A stretch of DNA of 63,247 nt, counting the filler, from Octopus bimaculoides (lineage: Eukaryota), in assembly GCF_001194135.2 (NCBI RefSeq). It is 4 parts of 4 records of this genome, joined end to end, with 100 filler letters (N's around TTAATTAATTAA, not from the genome) between each part and the next. Parts side by side here need not be neighbours in the genome. Positions count along the whole stretch, not along the records: positions 52,412 to 60,308 come from NC_068986.1; 3 more parts are not named here. One strand, written 5' to 3'. Of this stretch, positions 1-63,247 are shown piece after piece. Position numbers and translations under genes: made by a program. A model generated the notes under the pieces. It was given only the letters and a program-made list of their open reading frames with translations. It had not been told where the DNA came from and ran no database searches. How positions within the stretch are numbered: the stretch's first letter is position 1; each line of letters starts with the position of its first letter.

Positions 1-747
1 TCAAGCAGGGCCATCTACCTGGAGGGGTTTGTGTTTTGTCTACCTTCCTACTTATTAGGACTTTGGTTTTAGCTAGTTTGACTCTAAGGCTCTTCGATTC
101 TAGTCCTTGCTTCCACACCTGAAACTTCTCTTCTAGTTCTGATAGTGACTCAGCAATTAGTGCAAGGTCATCAGCATAGAGGAGCTCCCAGGGGCATCCT
201 GTCTTGAATTCCTCTGTTATAGCTGGAGCCTGGTGTTGCCATCCGGTTTCACCAGTCCTCAGTCAAGTCGTCCAACCCATGCTAGCATGGAAAGCGGACG
301 TTAAACGATGATGATGATGATGATGATAGCCTGGAGGACTATGATAAATAGGAGAGGGCTGAGGTGGACCCCTACCTCCACCTGGAATTCTTGACTGTAC
401 TCATTGCTTACCCTCACTTTACTGACAGAGTCTTTGTACATGGCTCGCACAGCTCTCACTAACCATTCTTCTATACCTAGTTTCCTCATTGACCACCAGA
501 TGAGAGATTGCGGGATCCTGTTGAAGGCTTTCTCCATGTCAACGAAAGCCAGGTACAGAGGTTTATCCTTGGCTAGGTATTTCTCCTGAAGCTGTCTTAC
601 CAGAAATATAGCATCAATGNNNNNNNNNNGGCTAGGTATTTCTCCTGAAGCTGTCTTACCAGAAATATAGCATCAATGGTGCTTTTCCCAGGCACAAACC
701 CAAACTGCATCTCATCTAAACTGACTTGCTCCTTAAATAGTTGGGCT
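1..747 (-). mobile_element. RTE-clade LINE reverse transcriptase fragment, interrupted
   Basis: Minus-strand translation gives QFGFVPGKSTIDAIFLVRQLQEKYLAKDKPLYLAFVDMEKAF ... LSPLLFIIVLQAI|TEEFKTGCPWELLYADDLALIAES. The YADD motif is at about 167-178. Split by an insertion at 224-327. Confidence 0.9.
224..327 (+). mobile_element. 5'-truncated RTE 3' tail ending in (GAT)n, inserted antisense into the RT fragment
   Basis: Contains cccatgctagcatggaaagcggacgttaaacgatgatgat. Near-identical copies occur at 5604 (-), 8636 (+) and 30441 (-). Short duplicated atagc at the junctions. Confidence 0.85.
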
Positions 748-968
748 AAGAGTCAAAAGGAAGAGTAAGTACAGTTAGGCAGCTTTTTGATCACTACAAA
801 TGTTTCGATACATACAGATCCTCGTATATACAGGATTTAAAGTTAAGTTTAAATTAAATTATGTAACGATTTACCTGTATAAGAAGATCTATATGTATCT
901 CCTCAGGTTACTACTCAGTTACTATCTCTGTAAGTAAATCTAGATTTCCATGCTACAACATCCATGGC

Positions 969-1361
969 TTCTTAAATCCTGGGGCTTTGGCTTCATCCTT
1001 CATGATGTACATTCTGGAAGACATCTTCCAGAACAAGCCAGTCTCATCCATATTGAAAACCTATTCCGACTTGTATCCCTTGTCCTCAATGATGTGCCTT
1101 GAGGTTTTGAGGTACTTCTTGCCAGCTTCTTTGTCAGCTGATGCTGTCTCTCCATGCAGGGAAGCACACTTTATTTTAAACCATTTCTAGAAACAGTCAT
1201 TCCTTGCTGGCTTGAAAATCCTCAGGCTCCGGTGCTGTCAATGGTCTTGGTTGCAGTTCTTTGGTACCTTCTACTCCGTCTCCTCTGTCAAACTGCTGGT
1301 ATAATTTCAGCACTTTCTCACAAATGATGTTACCATTCAAGGAGATGTTTTTCTCCTTGTG
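969..1361 (-). mobile_element. Tigger/pogo transposase fragment, inverted relative to 2122-2521
   Basis: Reverse complement aligns along its length with 2122-2521. ORFs 987..1190(+) and 2297..2566(-) give nearly the same peptide. Confidence 0.9.
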
Positions 1362-1789
1362 TATTGCACCAGTATTATTTGGGCTGGCGATGACAGATCA
1401 AAGATATATACAACATGAGACTGAACGTTAATTTTATACCAGTGCTTTTTTAAAAATCATCGCTTCATTTGATCATACACATTGTTTATTTCAACAAGAT
1501 AATTTTTAAGGTCGTAAGACAATATAGCCTCATTGAAATTAGGTTACTTGCTGGTTCCTCTCTCTTATCATCAACATCATCATCATCATCATCATCATTA
1601 TTATTATAGTATAGATTACTGTATCTAGTGGTAATACAAACTAAATTTTTCAAAACCATAATTATTTTTAATCTCTGCTCAATCTCCCATTGGTGATATG
1701 CGAATATTAGACAAAACGAAGATTTTGTAGGTTATTTTGGGAAAAACTGCGTCCAGTAACTCTCTCGAGTATTTTGTTGAGTGCTGTGT

Positions 1790-3597
1790 TTTTTGCAGCA
1801 TGTTATTAAAGCCCTATGATGCCGCCCAAATGACCTACACCTTCTAAGGCTCTTAGCAGTGAACCTAAGTGCCAGAAAAAGGTTATGACTCTCCACAAGA
1901 AGGTACATCTACTGGATATGTTCCGGGAAGGTAAAAGTTATGTTGAAGTAAGTCGCTATTATGTTGTCAATGAAAGCACCATATGCTACATAAAGAATGA
2001 GGTGACGATCAGGACTACTATAGCAGTAAGTTTCTGTGGAAGTGCCAAAAAGATAACAATAGTGAGAAATAAGCACTTCATCAGGATGGAATCTGCCTTG
2101 GCATTGTGGATCAGTGACTGCAAGGAGAAAAACATCTCCTTGAATGGTAACATCATTCGTGAGAAAGTGCTGAAATTATACCAGCAGTTTGACACAGAGG
2201 AGATGGAGTAGAAGGCACCGAAGAACTGTAACCAAGACCATTGACAGCACCAGAGCCTGAGGATTTTCAAACCAGCAAGGAAGGGTTTGACCGTTCCTAG
2301 AAACGGTTTAAAATAAAGTGTGTTTCCCTGCATGGAAAGACAGCATCAGCTGACAAAGAAGCTGGCAAGAAGTACCTCAAAACCTCCTGGTACATCATTG
2401 AGGACAAGGGATACAAGCTGGAGTAGGTTTTCAATATGGATGAGACTGGCTTGTTCTGGAAGAGGATGCCTTCGAGAATATACATCATGAAGGACGAAGC
2501 CAGAGCCCCAGAATTTAAGAAAAACAGAGTAACGCTAATTGTGGGTGGCAATGCTACTGACTTCATGATGAAACCAGGATTTATCTACAAGTCTGTGAAC
2601 CCAAGGGTCTTCAAAAATAAGAATAAAAACCTGATGCCTGTCCACTGGATGCACAACCCCAAGGCCTGGATTGCCAAAAGTCTAACTTTGAATTGGTCCC
2701 ACCAATGCTTCATCCCTCAAGCCAAGAAATACCTCCAAAATGTCTGTATGAAATCCAAGGTGTTGCTTCTTATAGATAATGCTGATGGTCACTTTTTGGA
2801 TTTGAATCATGAGTGAGTCCAAATCAAGTTCCTCTCTGCCAACACCACCTCCCTCATCCAACCTATGGATCAAGGCATAATCCATGCCGTCAAGGCACTT
2901 TACACTTGGAACTCTCAAACACCTTGTGGACACATTGGATTCAGACAAGAATTTCAAGTTAAAGGAGTACTGGTGTAACTTCATGTTCTTAAAGACATGT
3001 AAAAAGAAACCCTCATCGCATGCTGGAAGAAGATGTGGCTAGAGTGTGTCCAGGACTATGAAGGCTTCTTACCTGAAGATATTCAGCACGAGGATATCAA
3101 CAATGCAGATTGAACAATATAGGGATTCCATGCTTCCGCAAGGGAAGGCGGAACCTATATGGTTCAATCTCTCCAATTGAAAAATCCATTGATGCTGCCA
3201 TGCAGACATATAAAATTCTCCTTACCACCATGAAGAAACCACGACAGCAACTTCCTATCACAATATTCCTCAAGCCCACCAAAAAAGCCTTGCACAAAGA
3301 TGCAACATCTCCTAAAACACCTGGAGAAGAGGTATCACTCGAAGAGCTTTAAATCTTCTTTGCTGTGCAGTTATTATCTTCATTATTTTCACCATCATTA
3401 TCTTAAATCAATATCATTCATTATTGGTGATTAACCGTACATTTTACTTTATTTTTTATTAAATTATTATTATTATATATAACGTCATATTTTGATATTT
3501 ATAGGCATTTTTATGGACCACGTCCAATATTCGCAGATTTTCACTATTTGCAGGAGGTCTGGGAATGTAACCCCTGCAAATACTGGGGAACTACTGT
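1790..3597 (+). mobile_element. Tigger/pogo-family DNA transposon with disrupted transposase
   Basis: CENP-B-like HTH (VMTLHKKVHLLDMFREGKSY...NESTICYI), then MDETGLFWKRMPSRIYI, LLLIDNADGH and SLIQPMDQGII motifs with stops and frameshifts. Right end is taacccctgcaaatactggggaactactg+TA. Confidence 0.9.
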
Positions 3598-3610
3598 ACA
3601 TATATATTAT

Positions 3611-3950
3611 CATTTAATGTCTGTTATCCATGCTGGCATGGGTTGGACGGTTTGACCAGGGCTGGTAAGCTGAGGGGCTGCACCAGACTCCAGTCTGATT
3701 TGACAGTTTCTGGATGCCCTTCTTAACACCAACCATTCTGAGAGTGTAATGAGTGCTTTTACATGCTACCAACACGGGTGCCATTTATGTGACACTAGCA
3801 TCAGCTACATTGCTTCCGTGAAATCCATTGCTCGAATGTTGCTTTTTACGTGTCACCAGCACAGGTGCCAGTTATGTGACACCAGCATCGGCCACATTGC
3901 CTCCATGTGGCCCAATGCTCGAATGGTGCCTTTTACATGCCATATTTTTG
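3611..3950 (-). mobile_element. RTE-related 3' UTR/tail repeat (older subfamily)
   Basis: ccatgctggcatgggttggacggtttgac...ctggatgcccttcttaacaccaacca matches the reverse complement of 28050-28335. Confidence 0.75.
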
Positions 3951-4449
3951 TTGGATATGGTCAGTTTTACCATAAAACAGGTAGAATATTCAGACCAGAT
4001 ATGGCTGGATTAAACACTAAAGGGTTGAAAAGATATTGTAGGTTGGTGTAAGAGGCTGAATCTGGTTAGTTTTAACATAGAATATTTGGACCAGATGGGG
4101 CCAGTTTAAATGCTAAAGAGTTTAGAAGAAGAAAAGGAAGCAAAATTTTGAGAGGGAAAGAAAGAAAGAGGTGGCAGATAATTTAAAACTGATCCAAGTC
4201 CTTTGGCTATGGACTTTATTTTATCGAATTTGGGATGATGAATAGCAGAGATTTTGAGTAAAAATAATCAACAAAGAAAATAAACAATAAAATCTTGTTT
4301 AAAAAGAACAAAAAAAGGACCAAACAAGCTCTCAATTGAGGATGAAGAATCCATTGAGGTGGAAGAGGAAGATTTGGAAAAAGTGAAGGCAAAAATGCAT
4401 ATGCAGAAAACAGTGCAAATTACTCTATGGTGCAAGAGTTGCAGGGTTT

Positions 4450-4580
4450 TGCTGCTGTTTTTATTGTTGTTGTTGTTGCTGCTGTTACTACTACTACTAC
4501 TACTATTACTGTTATTGCTGTTGTCGACAGTAAACAATAAGAATGACAATGATGACTATGATAACCACCATGATCACAAC
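4450..4580. repeat. Compound trinucleotide microsatellite (TGT/CTA/TTA/ATG)
   Basis: Directly visible. It produces the poly-Leu and poly-Ser/Asn pseudo-ORFs. Confidence 0.9.
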
Positions 4581-4604
4581 CAGGATCAGTGTTGGGTATA
4601 TATA

Positions 4605-7600
4605 CAGTGGGGGGGGGGGGAATAAATATTCGTACATGTCAAAATTCTTTATTTATTTAATTTCTAATGAACATAAATGGGATATACCAATACTATATTT
4701 GCATACACATACATAAACTAAGAATATGCAAAAGAAACTAATAAATTACAGTAACTAATGAATTTATATTCAATTATAAATATTTAGGGGTGAAAAAAGT
4801 ATTCATACAGAATAAATTTATGATTTTCTATGCCACAAAATACTGTTAAAATAATATTTTTTTTACTAGAACTTTCTCATTTGTTCCAATCTTATCAATA
4901 GTCATTTTTAAGTGTCAAAACACTAGCTTCTTCATTCAGCACTGAGACAACATAAAGTAGTATTGTAATAATGGCAAAAAGTAAAGAACTCACAAATTCA
5001 GTGAAAAACTTAATTATTGAACAGTGGAAAGCAAGTAAAAGTTACAGGAAAATATCAGAGACCCTTTGTATTCCATTTTCTACCATATCTTCATTTATTC
5101 AAAGATATAAAAAATCAGGAAATGTTGAAAACAGAATAAGATCCGGTGCACCATGCAAGATTTTCCCTAGATCTTCAAGAAAAATGAAGCAAAGAATCGA
5201 AAACACGCAATGATCACCAGAAAGGAGTTGCAAGAAGATTTGTTAGCTTCAGGGACTAGTGTTACACTATGAACTTCATAGGAATGAACTGAAGTCATGC
5301 TCTCTTAGAAAAACTCCGCTGTTGACTAAAAGGCATAGAGATGCCCGTTTAAGATTTGTTTATGAACATGAAGATAAATCTGATACGTTCTGGGAAAATG
5401 TTCTATGGACAGACAAGTCGAAAATTGAATTGTTTGGACGAAATTCGCGTAGCCATGTTTGGAAGAAAGATGGTACCGCCTATATGGTGATAAGCACAAT
5501 TCCTACCATAAAGTTTGGAGGTGGCAACATCAGTGTGTGGAGTTGTTTCTCTGCAAATGACACTGGCAATTTACATGTGATAGATGGTAGAATGAATGCA
5601 AAGATCATCATCGTCGTTTAACGTCCGCTTTCCATGCTAGCATGGGTTGGACGATTTGACTGAGGACTGGTGAAACCAGATGGCTACACGAGGCCCCAAT
5701 CTGATTTGGCAGAGTTTCTACAGCTGGATGCCCTTCCTAATGCCAACCACTCAGTGTAGTGGGTGTTTTTACATGTCACCCGCACGAAGGCCAGTCAGGC
5801 GATACTGGCAACGGCCATGCTCAAAATGGTGTATTTTATGTGCCACCCGCACAAGAGCCAGTCCAGGGGCACCGGCAACGATCCCACTCGAAGGTCCATA
5901 CACATGCTGTGGGCACAAGTGCCAGAAAGGCGACGCTGGGCACAGGTGCCATCACGATTTCGATTTCGCTTGCCCCAATAAGTTTTCGCAAGCTGAGTTT
6001 CGTGTCCAATGAAGGAGACGGCGTTGGCATGGGTGCCAGTTGTCGAATTTAACTCGATTTCGATTTCACTTGCCTCAACAGGTCTTTGCAAGTGGAGTTT
6101 AGTTTCCATNNNNNNNNNNNNNNNNNNNNNNNNNNNNNNNNNNNNNNNNNNNNNNNNNNNNNNNNNNNNNNNNNNNNNNNNNNNNNNNNNNNNNNNNNNN
6201 NNNNNNNNNNNNNNNNNNNNNNNNNNNNNNNNNNNNNNNNNNNNNNNNNNNNNNNNNNNNNNNNNNNNNNNNNNNNNNNNNNNNNNNNNNNNNNNNNNNN
6301 NNNNNNNNNNNNNNNNNNNNNNNNNNNNNNNNNNNNNNNNNNNNNNNNNNNNNNNNNNNNNNNNNNNNNNNNNNNNNNNNNNNNNNNNNNNNNNNNNNNN
6401 NNNNNNNNNNNNNNNNNNNNNNNNNNNNNNNNNNNNNNNNNNNNNNNNNNNNNNNNNNNNNNNNNNNNNNNNNNNNNNNNNNNNNNNNNNNNNNNNNNNN
6501 NNNNNNNNNNNNNNNNNNNNNNNNNNNNNNNNNNNNNNNNNNNNNNNNNNNNNNNNNNNNNNNNNNNNNNNNNNNNNNNNNNNNNNNNNNNNNNNNNNNN
6601 NNNNNNNNNNNNNNNNNNNNNNNNNNNNNNNNNNNNNNNNNNNNNNNNNNNNNNNNNNNNNNNNNNNNNNNNNNNNNNNNNNNNNNNNNNNNNNNNNNNN
6701 NNNNNNNNNNNNNNNNNNNNNNNNNNNNNNNNNNNNNNNNNNNNNNNNNNNNNNNNNNNNNNNNNNNNNNNNNNNNNNNNNNNNNNNNNNNNNNNNNNNN
6801 NNNNNNNNNNNNNNNNNNNNNNNNNNNNNNNNNNNNNNNNNNNNNNNNNNNNNAGTCAGGCGGTACTGGCAACGGCCACGCTCAATGGTGTATTTTATGT
6901 GCCACCCGCACAAGAGCCAGTCCAGGGGCACCGGCAACGATCCCACTCGAAGGTCCATACACATGCTGTGGGCACAAGTGCCAGAAAGGCGACGCTGGGC
7001 ACAGGTGCCATCACGATTTCGATTTCGCTTGCCCCAATAAGTTTTCGCAAGCTGAGTTTCGTGTCCAATGAAGGAGACGGCGTTGGCATGGGTGCCAGTT
7101 GTCGAATTTAACTCGATTTCGATTTCACTTGCCTCAACAGGTCTTTGCAAGTGGAGTTTAGTTTCCATTTTGGTTTGGTGTCCAATGAAGGAAGGTACGC
7201 ATAAGTGGACTGGCTGAGGCTATAGATTTAGGTCTCACTTGGCTTGCCGGGTCTTCTCACGCACAGCATATTTCCAAAGGTCTCGGTCAGAAGTCATCGC
7301 CTCGGTGAGGCCCAATGTTCAAAGGTCATGCCTCACCACCTCATCCCAGGTCTTCCTGGGCCTACCTCTTCCGCAGGTTCCCTCAACTGCTAAGGTGTGG
7401 TACTTTTTCGCACAGCTATCCTCATCCATGACCATACCAGCGCAATCGTCTCTCTTGCACACCACAACTGATGCTTCGTAAGTTCAACTTTTCTCTCACG
7501 GTACGGATACTCTGTCTAGTATGCACACTGACATTACACATCCATTGGTGCATACTGGCTTCATTCCTTGTGAGCCTACGCATGTCCTCAGCAGTCACGG

Positions 7601-8633
7601 CCCATGTTTCACTGCCATGAAGCACAGCTGTTCGTACACATGCGTCATACAATCTGCCTTTTACTCTGAGAGAGAGACCCTTTGTCGCCAGCAGAGGTAA
7701 GAGCTCTCTGAACTTTGCCCAAGCTATTCTAATTCTAGCAGCTACACTTTCACCCCCACTGCTAATTTGGTCACCAAGATAGCGGAAGCTATCAACCACT
7801 TCTAGTTTTTCTCCCTAGAATGTGGCAGTTGTTTTCNNNNNNNNNNNNNNNNNNNNNNNNNNNNNNNNNNNNNNNNNNNNNNNNNNNNNNNNNNNNNNNN
7901 NNNNNNNNNNNNNNNNNNNNNNNNNNNNNNNNNNNNNNNNNNNNNNNNNNNNNNNNNNNNNNNNNNNNNNNNNNNNNNNNNNNNNNNNNNNNNNNNNNNN
8001 NNNNNNNNNNNNNNNNNNNNNNNNNNNNNNNNNNNNNNNNNNNNNNNNNNNNNNNNNNNNNNNNNNNNNNNNNNNNNNNNNNNNNNNNNNNNNNNNNNNN
8101 NNNNNNNNNNNNNNNNNNNNNNNNNNNNNNNNNNNNNNNNNNNNNNNNNNNNNNNNNNNNNNNNNNNNNNNNNNNNNNNNNNNNNNNNNNNNNNNNNNNN
8201 NNNNNNNNNNNNNNNNNNNNNNNNNNNNNNNNNNNNNNNNNNNNNNNNNNNNNNNNNNNNNNNNNNNNNNNNNNNNNNNNNNNNNNNNNNNNNNNNNNNN
8301 NNNNNNNNNNNNNNNNNNNNNNNNNNNNNNNNNNNNNNNNNNNNNNNNNNNNNNNNNNNNNNNNNGGTAGAAGTGAAACTGAATAATGGTTATGCTACAA
8401 AGTATTAAATCAGAATTATCGGTTATTTATGTTCTGTACAAATACTTTTTTCACCCCTAAATATTTATAATTGAATATAAATTCCTTAGTTACTATAATT
8501 TATTAAGTTTCTTTTGCATATTCTTAGTTTATGCATGTGTATGCAAATATAGTATTGGTGTATCCCATTTATGTTAATTAGAAATTAAATAAATAAAGAA
8601 TTTTGACATGTAGAATATTTATTTCCCTCACTG
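4605..8633 (+). mobile_element. Tc1-like transposon with long (about 215 bp) TIRs and TA target duplication, transposase interrupted by an RTE LINE
   Basis: TA|cagtg..aataaatattcgtacatgtcaaaattc at 4605 and gaattttgacatgtagaatatttatttccctcactg|TA at 8633. Transposase peptides are MAKSKELTNSVKNLIIEQWK..., [12 protein letters not shown] and [14 protein letters not shown] (4971-5603). Confidence 0.9.
5604..7836 (-). mobile_element. RTE LINE: ORF C-terminus, repeat-containing 3' UTR and (GAT)n tail
   Basis: ORF 7422..7799: VDSFRYLGDQISSGG...AWAKFRELLPLL...KGRLYDACVRTAVLHGSETW...RRLRWYGH. The tail ends at 5604 inside the Tc1 transposase. Confidence 0.9.
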
Positions 8634-8635
8634 TA

Positions 8636-8725
8636 TGGTGTTGCCATCCGGTTTCACCAGTCCTCAGTCAAATCGTCCAACCCATGCTAGCATGGAAAGC
8701 GGACGTTAAACGATGATGATGATGA
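8636..8725 (+). mobile_element. Truncated RTE 3' tail
   Basis: Nearly identical to 231-324 and abuts the right TA of the Tc1 element. Confidence 0.85.
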
Positions 8726-8908
8726 TATATATATCTGTCTATACATCTACTATTCATCTCACGATATAAAATAAAGAGCACATCATAATGTAAGAAAAAC
8801 ATTAAGTATTAACTTGGTATTCTTTTATTCTATTTTTGTCATATTTCTCTATTTGGTAAGTAATTAATGATGTAAAACTAAATGCAATTCATAAATGCTG
8901 TTTTACAG

Positions 8909-9008
8909 AGCATTTAATCCCATGAAACACATCTTCAGACAGGGTCAAAATACGAATCACAAACATGCAAGCATCTTATATAAATACCAAGAGATACGAG
9001 AGAATGAG
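8909..9008 (+). CDS. EF-hand gene exon A (AFNPMKHIFRQGQNTNHKHASILYKYQEIRENE)
   Basis: Acceptor ctgttttacag and donor gag|gtgggg. The frame is open and the phase-0 exit matches the exon at 11844. Confidence 0.55.
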
Positions 9009-9344
9009 GTGGGGTGTAGGAGGGGGTGGCATGGAGTGTAAACTGTAGGTAATAACAAGTGTATACAGTGGCATAGATATCAATATGAGGTCACTTTCCA
9101 AATGGAACATGGAGACATAGATCAAGTTGTTTGATCTGTACCAGGCACAGGAAGAAAACCAGACCAGCAGGCAAAGATGGAATTGTCGGAAGGGTTATAA
9201 ATCATCATGTTGCAAAGGATTTGCTGGCATACATCAAGATAAATCCAGCCACATATATACAAGGAGGTACTGAAAAGCTCCTGGCTTTAAGGGTATCATC
9301 AAAGGCCTGGTTGGAGGCCCAACCTTCCAAATTCTTTTACAGGA

Positions 9345-9467
9345 CTTAGAAAAACTGAATAAGGGTGTGAATTTGAGAGGGGAATATGTTGAATAAAATC
9401 ACAATGAACTGATCCTCCTGTATTTTCTTTTACCCAAACCCAGGAACTTTTCAGCACTCCCTCGTAT
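9345..9467. mobile_element. Partial mariner-derived MITE
   Basis: Ends ccaggaacttttcagcactccctcgta, the same TIR as 12732-12958. Confidence 0.7.
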
Positions 9468-9927
9468 ATTGAATACTACATTATTTAGTGCATGTTTTCA
9501 TTTTTTTAACATGGTAAAGTGTGATTAACTGTTGTAATGTTTCCCAGGTCAGCTCTGATCAAACAGATCTATCTTCAAAAGCATTCCAACCATGACCATC
9601 TAATATTTGAGAAATTTTGCTGCAGTTTCTTGTTCAGCAGCTGTGTTTAACATTAGGGTGTATTTAATACATGTCTTTGTGGGATGGGCAGGGGAGGTGT
9701 AATAGTGGGTAGAAATATAAGTGCATTCAGAGTTAGGGTAGATGTGGTTTGAAAATTTCTTTTAACAGTTAATGGTGTCATTAAGTCATCTGCAAGGTTT
9801 GCCTGTGCATAGTGTCAAGGCTGACTGATCCCCACCTCACACACACAGCTGTTGAATCTTTTGACTATGAATGGACAATGTAGCTACGAGGAGTGAAAAA
9901 AGTGAACCATTTAACTGGTAACTGAAC

Positions 9928-9978
<51 letters not shown>

Positions 9979-10256
9979 NNNNNNNNNNNNNNNNNNNNNN
10001 NNNNNNNNNNNNNNNNNNNNNNNNNNNNNNNNNNNNNNNNNNNNNNNNNNNNNNNNNNNNNNNNNNNNNNNNNNNNNNNNNNNNNNNNNNNNNNNNNNNN
10101 NNNNNNNNNNNNNNNNNNNNNNNNNNNNNNNNNNNNNNNNNNNNNNNNNNNNNNNNNNNNNNNNNNNNNNNNNNNNNNNNNNNNNNNNNNNNNNNNNNNN
10201 NNNNNNNNNNNNNNNNNNNNNNNNNNNNNNNNNNNNNNNNNNNNNNNNNNNNNNNN

Positions 10257-10500
10257 CGCGCGAAGGCCAGTCAGGCGATACTGGCAACGGCCATGCTCAA
10301 AATGGTGTATTTTATGTGCCACCCGCACAAGAGCCAGTCCAGGGGCACTGGCAACGATCTCACTCGAAAAATTTCATGTATCACCCACACAAGAGCTAGC
10401 CCAGGGGCACTGGCAACGATCTCGCTCGAAAATCCTACGACGGCCAGTCAGATGGTACTGGCAACGGCCACGCTCAAAATGGTGTATTTTAAGTGCCACA
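10257..10500 (-). mobile_element. RTE 3' UTR tandem-repeat segment
   Basis: Repeats of ggccagtcagg..tactggcaacggcca.gctcaaaatggtgtattt, as at 5785-5900. Confidence 0.8.
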
Positions 10501-11843
10501 AATATAAACACACACATACACATGTGTGTGCATGTGATGAGTTTCTTTCAGTTCCTATCTACAAATTCACTTACAAGATTTTGATTGGCTCAGAGCTGTA
10601 GTTGTAGATACTTGCCCTAGGGTTAGGGTAAGCCAAAATCACACAGTTGAAAAGTAAACTTCTTAACTACATGACCATGCCTACAGCTATATATAATACT
10701 ATTTTGTTTAAGATACTGAATATCATATTAAAGCAACTGAATTGTATCTTACAATTCAATTACTTTAACCTTTCTCCTCTCTTCTAATGAGCTAATGTGT
10801 TTAGGGAAAGCTATATTACTTGTTCCTCCTTTCAACTCTGTTTAATTAAAAGCTGTCAGGATTTTAAAACTTTTTTGAAGGGATTTCTTTTTAATAATTT
10901 GGTCTGAAGGAAGAGGTTGTACTTGTCTTTGCAAGCTTTCTAGATCCTCTAGACGTCTCAACTACTGAAATTTCTTTGTGAAAATCAAACATGTGAATGC
11001 GTGTTTATTAATTAATAAGTGGAAGGTAAACAGCATCCATGACATTTGCAGGTATTGCAAGTTTGAAATGGTTGATGTTACATTGAACATATGTGGGCAA
11101 GTCCAAGGAGTTGTAGTTCTGGGTTGGGATGACTGGGGCATAGTGCTTAACATGAGATCCAAGGGAGAGAAATAGTGTATAAAATATGAGAGTAGGAGGA
11201 AAAAAATGAGTGCATAATGAATGGTCTGGGGGATTGAGGTATGCAACAACTTCTCACAGAGTAGAAGGTATTGTGGCAGCAGTAGAAAACTGATAGAAAA
11301 CACAACACAAACAACATCTATGTGAACTGGTAATTATAGTGATAGTGTGGTGAGTAAATGTGCTTTTGTCAGTCAAATAGTTTTCTTTTAAATATGTTCT
11401 ATGCTTAAATTTGCATAAGAGGCAGTAACCAGGATTAATAGATCACTATTACTACTTGAGCTGAGCAGAAGATCAAGGATGAAGTATTTTCTTGGTCTGG
11501 CAAGATGGGATTTGAACACATCAGCTTTAATTGAGCAGATTTATGATTAAAGTCATTCAAGCTATAACCATTGCATATGGGTGAGAATTTTGAGATTCAT
11601 TTTTTAACATTTTTTCTCAAGATAATATGTATCACAGACTACAACAATTCCTTTGTTAAGATGATAGTTTCAGAGAGATTTAACTACTATTTCTGACAGG
11701 CTCTCCCTTCTTGGCTCAAGTTCACTGATTGTATGATCGTTTGTGTGTGTGTGTGTAATCATTTCTCTGTGTGCAGTTTTGTAAACATGTAATTTTGAAA
11801 CTTAATTTAAATTTGCTTGTTCTACAACCATATCTTTTCCTAG

Positions 11844-11926
11844 TTAACAGATATAGGGGATATAAATTCTGGTGAAAAAGATGTACTGAAAAAGACCTTT
11901 AACAGGCTGGACACAGATAAAGATGG
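11844..11926 (+). CDS. EF-hand gene exon B (LTDIGDINSGEKDVLKKTFNRLDTDKDG)
   Basis: Acceptor tcttttcctag and donor gg|gtgaga (phase 2). Encodes the entering helix and the D-x-D-x-D-G loop. Confidence 0.85.
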
Positions 11927-12109
11927 GTGAGAATTTTGAAATTTTAAAAATCTATTTATACTATCATCATCATCTTTTCCCCGTCCTCCTCCTAGAGCAG
12001 TGGGTTCATTACCAACACCAAACGTGTGTGTATGTATGAAAAGTATACACATGGTTCTGAGTTCAGTTCCACTGCATGACACCTTGGGCAGGTGTCTTCT
12101 ACTATAGCC

Positions 12110-12420
12110 CATCTGACCAACATATAGATGGTTGCAAAGATTGCATTGGATGCAGCATATAATATTGGATGAAGTGCAGGAGGTGTTCCGGATGTGTGTT
12201 GGTTAGATCCAGTGAGGGAGGTGGTGTTGGCAATGAATGGAGAAGAGAAGGGAGCTACGGACCAGTAGGTCACATGGGTTGTGGGTGCATTTGAAAGAGG
12301 GCAAGGATGGATTGAGGTAAATAGGGAGGGTGATGAGATCTAGTTGGAGACGATGGAAGGCCTGTAGGATCCTCTGATGAAGGGATAGGATGGAGGGGTG
12401 GAAAAGGAGGGGAAGGGAAT
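12110..12420 (-). mobile_element. Penelope-like GIY-YIG endonuclease fragment
   Basis: Minus frames give ...CDLLVRSSL... and CTSSNIICCIQCNLCNHLYVGQ. Confidence 0.65.
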
Positions 12421-12731
12421 ATATATATATATTTGTGTGTGTGTGGGCATGTGATATGAGTCCATAAACACTTATAAAACATCCAAGAGTATATTTTTTC
12501 CCTCTGAAGATATTATGCTCAGGTCAAATAAATTTAATATTTACTGAGTATTAATTGCTGTAAATAATAAACAATTATTAACTTCCCAATCTCTATTTTC
12601 TTTTTCTTCTCTTTTATATATCTATGTATGTATATATGTACATCATTTTTCCATCTTAAACTGAGCATCAGTCTAATACATTCACTGTGTATGTCCTTTT
12701 GTTGTTTTTGTTTTTACTTTCAATTTGCCTA

Positions 12732-12958
12732 TATGAGTGGGTGCTGAAAAGTTTCTGGCTTTGGATAGAAGAAAATACAAGGAATCAGTTCATTATGATT
12801 TTACTCAATGTAGCTCCCCGCTCCTCAGATTCAGATACTTATTGCAGTGATCCTTCAGTTTTTCTAAGCCATGTAAAAAAAAACTCGGAATGTTGGGCCC
12901 CCAACCAGGCCTTTTGTAATACCCTTAAAGCCAGGAATTTTTCAGCATCCCCTCGTAT
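12732..12958. mobile_element. Complete mariner-derived MITE with about 30 bp TIRs
   Basis: tatgagtgggtgctgaaaagtttctggcttt ... aaagccaggaatttttcagcatcccctcgta. Confidence 0.85.
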
Positions 12959-14286
12959 ATATACTGTGATTGCTTTGGGTAGCACTGATCATGCCCTTTG
13001 ATATCAATACCAAGTATATGTGTGTATGTATTCTTTTAATTTTGTTTGTTGCTGTTCTCAGCATCATTATTATTGTTGTTGATGTTGTTCTTGCTCACTA
13101 TTATTTCTCTCATCTTTCTAGGAAATTTTATGACCAGTTTCATTGATAAATGTTTTAGGTTTTTAAATTATTTTTCCTTTGTTCTTGTTTTGAAAATTAG
13201 AGTAGTAAATCTATAACTATAGTATAGCTGAGTTTGTGAATGTGTGTGTGTGTTACATCTATAGAAATCCACATATTCCACTTTTTCGTAAAATTTTTTA
13301 CATCAATGGAATTTTCTCGATGTGAACTTTCCAGTGCAGTAATTAGATTTTTTAAAATTCCGTTTACTTTGTGTGATTTAAAGGAGATTTGGCTGTTGTT
13401 TCCAGCAACTTTTATATTTCTTCCCTTCTACCTGGAACGGCATTCTTACACACGCGCTCAACATATAATATAGAGAGTAAGAGTAAAAGTGGGAGAGAGA
13501 GAGAGAGAAAGTGATACATACAAAGTCATAGATTAAACTTTCCTCTCAGTATTCTTTACCTATTTTTCATAACATTGTTACGTAAAAACACACACAACCA
13601 CACATACGTGATCTGTGACAACAACATACACATTGCTCTCGTTCTCTATTCATTTCTCCCCCTCTTCCTCTCTTGCTCTCTCAAACGCATACACGTGCAA
13701 GTAAACACAATCATTCACAAAAATATAACTCCTGTTCATCAATGTGGCATAACTACACAGTTGTACACTCCGACTTTGGAAGGGCATAACTTTAAGAAAA
13801 ATGAATATTTTTTAATGAAATTTTCTATGCATATAGTATTTATTATGTAGATTCCGAATATACAAAAATTTTCGGTGAAAGTGTTTTGGGAGGTGGGTGG
13901 TGGACAATTTTCGGAAATTCCACCGTGAAATATTCTACAAATATACCTTGATGTATGTAACATTTCGAGCATGTAGGAATTTTGAAGGAAACAGCTGCAG
14001 GTTATTTTCGAGAAGTGTTCCCCACTCGGTGGTGTTTCAGAGCAAGTCGTCCATATTTGTTTCATTTTTCTCTATTATGTGCATATGTGCATCCGTAGAT
14101 TTCTAATGAAGTAATTAATAGGCAGTGAAAAGAAGCCATCATAAGAAAACTTTTAACTACCTCTATTCCTTTCTCCCCTCTCTCTACCTCTTCCTCTCTC
14201 AAACGCATACACGTGCAAGTACACAATCATTCAGTAAAATATAACTCATGTTCGTCAATGTTTTGTTAATATACCACGATTTTCAC

Positions 14287-14412
14287 TAGGGTGTTGGGGT
14301 TAGGGTTAGGATTAGTGTTACGGTTACGGTTTTAGGGTCAAGGTTAGGGTTTTAGGGTTAGGTTTAGGGTTAGGGTTAGTGTTAGGATTAGGTTTAGGAT
14401 TAAGGTTGGGTA
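14287..14412 (+). repeat. Degenerate interstitial (TTAGGG)n-like tract
   Basis: About 20 variant units (ttaggg, ttagga, ttagtg, ttacgg, tttagg). Confidence 0.85.
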
Positions 14413-15441
14413 ATCGTGCGGGTGTTAATCTGAAAAATTACAGATATGTGAAAAGTACCGACCCTGCCATCTGTTATAACTTTTGTTGTTCTGTTTGATA
14501 TATACATAGATTATGCCTACAAAGAAGAGAGTTTGCTGGGGAAAGAAAGCAACCGGTTTAAAATGACAGCAACAGACTACAGCAATTCACCACATTCCAG
14601 AAGCTACTTTGAACATAATGCAAAATGGTGCATCAACATCTTCTGCCCAATCTGATAGAATTCTGGCAAAACTGTGTAGCAAAAGATCGCCAGCAATTGC
14701 CGTCTTAGCTCCTGCGAAAAGGGATTATCCTGCTATGTATAATCAGGGTATCGCAAAAAGTTGTTTTGCACAAGCATTTCTATAGCCAATTAGATGGATG
14801 AAATTTACGTACGCTCAATAATTTTACGCAAAACAGCCTTTAGACTTTCCCTATTAATTTCATCATCTTTTGAATTATGAACATATTTACATCATAAGGG
14901 TTTTTTTGTTGTAAGGCTTTCTTTTTTAGTTGATTTTCACTTAGCAAGACTTATCGTAGATGGAGTAATAAGTCACACCTGGACAAGGTCAGGTTATACT
15001 GCTAGTAAATTAGTAAAGACAAGGCATTTTTTAAAGAAGTCTCTAAGTCTGAGTGCACCATTCTTCAAGGGGTCCACATTGGAAACTACTGGTCTAAAGC
15101 ACAATTTTTTCATGAGCCCTGAAAAATTACTGTGGTTCCCCAGTTTACTAGATTGCATCCATAAACCCCCAAATTCTTATATGGATCCCAGTTGAGAAGC
15201 TCTGTTTTAGAACTATGTGGGCATTGTCTGTTTTTCTTCCACTAGAGTGTCAGGTTGACCAATACTTTGTGAGTGAAATTTGAAAGGTGGAAACTTTAAG
15301 AAACTGTGGTGCATGTATGTATTTTCCCTGTCCTGACATGTGGACACTAACCAAAATTACCATCATACAAATGTCATCTTTTTACAATCTTCTGCAAAAG
15401 CAAACCAAATTATTGAGCAGTTTGTTGCAGTATGTAGATAT

Positions 15442-16400
15442 AAGGGTTGGCTGAAAAGTCCATGGGCTGACCAAGTCACTCCCAAGGAATGTGACCAAAT
15501 GAGGTTTATTTTTCAGTATAGTCTCCGTTGCAGTCCACACACTTCTTCCATTGGTGTTGCAGTGCTCGGATCCCATTGGTGAACAAACTTTTATCCTGTT
15601 GGTCACAAAAATCAACAACAGACATGATGTCATCATTACTGCAATGCTGGTTCTCAGTCGAGTGGTTTTTCATGTTGGGGATGATAGTCAAATGGGGCCA
15701 AATAAGGACAATAAGGAGGGTGATCAATCAGTTCAAAACCACAGTCATGCACAACATCCATTGAAACCAAAGAGTTGTGTGCTGGAGCATTGTCCTGATG
15801 AATCAAGACCCCTTTCATCAGTTTTCCTGGGCATTTGATCTTGATAGCTCTTCATAACTACTTCAGCAAGTTGGCATAGTACTCTCCATTGATGGTGTGG
15901 CCCTTCTGAAGATAGTCAATAAACAATGCTTTTTGTATTCCAAAAAGCTGAGGTCATTACCTTCCCTGCAGATGAAACAACTTTGGCCTTCTTTGGAATA
16001 GGTGAAGAGGAGTGCTTCCACTATATGAATTTTCTTTTCGTCTCTGACTCAAATTGGTAAATCTGACACTCATCATGAGTTTGGAAACATTAAAGGAAAC
16101 TAGCTGGATCTGCCTCAAACAATATCAGGTTTTCCTGTGATGTGATCAGCCTGGTACACTTTTGATCAGATGTTTGAAGACAAGACACCCACTGAGCAGA
16201 AACCTTCATCATACCAAGTTCATTGTACTGAATATTCTTTATTCTCTCATGGGATATGCTAACAGCATAGACTATTTGATTTATAATCAATCACCTGTCA
16301 TCTTTCACCTTGTGGGGAACACAATGTTTTCCTCAGTGGTGGCATTTGCAGGATGTCCAGATTTTGAGTCACCTTTAAGACTCTCCCTTCCTCTCCTAAA
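15442..16400 (-). mobile_element. Decayed mariner transposon
   Basis: End is tataagggttggctgaaaagt. Minus frames give GIRALQHQWKKCVDCNGDYTEK and KVSAQWV..LTSDQKCTR remnants. Confidence 0.8.
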
Positions 16401-16970
16401 TTCAGCTGCCACTGTGTATGAGCTGGACATGAATGTACAAGTGGTTCAAACATTTCCAAAACAGCTGACAAAATGTCAAGAGTGACGCATGTTCTGGAAA
16501 ACTTGCAACCAGCAGAACTAATGCAAACATCTCAGATGTAAGTGCAGCTGTTGGAAAGACTGTTGATTCACTGTGCATGAATTGGAGGATGTGCACATTA
16601 GTTAGTTCATTTCAGTTTATTCTCACTGAAGATTTGGGTATGAGACATGCCAAGTTTGTACCAAAATTGCTTTCAGTTGCAGTAGTTTTTAACTAAGCAC
16701 AACTTTTTCCTTTTTCCAAAAATTAAATCCCACTTGAAAGGAACAAGATTTCAAGATGTCAAGGAAATCCAAGAGAATGCAACAAGTTAGCCGCTCACTA
16801 TTCCCCCAAAAAGGAGTTCCAGGAATGCTTCCATCAATGGAAACAACACTGCATCAAGTGTGTGGTTTCAAAAGGGGACTACTTCAAGGGAAATTACATG
16901 CCAAATTGATATGTATTGTAGTTTTCTTTTTATAGTACCAGTTCTGATACATTTTGATCAGACCCTGTAC
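16400..16970 (+). mobile_element. Internally deleted mariner remnant in the opposite orientation
   Basis: Remnants of FLFPKIKSHLKGTRF and FHQWK..CIKCVVSKGDYF. End is ttttgatcagaccctgta. Confidence 0.7.
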
Positions 16971-17118
16971 AATTTGAGTCTAAATAACACCAATGTCAAC
17001 TTTGCCTTTCATCCTTCTAAGGTCAATGAAATGAAATATTAGTCAAATATGAAGTTATAGATAGGTGACTGCCATCTGTGGTATATATTGTTTCTAATTG
17101 TATCCTTCTGTCTTTTAG

Positions 17119-17194
17119 TCATATCCTTTATACTCAATTGAAATCTCAACTCCCGGAAAAGTTTTCTACTTCACAAGAAAAATTCATTAAAGTA
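17119..17194 (+). CDS. EF-hand gene exon C (HILYTQLKSQLPEKFSTSQEKFIKV)
   Basis: Acceptor ccttctgtcttttag and donor gta|gtaagt. Phase 2 in, phase 0 out. Completes the loop DTDKDG+HILYTQL. Confidence 0.85.
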
Positions 17195-17968
17195 GTAAGT
17201 TGTTACACTTTTGCTTTGTTTTAATTATTCATTTCACTAGATCATTGTTGAAAAGTTGTCTGAAATAAACCTTTTTTTAATTTTATTTTATTATTATAAT
17301 AATTCAATATGAAGAAGGGCAATGATTGAAATCTTGCTGTAATCATTTCTTGCTCAGTGTTGTTTTCTTTTTGAACTAATCTGGACCTGGGCAGATGAGG
17401 ACAATAGCCAAGTTCTTATTTGTGTGTTAGTGACAACTTGGTATGGTTTTGTGGTTAATGGCAAGTGGCTGGGTGGTAAAAAGCAGGTAAAGGTAGGGGG
17501 AATTGGAAAGGGTACATGTATACTGACTGGTGATGGACCTGTTATCATAAATGATTAGGTTAATGAAAGCAGATTATATTTTTCAAGAGATGTCATTTTT
17601 ACTGAACTCTTTTCATCACAGTGGAACCCATCTAACACTTACCCTCCTAAAAATAGCAGCCAAATTCCCTTCAACTCACACCCAACTATCTTAAGAATAC
17701 TTTGGACAATATTGTCTCTGATATACACATATACACAAAATGATGGGATGGAATGGTCAAAGCTGGAATGTTTTTGATCATAATTCTTCTGCTCAATGAT
17801 GGCTAACCAAGGGCTAAACAACAATATCAAATGTTTAGGTTTCAGATCTTCCCATGGGTTATAGAAGAGAAGATAGTAGAATTATTATCCAAGACATGTC
17901 ATGAATTACTCCTTGCCTATTTCCCTTCACATTTTGTGAAGAATCACTCAGTTATTTCTATTGTAAAG

Positions 17969-18057
17969 GTTTATGATATAACTTCCCAGAATACATTCTT
18001 TGGTCTGATGGAATTTATTGCCATGATACAGCTCACAAAAGCAATAGAAGAATTAAG
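17969..18057 (+). CDS. EF-hand gene exon D (VYDITSQNTFFGLMEFIAMIQLTKAIEEL)
   Basis: Acceptor tatttctattgtaaag, with an in-frame alternative AG at 17844-45. Donor ag|gttagt (phase 2) matches the exon at 23529. Confidence 0.75.
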
Positions 18058-18944
18058 GTTAGTGAACTGTTTCACTTCAATTTTGTGACTTTTCAGTAAT
18101 ATATTTATTATATTTTCAGCTTAAGACAACAGAAAAGCAGAAGGGGTAGAAGTACTGGTTTAGATACTTTACACCCCACCAGAGATTAATAAAATAAGTA
18201 GTATGAGATTTTTATCTTAACACAAACCGATAATCCACAGACACACAGTAATGTATGTTTCCATTGTCTTTACCCACTGGTGTGGTTTCTTTATAAGTGA
18301 CTATTTTGCCCTTTAAGTGTTGGTTGTCCACACAATCTGCTCACCAAGAAACTGGTCACTGTATGGAGCAGTTTAATTACTGATCTTGAGACAGGTTCAA
18401 AATGTATTTGACAACAGAGTTTACAGTTAGAATACTTATGTGTGTCATAATAATAGTTGTTTTAATAACCATTTCATAGTAGTATCAATAGTATGTGTTA
18501 ACACACTGATAACAGGATCTACAGTTAGAATCTGTATTATTCTCCTTGTCACAACATATGGCATAAAATCAAAGACATAATCAAACTCGAAACAAGTTCA
18601 AGTGTTAACTTTTAACAAACTTAGTTATAGAATAACTGAAGATATCAAAATCTTTAACATAATGAAACAATGTTTTGAAAATGCATAAATTTAAAATTCA
18701 AAATAGAAATAACAACATTCATAAAACCTGAAGAGTTTCCATGGATCAACTAGTAATTATATTTTATTAGCAGTGACCTTCTCTACACAGTAGTACTTAC
18801 TATGAACCACTGAATAATATGAATGGATTAATATATAAATGTATTTTGTAAATTTGAATTTTTTTGGGTTTTTTTTTTTTAAATAGTTACAATATAAAAT
18901 TTATTTCTCTAATCTCACAATGATAGGCATTTGTGTAGCTGAAA

Positions 18945-19890
18945 TATTGGGTTGAGTCATAAATAATTTCCAATTTTGTAAAGGTTTTTATTAAACACTT
19001 TTACTATGAAAAACTTTTACAAAGAATTATTTTCAATTATCAGTATAATTGCAATTATTTTGAATGATCTCTTACCATTTATCAGTTAGCTTTTTGATGC
19101 CTCTCAAGTAAAATTCAGTTGGCTTTGACATGAAGAAGCTATCCACATATATTTTCACCTGATCTTTTTGAGAAAATTTTTTTCCCCATCAGAGCACTTT
19201 GTAGAAAGCAAAAAAGATAAAAATCAGTTGGTGCAAGGTCTGATGAATATGGTGGATGGGATAGAATAGACCAGCCCAAATCCAATATCTTATCTTGTGC
19301 AATTGTTGCTAAATGTGGTCTTACATTGGAGAAGCACACCATCTCTCCTGTTGACAAGTTCAGAGTGTTTTTTTCATGCACACTTTGCAGTTGTTGAGAG
19401 TATAAGTCAGCATTTAGTGTTTGATTGCAGTTTAAAAACTCAAAATGAATAATACTGTGGTGATCTCACCATACGCACAACATAATCTTCCTCCCATGAA
19501 GTTCATCCTTTGAGATAGGTTGTGGAGATCTATCCTTGTCAATCCACTGCCATTTGCATTGAACATTGTCTTAAAAGACCCATTTTTCATCACCTGTAAT
19601 TATATTATTGAGAAATAATAAAAGAACACTTGTCACTATGGACATGCGATCTTCCCTATTCTTCTTACTGAAAGTATGGATGAACCCAAACACCCAGCTT
19701 CCAGACTTTTCCAAGTGGCAGCAAATGGTGGATTGCTAATTCCCGAGTACGTTTACAAGGACTGAATTCCACTAATTCTTTTAAAGCATTTTGATCGAAT
19801 GCTGATGAAAGTCCTGGTCTGAGTTGATTTCTCAATGACAAGACTCAGGAATGAAACTTTGAAAACCAGTTTCACACCTGGTCATAAACG
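18945..19890 (-). mobile_element. Decayed mariner transposon
   Basis: ORF 19139..19381 contains RPHLA...LGWSILSHPPYSSDLAPTDFYLF, the mariner YSPDLAP motif. Confidence 0.9.
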
Positions 19891-20071
19891 GTGCATATTT
19901 TTTTAGTTGTTTCTGTGGCACTTTTTCCATTCATAAAATCCCACAACACCACATGTCGAATATGCACTTTCATACTGTCGGGTTCCAGGCCAAAGCTGGA
20001 ATTCTTCAGGTGTAGAAAATCCAAGTTTCACGACAACCATACTGTCAAATGGGCTTGGAGAAGAGTAAATT

Positions 20072-22930
20072 ACATGAAAAAATGTGAACAAGAGAAATAA
20101 TATTCTTAAGTTTATAAACCTGGAAAAGTACAGGACAAGTTATTACATCTGGTAAAGTACAGAACAAGAAAAGTTTTACTTAAAATATTGCAGCTAAGGA
20201 TAACATTTCAAATAAAATATTTAGATTTAGAAAATAATAGCTTTTATTAAAACTAAAAATTTTATTACAAGTTATTACTTCTATTTGTTATTACTTGTTA
20301 CTTCTATTAAAAAAATTAAAATAACTCAATTAAAATATTTTTTGCACTTCAAAAAAAATTCAATTTTTTAATTATTAATTGATAATTCAAAATTTGAAAA
20401 TATGTTATAAAAAATAATAGTAGTGCATAATTAGTACAATAAATAGAATAATACAAAAATTAATTATATATTACAGTAAAATCTACCTATAACTGCAAAT
20501 TCACAGTAAAATTTGCTTGAGTTATTGCCATGTCTTCACATTTTTAGTCTTGTCTCATGCCTATTTTTTACATAATGAATTTGCCTACCATATATACTAT
20601 TCTATTTTGCATAAAACTTTAGCTATATTGGTACTTCTGGATCTTATTTTTTAAGTATTCTAGTGTGTCAATACTTTAACAAAATGATGGTACTTTTTTT
20701 AATTATAACGTTACTTTGTAAATTAAAATCAAATAATTTTAAATTTTCAAATTTTCTCCTTAGCTGCAATATTTTAAGCAAAAATTTTATTGTTCTGTAC
20801 TTTAACAGATATAACAACTTGTCCAGAACTTTTCCAGATTTATAAGCTTAAGAATATTATTTCTCTTGCTCACATTTTTCCATGTTATCCATATTTTTTC
20901 CAGGCTATGCTATTATGCTAATTAATAATGTGTCAATAATTTAAGATTTTACCTTATTGAAAATTAAAGTTGATAAACTTTCAAAGAGCAACAGCTACTG
21001 ATATTACCCATCCACACCAAATTAATAGCATCTTGTGATTGCACCATGGCTCACCAATCAGTTACAAACAACAAGATCCAAAAACCATCAGTTACCAGGC
21101 TCACCTTAAATAATCTAGATCTATCAATGATTGAATACAACAGTAATTATAAAAGCATATCTGATATACACAAGTGAAAATTACCTACATTCCCATAATA
21201 CAAAATCTGATATGTGAAAATCCCTTTAAATTAATTTCAATATTGAATAATAAGTTTAGAATATAATCACTTTATAACAATGCCTTTTCTGGACAGCCTT
21301 ACTACATGCCTTCAGGTCTGCCTATAGAGACACAGCCAAAAATGACTATATTTTTTCCCCAATGAAATTAGATGTGTATATCTGAAGCATATAACACATT
21401 AATGAACTAGCCTGATTAAATAATTAGCTAAAAAGAAAAAGGTAAGCAACTAAAAAGAAATTAGCAAAAAAAAAAAAAAAAGCAGAAAGCAAGTAAGGCT
21501 GAAAGAGAAAATTAATAATAAAAGTTAAACTTAAGTGCAATAGCATATTGAAAATAACTTTATTAATTAAGTATCAAAGTTAAAAAATAAGTTGTTGAAT
21601 TTTGACTAATGCCTTTAATGAACAGCCTTACAACATGACTTCAGTGCTGCCCATAGAGACACAGCCAGAAATGTCTATCAAGTGAATTTTGAATTTTAAA
21701 GAAAATAAAGATAAAATAAAGTTATTTTTTTATGCAAATTTATTTTCTTGCAGTTATTAATAAATTATATGCATTTTTATAAGCAAAAAATTATTGATTT
21801 CATAACAAAGAACAACAACTACAATATAATCATCATCTTGAATTTGCAACATGGCTCACCAAACAATGACAAACTGCAAGGTCCCAAAATTTTCAGTGAC
21901 CAGGCTCACCTTAAGTCACGTAGATCTTGAGTTAATGAAAATATAATTGTTGCTAATTGAAATGAAAAATAAACACTTGTGTTATGTAATAAATTTAATT
22001 TAATTAACAATGGTCAATGACATGTAATTTATTAAAGCATATAAATAACTTCATTGCTAATAAATTTAAAATTAAAATTAAAAGTTATATAAAATATAAT
22101 CACTTTAAATTGTGCCTTTTCTGAACACCCTAACTACATGATTCAGTACTGCTCATAGAGACATAGTCACAAGTGGCTATATTTTACTGAATAATTTAGG
22201 TTGTTTAAAACAAAAATTACTAAGCAGTTATTTATAAAAGCAAATAATCCCCCAAACCTTTCATTGGAAAACTGAAAAACTGGATTGTTAAACAAACTTG
22301 TTTACTTTATTTTAAATTTGGAGTATTAAGAATCCCAATGCGAAAGTAGATTAATTGTCAATGAAATTATGAATATGAAAGATTTATGAGTGTGTAAATT
22401 TTATTTTTTAATTGATATACAAAAACAAAAAAAAAATATGTAATTTAATGGGACCAAAACTATGAAATTCCTTGTGGTGTCATTGATGCCAGTGACATTA
22501 AAAGTCCCCTTATAGAACTATATTCATAAAAATTTATAGAACTCATAACGTTTTTCTTTTAGAACTTCATTGCATGAGACTGAGACCATGAAATTCCTTG
22601 AATTGAGCTCTATCATTTAAGCTAATTAAAATATAGTTTGTTTTTAAAATAAAAAAAGTTAATTATACTTAAATCCAATGTTATGCCTTATATTTTATTT
22701 CATATTTTACCTCACAACTTTTTTGATACAAATTTTTGTTGCATGGGACAAAAACTATAAAATTCCTCAAGCTTTCTTTCATCTTTTAAGCTAAGATAAA
22801 TATATTTTGCTTTTAAAATAAAAAAGTTATTTAGATCTAAACTTGATTGGAGGCGTTTCTTACTCTCCTATAACATTGCTACAAATTTTGATGCAAACTT
22901 TTTTCTACTGGACCAAATCTCAATTTTTTT
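20072..22930. repeat. AT-rich modular foldback-type dispersed repeat, copy 1
   Basis: About 150 bp inverted repeat (about 20072-20220 vs 20755-20900), followed by repeated modules. 20072-21560 is homologous to 58285-59570. Confidence 0.8.
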
Positions 22931-23528
22931 AATGCCAAAATGTTGCTAGGGACCAGCCCTCTTCAAAAATGTTAACAGTTTTCTATTTGGTTAAGAACTG
23001 AATTAGTGACAAAGTCTGAAAGATGCTGTGAGTAAATTGCAGCCTTAAGAATATTATTCAACTAATACTGTAGTTGAATGATAATCCACTGAAAAGAAGA
23101 AGACAAGTAAAATTCTTTAACAAATCTTTAATTATAAGTTGCAATTGTTTCTGTACCATCTCTATTTGCAATGCCAGTTTACGTGAACATTCTAAATGAA
23201 AAATCACATGATATTTGTGGTTTTAGACATTAGAGAGGTACTTCATCAGACTTGCATCAAAGGTGTGTGTTTACATTGTGAATGAATGTTTGTTCAGAGC
23301 TGTCTGAAAACTGTTGATGATGTTTGTAGCCTCTTTTTATGTCGCATAACTTAGAGGTTCAACAAACAAAGATTAGTAAAATATGTATTGGCATCAATAT
23401 TGTCAACTGTAAAGATTATTTATCTTGTCACCAACACACAAGTTTACACATTGCTAATGCATTACCTTGTTAAATACATCAATAATTCCAATAAGACCAT
23501 AATGTAAAATGTTTCAATTTAATTCCAG

Positions 23529-23598
23529 TGACTCAGCTATAGAAGCCTTCAACTTATTGAACTTTACCCACCTTCAGCAAGATCTTCTTGAATATTTC
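23529..23598 (+). CDS. EF-hand gene exon E (DSAIEAFNLLNFTHLQQDLLEYF)
   Basis: Acceptor tttaattccag and donor ttc|gtaagt. Phase 2 in, phase 0 out. Confidence 0.85.
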
Positions 23599-24050
23599 GT
23601 AAGTAACCTGTCTGCTGTTTTCATTACTTGCCCCTTATATAAAGTTTGGTAATAGCTAATAAGGGAACTTCTTACATGGTTGTTCAATGAGCTGAAAGTA
23701 ACAGTCAAACTCCCTTAAGTCACAGTCTACTCTCTTAACAAAGGAATATCACGTTGAATAATGTAGTCCTAGATGTTCAATGTTTGTAAATAAGCTGAGA
23801 TGATGACTATAATGAATCAATAAAGGCGACTGTGAAACAGCAGATAAATTCTCTTAAATCCTACCTTACTGTCTTTTAGAAAAGAAGGACACATCGGAAT
23901 GATCACATGGCTTGCAATTAAACGATAATAACATAGTTTCTACATAACGTCAGTAATTAGTGGCTTAAAATAAAAGATTAAAAAGCGGTGAACAAAAAGA
24001 AAACTATTAGAAAGAGACACATACCGAAGATTTTTTTCTTTCTTTTGCAG

Positions 24051-24191
24051 ATAAAATTCAAATCTGGAGATTCTGATTGTAAAGGATCCATTTCTCTAGA
24101 TTCCTTGAGTCAGTTAATTTCAGTAGAATTGGGGTCAGATCACCAGATGGAACCATTGATATGGAATCACATTGTAGAAAATATTTCTCTT
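24051..24191 (+). CDS. EF-hand gene exon F (IKFKSGDSDCKGSISLDSLSQLISVELGSDHQMEPLIWNHIVENISL)
   Basis: Strong acceptor tttttttctttcttttgcag and donor ctt|gtgagt. Contains the EF-like loop DSDCKGSISLDS. Confidence 0.9.
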
Positions 24192-25024
24192 GTGAGTAAT
24201 TTTACTCCTCCTTACTTCTAACTTTTGTGTATCGCTAGCACATTTCACGGTCTCCCACATTACAGGCTCTAAGTATTTCTTATATGTTAGGATTCTGACT
24301 ACAAGATAAGTTCAAGTCCAATCGATAATTATATCTGGAAGAAAATAATTCAAATCTACCATAGTTTAGTTTAATTCTTTTTGTTTTTTTAGACAGAACA
24401 TTTTATTCTACATTGCATTTATCTCATATTCATAGAGAAATTTATCTTCTATCTACTTTTCACTTTGAAAGGATGTTGTGATATTTATAACTTTCTCTAG
24501 AAGATTAGCAGAATAGATGAAGTGAAACTGTTAAATCAGGGATTTGAAGATGGCAACTGAATAGTTGACTTGTCAAGAGCTCATCCATTGTGCTTCAGTG
24601 ATGTATCATAAACAACACTCTTGAGCTGACTCTTTTCAGTCACTTCATTAAATTGCTGTATATTTGTAGTCTTTTACCATCTCAACTCTGAGGAGACTAA
24701 AAGGCAAAATATATCTGTATGGGATTTGAACACAAAATTGCAAGATACCGAGCATACAGTGTAAAGTTTGTTGGTGTTGTTGTTGTTGAAGCACAGATCT
24801 ACCCTGATCGAACAGATTTGTTCTCAAAGGTTTTCCAGCTATGACCATAATTTCATATACCAGGGACTACACAAAGCAATGTGTCCTTCCTTTTATGTTA
24901 CTATTTCTAGCAGGGTGAGTAACTACTTAGAGGTTCCCTCACTGTTCATGTTTGTTAAATATATATGGAATTGCTAACATTTCAATACTGCCGAAAGAAT
25001 ATTTATATTTCTCTTATTCTCCAG

Positions 25025-25105
25025 ACAGATGCTACCAATATAAAGAAGACCAATTTCTTGGCCCACATTCCATATTTTCTTTCACTGAAAAATAAAAGTA
25101 AATAA
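25025..25105 (+). CDS. EF-hand gene probable last coding exon (TDATNIKKTNFLAHIPYFLSLKNKSK*)
   Basis: Acceptor atttctcttattctccag, phase 0, stop TAA at 25103-05. The fourth EF-like position is degenerate. Confidence 0.7.
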   Translation, partial: TDATNIKKTNFLAHIPYFLSLKNKSK

Positions 25106-28049
25106 GGTTTATTAAAAAATACTGCTCGTTATATATTTTTTTCTCTCTCTTTGTTACTTTGTGAATGTCTGTGATTTGATAGTCTACTTTCTCCCTCTAT
25201 ATGTTGATCTTTATGTAGAGTCAACAGTATGACAGCCAGCTAGATGATATTATAACTGGGCAACAATTAGCTGGAGTAAATTCAGTGACTGGGAATGGTG
25301 TTGCTTTTTAGCTCCAAAATTGTCCCTGATCAAACAAGCCTTTTCAGTTATAACCATCCCAGTTTTTTTTTAAGATAAAGAATATATTGAANNNNNNNNN
25401 NAAAAAAAAAAAAAAAAAAAAAAGGGATGACCACAGCAGGAATATTTTTTATGAAATGTTTGCTCAGTCAGGTCTGACCTGGAACTAACCAATAACATCA
25501 ATTTTACCTCTATTTAATTGTACATCAGTGCGATCAAATAAAGAGTTCAAATAGTGGAGTGCAGCCCTCTCTGACTCTAGGTGTCTTGTCTTTGAGGCTC
25601 TGCTGGGTGAAGAGGGTTCATGACTACATGAATAATAACTTGATTCCAAGAGATAATTGAGGATTATATTATCTAATGTTCTCTTATTGTTTAGTTCCAA
25701 TTTGGTCAGCCTTGACTGAGGTCTATGATCAAATGCATCCCTGCTATGACCATTCTATTTTTTTCTTCTGGAATAGCATACTCTGAATTACATTATATGT
25801 GTCTTTTCCTTATAGTATGAAGTGATTGAAAAGAGATTTGGTTGTTAGGGAGGCTAAATGACTTATAGAGAGGCTCCTATGTTAGTTCAGTGTTGTAACT
25901 GTTATTGCAATAATATATTCTAGCAATAAACATGATATTCAATTACATTCTCATAAATTTTTCTTTTTAAGATGCTAAGGTGTTATTTGGGGAGGGAGTG
26001 GCTGCTATTTCTGGCAATTCCTGTTATCATATAGTGGACCCCCACCTCATTGGTTAGAGATAGTTTTCATTTTGATTGTTGTTTAGTTCTAGACTAGCTT
26101 TGATGCAGTGGACCTATGACCCAAGGAATTCTATCTGTAACCAGCACTATCCTTTGCTTAAGTATTTCATGTCAAGGTGCTTTCCAAGATAGTAAAGTAT
26201 GGTTTGAAGGATATTTGGCTATTATTTCAAGCAGACTGACTAGAGATGTTATTCAGTTGTTATTTGTTCCTTGTTGAACTCCAATTGAACACTTATGAAT
26301 GAAGGTATTCCAGTTATAATCTTAGTCTTTTTGGTTGAGCAATCATATAGAAGCTCTCTAGTTGTTTGTATCATTTATAACCTTAAAAATTCCCTGTCTC
26401 ATTTCAACTGTTATTCATTAATGGAATAAGTATTTCTGACTTAAGGCCACAACAGTTGGCACAAATCCTTCAGTTTCGAGGGGAGGAGGTTCATTAATAC
26501 AATCGACTTAAGTACTTGACAGGTACTTTATTTTATTGACTCTGAAAAAAATAAAATGTATAAATGGATATACTCTTATGAGATGCAATATCAATAAATA
26601 ACAGGTTGGCATAAATTCAAAAATGCAGTCTCCACATGATTGCACTACCTGTTGGAAATTGTAGCCAAATTTACCATAATGGAGTGGTTTGCGCCTGCTA
26701 GAAATAGCAAAAAAAAAAAAAAAAAAAAAAAANNNNNNNNNNNNNNNNNNNNNNNNNNNNNNNNNNNNNNNNNNNNNNNNNNNNNNNNNNNNNNNNNNNN
26801 NNNNNNNNNNNNNNNNNNNNNNNNNNNNNNNNNNNNNNNNNNNNNNNNNNNNNNNNNNNNNNNNNNNNNNNNNNNNNNNNNNNNNNNNNNNNNNNNNNNN
26901 NNNNNNNNNNNNNNNNNNNNNNNNNNNNNNNNNNNNNNNNNNNNNNNNNNNNNNNNNNNNNNNNNNNNNNNNNNNNNNNNNNNNNNNNNNNNNNNNNNNN
27001 NNNNNNNNNNNNNNNNNNNNNNNNNNNNNNNNNNNNNNNNNNNNNNNNNNNNNNNNNNNNNNNNNNNNNNNNNNNNNNNNNNNNNNNNNNNNNNNNNNNN
27101 NNNNNNNNNNNNTGTTTCAAGCACATTCTATGACCTTCTTCCATTTTTTATCACTCTGACATATTTTTTTCTTGCCTTTAACCCTCCAATGCGGAGTATA
27201 GGCCACTTATAATTAAATTCCATGTTGCATGATGTTTTTTAATATTTTTCTCCCTATAAACACATTTTATGGAATGGTGGTCCATTACTGAGATTTAAGC
27301 TACAAAAATTTTGTAATTTAAATTTTTAACCCCACTCTCCACACCAAGTGAGTCCGTGTGTGTGTGTGTGTGTCTATGTAAAAAAAAAACAGCTGAAAAG
27401 TATGTTATTTAAATAAATTATCTTTTACATAACTGTTTTCTAAACCACTGTGTTTTTTAAACCAGCAATACCTTCAGAGGGTCTCCAATATTTTAAAATT
27501 ATAAACAGAAACAAATGGGGGGAGATGAGGTGAAAAAAGTAAATTTTCCAAATTTTTTTTGTTTTTAATATAACTTTTCTATTTTTACTTACACACACAC
27601 ACTCATTTTAGTGCTGGGAGGTGGTGGGGGAAGAAACGAGGAATATACCAGGTGGTCGTAGGATGTGCTAGAGACAACAGCTAAATCTTCCTTAAATCAC
27701 GTTTTTTTTTTTACTGAAAAATTGGCCAAAATCAATCCAAATGGTGAGTGTGAAAAAATCATAAATTTTCAAAAAAATTGTTTCATACCCCCCCCCTATT
27801 TCTGCTCTAATTCTTGATCACTCTCTCTCTCTCTCCTCTTGCTCAATACCTGGCTAGGTAACCAAGTATTGTACATCTGTTTCTGTCCATTTTTTTGTTT
27901 ACTCTCTCTGGGCAGGTAACCATGTATCTCCTCTACAACAAGACACCTGTTTCTATGTCTGTAATACTCTGACCTTTCATCATCTGACACAAGATCACCT
28001 CCTTTAATGCCCCACTCAAAAAATTCTTTGTCTTGCAAGTTACCTGGTG

Positions 28050-28335
28050 ACCTTGCCACATAAAAAGTATCCAGTCTACAATGTAAAGTGGTTGACATTT
28101 GGAAGGGCATTCAACTGTAAAAACTATGTCAAGACTGAATCACCTGTGCTGGCGCCATGTAAAAAGCACTCAGCCCATTCTGTGGGGTGGTTGGTGTTAG
28201 GAAGGGCATCCAGCCATAAAAAAACCTGTGAAAACAGACACAGAAGTTTGCTGCAGTCTTCTACCTGACCAGCTCCTGTCAAACTGTCCAACCTATGCCA
28301 GCATGGAAGGTGGACATTAAACAATGATGATGATG
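28050..28335 (+). mobile_element. RTE-related 3' UTR/tail ending in (GAT)n
   Basis: gaagggcatccagcc...ccaacctatgccagcatggaaggtggacattaaacaatgatgatg. Confidence 0.8.
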
Positions 28336-28649
28336 ATATATGATGTCCCACATTATGACAATGTAACTTCATCATCTGTGTGACTGGCCCAAACAATGTA
28401 CCTCGCTGACTGTATTTCCTTTATTCGGTACACAGGCTGTAACACAGAGGCGACAGCACAAGGACAGACAAAACATTACAGTGGGGACAAGAAACACAGA
28501 ACAAACGAAAGAAGGATGGATAATAACAATGAGAATGAAATGGCTTGCCTGCTCCCCACTTGCATTTAAATGTTTTTCGTTTAACGTTTATAAATCAGTT
28601 CTTTTTTTCCCCCTTTTGCATGTTTTTAGTGATTTAAAATTTTTAAATA

Positions 28650-29870
28650 TTTACCATTTTATGTATGGCAACAGGTCATCATACTCTACTACTGGTGGCA
28701 AGTCGTTGAACTCGAGTGTACTCCCGTTAGGTCTATCTTCTTTCTGAACAGTTCTCATAGTCTTTTACATCTCTCGTCGTCAATAACAATTGCTTTGGTG
28801 CTTTCTGGATAGTATTCCATCGTTAGTTTCACTCTTATTACTGATTTCATTTTTGTAATTTTTCTTCTCTATCTTTTTCCTTTTTTGCATATGTTACCAT
28901 ATGCCATTCATGTTTTGGTTCTTTTTTTGTTTGTTTGTTTCTGTAGTCCCACTTGTTTTTCCGCATTGGCTTCCTTTGATGCTGCTGGTATCTCTTGTTT
29001 ACTCTTCTTTCTTTTCTTTAGTGGACGCTTTGGTGGTGAGTCCACATCTTCCTATTCACCACCGTATACTCCTCCTCCACCTTCTCTAGACACTTCTCAC
29101 TTCAGCATTTTGCTCTTGATGCTGTTGTTCCTTTTCACCTTTATCGTCATTCTGGGGACACTTTGCTCTCATGTGTCCCCCTACACCATACTGGTAACAG
29201 GTTGGAGATCTTCCCTCCACCACTACTCTCAATTTCACATCCTCTGGTAGTATTACCTCCTCCGCTATCTTAAGCAAATCTTGTAAACTGACTTGGATGG
29301 CCACTTTGAGAACATAGCCCCATCAGTTTACCTCCTTCATCTTCATCACATTCAACACCTTCACGTCCTCCTCCATATTATACAGGATGGCTGCCACCAG
29401 CCACACCTCTTCAATCTCCGAGGGTACTCTGCCAATCCTTACCTTGGCTACTCATTTGCCACAGTAAGCCAGCAGAAGTACCCACTCTGGTGTCCTTAGC
29501 ACCACAGTGGAGTAGTTTATCGCTTCTTGTTCACTAACGAACCTTACCTCCACTGTGCCGTATTTCCTCCCTCTCGTGTAAAATGTTGAGGCTTTTTACC
29601 TCCTTTAAACATTCCTCTATAGCCTCTACTGTGGCTATTTCTATTTTTGCAATGTCGTGGACAGCATTCTATACATCACTGTCTGCTTCATCATGCTCAC
29701 TGTTAAATTTTCTGGCGGTGTCAACCTCAAACTGGTTCCATCTGTCTCTATGAGTCTGTTGAACTCCTTCAATTTTCTATGCTCCATCTTTATCTCTCGT
29801 ACCTGCAACATGTCAGCTGTCAAACTTCTTCCAGTGGTTGAAGCATAGCTGCTGGCTGGAACATGAATGG
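28650..29870 (-). mobile_element. Non-LTR retrotransposon ORF1-like (gag-like) remnant with degenerate zinc knuckle
   Basis: LRVVVEGRSPTCYQYGVGGHMRAKCP (CX2CX4HX4C with one Cys lost). Upstream remnants include LRLTPPENLTV. Confidence 0.7.
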
Positions 29871-30440
29871 GAAAGAAAACGATTGTAATTTCACAGACAA
29901 AAACAGCAACAACAATTCAACAGTTTAACCATGGTATTCAGCAAGTAGGTTCACCCTTATGAGAGACCTTCAACAAGTATATAACAATTTAACTCACAGG
30001 GATCAAAAATGATTAAAAAACGCCAAAAATACCTCGCGGACTGACACTATATACTGAGTCTGTCCACTATTTATTAGTAGTGGATTAGCCCACTTCTTAC
30101 CTGGGGGCGTCTGCCACAGCACCTCCCCCTTTGAGATTTTTTTTCATTTCTTTTTCTTCTAACCAGAATTATTTTTCTCCTCTTATTTAGATTTTTTTCT
30201 TGTTCCACACAGAATTATATATATTACTAGCAGAGATATCCAGCGTTGCCTGGATTAAAGAAAATAATGAAATTTGAAAATGCCTTTTAGATCTCTAACA
30301 TGACACATGGATTATGCAGTTCTCAACAGTAATTAGCTGAGGTACAAATTATTAATGTCAATAACATATTTTGTCCAATGTTCTCACAGTTAAAATTATT
30401 AAAAAAAAACAGGTAGTTCTTTGTCTTTGCAATCATCATC

Positions 30441-30573
30441 ATCATCATCATCGTTTAACGTCCGCTTTCCATGCTAGCATGGGTTGGACGATTTGACTGA
30501 GGACTGGTGAAACCGGATGGCAACACCAGGCTCCAGTCTGATTTGGGAGAGTTTCTACAGCTGGATGCCCTTC
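30441..30573 (-). mobile_element. RTE 3' tail
   Basis: (CAT)n followed by cgtttaacgtccgctttccatgctagcatgggttggacg. Confidence 0.85.
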
Positions 30574-30714
30574 NNNNNNNNNNNNNNNNNNNNNNNNNNN
30601 NNNNNNNNNNNNNNNNNTTAATTAATTAANNNNNNNNNNNNNNNNNNNNNNNNNNNNNNNNNNNNNNNNNNNNACCCCTAGGGGTCAGCCACACTTAAGT
30701 GGCAATATACTACA

Positions 30715-30767
<53 letters not shown>

Positions 30768-30899
30768 ACTACAAATGCAAGAAGAGATATGCAAAGTAGA
30801 AGTACAGTAAAGTACTTGCGAGCGCGTATATTGTTTTAGTTGCTTGTGTAGCCACGAGCCTATATGTAAGATCCATCCATGACCTAGACTTATTTTCAG

Positions 30900-31080
30900 C
30901 ATGTAACACTTGAAGGAAAAGCGGGCTGCACCCCGCCCCCGCCTCCGGCTGGTGTTTATTACAGCTGAGTAAACTAGAGCAACGTGTGATGAAGTGTCTT
31001 GTTCAACGACATAATGCACTGTCGAGCCCAGTAATTGAAGTCACGTCTTTATGATCACGGGCCGAACAGCCTAGCTACTA
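30900..31080 (-). mobile_element. Decayed tRNA-derived SINE fragment
   Basis: The reverse complement resembles the 5' half of 40681-41010 (ctagtttactcagctgtaa; aacaagacacttcatcacacgttgctc). Confidence 0.55.
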
Positions 31081-31187
31081 TATTCTATTTTCATAGAATC
31101 AAAGGAAAAGATAAGAAGACACGTCAAGAAATTATCAGAGTGGCTTAACGCTGATTACTTAAACAGCATCAGAAGAAACGGCAACAC

Positions 31188-31233
<46 letters not shown>

Positions 31234-31529
31234 TGTTGTTGTTGTAATAGCTGTAGTAGTTGCATAGCTCCCCTATAATTTATTTAGGAAAAGGGAGTCA
31301 ATTTGGCACATCTACTTAACACCTTTTGTCATATTCCGATACATGTATTTAGAAGAAAATCACTTCCAACACATTTCTTGCTATTTTGTCTACTATATGC
31401 CCAACAATAACTGTCTGTCTGTCTACTTATACACACAGCACAGACTCACAAACATATACAGATATACACTCACATATTTGCATAGAAATGTGTGTAAAAT
31501 TTGTATGTTTTGGTAATACTATAAACAAA

Positions 31530-31560
<31 letters not shown>

Positions 31561-32467
31561 NNNNNNNNNNNNNNNNNNNNNNNNNNNNNNNNNNNNNNNN
31601 NNNNNNNNNNNNNNNNNNNNNNNNNNNNNNNNNNNNNNNNNNNNNNNNNNNNNNNNNNNNNNNNNNNNNNNNNNNNNNNNNNNNNNNNNNNNNNNNNNNN
31701 NNNNNNNNNNNNNNNNNNNNNNNNNNNNNNNNNNNNNNNNNNNNNNNNNNNNNNNNNNNNNNNNNNNNNNNNNNNNNNNNNNNNNNNNNNNNNNNNNNNN
31801 NNNNNNNNNNNNNNNNNNNNNNNNNNNNNNNNNNNNNNNNNNNNNNNNNNNNNNNNNNNNNNNNNNNNNNNNNNNNNNNNNNNNNNNNNNNNNNNNNNNN
31901 NNNNNNNNNNNNNNNNNNNNNNNNNNNNNNNNNNNNNNNNNNNNNNNNNNNNNNNNNNNNNNNNNNNNNNNNNNNNNNNNNNNNNNNNNNNNNNNNNNNN
32001 NNNNNNNNNNNNNNNNNNNNNNNNNNNNNNNNNNNNNNNNNNNNNNNNNNNNNNNNNNNNNNNNNNNNNNNNNNNNNNNNNNNNNNNNNNNNNNNNNNNN
32101 NNNNNNNNNNNNNNNNNNNNNNNNNNNNNNNNNNNNNNNNNNNNNNNNNNNNNNNNNNNNNNNNNNNNNNNNNNNNNNNNNNNNNNNNNNNNNNNNNNNN
32201 NNNNNNNNNNNNNNNNNNNNNNNNNNNNNNNNNNNNNNNNNNNNNNNNNNNNNNNNNNNNNNNNNNNNNNNNNNNNNNNNNNNNNNNNNNNNNNNNNNNN
32301 NNNNNNNNNNNNNNNNNNNNNNNNNNNNNNNNNNNNNNNNNNNNNNNNNNNNNNNNNNNNNNNNNNNNNNNNNNNNNNNNNNNNNNNNNNNNNNNNNNNN
32401 NNNNNNNNNNNNNNNNNNNNNNNNNNNNNNNNNNNNNNNNNNNNNNNNNNNNNNNNNNNNNNNNNNN

Positions 32468-32527
<60 letters not shown>

Positions 32528-33379
32528 TGTATGTTTCTCCGTCCCTCCTTCTTTGTGAGTATAAACATGTAAATATAGGGGCTAATATGAATACATGTGT
32601 GCTGGCATATATGTATACGCTCGTGAAAGAAAGCAAAATAAATAAATAAATAAATAAATAAAGCAAAAGTATAAGCATTATTTGCTGTTTAATTTGAACA
32701 TTAAAGGCTGGATTAAGTGAAAATATATCTACATAAATACATACAGACATCCAATCCTACACACATGTAGAAACATACTTACCCCTACACGCATATCTAT
32801 GCTTTTATATATGTATATATATGTATATATATGTGTATATATGCATACACATAAGTTTATATGCATATATATATGTGTGTGTGTGCATGTGTGTGTACTA
32901 GCGTGCATGCGCACACGCGTTTACGAAGTCGACTCGGTAATGAGTATGGCCTTTACTTGTTAAACCGCAAAGAGAAAATGACTCGTCCGCCTAGCTTATC
33001 ATTGTACAATTTTTGCTTCAGCTATTACATAAATGTCTCTTCTCAGTTAAATCCACTGCTGAATCAGCACGGCATTTGGCATTAAGTTGTCACAGGTTTA
33101 ACAGATATTTGTTCTTTTCGGTGGCAACGGTTTGTTATTAGATCGCTTTGGTCCCTAAAATTTTAAATAGCTAATAGGATCAGTTTTAAGAAGCAAAAGA
33201 AACTTAATCTCCACCCCACACATGCCCTTACACACACACGCGCGCGCGTAAAGGCACATAAATAAATAACATATATTGAATCTCCCATAAATAATACTTC
33301 TTTTTAATCTAAAATATGTTCTCATTTTTTTACAATGCTCTTCCATCTATCTGGTAGACTTGCAAAGCCCCTCTTCCAA

Positions 33380-33780
33380 AATTCACTGGCCCGGGCGAAA
33401 AATACTCCTCCAGTAGTGTTCTAACCTCATGAACAGAATTTATATATTTTTTCCATTCAAATGATTTTGAAGACTGCGGAATAAATGATAATCAGATGGA
33501 GTAATGTCTGGCGAATATGGTGGGTGGGACATCGTTTCTCATTCAAACTGCTCCAGTCTTTGGACTGTCATCCTCATTGTATGTAGCTGAGCATTATCCT
33601 GATGAAAGAACACCTTTCGTCTTGAAATCAAAGATGGTCGTTTTCCAATGGCATTCAGGTGTCGATGAATGGTTGAATGACCAAATCCAAGCTTCTCTGC
33701 TAGTTCCCCGCCCCCAAATTTGAGGCAGTGTCTGATGATTGTGCTGGGACATCAAACATGTTATAAAACAATGTTCTGCC
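33380..33780 (-). mobile_element. Tc1/mariner (maT/DD37D-like) transposase remnant
   Basis: Decayed equivalents of QQD.AP.H and PP.SPDLNP.D on the minus strand. Confidence 0.5.
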
Positions 33781-34559
33781 TATTCTGAGCACATGAAACT
33801 AATAGTAGCACTTAAATAATATTTATCTCTCAACTGATGGAGTACTTTTTTTGTTGAGCTTACCAGCAGGGAATAGTACACTATATATATATATACATAT
33901 ACATACATATATATATAATATATGTGTGTGTATGTATGTGTGTATATAAGTATGTATACATACACACTCATACATTATTTTACAGTGAAACAGTATACCC
34001 CTCCCGGTAGGTCGTCAAGAGAGGGTTCAGAGTCGAAGAGTTGAGAGTCGACAGTTTTAGTCGGTGTGTTGTGGAGCTATTAGCGAGAATAACACGAGGA
34101 GATATAACGGTATCCGATGACTAGTAACTATTGGGGCTACTAGCGTAAAACAGACACAGTACAACGACAGTCATATATCACATAAGTGGAAGGAACCCAT
34201 TTTACAACATATATATTGAGATACTTAGGTATGAATGCGCACACAAATTATATATGAGAGAAAATACCTCAAGAAAGCGTTTATATTTCAAATGCAATAC
34301 ACCCCTCGTACATGTATATGTATTCCCCACCAAGCACAGACACACAAATACATATATTATTTATGCATGAATATACAATTCGGTAACCTAGAACCGGAAG
34401 TGTATATATATATGTGTGTGTGTGTATGTGTGTATGTATAGATATACTTGTATATATGTATATATATATGTATATATATATGTGTGTATATATATTTATA
34501 TATATATATATGTATATATATGTGTATAGATATATCTATATATATGTATATATATATGT

Positions 34560-34800
34560 ATATGTGGAGCGTTGTTGAGAGAGAGATCAATGAGCATGCC
34601 CAGACCACCAATGATTCTTTGACAGCTGCCATAGTGAACGTAATCTCCAAAATGAACCAGGACCACTTGAGTCGAGCATGTAGATAATTTAGGTCCCATA
34701 TAGAAGCAGTTGTGAAAGCTGAAGGTGGCTTTATTGAATAACATTATAGAAAAGGTTTATTTTTATCCTCATAGCATTTTTTGATAGATAAAGTTATTAT
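34560..34800 (+). mobile_element. maT/Tc1-like transposase C-terminal remnant
   Basis: [59 protein letters not shown]. Confidence 0.75.
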
Positions 34801-34843
34801 CTGTTATTATATAGCTGTTTGTACACAAATCTCTGTACGCACA

Positions 34844-34911
<68 letters not shown>

Positions 34912-36366
34912 AACTATGAGAGGTTTAGTTAACTCGTGATCTAAACAAATAGGTCTGCTCTAATTGGTCATCTAGTGTAATTGTGCTATAAATGGTCATC
35001 CGTTAGGTTCCAGGTTCATAGCTGAATTGAGATACTCGTCCTGCCTAGGTTTTTGTTGTCCTTTTCCTCTAATGTACATATATACATACATACATACATA
35101 CATACATACATACATACATACATACATGCTTTCGAAACATGACTGTTATATAATACTGTTACTATATAAACATGAAGATTGCAGAAAATGCGACAATACT
35201 TCTTTTATCATGATATGTAATATTGTAAAATGGAGAAAAATACAAAAATTAAACTCGAAAATGAGACTATGTTGGAATTTCATTGACATATATTTACCAG
35301 TACATAATCTTAGGAACACACACACACAAAAACACACACATCTGTGTAAAACAGACGCACGCACATGTACACATATACACATACATATATATACTGATAG
35401 ATAAATATATACGTGTTTACATACAGACATACTTATACTTTGCGTCGCTAAAAAATCAGAAAGATTTAATGACGATACGCGCACGCCACATTAAATATAG
35501 TGTCTAAAAGAAACTTATATGAAATCTGTCTGTTTTTAAGTATCTCTCTTCTTCCTACCATAATCTCTTTAAATGACGTCATCATTAAATCAGCACCAAC
35601 ACCAGCTGCAGCAGTACAACCCCCCCCCCCCCACATCTCACTCTCACAAATAGTAATAATGAACAACAAACAACTGAACATGAACCAAAGCATCATCGCC
35701 NNNNNNNNNNNNNNNNNNNNNNNNNNNNNNNNNNNNNNNNNNNNNNNNNNNNNNNNNNNNNNNNNNNNNNNNNNNNNNNNNNNNNNNNNNNNNNNNNNNN
35801 NNNNNNNNNNNNNNNNNNNNNNNNNNNNNNNNNNNNNNNNNNNNNNNNNNNNNNNNNNNNNNNNNNNNNNNNNNNNNNNNNNNNNNNNNNNNNNNNNNNN
35901 NNNNNNNNNNNNNNNNNNNNNNNNNNNNNNNNNNNNNNNNNNNNNNNNNNNNNNNNNNNNNNNNNNNNNNNNNNNNNNNNNNNNNNNNNNNNNNNNNNNN
36001 NNNNNNNNNNNNNNNNNNNNNNNNNNNNNNNNNNNNNNNNNNNNNNNNNNNNNNNNNNNNNNNNNNNNNNNNNNNNNNNNNNNNNNNNNNNNNNNNNNNN
36101 NNNNNNNNNNNNNNNNNNNNNNNNNNNNNNNNNNNNNNNNNNNNNNNNNNNNNNNNNNNNNNNNNNNNNNNNNNNNNNNNNNNNNNNNNNNNNNNNNNNN
36201 NNNNNNNNNNNNNNNNNNNNNNNNNNNNNNNNNNNNNNNNNNNNNNNNNNNNNNNNNNNNNNNNNNNNNNTCTCTCTCTCTCTTTCTCTCTCTCTCTCTG
36301 TGCGTGTGTATACACACATATATTGTATATATTACATATATATATATATTCATATATATAAATATA

Positions 36367-36560
36367 TAGTGGCTGTGTGGTAAGTAGCTTGCTTACCAAC
36401 CAAATGGTTCCGGGTTCAGTCTCACTGCGTGGCACCTTGGGCAAGTGTCTTGTACTATTGCCTCGGGCCGACCAAAGCCTTGTGAGTGGATTTGGTTGAC
36501 GGAGACTGAAAGAAGCCCGTCGTATATATGTATATATATATGTGTATGTGTGTGTTTGTG
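36367..36560 (+). mobile_element. tRNA-derived SINE head of the microsatellite-carrying family
   Basis: gtggctgtgtggtaag (A-box-like) ... gggttcagtc (B-box-like) ... ggcaccttgggcaagtgtctt...cctcgggccgaccaaagccttgtgagtggatttgg, then (TA/TG)n. Confidence 0.85.
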
Positions 36561-38240
36561 TAGTAAGAGAAGAGCAGGTAAGAAAGGATTTTAGGGCTGG
36601 GCCGAGCAACTCTTCCTCAACAAAACTATCCTTAAGCAAAAGAAACAGCACTGCCGAAACCTGCTGACTGTCAAACTAGACTGACTCTTTTCCCCACTCA
36701 TGGAGAATAGTGTTGCTACGCGTTGCTACGGTTCCAGCTCCTGTAGTAAATGCCATTAAGAGGTTGAGAACAACATGGTCCTCAGAAATATCGTTAAGAA
36801 CTGAGGCTGGCACTATAGTCACTAACAGAATAAGGCTATCAAAAGAAATATTTCAAGATGACTGCTTATCTGTAATACTTTCCGCCCTAGCTGTGGATCC
36901 CTTGTTAGCCTTGCTAAGGAGATACAAAGGCAACATGATAGAGGCTGCAAATGAAAGATTGGCTTCATCCACGCCTTGTTTGTTGATGTCTCATGGCGTA
37001 CTTGAGTAATATTCATAATATTGAGAAGGAGTTAGACCCGGTCACAACATTCTCACGGGTAATAGTAGTGAAGTTTGGCCTGGAGAAGTGTTCCTATTTA
37101 ATTCTCAAACTAGGAAAGATTGTTGATCAGGCAGGGAACACAAATATCAATAGTATATCTATCTCCATTATCATTAGTGATGATTTATGCAAATGCACTG
37201 AAACTGATGAGAATACCGCATATGTTGCTGTTGTGAATACAGCTAGAATGACAAAAGAATTCTTCAGAAGATATGGAAGTTAGATTTGTTTGCATTCGAT
37301 AAAACAATACTCCGCAATGTTTTCGCAGTGCCAATGGCTAATATCAATATTTTGAATACTTGACTGGACACTTGAAGAAATCTGCAACTTGGACATAATG
37401 ACTAGAAAGATATTAACTATGACTAGAAGCTTCCATAACCACTGTGACACTGATAAGGTCTACTGTAAACAGAGGGATGTAGGCAGATATATAAGCCAGC
37501 CCGTGGGCCGTATGCGGCCCACGATGAGTTTCTAGGTTACTAATTTCACACTAAAACAAATAAAATTTCATACTAAGACAAATAAAATGAAGAACTGCAA
37601 AAAATTCTGTGTAAAGTGGGCAAGCAATATTTCATGCATACGTGTTTTATCATGCGGCCTTCTCCCGATGCGGCCCCCAGTTGACGAAAAGTGGCCCATC
37701 ATTAAGACAGCCTTTGAGTGTTCTATCGTGTCACTTAGACAACGCCTACTGAACAGTAAGGAGAAATGAGTGCAGCACATGGTAACTCTATAATAAAAGC
37801 AATAGCTTCATGAGATCAGTGGATCTCAGGAATAAATACTGTGAGAGTATAGTTTTCCTATGTGAACTAAGAACGGCTAAACTGATTGATTTAAACAGAT
37901 TTGGAAGAGAAACACTCATCATACTAGCAGAAAATTATGCATGAATACCTATCCCGCAGGCTGGAGAATACTAACGACATTGACAGGAATGGTAGTCTCT
38001 CCTTGACCTGCGATAAGTAAAACACAGCTGATCTAGAAATATATACTGTTGCCATCCAAGAACAAGAAATAGCTACTAAACAAAAGTGATACGGATGCAT
38101 TTAAACATCCACGCTGCGGTAGAAGGTGTCAATTATACCATACCTGTGTGATCAGTAGATGTTTCAAAATGTCTCCAAGATAGTACTTTCCTATGAGATA
38201 TGACACTGTTACCAAGACAATATACTTTCCACAAGAAAGA
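36560..38240 (+). mobile_element. R4/Dong-like (RLE-type) LINE remnant: RT and CCHC region
   Basis: Remnants of EQL.LNKTILK, IFQDDCLSVILSALAVDPL, VKFGLEKCSYL and AIQEQEIATK. Many stops. Interrupted by a MITE near 37495. Confidence 0.75.
37495..37720. mobile_element. Small hAT-like MITE
   Basis: cagcccgtgggccgtatgcggccc ... tgcggccttctcccgatgcggcccc: tgcggcc subterminal motifs typical of hAT/Charlie ends. Confidence 0.5.
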
Positions 38241-39097
38241 TTGTTCTGATGACCAAATCAAAAGCACACCAGGCTACAGATTTTCATTCGTTTCTATTAA
38301 CATTGGTGCGTCTGGCTATGTTACAACTGGAGACATACACAAATTGAATGTTGTTAGCGTTTAGAATTACCTCCTTCCGTTTTATACTTTTATCCTCTAA
38401 ACTATTTGCATTTCTTTTTGCTAACGCAATATATCTCTACTTTCTTAGGATGCTACTATGCATACTATATCAGAATGAAATACAGAATGGCTACAGCTGA
38501 AAGGCTTTGATCATTGGTCTCATCAGACCTGGCTTGGGGTATATGAAAATAACAACAATTACTTCAACAACAATTACAGCAACAACAACAACAACAGCAA
38601 ATACCTTTTCCTGATTTGATTTTTCACGCTCTCGTTTTCCATTCGAATATTCTACAAAGATATATCATGTCATTTCCAGGGCACAATGTCATATCGTCTG
38701 AAAGACTCTCAATAAATCCAACCGTTCGATTAACAGAGTAGAGATAAAATTTGACCTTGTGCAATTTTCCATTCAACGCTTTAGCATAGGTCAGTATACC
38801 TTATTAACTCGCATCATTATCAGACTATCAACTAAAAGCAGACGTCTATGCATAATTTCTAATGCATTATATTGTCTGTTTTCATGTGTATAATGTTTTT
38901 ATATTAAATGATGTTTGTGAAAATTATTGTGGCAGATAAATGCATATTGTTTCTGCTTCAACTGATAAACATCTTCCTCGCTAGTTGAACATAATTGTAG
39001 TAGAGTTAATTATAGTACAACTCGTAAATATGTTAATAGCCTAACAAAGAATACACACATATATAGATGAAAAATGTACACACACACACACACACAC

Positions 39098-39267
39098 ACG
39101 AGGTGAGTGCTGAAAAGTTCCTGGCTTTGGGTAAAAGAAACTGTTGAATGATCAATTAATTATGATTTTATTCAACATATTCTCCTCTCAGATTAGCACA
39201 CTTATCAGTTTTTCTAAGCTCTGTAAAAAAACTCTGAATGTTGGGCTTCCGATCAGGAACTTTTCAT
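39098..39267. mobile_element. Mariner-derived MITE (same family as 12732)
   Basis: acgaggtgagtgctgaaaagttcctggctttggg ... caggaacttttca. Confidence 0.8.
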
Positions 39268-39923
39268 ATCTATCTATCTATCTATCTATCTGTCTGCCTG
39301 TCTGTCTGTCTAATTTTATTGTAAATGGCTTTTGACATATATATTTTTGAAAAATTATATATATATTAGNNNNNNNNNNNNNNNNNNNNNNNNNNNNNNN
39401 NNNNNNNNNNNNNNNNNNNNNNNNNNNNNNNNNNNNNNNNNNNNNNNNNNNNNNNNNNNNNNNNNNNNNNNNNNNNNNNNNNNNNNNNNNNNNNNNNNNN
39501 NNNNNNNNNNNNNNNNNNNNNNNNNNNNNNNNNNNNNNNNNNNNNNNNNNNNNNNNNNNNNNNNNNNNNNNNNNNNNNNNNNNNNNNNNNNNNNNNNNNN
39601 NNNNNNNNNNNNNNNNNNNNNNNNNNNNNNNNNNNNNNNNNNNNNNNNNNNNNNNNNNNNNNNNNNNNNNNNNNNNNNNNNNNNNNNNNNNNNNNNNNNN
39701 NNNNNNNNNNNNNNNNNNNNNNNNNNNNNNNNNNNNNNNNNNNNNNNNNNNNNNNNNNNNNNNNNNNNNNNNNNNNNNNNNNNNNNNNNNNNNNNNNNNN
39801 NNNNNNNNNNNNNNNNNNNNNNNNNNNNNNNNNNNNNNNNNNNNNNNNNNNNNNNNNNNNNNNNNNNNNNNNNNNNNNNNNNNNNNNNNNNNNNNNNNNN
39901 NNNNNNNNNNNNNNNNNNNNNNN

Positions 39924-40000
<77 letters not shown>

Positions 40001-40017
40001 CAATCTGTGTATCATAC

Positions 40018-40223
40018 TTAAAGCGGATACATCATTGGAAGTCTGATTTATAGTGGTATTTGTCTTGAAGAAGCATATCTTATAAGCATAAAGTGTTAAA
40101 TCACACAGGAATATATCAGTAGCTGACAGAAATCGTCCAGCAGCGTTGGTAACATTGTTAAATGAGCATCCATCCTGCCTCCTTGGATTTTTTAAGTAGT
40201 AAATATCCACTTGTAGCCGCATG
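40018..40223 (-). CDS. Candidate exon (MRLQVDIYYLKNPRRQDGCSFNNVTNAAGRFLSATDIFLCDLTLYAYKICFFKTNTTINQTSNDVSAL)
   Basis: Acceptor ttttgccttag and donor a|gtatga. 68 open codons with three N-x-T sequons. Not linked to other exons. Confidence 0.35.
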
Positions 40224-40680
40224 CTAAGGCAAAATTCTTCGTTACTAATATAGCAAAAACAGCGAATGAAAACTCATTGATGTCGCAATTAGGCGACAAG
40301 CTGAATAAAAATTCGTTATGTATGACAGCTTCTGTCGCACATAGCGAATTATTAGATATATTTTTGTATATATATGTGTATTTATATGCACCTCTGTATG
40401 TGTGAGTGTGTAATAAAGTTTCGTTGCTTTCATTAAGAAATATCATTCCTACGGAAAACAATAAATAATTACATACATATTAGAAGGTGTAGTTTTTAGT
40501 TTCCAGTTTTCACTTCCTCAAATATTTAAAGTACATACGCAGTGAGACAATGCAAATTATTGCATATATCTGGGGATTGGGTAGGGAATATTCAGTACAT
40601 AATTTTGTGTGTGTATATATGAGGAGAAGCTGAATTTTTTTTTATCGTATTTTACTTTTCGTGTTATATTTTACATCTGT

Positions 40681-41010
40681 GAAGGCGAATAGCTCAGGGG
40701 ATAGAGCTTCGGGCTCACAATCATGAGGTAGTGAGTTCAATTCCTGAACCGAGCTGTATTGCGCTCTTGAGCAAGACACTTTATGTCACGTTGCTCCAGT
40801 TCACTCAGATTTACAAATTAGTTGCGACGTGACTGGGGCTAAGCTGTATCAACCTTTGCCTTTCCCTTGGATAACGTTGGTGACGTGGAGAAGAGAGGCT
40901 GGAATGCATGGGTGACTGCTGGTCTTCTATAAACAATCCTGTCCGGACTTGTGCTTCAGAGGGCAATTTTCTAGGTGCAATTCCATGGTCAATCATGACC
41001 GAAGGGTGGT
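40681..41010 (+). mobile_element. tRNA-derived SINE
   Basis: A-box-like tagctcagggg and B-box-like gagttcaattcc, followed by about 250 bp of non-tRNA body. Confidence 0.75.
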
Positions 41011-41562
41011 GGGTGGTTGTCATAATTCATAACAATTTTACTTCCACGTTTCCAGTCAATGAAACGATTAAAATAGAGGAGTGTAGCAATGTGTAAGCAA
41101 AAACATTCGCAAACTCAATGATATAGTATAAGTTAAATTTGATTGTTTATTGAGAAAACTGTTAAGTTTTAATTTCCTTCTGTCACATTGATCTGGAAGA
41201 AAGGACTGTACCAGATATCTCGACAAGAACCCTTGAGCCAGTAAGATCAATATGTCACGCATTTAGGTTTTCATTACGGTGTCACGCCTCTAACTTTTTT
41301 TTACAGCATGCAATCAAAACTTGATGTCTTGACGGTTCATTATATTTCGATGCGATTATAAATATTCTCGCTAATAAATTGTTTCGTTGCTTCCATACTC
41401 TTCTCTTCTAATTCTAAATATAGGAAACACGAACATTAGCTTTTAATGAAATATGCACACTATAATTTATGCATTGAATACCCATTTTGTAGACAAAAAT
41501 TTCACCAATCCACACATACACATTCACACGCGCGCGCGCACACGCACACACGCACACACATG

Positions 41563-41639
<77 letters not shown>

Positions 41640-41989
41640 ACACAAGCATACACTTATGCAGAAATTTATTACGTAGATAGTAATATATCTCTCTCTTATC
41701 TTTTTATTTCTATAGTTTTCTACAGACGTTAAGTCTATTAATACGTTTGGACTTCACACAAGTTAATTGAAACTTAAATAAACTTTAGTGAAATGGAATG
41801 ACACCGGGAATCTGTACAATTTGCGTAGAACAGGGAGGTAGTGTGATAGTGATGCAATAATCTCATTTAATATCATAGACGCACACACATACACGCACAC
41901 ACAGCTACGATCATTTATGCTAGCTGTAGTTAAGCCCCAGGTAAGCCTCAAATCAAGTTGCTTTTTAATCTCTGTATCATATTGTAAAT

Positions 41990-42376
41990 GGAGGCGCAAT
42001 GGCCCAATGGTTAGGGCAGCGGACTCGCGGTCATAGGATCGCGGTTTCGATTCCAACACCGGGCGTTGTGAGTGTTTATTGAGCGAAAACACCTAGAGCT
42101 CCACAAGGCTCCGGCAGGGGATGGTGGCCAACCCTGCTGTACTCTTCCACCACAACTTTCTCTCACTCTTACTTCCTGTTTCTGTCGTGCCTGTAATTCA
42201 AAGGCTCAGCTTTGTCACACTGTGTCACGCTGAATATCCCCGAGAACTACGTTAAGGGTACATGTGTCTGTGGAGTGCTCAGCCACTTGTACGTTAATTT
42301 CACGAGCATGCTGTTCCGTTGATCGGATCAACTGGAACCCTCGACGTCGTAAGCGACGGAGTGCCAAAAAAAAAAA
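41990..42376 (+). mobile_element. Full-length tRNA-derived SINE with A-tail and 12 bp TSD
   Basis: Head tggcccaatggttagg...ggtttcgattcc. TSD atcatattgtaa at 41976-87 and 42377-88. Confidence 0.95.
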
Positions 42377-42699
42377 ATCATATTGTAAGGCTACATTTTC
42401 TAATAAGTCAATTCTGATTTTATGACGTTGTTTTATGATTTGATGAATATTTGTCTTATTTTTTCTTACAGTTCGAGCGAGCGTTGAGGTTAACACTCGC
42501 TAACGCTGCGTGTATGTGTTTTTCAAAAGTTTTACATCGCACATTGTTGACGTCACACATTGTTGACGTCACACATGTGTGAAAGGACCCTTTCTTTAAA
42601 GTGTGTATGTAAGTATGCGCGTGTTCACGTATGCATGTGCATGTATGCGTATGTGTATTTATGTGTGCTTGTAAGCATTTATGTATGTGTCTGTGTATA

Positions 42700-43480
42700 T
42701 GCACAAGACAAAGCAGTAGCAAAATTACTTTTTAAACTAATGGATGAATTTTTCCTGACACAGCTAGTGTTCGAACCAACAAGACAGAATAAAACGACCT
42801 TGGATCTAATGTTAACCAACCACTCTAGCTCCATTTACAGTATTTCAGTTGAAAAATCTCTCCTCTCGGACCACGACATGATACTCTGCAACTTTAATTT
42901 CCGGCATATCAAGACCAAACTAGCCAATCCCACTCCACTGCACTTATTTGGCAGCATAAACTTCCATAAAGCAGATTGGGGAGCAATCAGAAAGAATCTG
43001 TCCTTTACTAATTGGTCCTTCACTCTCAGTTCTACTGACATTTAAACCACATAGCAGCACTTTGAAGACATTGTCACCTATACATGCTCAAAACACGCTC
43101 CTACAAAATCCACTAACACACACAGAAACAGGCTCCCTAGAGAGAGAGAGAGAGAAAAAAAAACACTCATCCAGTGCATCAAAAGACTTAATAAAAAAAA
43201 GTCAACCAGTTAAAATACTCCCACATACAACATCCACATTCAACAACTATGAAAAGGCTGGAGTTGGAAAAACGTCATCTGCAGACCAACATGAAAATCT
43301 CCATTGAAAATCGAAGCGCTGCAGATGAACAGTGGATAATAATAAAAAAAATCAAACAAAACCCAAAAGTGTTCTATTCATATGAAAATAAGCATAGGAC
43401 TGCTGTCGCACCCATTGGTCCATTGATCGATGGTAACGGCATTCTCCAACATGATGCCAAAGTTTCGTTTTTGTTTTCCT
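42700..43480 (+). mobile_element. CR1-like LINE fragment (APE endonuclease C-terminus and linker)
   Basis: LTQLVFEPTRQNKTTLDLMLTN...SISVEKSLLSDHDMI...NFHKADWGAI. Confidence 0.85.
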
Positions 43481-44170
43481 AATATAATGTTCGTTGCATC
43501 GTGGGCATGTGATACAATATGTCAGATTTTTGCTTTAACAGTTCATATTTGCATTCACCCTTAATTCTTTTCCATTCTTGAAATTTTTGGCTGGTCCTTG
43601 TTCTATTAAATCACATGTTTCACATCGGGGTCTCCACATTTGGTAACGCATCGTTTCTTCCTCTGATGCAAATCTTGCTTTGGTTAGCAGTTTCTTAAGA
43701 TTTGCTAGTTGCCTTCGGCTGTTGATTATTTGTTGTTCGTTGATTATTTGTCGGAGACATGGGGACTGGTGTAGAATTGGTAGAAGGCGTTTGGCTGTTG
43801 GTAAAATATTTTGGTTCTTGGGATTGTGAGTGATAAGAAATGGAATATTTTATGTTCATTTTCCCGTTTATCCTCAGTGTGAGTGTTTTTTCTTCTTAGT
43901 GTAGAGATTGGGATATTTTTAGCTTCAGTTATCGCTTGGTCTATTAGTTTGGTGGAGAACTTTTGTTTTTAAGGAAATACGTCTTTCTCTTCTGTTTGTC
44001 TCCGAAACGACTGTACATATTCGTTTTACTATATTAAAGGGTATGATATATATACATATAAATATAAATATATATAGAATATGTGTTGAAGCATATTCTG
44101 TTGTGTCTGGGGAGAGTCATTTTCTTTTTGTGCCTTATAATTTAACACACTCACCGGTAAAATTTCCACT
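43480..44170 (-). mobile_element. Penelope-like element, GIY-YIG end
   Basis: Minus translation gives VTKCGDP..CETCDLIEQG...NANMNC*SKNLTYCITCPRCNEHYI. Confidence 0.8.
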
Positions 44171-45546
44171 TATGAATTCGTTTCTTTGAAAGATGTCAGC
44201 TGTATGGATTTGAGAATACGGTAGTGTATGTGTAATTGTTATTATGCATGCGGTTATAGTAGCACTCATATTATGGAGTGTGAGTTTGCCTTTAGTAAAC
44301 AATGTGTGATACTTCTTTTGTATATGTACATGTGTTTTCACGTTTTATCCATATATATGATTGTGCACTCCTGTTCATTCTAGAAATTTTAAATAGAAAA
44401 TCATTTGAATGCTTTGCAAATCTTCACTGTACTTCCAATTGAGAAGTGTTTCAGGCTGTGTGTCAGTTTGTCTTGCTCTTTCTTAGAAGACCTCAGCATT
44501 TTCAGGTTTTTGTGCAAGCATGTTGTTATGTAGTCCAGTGCACTGTGATAATCGATACAGATGAAAACCTATAGCCTGGATACACAAAAAGTAAGTTTTG
44601 CATTAATTCCTCTTAAATACTCTGTTTTTCCTCACTTTTAAGCGAGACATTCATATCTTCTGGACAGTCGACCTGTTGTAGAAAAGTGCCTAATCTATGT
44701 TCCCTGTCCCATAGATGAATATTAGATACGTTGTGTTTACACCTAACTTCTGTTTCTATTGGAATGTTCTACTAGCATTCTTTATTTTTAAATGTGGTGT
44801 GCTTGTCAGGACTATTATTTCTGTAGGTAGTTTCTGTGACAACGTCATGTCTCATGGGAAGGTAGTACACTGGTTTCAAATTTTAATGCAAGGCCAGTAA
44901 TTTAGGGGAAAGGGGGTAAGTCGATTAGGTCTACTCTACTGCTCAGCTAGTACTTATTTTATTGAACCCTAAATGATGACAGGCAAAGTCGGTCTTGCTG
45001 GTACTTGAACGCAGAACGTAAAGACGGACGAAATGCCGCTAAGCATTTGCCCTGCGTGCTAACGATTCTGCCAGCTACCTTACAGAAAGGTAGTACACTG
45101 CGAATATTTTATGAGTAGCTGATTATAATGAAGAGGATGTCTTCTACATTAGTATGATACGACCGAGACTTTCCTTCACTGCGTGGAGGTTTCGAAGCAT
45201 CGTTATCTTTCTTATGCATAAAATATTTAGCATAAATTCATGATATTCTTCGAAATGGGATGTGATGTACCTTTCACTGGAAGAGGTCACTTTTTATGTT
45301 ATTAGTATTTCCAAATTTGCAAGATATCTAATCATGCATAACATTCTAATGATATGATTAATGTTTCTCTCCCGAGTAGGTCAATCCAGCTACGCCTAGA
45401 CCACATAGAATAGCTTTGCTCTCAGAGTACCTATTCAGGAATTATCTTATTCTCAAGTCGCTAGATTTTACTGTTGTGTGTACAGGTGTTGTACTCATTT
45501 CTCCTTTTACTGTTTAAATGATGTTCATTGGAGTGTATGCATGTTA

Positions 45547-45598
<52 letters not shown>

Positions 45599-45844
45599 GT
45601 CTGTCTGTCTGTCAGTCCGTCTGCCTGTCTGCCTGTCTGCCTGTCTTTAAACGGTGTGGTAGAAGTGAAGAAGAATTTTCCGAGGTCCTTTAATCAGAGT
45701 GTTTCATATAAATTGTCGGAATTAAGTTTGAAATTAACACTTATAAATCCGGCACTTTGTATGCAACACCCCGATATAATTCAGTTTCATGCTAGATAGC
45801 TTAACTGATACCAGTCTAATTAAAGGTTTAATTAACGAGGGAAA

Positions 45845-46540
45845 TACAACACAGCATAACACAACACAAAACTGTGCAACACTGTACATAATACACCGTA
45901 GCTTAACACAACACTACACAGTACAATAATGAGTAAAAGTGTAACGACGCGCAACACAACAGCTCAACGCATGATAAATACAGTACAATGCAGCGTAAAA
46001 TATTACTAACTTGCCTAGCACAACTAACTTAGCACAATACTGCGTTAATTTGTGAAGCACAAAATAGGCATTATACGGGGTAATGCAACGTAAGACAGCG
46101 TAACACAGTACAACATAGCAGAAAATAGCGTAACACGACGTATCACTGCCTAATACGAAAATAGCGTAACACAGCCTAATGCAATAAAACGACGTAACAC
46201 AGTGTAGCATAGTAGAACAAACCATAACGCAGTACAAAAGAGCGCAAGAATATGCAACATAACATAACACAAAGCAACAGTATGAAGCACCATGCAGCAG
46301 AACATGATACAGTATAAAATTAAGTAATTCAGTGCAACACTAAGTAGCACATTATAACTGCGTAGCACTATACGTAGCAACATAGCATGGCACATGAAAA
46401 CGATTTACAACATAGTTTGACTCAGAATAATGATGTGCAAAATTGCACAATAAAGTATAACACTATGCAACACAACGTTGTAAAGTATGGCATAAAACTT
46501 TGTGATTCAGTGCAACAATATATAGTACAGAAAATTTGCA
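45845..46540. repeat. Degenerate 5-bp-period satellite (AACAC/AGCAT/AGTAC/AATAC family)
   Basis: About 700 bp of A-x-x-A-C-type pentamers. It yields the Cys/Tyr/Val-rich pseudo-ORFs 45914..46270 and 46150..46395. Confidence 0.75.
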
Positions 46541-47039
46541 GCAATGCGCAATATGGCGCTATATATCACAGCTGTTGTGGGATTCGAATTTATCGAGAAA
46601 GATGAGCAAAAGCTTGTTACTTCTATTCATCCAGCAAAATTTTCCCAAATCCCTTTAGCATAAATACACGCACAATTGCGCACGCATTTGTGAGTGTGTG
46701 TGTGTGAACGATAATACTTAATTAAATAACGTACAAGACTACAAAAGATTTTATGTCTGTGCCAGCAGCACGACGTGGAATGAGTGTGGTGGTCAAGATA
46801 AGTTGTGAACGTTGAAGTCATAGAGAACGATTATGGTGGAGGGAAGTGAAGTGGGATAGATATCCTCGATGCAAGACAGGAGATGGTCGAAAAGTTGTTA
46901 GCGTTAAGAGTTCTGAGATTGGTAGAAGCAGCCAAGGATGGTTTGGAGCCAAAGTTAATGCAAATCTTTGCTGGCGATATCTACACGAGAAATTAACAAA
47001 ATAATCGTTCGACACATCGAATTGTATATCTTTTACCTT

Positions 47040-47240
47040 TTACTTGTTTTAGTCATTTGACTGCGGCCATGCTGCAGCCCCGCCATGAAGTTCTAGTCGA
47101 ATGTATCGGCCACAGTACTTATTCTTTTAAAGACTAGTACTTACTCTGTCTCACTTTTGCCGAACCGCTAAGTTACGGGGACGTAAACACATCAGCACCA
47201 GTTGTCAAGCTAAGGTGGGAGATAAACACAAACACAACAC

Positions 47241-47273
<33 letters not shown>

Positions 47274-47420
47274 TTTATACGACAGACCTCTTTCAATTTC
47301 CGTCTACCAAATCCACTCAGAAGGCTTTGGTCGACCCGAGGCTATAGTAAAGAAGACATGCCAAAGGTGCCATGCTGTGGGGCCGAACCCAGAAACATGT
47401 AGTTGAAAAGCAAGTTTCTT
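47040..47420 (-). mobile_element. SINE with internal (CA)n microsatellite
   Basis: gtcatttgactgcggccatgctg ... gccgaaccgctaagttacgggg ... (CA)n ... tttccgtctaccaaatccactca ... head. Confidence 0.85.
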
Positions 47421-48395
47421 ACAACACACCCATTTCTGCGCCTACATGATTGCATAGGAAGCAGAATTATCTTCAAGAAAAATAATTTTATTAGCTTTCG
47501 CTTTGACAACTTCGCAAATGTGCAGTAAATGTTCAATATCAATTTAATTCATCAACATTTTTCAATAATTTAATTCATTTAAATTTTTCAATAATTTAAT
47601 TCATTTAAATTTTGCAATAAAACAGGGGTACCCAAGTCTTATTGCATAGTCTGTATATAACCTTAGCAGCAGATTTCCAAATTATGTGACTCACCAATCA
47701 TTAAGAATTTTGAAATAAGAACATATAATTGTTCAGCATGCATTAAGGATTTTAAACACCTGGTTTAATCGGATTAATTAGTAAATACATCCTAAATCAT
47801 GTAACTGTCAAAAGCAGGAAAGCCACAAACCGTCGACAATAATAACAATACTGTAGTCAGTTGGTTCCAATAGTATTAACAACAAAAGGAATTGTTAGTT
47901 TATGCTTCCATCTTCAAACAATTATTTATCAGTGCATTAACATTTGCTAATGAATATTACATCAGCAACCATAGTGGCATAGAAATAATTACGCATGCTA
48001 GAAAAGAATACTATTTCACCAAATGTAGGCATATCCACAGAGTTTTCCTATCTAATTTCAACTGACCGATGAATGCAGATTATAGATAAAATGCTTTACC
48101 CTTGAGCTGTGTGTGTGTATTTACTGGTTGGCTAACGATTAAAGAACACTTAATTTAAACCGCCATTCGAGTAAAAACCTCTCCAATCGCATGTATTCGA
48201 AGAATACTCAATTTAGCATATACCGTTGCTTAGCACAACACTGCACCATACAATAGAATAGAAACCTCTCCAATCTCAGGCATTTGAAGAATACTCAATT
48301 TGATATAAAATGTAAGGTAATGGAAAATTAGTGATATTTCATTACTTTAACATACACATTTACACAACGCAAATTATTGAGTACCCTCAACTTTG

Positions 48396-48482
<87 letters not shown>

Positions 48483-49234
48483 CCGTTGTATGTGTATACC
48501 GATGTATGTGTATGAGTCACTACTCACTGCATAGCTGAATACCCCACCAAAACATAGATGAACTGATGCCGCGAGAAATTCTCACCCCATCACCCAGATA
48601 GAGAGGGGCAACCAACATCCTGTTCAAGTACGCGGTCCTAGAAATACAAATGGGATATCCAACTGATGTTTCCATATCAATATCATTTACCAGCTACATC
48701 AGGTGATCTACCAGTCTCAAATAGCCACCTTAAACTTGCTACATTCTGTCATCTATGCCTGACGAGCTAGGGTCATTTAACGAGCACAAGAAGCTTTTAG
48801 TTGTATACAGCCGAATCAAACTGTTATTAAATAATATATGTAATTCTTACCAAATGAGTTGTGTGTCACTTTGTTACGTTTGCCCACGTACTATATANNN
48901 NNNNNNNNNNNNNNNNNNNNNNNNNNNNNNNNNNNNNNNNNNNNNNNNNNNNNNNNNNNNNNNNNNNNNNNNNNNNNNNNNNNNNNNNNNNNNNNNNNNN
49001 NNNNNNNNNNNNNNNNNNNNNNNNNNNNNNNNNNNNNNNNNNNNNNNNNNNNNNNNNNNNNNNNNNNNNNNNNNNNNNNNNNNNNNNNNNNNNNNNNNNN
49101 NNNNNNNNNNNNNNNNNNNNNNNNNNNNNNNNNNNNNNNNNNNNNNNNNNNNNNNNNNNNNNNNNNNNNNNNNNNNNNNNNNNNNNNNNNNNNNNNNNNN
49201 NNNNNNNNNNNNNNNNNNNNNNNNNNNNNNNNNN

Positions 49235-49273
<39 letters not shown>

Positions 49274-50895
49274 ATATATGTATATGTATGTATATACATA
49301 TATATGAATATATATACATATATTATTGAAAGGAATTCCAACTCTGTTTTTTATGCTTTATTTATATTCTTATAATATTAATGTAGGATATAGAATATAT
49401 AGTAGGTATAGTAAAATGAAAAGTATTGATTGTCTTATTGAATAAATGAAATACTGAATATCAAATAATAAAGGACTAGTATACTTAATTGTCCCAGATA
49501 CTTCACAGCTAAATTATTTTATCGCCTACGGAATGATGAAAAACAAAGTTGACCGTGATGAGATTTGAAATCAAAGGCAAAGGTTTATAACAAATTTCCA
49601 CTAGATATTTTATGTGTTACTTTTCTGATTTGACAAATCTACCATCCCATATGAATGTTTATTTTTACATAGGCACAAGGCCCCAAATGTAAGGGAAGAG
49701 TATAGCCGATTAAATCAACCTCAGTTTATGACTGACGATTTAAATTATCGACCCTAGCAAGCTGAAAATGTAAAGCTTACAAGCTGGCAGGAACGGTAGC
49801 ACGCCGAATAAAGTGCTTAGCGTCATTTCTTCTGGTTCTTTACGTTCTGAGGTCAACTTTTCTTTTCTTCCTTTCAGGTCGATAATGTAAAGTACAAGTC
49901 AAGTACTGAGATCAATGTAACCGACTTGCTTCCGCTCCTAAAACTGCTGGCCTTGAATCCTTGAACGGTCAAGTATCCCTTTCAGCAGTAATGTCGTGAC
50001 CTTGTTCACTCATACCTCATAAAAACCGAGTAACTGACCTTATGAGTCCTTGGGGCTGGATAAAAATGAGGAAATGAAATGGCGACCTAGATCAGCGGAA
50101 TTTGGAATCAGAAAGTATGTACCGCAGCATATTTTATCTACCGCTTTATTAACACCTTCCCCTATGTGTTGTAAAATTCACTTTTAGCACTTCTGACACT
50201 ATTACAAATTTGCAGAAGGAATATTATAGATGGTATCAATTCACGTTGATTTCTAATACTTATTTTACGGTTGGTAGCGGAGAATAATAAAAAAAAAAGA
50301 CGATCCCACTAGGATTCGAACGCATAACAAAATACTGCAAAGCATTTAAACCTTTCTACATTTTCTGTCAGTTCACATTCTTTATATATCCAGATATGTC
50401 TTCAGCAATAATATCTCTTTGTTAGAGTGGGCCATGGTGCCCCATATATGACTAAAAGACTTCACCAGGTGGTGCTATTAAGTTAGACATGGCCTGGGTC
50501 TATACTGGCCGAAACCTATGAAAGTTATCAGAGTTATATCCTAATATTTGTAAGCTTTTCTTGACAAAGAAACTTTGAACACTAAATAATAAACAATGCT
50601 AGTAAGCTCGTTGGATATGCTACATTGGGGCAACATTCATAGAATTGATTTGCTTTTTTGCAAGAATTTGCCTGAACACGACTAATGGTGATTAATCAAT
50701 GAACTCTGTTAATCCTCTCAAATATATAATATAAAACTTAAATTTCAATCCTTATATATTTCGAAAATATTCAAACTTAAACCATAAAATATATAATCAT
50801 GCAATTTACTCCGCTTCCTAAAATTTCTGGTCTTGTGCCAAAACTTAAAGCCATTTTTATTACTGTTACCTTAGTATAGTTTATTGTGATAATGT

Positions 50896-51485
50896 GGATC
50901 TTTTTTAAAAGGGGGGCCACATTTTTCATTAACGAAACACTTTGAAACTTGGAACACTGGTAGAATGTGTCATATAAAACATCTTTTTCTCTTAGTCTTC
51001 TTAAAAAAAAAAGAAATCCATAAATTATTCCATGTTAAAGTTGTCGTATTTCTGTAATTTCAACCAATCACTGACGTCCATTCAGCCGATATACATTAAG
51101 CGCCGACTACATAAACAAACGATTCTGAAACAATTAACCCTAACCCTAACCCTAACTCTAACCCTAACCCTAACCCTAGGGTTAGGGTTAGGGTTAGGGT
51201 TAGAGTTAGGGTTAAAGCAAATTTAAAATGAAAAAAGCAAATAAAACGAAGAATCGTTTGTTTATGTAGTCGGCACTTAATGTATATCGGCTGAATGGAC
51301 GTCAGTGATTGGTTGAAATTATCGAAATAAGACAATTTTTTACATGAAATAAATTCGAATACAAAAATATTTTTCTGTTCTATAACACAAAATAGATAAG
51401 TATACGAAGTTTGAAAGTCTTTCGGTACCAAAAACACTACGTAAAACATTAATGAAAAATGTTGCCCCCGTTTTAAAAAAGATCC
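50896..51485. mobile_element. MITE-like element with nested inverted repeats and a central telomeric-repeat palindrome
   Basis: Outer TIR ggatcttttttaaaaggggggccacatttttcattaa / ttaatgaaaaatgttgcccccgttttaaaaaagatcc. Inner IR of about 72 bp. Core is (taaccc)7-ta-(gggtta)6. Confidence 0.85.
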
Positions 51486-52171
51486 GATACTATTACCTAG
51501 ACTGTATGGCCAGATAGTAACGAGCTAAGTAATAATTAATTTCGTTGTTTAACGACCTAGTTCAAATTCAGGTAGTCACCTTTGGCGTTTCATTTGATCT
51601 TAATGTCGGTCAGCAAATTTAAAAAGAGCCAAGGACTTTTCGCTTACTCTATAGGATACAAAAAATTCATTTCTTACTAGTGGGCGGCAGGGGTGGATAG
51701 ACGTTTCTCAATGATGTTAGATACATAAATAAAATGAAGAAGTTTTAGTATGAAACAGAAACCGGCATCATCGTCTTACAACTGTTTTTATAGTACGCAT
51801 TAGAATATTAATGCTAATATTCTTGCTATAGATGGAAGCTTAGATTAAGCGATCAAATTGGATAAGATAGGAAGAGAAATACAAAAGAAGAGAAAAAAAA
51901 AACGAGAAAAAGAGAGCTCTGTAAATATAGAGAGGATACGTAAGATGGAGAGAGGGGAAGAGTAGGATCAGATCGGAAGAAGAAAAAAGTCAATTCTCCT
52001 GGCACAGACAAACAACATCACTCTAAGAAAATCAGAAATGAAAAATTTTTTTTTCAGAAAGCGAGCAAATGCTAAGTTTTCGATGTTTGCCTTGGGCATT
52101 TGAAAAGTATTGAGAAAGAGGAAACAGCCAACGTGTGTATATAAATGTATATGTGTTGCATGAATATATGC

Positions 52172-52260
<89 letters not shown>

Positions 52261-52411
52261 GCTAGCTAGCTAGCTATCTATCTATCTATCTATCTGCATG
52301 CATAAACGTATNNNNNNNNNNNNNNNNNNNNNNNNNNNNNNNNNNNNNNNNNNNNTTAATTAATTAANNNNNNNNNNNNNNNNNNNNNNNNNNNNNNNNN
52401 NNNNNNNNNNN

Positions 52412-52489
<78 letters not shown>

Positions 52490-52499
52490 GAGAGAGAGT

Positions 52500-52541
<42 letters not shown>

Positions 52542-52918
52542 TGTACTTGTGTGTCTGTGTTTATCCCTCCGCCACCACCAATATTTGTGAGTGTACGTCC
52601 CCGTAACCTAGTGGTTCGGCAATCGTGGATTTTCTTTGTCAAAAGTCCTTTAAGGCAGTGCTTAAACATGACGGCAGTCATGCTCTACTTAAGAAATACT
52701 AAGCAGTTTGAGGTTTGCTTCCCTGGAGAAGAAACAAACACGCTTTATATATAAATAAAATAGGGACTTTAACAGAATTAATATTCAACTGGAAATGCTA
52801 GGGGTTTGTATTTTCACATCTGGATTAGAGTTAACTACAGTTCAATTTAAAACTGAAGAGGAAGTGTAACAAGGACGACGCAACAATGATATGGAAATAA
52901 TGTAAAATATGAGCTAAA

Positions 52919-53309
52919 CTGTTTGTTGTTGTTGGCACTCCGTCGCTTACCACGTCGAGGGTTCCAGTTGATCCGATCAACAGAACAGCCTGCTCGTGAA
53001 ATTAACGTGCAAATGGCTGAGCACTCCACAAAAACGTATACCCTTAACGTAGTTCTCGTGGATTTTCAGCGTGACACAGTGTGACAAGGCTGACCCTTTG
53101 AATTATAGGCACAACAGAAACAGGAAGTAAGAGTGAGAGAAAGTTGTGGTGGAAGAGTACAGCAGGGTGCGACACCATCTCCTGCCGGAGCCTCGTAGAG
53201 CTTTATGAGTTTTCGCTCAATAAACACTCACAACGCCCGGTCAGGGAATCGAAACCGTGATCCTATGACCGTGAGTCCGATGCCCTAACCACTGGGCCAT
53301 TGCGCCTCC
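52919..53309 (-). mobile_element. Full-length tRNA-derived SINE (same family as 41990) with 12 bp TSD
   Basis: TSD atatgagctaaa at 52907-18 and 53310-21. (ACA)n tail. Confidence 0.95.
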
Positions 53310-53366
53310 ATATGAGCTAAATTAAATAGCTTCAAATATATACTTACTGACGTAAACATATTCCAC

Positions 53367-53495
53367 CTGATTTTGATGAGATATCAACGCGTTTAATTCC
53401 CAAATATTTGCACTCGTGAGTCCAGCATATACCGTTTTCGAAGGTCACCCAAGTTGTATCTTTCCTAATACACGTACCATCTTCCCTCCGACAAT
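53367..53495 (-). CDS. Cys-rich gene exon, module 2 (CRREDGTCIRKDTTWVTFENGICWTHECKYLGIKRVDISSKS)
   Basis: Acceptor gttttcttatcaacaacag and donor g|gtggaa (alternative ca|gtaagt at 53348). Phase 1-1, 129 bp. Confidence 0.7.
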
Positions 53496-53544
53496 CTGTT
53501 GTTGATAAGAAAACGAACAATGTATTGATCATTGTGTTATAAAT

Positions 53545-54680
53545 TTTACTCGTTTCAGTCATTTGACTGCGGCCATGCTGGAGCACCGCCTTTAGTCGAG
53601 CAAATCGACCCCGGGACTTATTCTTTGTAAGCCTAGTACTTATTCTATCGGTCTATTTTTGCCGAACCGCTAGGTTACAAGGACATAAACACACCAGCAT
53701 CGGTTGTCAAGCGATGGTGGAGGGACAAACACAGACACACAAACACACATACATATATATATATATATANNNNNNNNNNNNNNNNNNNNNNNNNNNNNNN
53801 NNNNNNNNNNNNNNNNNNNNNNNNNNNNNNNNNNNNNNNNNNNNNNNNNNNNNNNNNNNNNNNNNNNNNNNNNNNNNNNNNNNNNNNNNNNNNNNNNNNN
53901 NNNNNNNNNNNNNNNNNNNNNNNNNNNNNNNNNNNNNNNNNNNNNNNNNNNNNNNNNNNNNNNNNNNNNNNNNNNNNNNNNNNNNNNNNNNNNNNNNNNN
54001 NNNNNNNNNNNNNNNNNNNNNNNNNNNNNNNNNNNNNNNNNNNNNNNNNNNNNNNNNNNNNNNNNNNNNNNNNNNNNNNNNNNNNNNNNNNNNNNNNNNN
54101 NNNNNNNNNNNNNNNNNNNNNNNNNNNNNNNNNNNNNNNNNNNNNNNNNNNNNNNNNNNNNNNNNNNNNNNNNNNNNNNNNNNNNNNNNNNNNNNNNNNN
54201 NNNNNNNNNNNNNNNNNNNNNNNNNNNNNNNNNNNNNNNNNNNNNNNNNNNNNNNNNNNNNNNNNNNNNNNNNNNNNNNNNNNNNNNNNNNNNNNNNNNN
54301 NNNNNNNNNNNNNNNNNNNNNNNNNNNNNNNNNNNNNNNNNNNNNNNNNNNNNNNNNNNNNNNNNNNNNNNNNNNNNNNNNNNNNNNNNNNNNNNNNNNN
54401 NNNNNNNNNNNNNNNNNNNNNNNNNNNNNNNNNNNNNNNNNNNNNNNNNNNNNNNNNNNNNNNNNNNNNNNNNNNNNNNNNNNNNNNNNNNNNNNNNNNN
54501 NNNNNNNNNNNNNNNNNNNNNNNNNNNNNNNNNNNNNNNNNNNNNNNNATATATACGACGGACTTCTTTCAGTTTCCGTCTACCAAATCCACTCATAAGT
54601 CTTTGGTCGGCCCGAGGCTACAGTAGAAGACACTTGCCCAAGGTGTCACGCAGTGGGACTGAATCCGGAACCATGTTAAG
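53545..54680 (-). mobile_element. SINE with internal microsatellite spanning an assembly gap
   Basis: Same two halves as 47040-47420, separated by (TA)n and Ns. Confidence 0.85.
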
Positions 54681-55279
54681 TCGATTAAAATGACTCTAAT
54701 GCTTAGACTGGTACTTATTTTATCGATCTGGAAGGGATAAAATGGAAAGTCGACCTCGGCGAATTTTAAATGCAAATCAGAAATCTAGAAGCTATTTTAT
54801 CGATCGCCATTGCCGAACCGCTAAGTTACGGGGACATTTTATCGGTCTCCTAAAGAACTAAATTTAGTATCTTGTATACTATGTGGTTCAGCGAAGCTGG
54901 TCCCCACCAGTATCGGCGCAATGAGAAGTTTATCAATTTCCCGTAATTACGATTCTATTATCTCACTCGAAACGTTAGTGCACCAGCGAAAATGCTTTGC
55001 AGTATTCAGCTACATTTCTTTACGCAATGCGATCATACCCTACTGTGTTAGACATTACCTTTCGTTAGCTGAGTTCAATAAACTAAGGATCCGCCGTTTA
55101 CTGCGTAGTTGAGGCACATCAATCTCACAGTTAACTCGGGTAGATGGTCAGTAATTAACAGTTACCGAACAAGACCTATCGTATTCAAAAAAAAATGCAA
55201 ATATAAACCATCATTGAGATTTTGGTATTTCAATACATGTAGTGAAGAGAGGGAATTAAAATTTTCTTTGTCAACTTAC

Positions 55280-55417
55280 ACACAGAATTTGTAATTATTT
55301 GCCATTGAACTACACCAATAAGCTCACAGCTTTTCCAGGCACAGCTAGCTGTTGTCTTTTCAAACCATCTTTGCTTGTTTTTGCGGCATTTATTCCCGTA
55401 GAAACATCCATGACACT
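55280..55417 (-). CDS. Cys-rich gene exon, module 1 (CHGCFYGNKCRKNKQRWFEKTTASCAWKSCELIGVVQWQIITNSV)
   Basis: Acceptor ttttttttatttag and donor t|gtaagt. Phase 1-1, 138 bp. Same Cys/Trp spacing as the 53367 exon. Confidence 0.75.
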
Positions 55418-55840
55418 CTAAATAAAAAAATATATATATATTTCAATATCTACTAATCAGTATTATATAGTGGAAATTTTCTTAGGTAGATTTATTATAA
55501 ATTAAGAGAAAGTAAACTTGGTTCCGATAGCACGCAACTTATATAATAATGCTTAGATAATAACTTTTGTTCTTTTTTTTCCAATCCGTATATGAAATTT
55601 AGTCGGATCAGTTACCTCTATTTCCAGTCCTGTTTTGATAAAAAGATAAACGTGTGAGGAGTATATTGATACCAATTTAATGAACAGATACGTTCTTCTC
55701 CTACCCACGAAAGTGACTTAAACAACACAAAAGATTTTGATGTGAAGTGCTAAATCCCATAATGTACAGGAAACTCTGGTATTCAGGTTTTGGTATAGGC
55801 GTTGTTTGCTGGTTAGAATTCGTGAACCCTAAATGATAAA

Positions 55841-55900
<60 letters not shown>

Positions 55901-56626
55901 NNNNNNNNNNNNNNNNNNNNNNNNNNNNNNNNNNNNNNNNNNNNNNNNNNNNNNNNNNNNNNNNNNNNNNNNNNNNNNNNNNNNNNNNNNNNNNNNNNNN
56001 NNNNNNNNNNNNNNNNNNNNNNNNNNNNNNNNNNNNNNNNNNNNNNNNNNNNNNNNNNNNNNNNNNNNNNNNNNNNNNNNNNNNNNNNNNNNNNNNNNNN
56101 NNNNNNNNNNNNNNNNNNNNNNNNNNNNNNNNNNNNNNNNNNNNNNNNNNNNNNNNNNNNNNNNNNNNNNNNNNNNNNNNNNNNNNNNNNNNNNNNNNNN
56201 NNNNNNNNNNNNNNNNNNNNNNNNNNNNNNNNNNNNNNNNNNNNNNNNNNNNNNNNNNNNNNNNNNNNNNNNNNNNNNNNNNNNNNNNNNNNNNNNNNNN
56301 NNNNNNNNNNNNNNNNNNNNNNNNNNNNNNNNNNNNNNNNNNNNNNNNNNNNNNNNNNNNNNNNNNNNNNNNNNNNNNNNNNNNNNNNNNNNNNNNNNNN
56401 NNNNNNNNNNNNNNNNNNNNNNNNNNNNNNNNNNNNNNNNNNNNNNNNNNNNNNNNNNNNNNNNNNNNNNNNNNNNNNNNNNNNNNNNNNNNNNNNNNNN
56501 NNNNNNNNNNNNNNNNNNNNNNNNNNNNNNNNNNNNNNNNNNNNNNNNNNNNNNNNNNNNNNNNNNNNNNNNNNNNNNNNNNNNNNNNNNNNNNNNNNNN
56601 NNNNNNNNNNTAAATACATGTTTTAC

Positions 56627-56670
56627 CTATGAATTTGTGTGTGTAAATTGGGAATGCATACAACGTTTCT
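56627..56670 (-). CDS. Candidate linker exon of the Cys-rich gene (ETLYAFPIYTHKFI)
   Basis: Long pyrimidine tract then cag, with donor g|gtaaaa. Phase 2 in, phase 1 out exactly bridges 59730 and 55417, but it requires skipping an AG 5 nt upstream. Confidence 0.35.
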
Positions 56671-56740
56671 CTGCCCTAATTGTACGGAAAACACTCGGCG
56701 AGAAATGGGAAAAAATTTTAAGAAAGAAGAAAAAAAAAAC

Positions 56741-56789
<49 letters not shown>

Positions 56790-56792
<3 letters not shown>

Positions 56793-57240
56793 GAGAAATG
56801 GTGATGGAGCTGTTAAGGATGCAGAACAGGAACTTTATACAGTGAACCCTGATACTGTATTGGGTGGACATGCAGGGGAAATGAACCAACTAGATAATGA
56901 ATTGCTTGCAATCCAAGGACGGATCACGGAGGGTGTAACACTAACAAATGATCTTGTCCGAGCTATTGCTGAGAAGAAATCACAACTTAAGAAAACAAAA
57001 AATGGTGGAGCAAAAGAACCATGGTGGAAAAGACGCATTGTAAGCGACATAATGCGGGAAAGTTAAGGTCTAGGAAAAATCGAGCAATGGTTAAGGGGAA
57101 ACTGGGAAAAATTAGAGAAGGAATATAAAATACGGAAAAACAGGTTTGATGCTGTAATAGAACAGTTAAAACAGAGGATCATGGCAACAAGCCAGAAGAT
57201 CAGGAGATTTGTGAAAAGAAGTAAGCATTTCGAGGAATTT
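56790..57240 (+). mobile_element. R4/Dong-like LINE N-terminal fragment directly after (TAA)n
   Basis: TNDLVRAIAEKKSQLKKTKNGGAKEPWWKRRI...LEKEYKIRKNRFDAVIEQLKQRIMATSQKIRRF. Confidence 0.7.
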
Positions 57241-57784
57241 GATTAGATAATTAGGTCAGCATGACCTTGAAAATTTTGATTTTTATTACAAGGAAATATC
57301 ATTTCTGTAGCCTAACCCAAAGGAGTCACCTAGATTGCTAATTTTAACAATTTTGTATTCTAAGGCAATCGCAGAAATGGCCAGTTGCTTCATCATCAAA
57401 TTCTATGTCTGAACATCAGAAGGTACGCATTTAAATCAAACCAGTCGACTTAGATCAATCTGTCCAATGAAGCAATTAATTACATCCATCGATAAACGCA
57501 CACTTTTTTACACCCACAGCTATTTATTTTGTTGATTATACTATATACACCCAGTCTCTACCACAAGTCTCTTTACACTCACAAACATAGTTATGTATAC
57601 CCATGTTCATTTATTTCTATAAAACTAAACGTGTATGCCAAGATGCTCATATTCATGAACACACATACACATGCGTGTGCATCCAATCGTCCATTCCAAT
57701 ACATTTTTACGCTCTAATTTTTTTTTTCAATTCCCGTATTATCTCCATTTAGAGATTCATGTAAGTCTACTCTCAAAAGTAAAT

Positions 57785-57945
57785 GTAGTGGCTGTGTTGA
57801 AAGAAGCATGGTTCCCAAGTACATGGTCCCGGATTAAGTGCCGCTGCTTCACACCTTGGGCTAGTGTCTTCTACTATTGCCTCGGGCCGACCAAAAGCTT
57901 GTGAGTGGATTTGGTATACAGAAACTGACAGAAGCCTACGGACCT
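57785..57945 (+). mobile_element. SINE head (family of 36367)
   Basis: gtggctgtgttg...caccttgggctagtgtcttctactattgcctcgggccgaccaaaagcttgtgagtggatttgg. Confidence 0.8.
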
Positions 57946-58284
57946 TCGGTTTGTCTCCCGTTCGTTTTTACATCCAGTATACGTTACATCGTTTATTCAT
58001 TTATCTAGTAATAGAACGCAATAAACACCGAACTTGTATTATCATGCAAATTTATATATATATATATATATATCATATAATATAGGATAGATTCTTTATA
58101 AGAATTTATCAAGTAGTCAGCGTGACAAAACCTCATAATGAAAAAATAACGAAAAATTTCGTAATGAAAAAATTCATCGTTTCTTCATAGATATATTTAA
58201 TTATATATAAAGGGNNNNNNNNNNNNNNNNNNNNNNNNNNNNNNNNNNNNNNNNNNNNNNNNNNNNTATATATATATATTACGT

Positions 58285-59570
58285 AGAAAAATGCGAGCAT
58301 GAAAATAGTATTCTTAAGATTATAAACCTGGAAAAATACAGGACAAGTTATTGCACCTGTAAAAGTAAAGGACAAACTATTACTTCTCGTAAAGTAAAGA
58401 ATAAGAAACTTTTTACTTAAAATATTGCAGCAAAGAATGCCATTCTTCTAATTTATCACTCTTTACAGTTCTCGTCTTTTAAATTTATTGTACAAAACTG
58501 TTCAGCTAATTTGTAAGTTTGTCTAATTAGTCACATTTTTTAGGTATTTAAGGTAGTAAATTAGCCAAATTCTACTTAAGTAAGTATAGTGTTATTTGTA
58601 AACTATAATAAAATCAATTTTAATATTGAAATTTTTTTATTTTAGCTGCAATATTTTAAGTAAAAAGGTTCTTATTCTTTAGTTTACTGGAAGTAATAGC
58701 TTGTCCTCTACTTTTCCAGGTGTAATAACTTGTCCTGTACTTTTCCAGGTTTATAATCTTAAGAATACTACTTTTCATGCTCGCATTCTTCCAAGTAATC
58801 CATGATTTTTCCAGGCATTGCTATTATAAGATAATTAATAATGTGACAGTTAATAATTGAAGATTTTAACTTATAAAATACTGAAAGATAATATTTCAAT
58901 TTTTCCGTGTAAGTGATGGTAATATTTCAATTTTTTCATGTTTAATTTAGATATATGTTGTGATTTAATTATTTGATATTACCATCCACACCAAATTAAT
59001 GACAGGGAATTTTACCATTTTGTTGCTTGCAACATGGCTCACCAAAAGTTACAAGCAACAAGACCCCAAAACCATCAGTTACCTGGCTCACCTGAAGTAA
59101 CCTAGGTTTTGAGTTGGTGAGAATAGCACTGTCTGCTGCTAATCTAGATCTATGAATAATTATTCAATACAACAGTAATTATAAAAGCATATCAAATATA
59201 CACAAGTTAAAAATCCCTTCTAATGAATTTTGAAATTTAAAAAGTAAATTTAGAATATAAGCAATTTTAACCAATGCGCTTTTTCTAGATAACTTTACTA
59301 CATGCCTTCAGGTCTGCCCATAGAGACACAGCCAAAAATGACTATATTCCTGCCCCAATAAATTTAGATGCACATATCTAAAGCATATAACACATTAATG
59401 AACTAGCCTGATTAAATAAAAAGAAAAGTAAAGCAACTACAAAGGAGCAGAAAAAAAAAGAAAGCAGAAAGCAAGTTAATTTAAACTGAAAGAGAAAATT
59501 AATAACAAAAGTTTAACTTACCCTAATTCAACAGCATATTAAAAATAACTTTATCAAATACTTAATTAAG
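58285..59570. repeat. AT-rich modular foldback-type dispersed repeat, copy 2
   Basis: IR about 58285-58440 vs 58640-58800, then modules colinear with 20900-21560. Confidence 0.8.
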
Positions 59571-59729
59571 AAAATAAAATATATGAGAAGTAAAGTCAAA
59601 CTCGGTGGAATTAGAACTCAGAACAGACGCAACAACGTTAAGCATTTCGCCCGGCGCTGCGTTGGAATGCAACCACTCATTTTAGTAATATATACTTATC
59701 TTAACATTTTTGCTTGGAGCCGAACTTAC

Positions 59730-59847
59730 TTCCTCGCGTACTGACATGAAATTTCATGGCATTTCACCTCATAACATTTTTTTTCTAATTTTTGTTCAAT
59801 GCGACTAACGATTCTGAATTCATCTTGCATTATTCTATCATTGAAGC
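59730..59847 (-). CDS. Candidate upstream exon of the Cys-rich gene (FNDRIMQDEFRIVSRIEQKLEKKCYEVKCHEISCQYAR)
   Basis: Acceptor actttttgtag and donor aa|gtaagt. Only one frame is open. Phase 1 in, phase 2 out. Confidence 0.5.
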
Positions 59848-59962
59848 CTACAAAAAGTGTACTTTTATTTTAAAATGAAAAAAATTATGTTAACTGAAGA
59901 CGATTAGGTGGCTTACTGCCCCTCCTTTAGAACCCATATATTTTAATGTATATATTTTAATG

Positions 59963-60000
<38 letters not shown>

Positions 60001-60989
60001 TATTTATATAAGGGAATTACTATACAATAATGTCTCATGCTATGAGGGACTCTAAGGTCAGACTACCATAAAAAACACATTTTTACCGAACGCGAGGAGA
60101 CGCAACTCTCAAAGCCAACCCCTTAAAAACAGACTGAATTATAGATCATGATTTCGTAGTTATTGTAGTATTATACAACCTCTACTCGTCAGTATAATAT
60201 GGTCAAGAAAAATAGCAGTAAACAGAGAATCAACATACCAAACGAACATCGTGTATCCAATATAGTACATAGAAGACTGTTCATCGCTATTTGCCTATGT
60301 AAGTGGCGNNNNNNNNNNNNNNNNNNNNNNNNNNNNNNNNNNNNNNNNNNNNTTAATTAATTAANNNNNNNNNNNNNNNNNNNNNNNNNNNNNNNNNNNN
60401 NNNNNNNNATAAAAAAGCTTCTACCTGGTTGCTTAACATGCTAAAAATAGCAGCCAACCCCTACCTAAATTGCATGCTCATTCTACGTATTGTCCTAGAT
60501 TACCCCGAAATCTTTGATGATAGGTTTGCTGAATCAGGGTTGATTTGCATTTTGTCTATTTAATGAAAATAATCCTAACCTGGACCCTTGAAAATTTATC
60601 TCTGTAAAGTTTAATTCAAAGAAACTATTCTTCAGAAAAAAACAAGGAAAAATTCTCCTCTGTTCTGCAATTGGCAGTCATTGTTTACAATAATGCAGTG
60701 TATGAAAAAAATCAAGACTTTTCTTATTGTATAACATATTTAATATGTGAAGCGTTTAAAAGATAATACATATATATATGCAGAGATTTAAGGATGTGTT
60801 ATTCACTAAAGAATAATGTGTGGGGTTGTCAAGCAGAAGAGATTAAATATAGGGGTTCTTACACCATCGAAAGGAATCTACACTTGTAGTAGTGGAACAA
60901 AGAGAGGTAAAAATTGCACAAACAAAACAAGAAAATATAAACATTTTAAAATACTTTCGTCATATCTTCCATTGCACAAAGCGCAGGAA

Positions 60990-62420
<1,431 letters not shown>

Positions 62421-62525
62421 AAACAACAGTGTAAAATGTAGATTCATGTCTACTGAGATGAATGGTAGAAATAAACATTTATATCTTAACAACTAAGCTG
62501 GATGACAACAGCTCCATAAAGAAGT

Positions 62526-62800
62526 CTTCCTCTTCGCCCTTTTCAAGCCTAGCCAGGCTCATGGGCCCAGTTTCTATGGCGTATGTGTCACCCACCAACT
62601 GGACAGGATGCCAGTCCGTTGCAGCATTACTCAGTGAGCAAAAGAGTACAACAGGGGTCACCACCACCCCCTGCCAGAGCCTTATGTAGCTTTAGGTGTT
62701 TTTGCTCAATAAACACACACAACGCCCGGTCTGGGAATCTAAACCGTGATCCTCCGATCGCGAGTCCGCTGCCCTAACCACTGGGCCATTGCGCCTCCAC
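62526..62800 (-). mobile_element. tRNA-derived SINE with the head of the 41990 family but a different body, 12 bp TSD
   Basis: TSD ccataaagaagt at 62514-25 and 62801-12. The head matches 53215-53309; the body diverges below about 62660. Confidence 0.85.
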
Positions 62801-62819
62801 CCATAAAGAAGTGCTAATC

Positions 62820-63247
62820 TTTAAAAGTAGATGGAACATGTGGAAGTAGGACAGCCAGAAAGACAGGGTATAAAGTTCTGAAGATGAACAAGATTCCTGG
62901 TGACTTGCTCCATTCAAGATCTGCAGTCCATACCAAAAGTGTTAAGACATATATCCCTCTGGAGGCAAAAAGCACTTGTGGCCATGCAGTGCCATTTAAA
63001 ATTGCCCATGTAGTGCCATATAAAAGCACCCTGCACAATATGAGGTTGTTGGCACTGCAAAGAGCATCCTGTAGAAAGCAGAACAAATCAGACGGATGTC
63101 TGCTGCAGCCCCCCAGCTTGCTAGCTCTGGTCAAACTATCCAACTCATGCAAGCCTGGACAATGGACATTAAATGCAACTAATTTGGGTCACCAGTTTCA
63201 CCAGTTATTGGTCAGTTCTGATGACCAAGTTCTTTTCTTTAGCATCA
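62820..63247 (+). mobile_element. Decayed RTE ORF C-terminus and 3' UTR
   Basis: DGTCGSRTARKTG resembles the RTE G..GRGRPRKTW end, followed by gccatg.agtgcca.. 3' UTR repeats as in the other RTE tails. Confidence 0.55.

Follow-up and report, generated by a model that had tools for sequence, protein, structure and literature searches.

A tandemly clustered family of putatively secreted ten-cysteine proteins, so far found only in Octopus, with two modules whose predicted fold resembles the fibronectin type I finger

The piece of Octopus bimaculoides DNA considered here spans positions 52412 to 60308 of the window, the whole stretch of 63,247 nucleotides. It is identical to chromosome CM046606.1 (100%, gaps included) and carries exons 2 and 3, the two middle ones, of LOC128248056, a real minus-strand gene with four exons (Table 1). 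This gene is already annotated, with a 139-aa "uncharacterized protein" as its product; what is new is the family and the fold, not the gene. The annotated protein (P0001) reproduces both module exons and the junction 55280->53495 exactly in a spliced match. Exon 1 lies about 1.3 kb past window position 60308, across a 1027-N gap. The piece itself contains three gaps, one in intron 2 and two in intron 1; none touches an exon of LOC128248056, the nearest exon being 275 bp away. The introns homologous to intron 2 in the paralogues are 1.8-10.8 kb long with no exon in between, so continuity of the reading frame across the two modules does not depend on the gaps. SINE copies of the intron 3 part recur at 88-90% identity in L003 and L007.

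Table 1. Exons and introns of LOC128248056 in window coordinates and, for exons, in the extracted locus L001
Feature	Window position	L001 position	Strand	Length and phase	Remarks
Exon 1, signal peptide MIMTRLFPFCFLFLTALTAFIEA...		10001-10079	minus		From the annotated protein; outside the piece
Intron 1, 3' part	55418..60308		minus		Exon 1 beyond the piece edge; (ATT)n runs, SINE copies, inverted repeat, gaps 55901-56610 and 58215-58266
Exon 2, module 1	55280..55417	16253-16390	minus	138 bp, phase 1 to 1	Exact P0001 match
Intron 2 (GT..AG)	53496..55279		minus		Includes gap 53770-54548, bordered by SINE copies and a (TA)n run
Exon 3, module 2 and tenth Cys	53348..53495	18175-18322	minus	148 bp, phase 1 to 2
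Intron 3, 5' part	52412..53347		minus		380-bp SINE copy and microsatellites; exon 4 beyond the piece edge
Exon 4, tail (Q)KRDLPIANRSENQTSLL-stop		20825-20879	minus		From the annotated protein; outside the piece

Exon 2, lying between the acceptor tatttttttatttag (tttag) and the donor gtaagttg, encodes (E)CHGCFYGNKCRKNKQRWFEKTTASCAWKSCELIGVVQWQIITNSV(Y), in which five Cys are invariant and one Trp is conserved; its homologues in six related loci measure 123-144 bp, are likewise phase 1-1 and are 69-81% conserved at the DNA level. Exon 3 encodes Y-CRREDGTCIRKDTTWVTFENGICWTHECKYLGIKRVDISSKSGGICLR-Q (reading from 53495 onward starts CRREDGTCIRKDTTWVTFENGICWTHECKYLG...) between the acceptor tcttatcaacaacag and the donor gtaagtat (CA/GTAAGT, phase 2), which follows the tenth Cys. 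Of the six mapped relatives, five (148-151 bp) share the position and phase of this donor; DNA conservation of the exon is 68-77%. Isoform X1 of LOC128248178 uses an earlier, phase-1 donor in the exon 3 homologue (132 bp), and in LOC128248060 the reading frame ends within that exon. In the LOC128248056 copy a furin-like RQKR site precedes the tail encoded by exon 4.

A preliminary description of this DNA had proposed that the minus strand encodes a lineage-restricted, secreted, Cys-rich protein, which agrees with a family that has no Pfam match and is so far confined to Octopus. Its first module exon (55417-55280, 138 bp, phase 1-1) and the junction 55280->53495 coincide with the annotated model. 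The proposed secretion rests on the signal peptide encoded by annotated exon 1, which is not visible within the piece. Other elements were right in part. Each of the two exons indeed holds one module and begins in phase 1, but the second leaves in phase 2 and is not symmetric; instead of 129 bp ending at 53367, it is 148 bp long in the annotated model, with the donor at 53348, and five of six relatives have the donor at the homologous position. The two modules share a Cys/Trp register, yet the first contains five Cys (CHGC...) rather than four, and the terminal Gly proposed for both is conserved in module 2 but not in module 1. The idea of a gene built from cassettes has to be abandoned: exactly two modules are present, and a module HMM search found no more copies within 30 kb.

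The two upstream exons of that description, 59830-59730 (CYEVKCHEISC) and 56670-56627 (44 bp), joined as 59730->56670->55417, fall within intron 1 and are missing from the annotated protein. A protein search covering 68% of the query found no relatives of them, and their DNA is not conserved in six related loci that retain exons 2 and 3 at 68-81% conservation. That the earlier model is right after all (ATG 59830, 59730->56670/56627->55417, phase-1 cassettes, exon B ending at 53367) is very improbable. Its four pieces do make up a single open frame with GT/AG sites, a G/GTGGAA donor is present at 53367, and LOC128248178 isoform X1 offers a precedent for an earlier phase-1 donor; nevertheless, the annotated product begins with a different exon 1, whose signal peptide is conserved in all paralogues, whereas the model would yield a Cys-rich protein devoid of a signal peptide, and a donor at 53367 would remove the invariant tenth Cys. 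The correction matters, as work based on the earlier model would miss the signal peptide, the first and last exons lying outside the piece.

A search of 1.8 billion representative proteins returned 11 relatives at E 1e-31 to 3e-4, all from Octopus except one spurious match, with E 1e-31 to 1e-10 for the paralogues of LOC128248056. The family includes at least nine O. bimaculoides loci and two O. sinensis loci; six of the loci share one chromosome, within 106.93-107.27 Mb (~340 kb). The exon 1-3 plan and the intron phases are common to all seven mapped genes. The exon plan of the family begins with the signal exon, continues with module 1 (phase 1-1) and module 2 (phase 1-2), and closes with the tail. 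The signal peptide is followed by C-x-G-C-x5-C-x6-W-x-E-K-x5-C-x4-C in module 1 and C-x6-C-x6-W-x7/8-C-W-x3-C-x17-C in module 2, and LOC128248056 conforms to both patterns and to the exon plan. Ten Cys are invariant across every full-length product, and among six members compared 16 positions are invariant: the ten Cys, three Trp, one Gly, one Glu and one Lys. The mature part is mostly basic (pI 8.9-9.6 in 6 of the 11 products examined, 9.1 in LOC128248056); a heparin-like mechanism based on charge would therefore not be universal, as the pI of two members is acidic (5.2 and 5.8). Judged by sequence comparison, the LOC128248056-type genes constitute a tandemly clustered family of small, putatively secreted proteins, so far Octopus only; no paper in the literature collection searched mentions any of its members.

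Within the protein, module 1 and module 2 resemble each other weakly as single sequences (BLOSUM62 local score 34, reached in 242 of 5000 shuffles). Their profiles, by comparison, align in the C..C-x6-W-x7-C-x4-C register with P = 0.0021, which places the register noted in the preliminary description above chance; the paralogues keep its Cys and both Trp, except that LOC128248178, the most divergent of them, lacks the module-1 Trp. When a module-1 HMM is used, the module-2 exons of paralogues rank right after the true module-1 exons (E 0.007-0.1). These profile relationships indicate that the two ~45-residue modules, one per exon, arose by internal duplication.

The preliminary description found no exact counterpart of the module among the folds it could name, and a Pfam search with P0001 and nine relatives gave no family at threshold. 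For VWC (PF00093)/SVWC, the best score, seen in a single paralogue of the ten members, was 14.5 bits (E = 0.044; cutoff 27.6), and the C-x2-C-x-C and C-C-x2-C motifs are missing from the family alignment. Pacifastin gave no Pfam match, and the number and spacing of Cys differ from its six-Cys inhibitor motif. Neither PTN_MK_N (PF05196) nor PTN_MK_C (PF01091) of the midkine/pleiotrophin family matched any of the ten members; with these profiles the control proteins, human MK and PTN, reach 88-96 bits. The fn1 profile (PF00039, gathering score 27 bits) likewise gave no match at E <= 10 in the same ten proteins, human FnI modules scoring 142-233 bits. At the sequence level, these profiles do not support membership of fn1, VWC or midkine/pleiotrophin.

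An AlphaFold2 model built on a 12-sequence family alignment has pLDDT 89-95 over approximately residues 31-100 and 82-85 out to residue 120, and is all-beta, with five strands per module and an A-B sheet packed on a C-D-E sheet, the defining arrangement of the finger fold. Its closest PDB structures by Foldseek are pairs of fibronectin type I (FnI) modules (3gxe, 3ejh, 1fbr, 2cku, 2rky, 3cal; best E 4.5e-4, probability 0.93-1.00, 87-94 aligned columns); the E-values are modest, with TM 0.43-0.53 and rmsd 4.6-6.4 A over the pair, and ranks 1-16 by E-value are all FnI pairs or FnI-containing fibronectin fragments. The predicted fold of each module is that of an FnI finger, in which the A-B hairpin packs against the C-D-E sheet and strand C carries a Trp. 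The VWC or pacifastin-like resemblance suggested earlier finds no Pfam match at threshold; the VWC suggestion was nevertheless close, as the N-terminal half of VWC resembles the nearest fold, the FnI finger. No VWC structure occurs among the top 50 fold matches.

The comparison with FnI modules, as in fibronectin FnI pairs, the tPA finger and factor XII, reveals both likeness and difference. Shared features are tandem, disulfide-stabilised modules of ~45 residues, a strand-C Trp preceded by G-x-x, and one module per exon with phase-1 entry, as each FnI module of fibronectin is encoded by a single exon entered in phase 1. Profile alignment by hhalign with eight human FnI modules is weak (P = 0.038 for module 2, 0.044 for module 1), and its register lays the family G-x-T-W over the fn1 G-D-T-W and Cys on fn1 C1 and C3. 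In fn1 the Cys pair 1-3 and 2-4 and are spaced C1...C2-x-C3...C4, whereas the octopus pattern is C-x6-C-x14-C-x4-C (C-x6-C-x6-W-x7-C-x4-C with the Trp) plus a fifth Cys per half; in addition, the conserved fn1 Tyr position is Cys or Val and the D-E hairpin is longer. Unlike FnI modules, which are parts of large chordate mosaic proteins, the octopus protein is free-standing and ~100 residues long.

To our knowledge, the FnI module is regarded as largely chordate-restricted. It is conceivable, though doubtful, that these are true, very divergent FnI-like fingers outside chordates, recruited in octopods into a tandemly expanding and rapidly diversifying set of free-standing two-finger secreted proteins, and that they represent an undescribed domain family serving as a recognition/effector scaffold, e.g., in saliva/venom, mucosal defence or gamete/chemical signalling. 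A finger-like fold that is convergent, or derived from a VWC/SVWC-type ancestor rather than from FnI by descent, is a further tentative explanation. VWC/SVWC proteins are also secreted and have about ten Cys, their N-terminal subdomain is finger-like, and a conserved Trp precedes a cluster of Cys; small disulfide-rich beta modules often converge. The lack of an fn1 Pfam match among the ten members, the hhalign P of only 0.04, the different Cys spacing with five Cys per half and the weak VWC match in one paralogue all agree with such an origin; against it stand the exclusively FnI-type Foldseek ranks 1-16, with VWC absent from the matches listed, the G-x-T-W and C1/C3 correspondence, weak as it is, and the fibronectin-like exon plan.

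The family evolves rapidly outside its scaffold. Over the mature core, excluding the 16 invariant positions, pairwise dN/dS among six members is ~0.65-1.59, and 1.04-1.59 between LOC128248056 and four O. bimaculoides paralogues; all confidence intervals include 1, so diversifying selection is not demonstrated, and relaxed constraint is a possible cause. Outside the fixed scaffold, the mature protein evolves at roughly the rate of silent sites; conservation is higher in the signal peptide than in the mature core. Values of this kind (1.0-1.6 for LOC128248056, intervals including 1) would also fit a decaying duplicate or annotation artefact, with the locus as a cluster copy under neutral drift and not a functional gene, and it is true that the protein occurs in the searched collection only as an NCBI model, without a transcript-derived copy, and that the assembly here is broken by gaps. 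This explanation is nonetheless quite unlikely: the frame is intact over four exons, the splice sites are canonical and at conserved positions, the signal peptide is conserved, and all 16 family-invariant residues are kept despite ~0.5 nonsynonymous changes per site relative to the paralogues.

We consider it probable that LOC128248056 encodes a four-exon, secreted, two-module finger-like member of an Octopus-only clustered family acting as a binding or effector protein; a secreted, disulfide-stapled binding or effector protein is the most likely function of its product. The precursor would comprise a cleavable signal peptide, two tandem disulfide-rich all-beta modules and a short variable tail, with signal peptide cleavage and putative processing at RQKR. 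Once outside the cell, the mature protein may act as a rigid and mostly basic binding module of two fingers. Its exposed hypervariable strands and loops would contact an extracellular partner, much as pairs of FnI modules bind theirs by beta-strand addition, and paralogues may have diversified for different targets.

A rather unlikely variant of extracellular function is a cytokine- or growth-factor-like ligand working like midkine/pleiotrophin, by functional analogy and not family membership, in which two disulfide-stapled beta domains with basic tails bind glycosaminoglycans and a receptor. These proteins are likewise small and secreted, with ten Cys and two beta-sheet halves. The octopus products share with them the ten Cys, the two beta-rich halves, the mostly basic pI and Lys/Arg-rich tails, here preceded by the RQKR site, and one paralogue is even named "Pleiotrophin/Midkine N-terminal domain-containing protein" in UniRef. 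On the other hand, the Cys are distributed 5+5 rather than 6+4, 0 of 10 members match either Pfam profile, profile-profile comparison (hhalign) gives P = 0.67, and no midkine or pleiotrophin structure appears in the top 50 fold matches; such ligands are normally conserved, in contrast to a family with dN/dS ~1 that is found only in Octopus.

For the preferred binding/effector protein there is an evolutionary parallel. Conotoxin-type superfamilies and mollusc antimicrobial-peptide clusters similarly combine conservation of the signal peptide and a fixed Cys framework with a hypervariable mature region (dN/dS ~1 or above), tandem clusters and a narrow taxonomic range. The likeness is one of evolutionary pattern with no sequence relation, and the mature octopus product is much larger (~95-115 residues, two folded domains). 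An environment-facing role, in host defence, saliva/venom or reproductive/chemical signalling, appears to fit this pattern better than a housekeeping one.

Octopus genomes contain many lineage-restricted genes of unknown function. One such anonymous "uncharacterized protein" can now be approached as a testable member of a defined family with a ten-Cys scaffold, a predicted fold, an exon plan and a tandem cluster, whose evolutionary pattern is the one usually seen in recognition or effector proteins. Should the finger-like fold be borne out, it would extend the FnI architecture beyond chordates and make available a compact binding scaffold of cephalopod origin, stapled by disulfides.

LOC128248056 is shown here to be a real, intact, annotated gene belonging to a clustered, fast-evolving family that is so far known only from Octopus. 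A protein search with the chained translation of the preliminary description returned a sole match, the 139-aa product P0001, annotated "uncharacterized protein LOC128248056 [Octopus bimaculoides]", and this match covered the two module exons only. Exact spliced alignment of P0001 to L001, the genomic locus around the gene (its plus strand at 11362-19258 is the minus strand of the window piece 52412-60308), gave four exons, the first and last of which lie outside the piece, each separated from it by an assembly gap longer than 1 kb. The acceptor of exon 2 is rich in pyrimidines (…tttttttatttag) and its donor is GTAAGT; the exon translates as CHGCFYGNKCRKNKQRWFEKTTASCAWKSCELIGVVQWQIITNSV, and the minus strand from 53495 onward reads CRREDGTCIRKDTTWVTFENGICWTHECKYLGIKRVDISSKSGGICLRQ. 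The alignment reproduces the junction from 55280 to 53495 that had been proposed earlier. The annotation does not place a donor at 53367, the proposed end of the second module exon (129 bp, phase 1), and an exon ending there would lose an invariant Cys. Two upstream exons in the same model (59830-59730 and 56670-56627) join in frame, but are absent from P0001, matched no related protein and lack DNA similarity to six related loci, the same six in which DNA conservation across exons 2 and 3 and the flanks at their splice sites is 68-81%. A match to YSNKCGKNK 3 kb upstream in L001 was dismissed as chance, having a stop before it and no module.

Exons of LOC128248056 and other features of the piece; L001 is the genomic locus around the gene
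Feature	Location	Strand	Length and phase	Content
Exon 1	L001 10001-10079		79 bp, phase 0 to 1	signal peptide MIMTRLFPFCFLFLTALTAFIEAHYV
Exon 2	window 55417-55280	minus	138 bp, phase 1 to 1	module 1
Exon 3	window 53495-53348	minus	148 bp, phase 1 to 2	module 2 and tenth Cys; donor GTAAGT following CA
Exon 4	L001 20825-20879		55 bp, phase 2 to 0	KRDLPIANRSENQTSLL, then stop
SINE-like repeats	window 52930-53310, 53560-53769, 54549-54900, 57780-58000			interspersed
Inverted repeat	window 58278-58438 and 58639-58799		about 161 bp	intron 1; arms 90.7% identical, 200 bp apart
ORF	window 56842-57128	plus	74 aa	intron 1; …GGAKEPWWKRRIVSDIMRES

The piece is AT-rich (34% G+C) and matches chromosome CM046606.1 of the O. 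bimaculoides assembly GCA_001194135.2 at 100% identity in four blocks, with gaps at matching places. All three gaps within the range of the earlier gene model are intronic, at least 275 bp from every exon, and an exon between the two module exons is absent in every relative; the continuity of the LOC128248056 frame is thus independent of the gaps. Repeat copies and the simple repeats (TA)n and (ATT)n flank every gap, and the gaps probably exist because repeats border each one. The SINE-like repeats occur in many copies in related O. bimaculoides and O. sinensis loci (best copies 84-94% identical), and the first of them carries a tRNA-like stretch at its start, yet ARAGORN (tRNA) and Rfam scans of the piece made no calls. 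The inverted repeat adjoins a 52-N gap and looks like a hairpin or MITE-like element. The 74-aa ORF is overlapped on the opposite strand by one of 35 aa; a comparison with the other seven loci turned up no copy of these ORFs, which may be what is left of a decayed mobile element. Outside the piece, a short tblastn match at L001 30679-30810 (E = 0.016), reading …FHCVLHQQNLCAK…, is unrelated to the LOC128248056 family and presumably resembles a hAT/FAM200-type transposase fragment.

How far the likeness of the two modules exceeds chance depends on how much of the family is brought to bear. Compared as single sequences, they reach a BLOSUM62 local score of 34, equalled or exceeded in 242 of 5000 composition-preserving shuffles, a likeness that barely exceeds chance. 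With the family included, the repeat does exceed it: a module-1 profile of ten sequences aligned to a module-2 profile of eleven over 38 columns at P = 0.0021, in the very register first read from the exons (C37=C81, W44=W88, C52=C96, C57=C101). A module-1 HMM run against six-frame translations of all loci ranked the seven true module-1 exons first and then the module-2 exons of four relatives (E 0.007-0.11), with exon 3 of LOC128248056 next at E = 1.3. The Cys and both Trp of the original pattern are kept in the paralogues, the most divergent of which, LOC128248178, is the only one without the module-1 Trp, whereas the trailing Gly proposed for both modules is conserved in module 2 and not in module 1. 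Each half has five Cys, not four, and the same HMM finds no further module copies in the 30 kb of L001, so that the suggested string of cassettes reduces to a two-module gene.

An exhaustive HMMER search of 1.84 billion representatives returned 12 proteins at E <= 0.001 which, apart from the query and one spurious match, are all from Octopus and all "uncharacterized"; a word-indexed protein search found only P0001 from a single query and a patchy five to six members from alignment queries. The O. bimaculoides members are LOC128248057, LOC128248060, LOC128248175, LOC128248178, LOC106872057 and LOC106872088, together with UniProt A0A0L8IDP9 and the 117-aa entry P0018, and those of O. sinensis are LOC115212787 and LOC118763783. 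Identity to P0001 is 23-52%, P0018 being the closest relative of LOC128248056 (52%). Six O. bimaculoides loci, on both strands of one chromosome, fall within 106.93-107.27 Mb. The layout of exons 1-3 is common to all seven mapped genes: a signal-peptide exon (phase 0-1), then module 1 in 123-144 bp (phase 1-1), then module 2, which is entered in phase 1. Five of the seven have a module 2 of 148-151 bp, whose phase-2 exit lies at one shared position and leads into a short tail that varies. The reading frame of LOC128248060 stops in exon 3. In isoform X1 of LOC128248178, exon 3 (14680-14811 of its locus, L006) uses an earlier phase-1 donor (132 bp, phase 1-1) and so resembles the shorter module-2 exon first proposed for LOC128248056; it lacks the tenth Cys, whereas isoform X2 reads through, and in at least one member of the family alternative splicing may thus switch the last disulfide on or off. 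A literature search by locus names, accessions, peptides and related themes found no mention of the family.

The metagenome protein P0011 (421 aa, E = 1.9e-8) was rejected as a relative: its score counts a single match, worth about 9.7 bits, five times over, and the protein lacks two scaffold Cys. The underlying ORF (5001-6266 of L008, ENA metagenome contig ERZ26165376) is made up of five almost identical units, each about 76 residues long and weakly similar (about 9.7 bits) to the C-W-T-H-E-C…S-G-G-I stretch of module 2; this was taken to be a chance match magnified by repetition.

Membership of a known family was weighed at the levels of sequence and structure. Pfam scans of the module peptides, the earlier 144-aa chain and ten members matched no family and gave noise only (Defensin_beta at E 0.08-2, VWC at 0.044, Nodulin_late and similar); a PDB sequence search with the single protein and the family profile gave zero matches at E <= 10. 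P0018 bears the UniRef name "Pleiotrophin/Midkine N-terminal domain-containing protein", but it has no Pfam hit, while human midkine and pleiotrophin controls score 88-96 bits, and profile-profile comparison of the family with midkine/pleiotrophin gives P = 0.67; the name was rejected on these tests and looks like a propagated weak automatic match. In hhalign comparisons with eight human fibronectin type I (FnI) modules, confirmed as fn1 (PF00039) via Pfam, module 2 reached P = 0.038 and module 1 P = 0.044, a likeness that offers only a hint. In this register the octopus G-x-T-W falls on the fn1 G-D-T-W, and C74 and C101 fall on fn1 C1 and C3; should it be right, the pairs would be C31-C57, C37-C52, C74-C101 and C81-C96, which would leave C28 and C119 to pair. 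The octopus modules differ from fn1 on strand D, where they have C-x4-C instead of C-x-C, and they carry an additional Cys on strand B as well as a further one in each half. Since neither the profile match nor the Cys pattern is that of fn1, LOC128248056 is not a member of that family.

From the single P0001 sequence, AlphaFold2 gave a mean pLDDT of 45; with the 12-sequence family alignment, pLDDT rose to 89-95 over about residues 31-100 and 82-85 up to 120, in an all-beta model with five strands per half. In a Foldseek search of the PDB with this model, all of the top 16 ranks were FnI module pairs or fibronectin fragments with such pairs, including 8-9FnI (3gxe, 3ejh), 4-5FnI (1fbr, 2rky) and 2-3FnI (2cku, 3cal), with a best E of 4.5e-4, probability 0.80-1.00 (0.93-1.00 for those named), 87-94 aligned columns, target-normalised TM of 0.43-0.53 for pairs and rmsd of 4.6-6.4 A except in two of the weaker matches; no VWC or midkine structure was listed. 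On the strength of the model, LOC128248056 would be classed as a divergent FnI-like finger in a free-standing mollusc protein.

Among the six members compared, 16 columns of the mature core never vary, namely the ten Cys, three Trp, G30, E46 and K47. Nei-Gojobori dN/dS over the 95-codon mature core is 0.65-1.59, with values of 1.04-1.59 for LOC128248056 against four O. bimaculoides paralogues and 1.36-2.13 once invariant columns are removed, all with bootstrap intervals that include 1. That every scaffold residue is kept despite about 0.5 nonsynonymous changes per site speaks against a pseudogene. Conservation is higher in the signal peptide than in the mature part.

The product begins with a hydrophobic leader, which is followed by two duplicated Cys-rich beta modules and then a tail that varies. 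Its mature part, basic as in most members, has a pI of 9.1 (8.9-9.6 in six of 11 products examined; two members are acidic). The leader would act as a signal peptide cleaved near the boundary between IEA and HY, RQKR before the tail would be a convertase site, and the mature two-finger protein would be secreted. FnI pairs attach to fibrin, collagen and bacterial adhesins through the addition of a strand, and by analogy the mature protein may bind extracellular partners via exposed strands and loops. Venom peptides, reproductive proteins and effectors of antimicrobial or immune kind show the same combination of a fixed scaffold and a surface that is hypervariable with a conserved leader and expansion in tandem, and an environment-facing recognition or effector role is therefore favoured by analogy. 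The gene model was already public, as "uncharacterized" only; the family definition, scaffold and exon plan, cluster, evolutionary rate and predicted finger-like fold are new here. With its fold claim based on prediction, this octopus-restricted secreted family is a testable lead.
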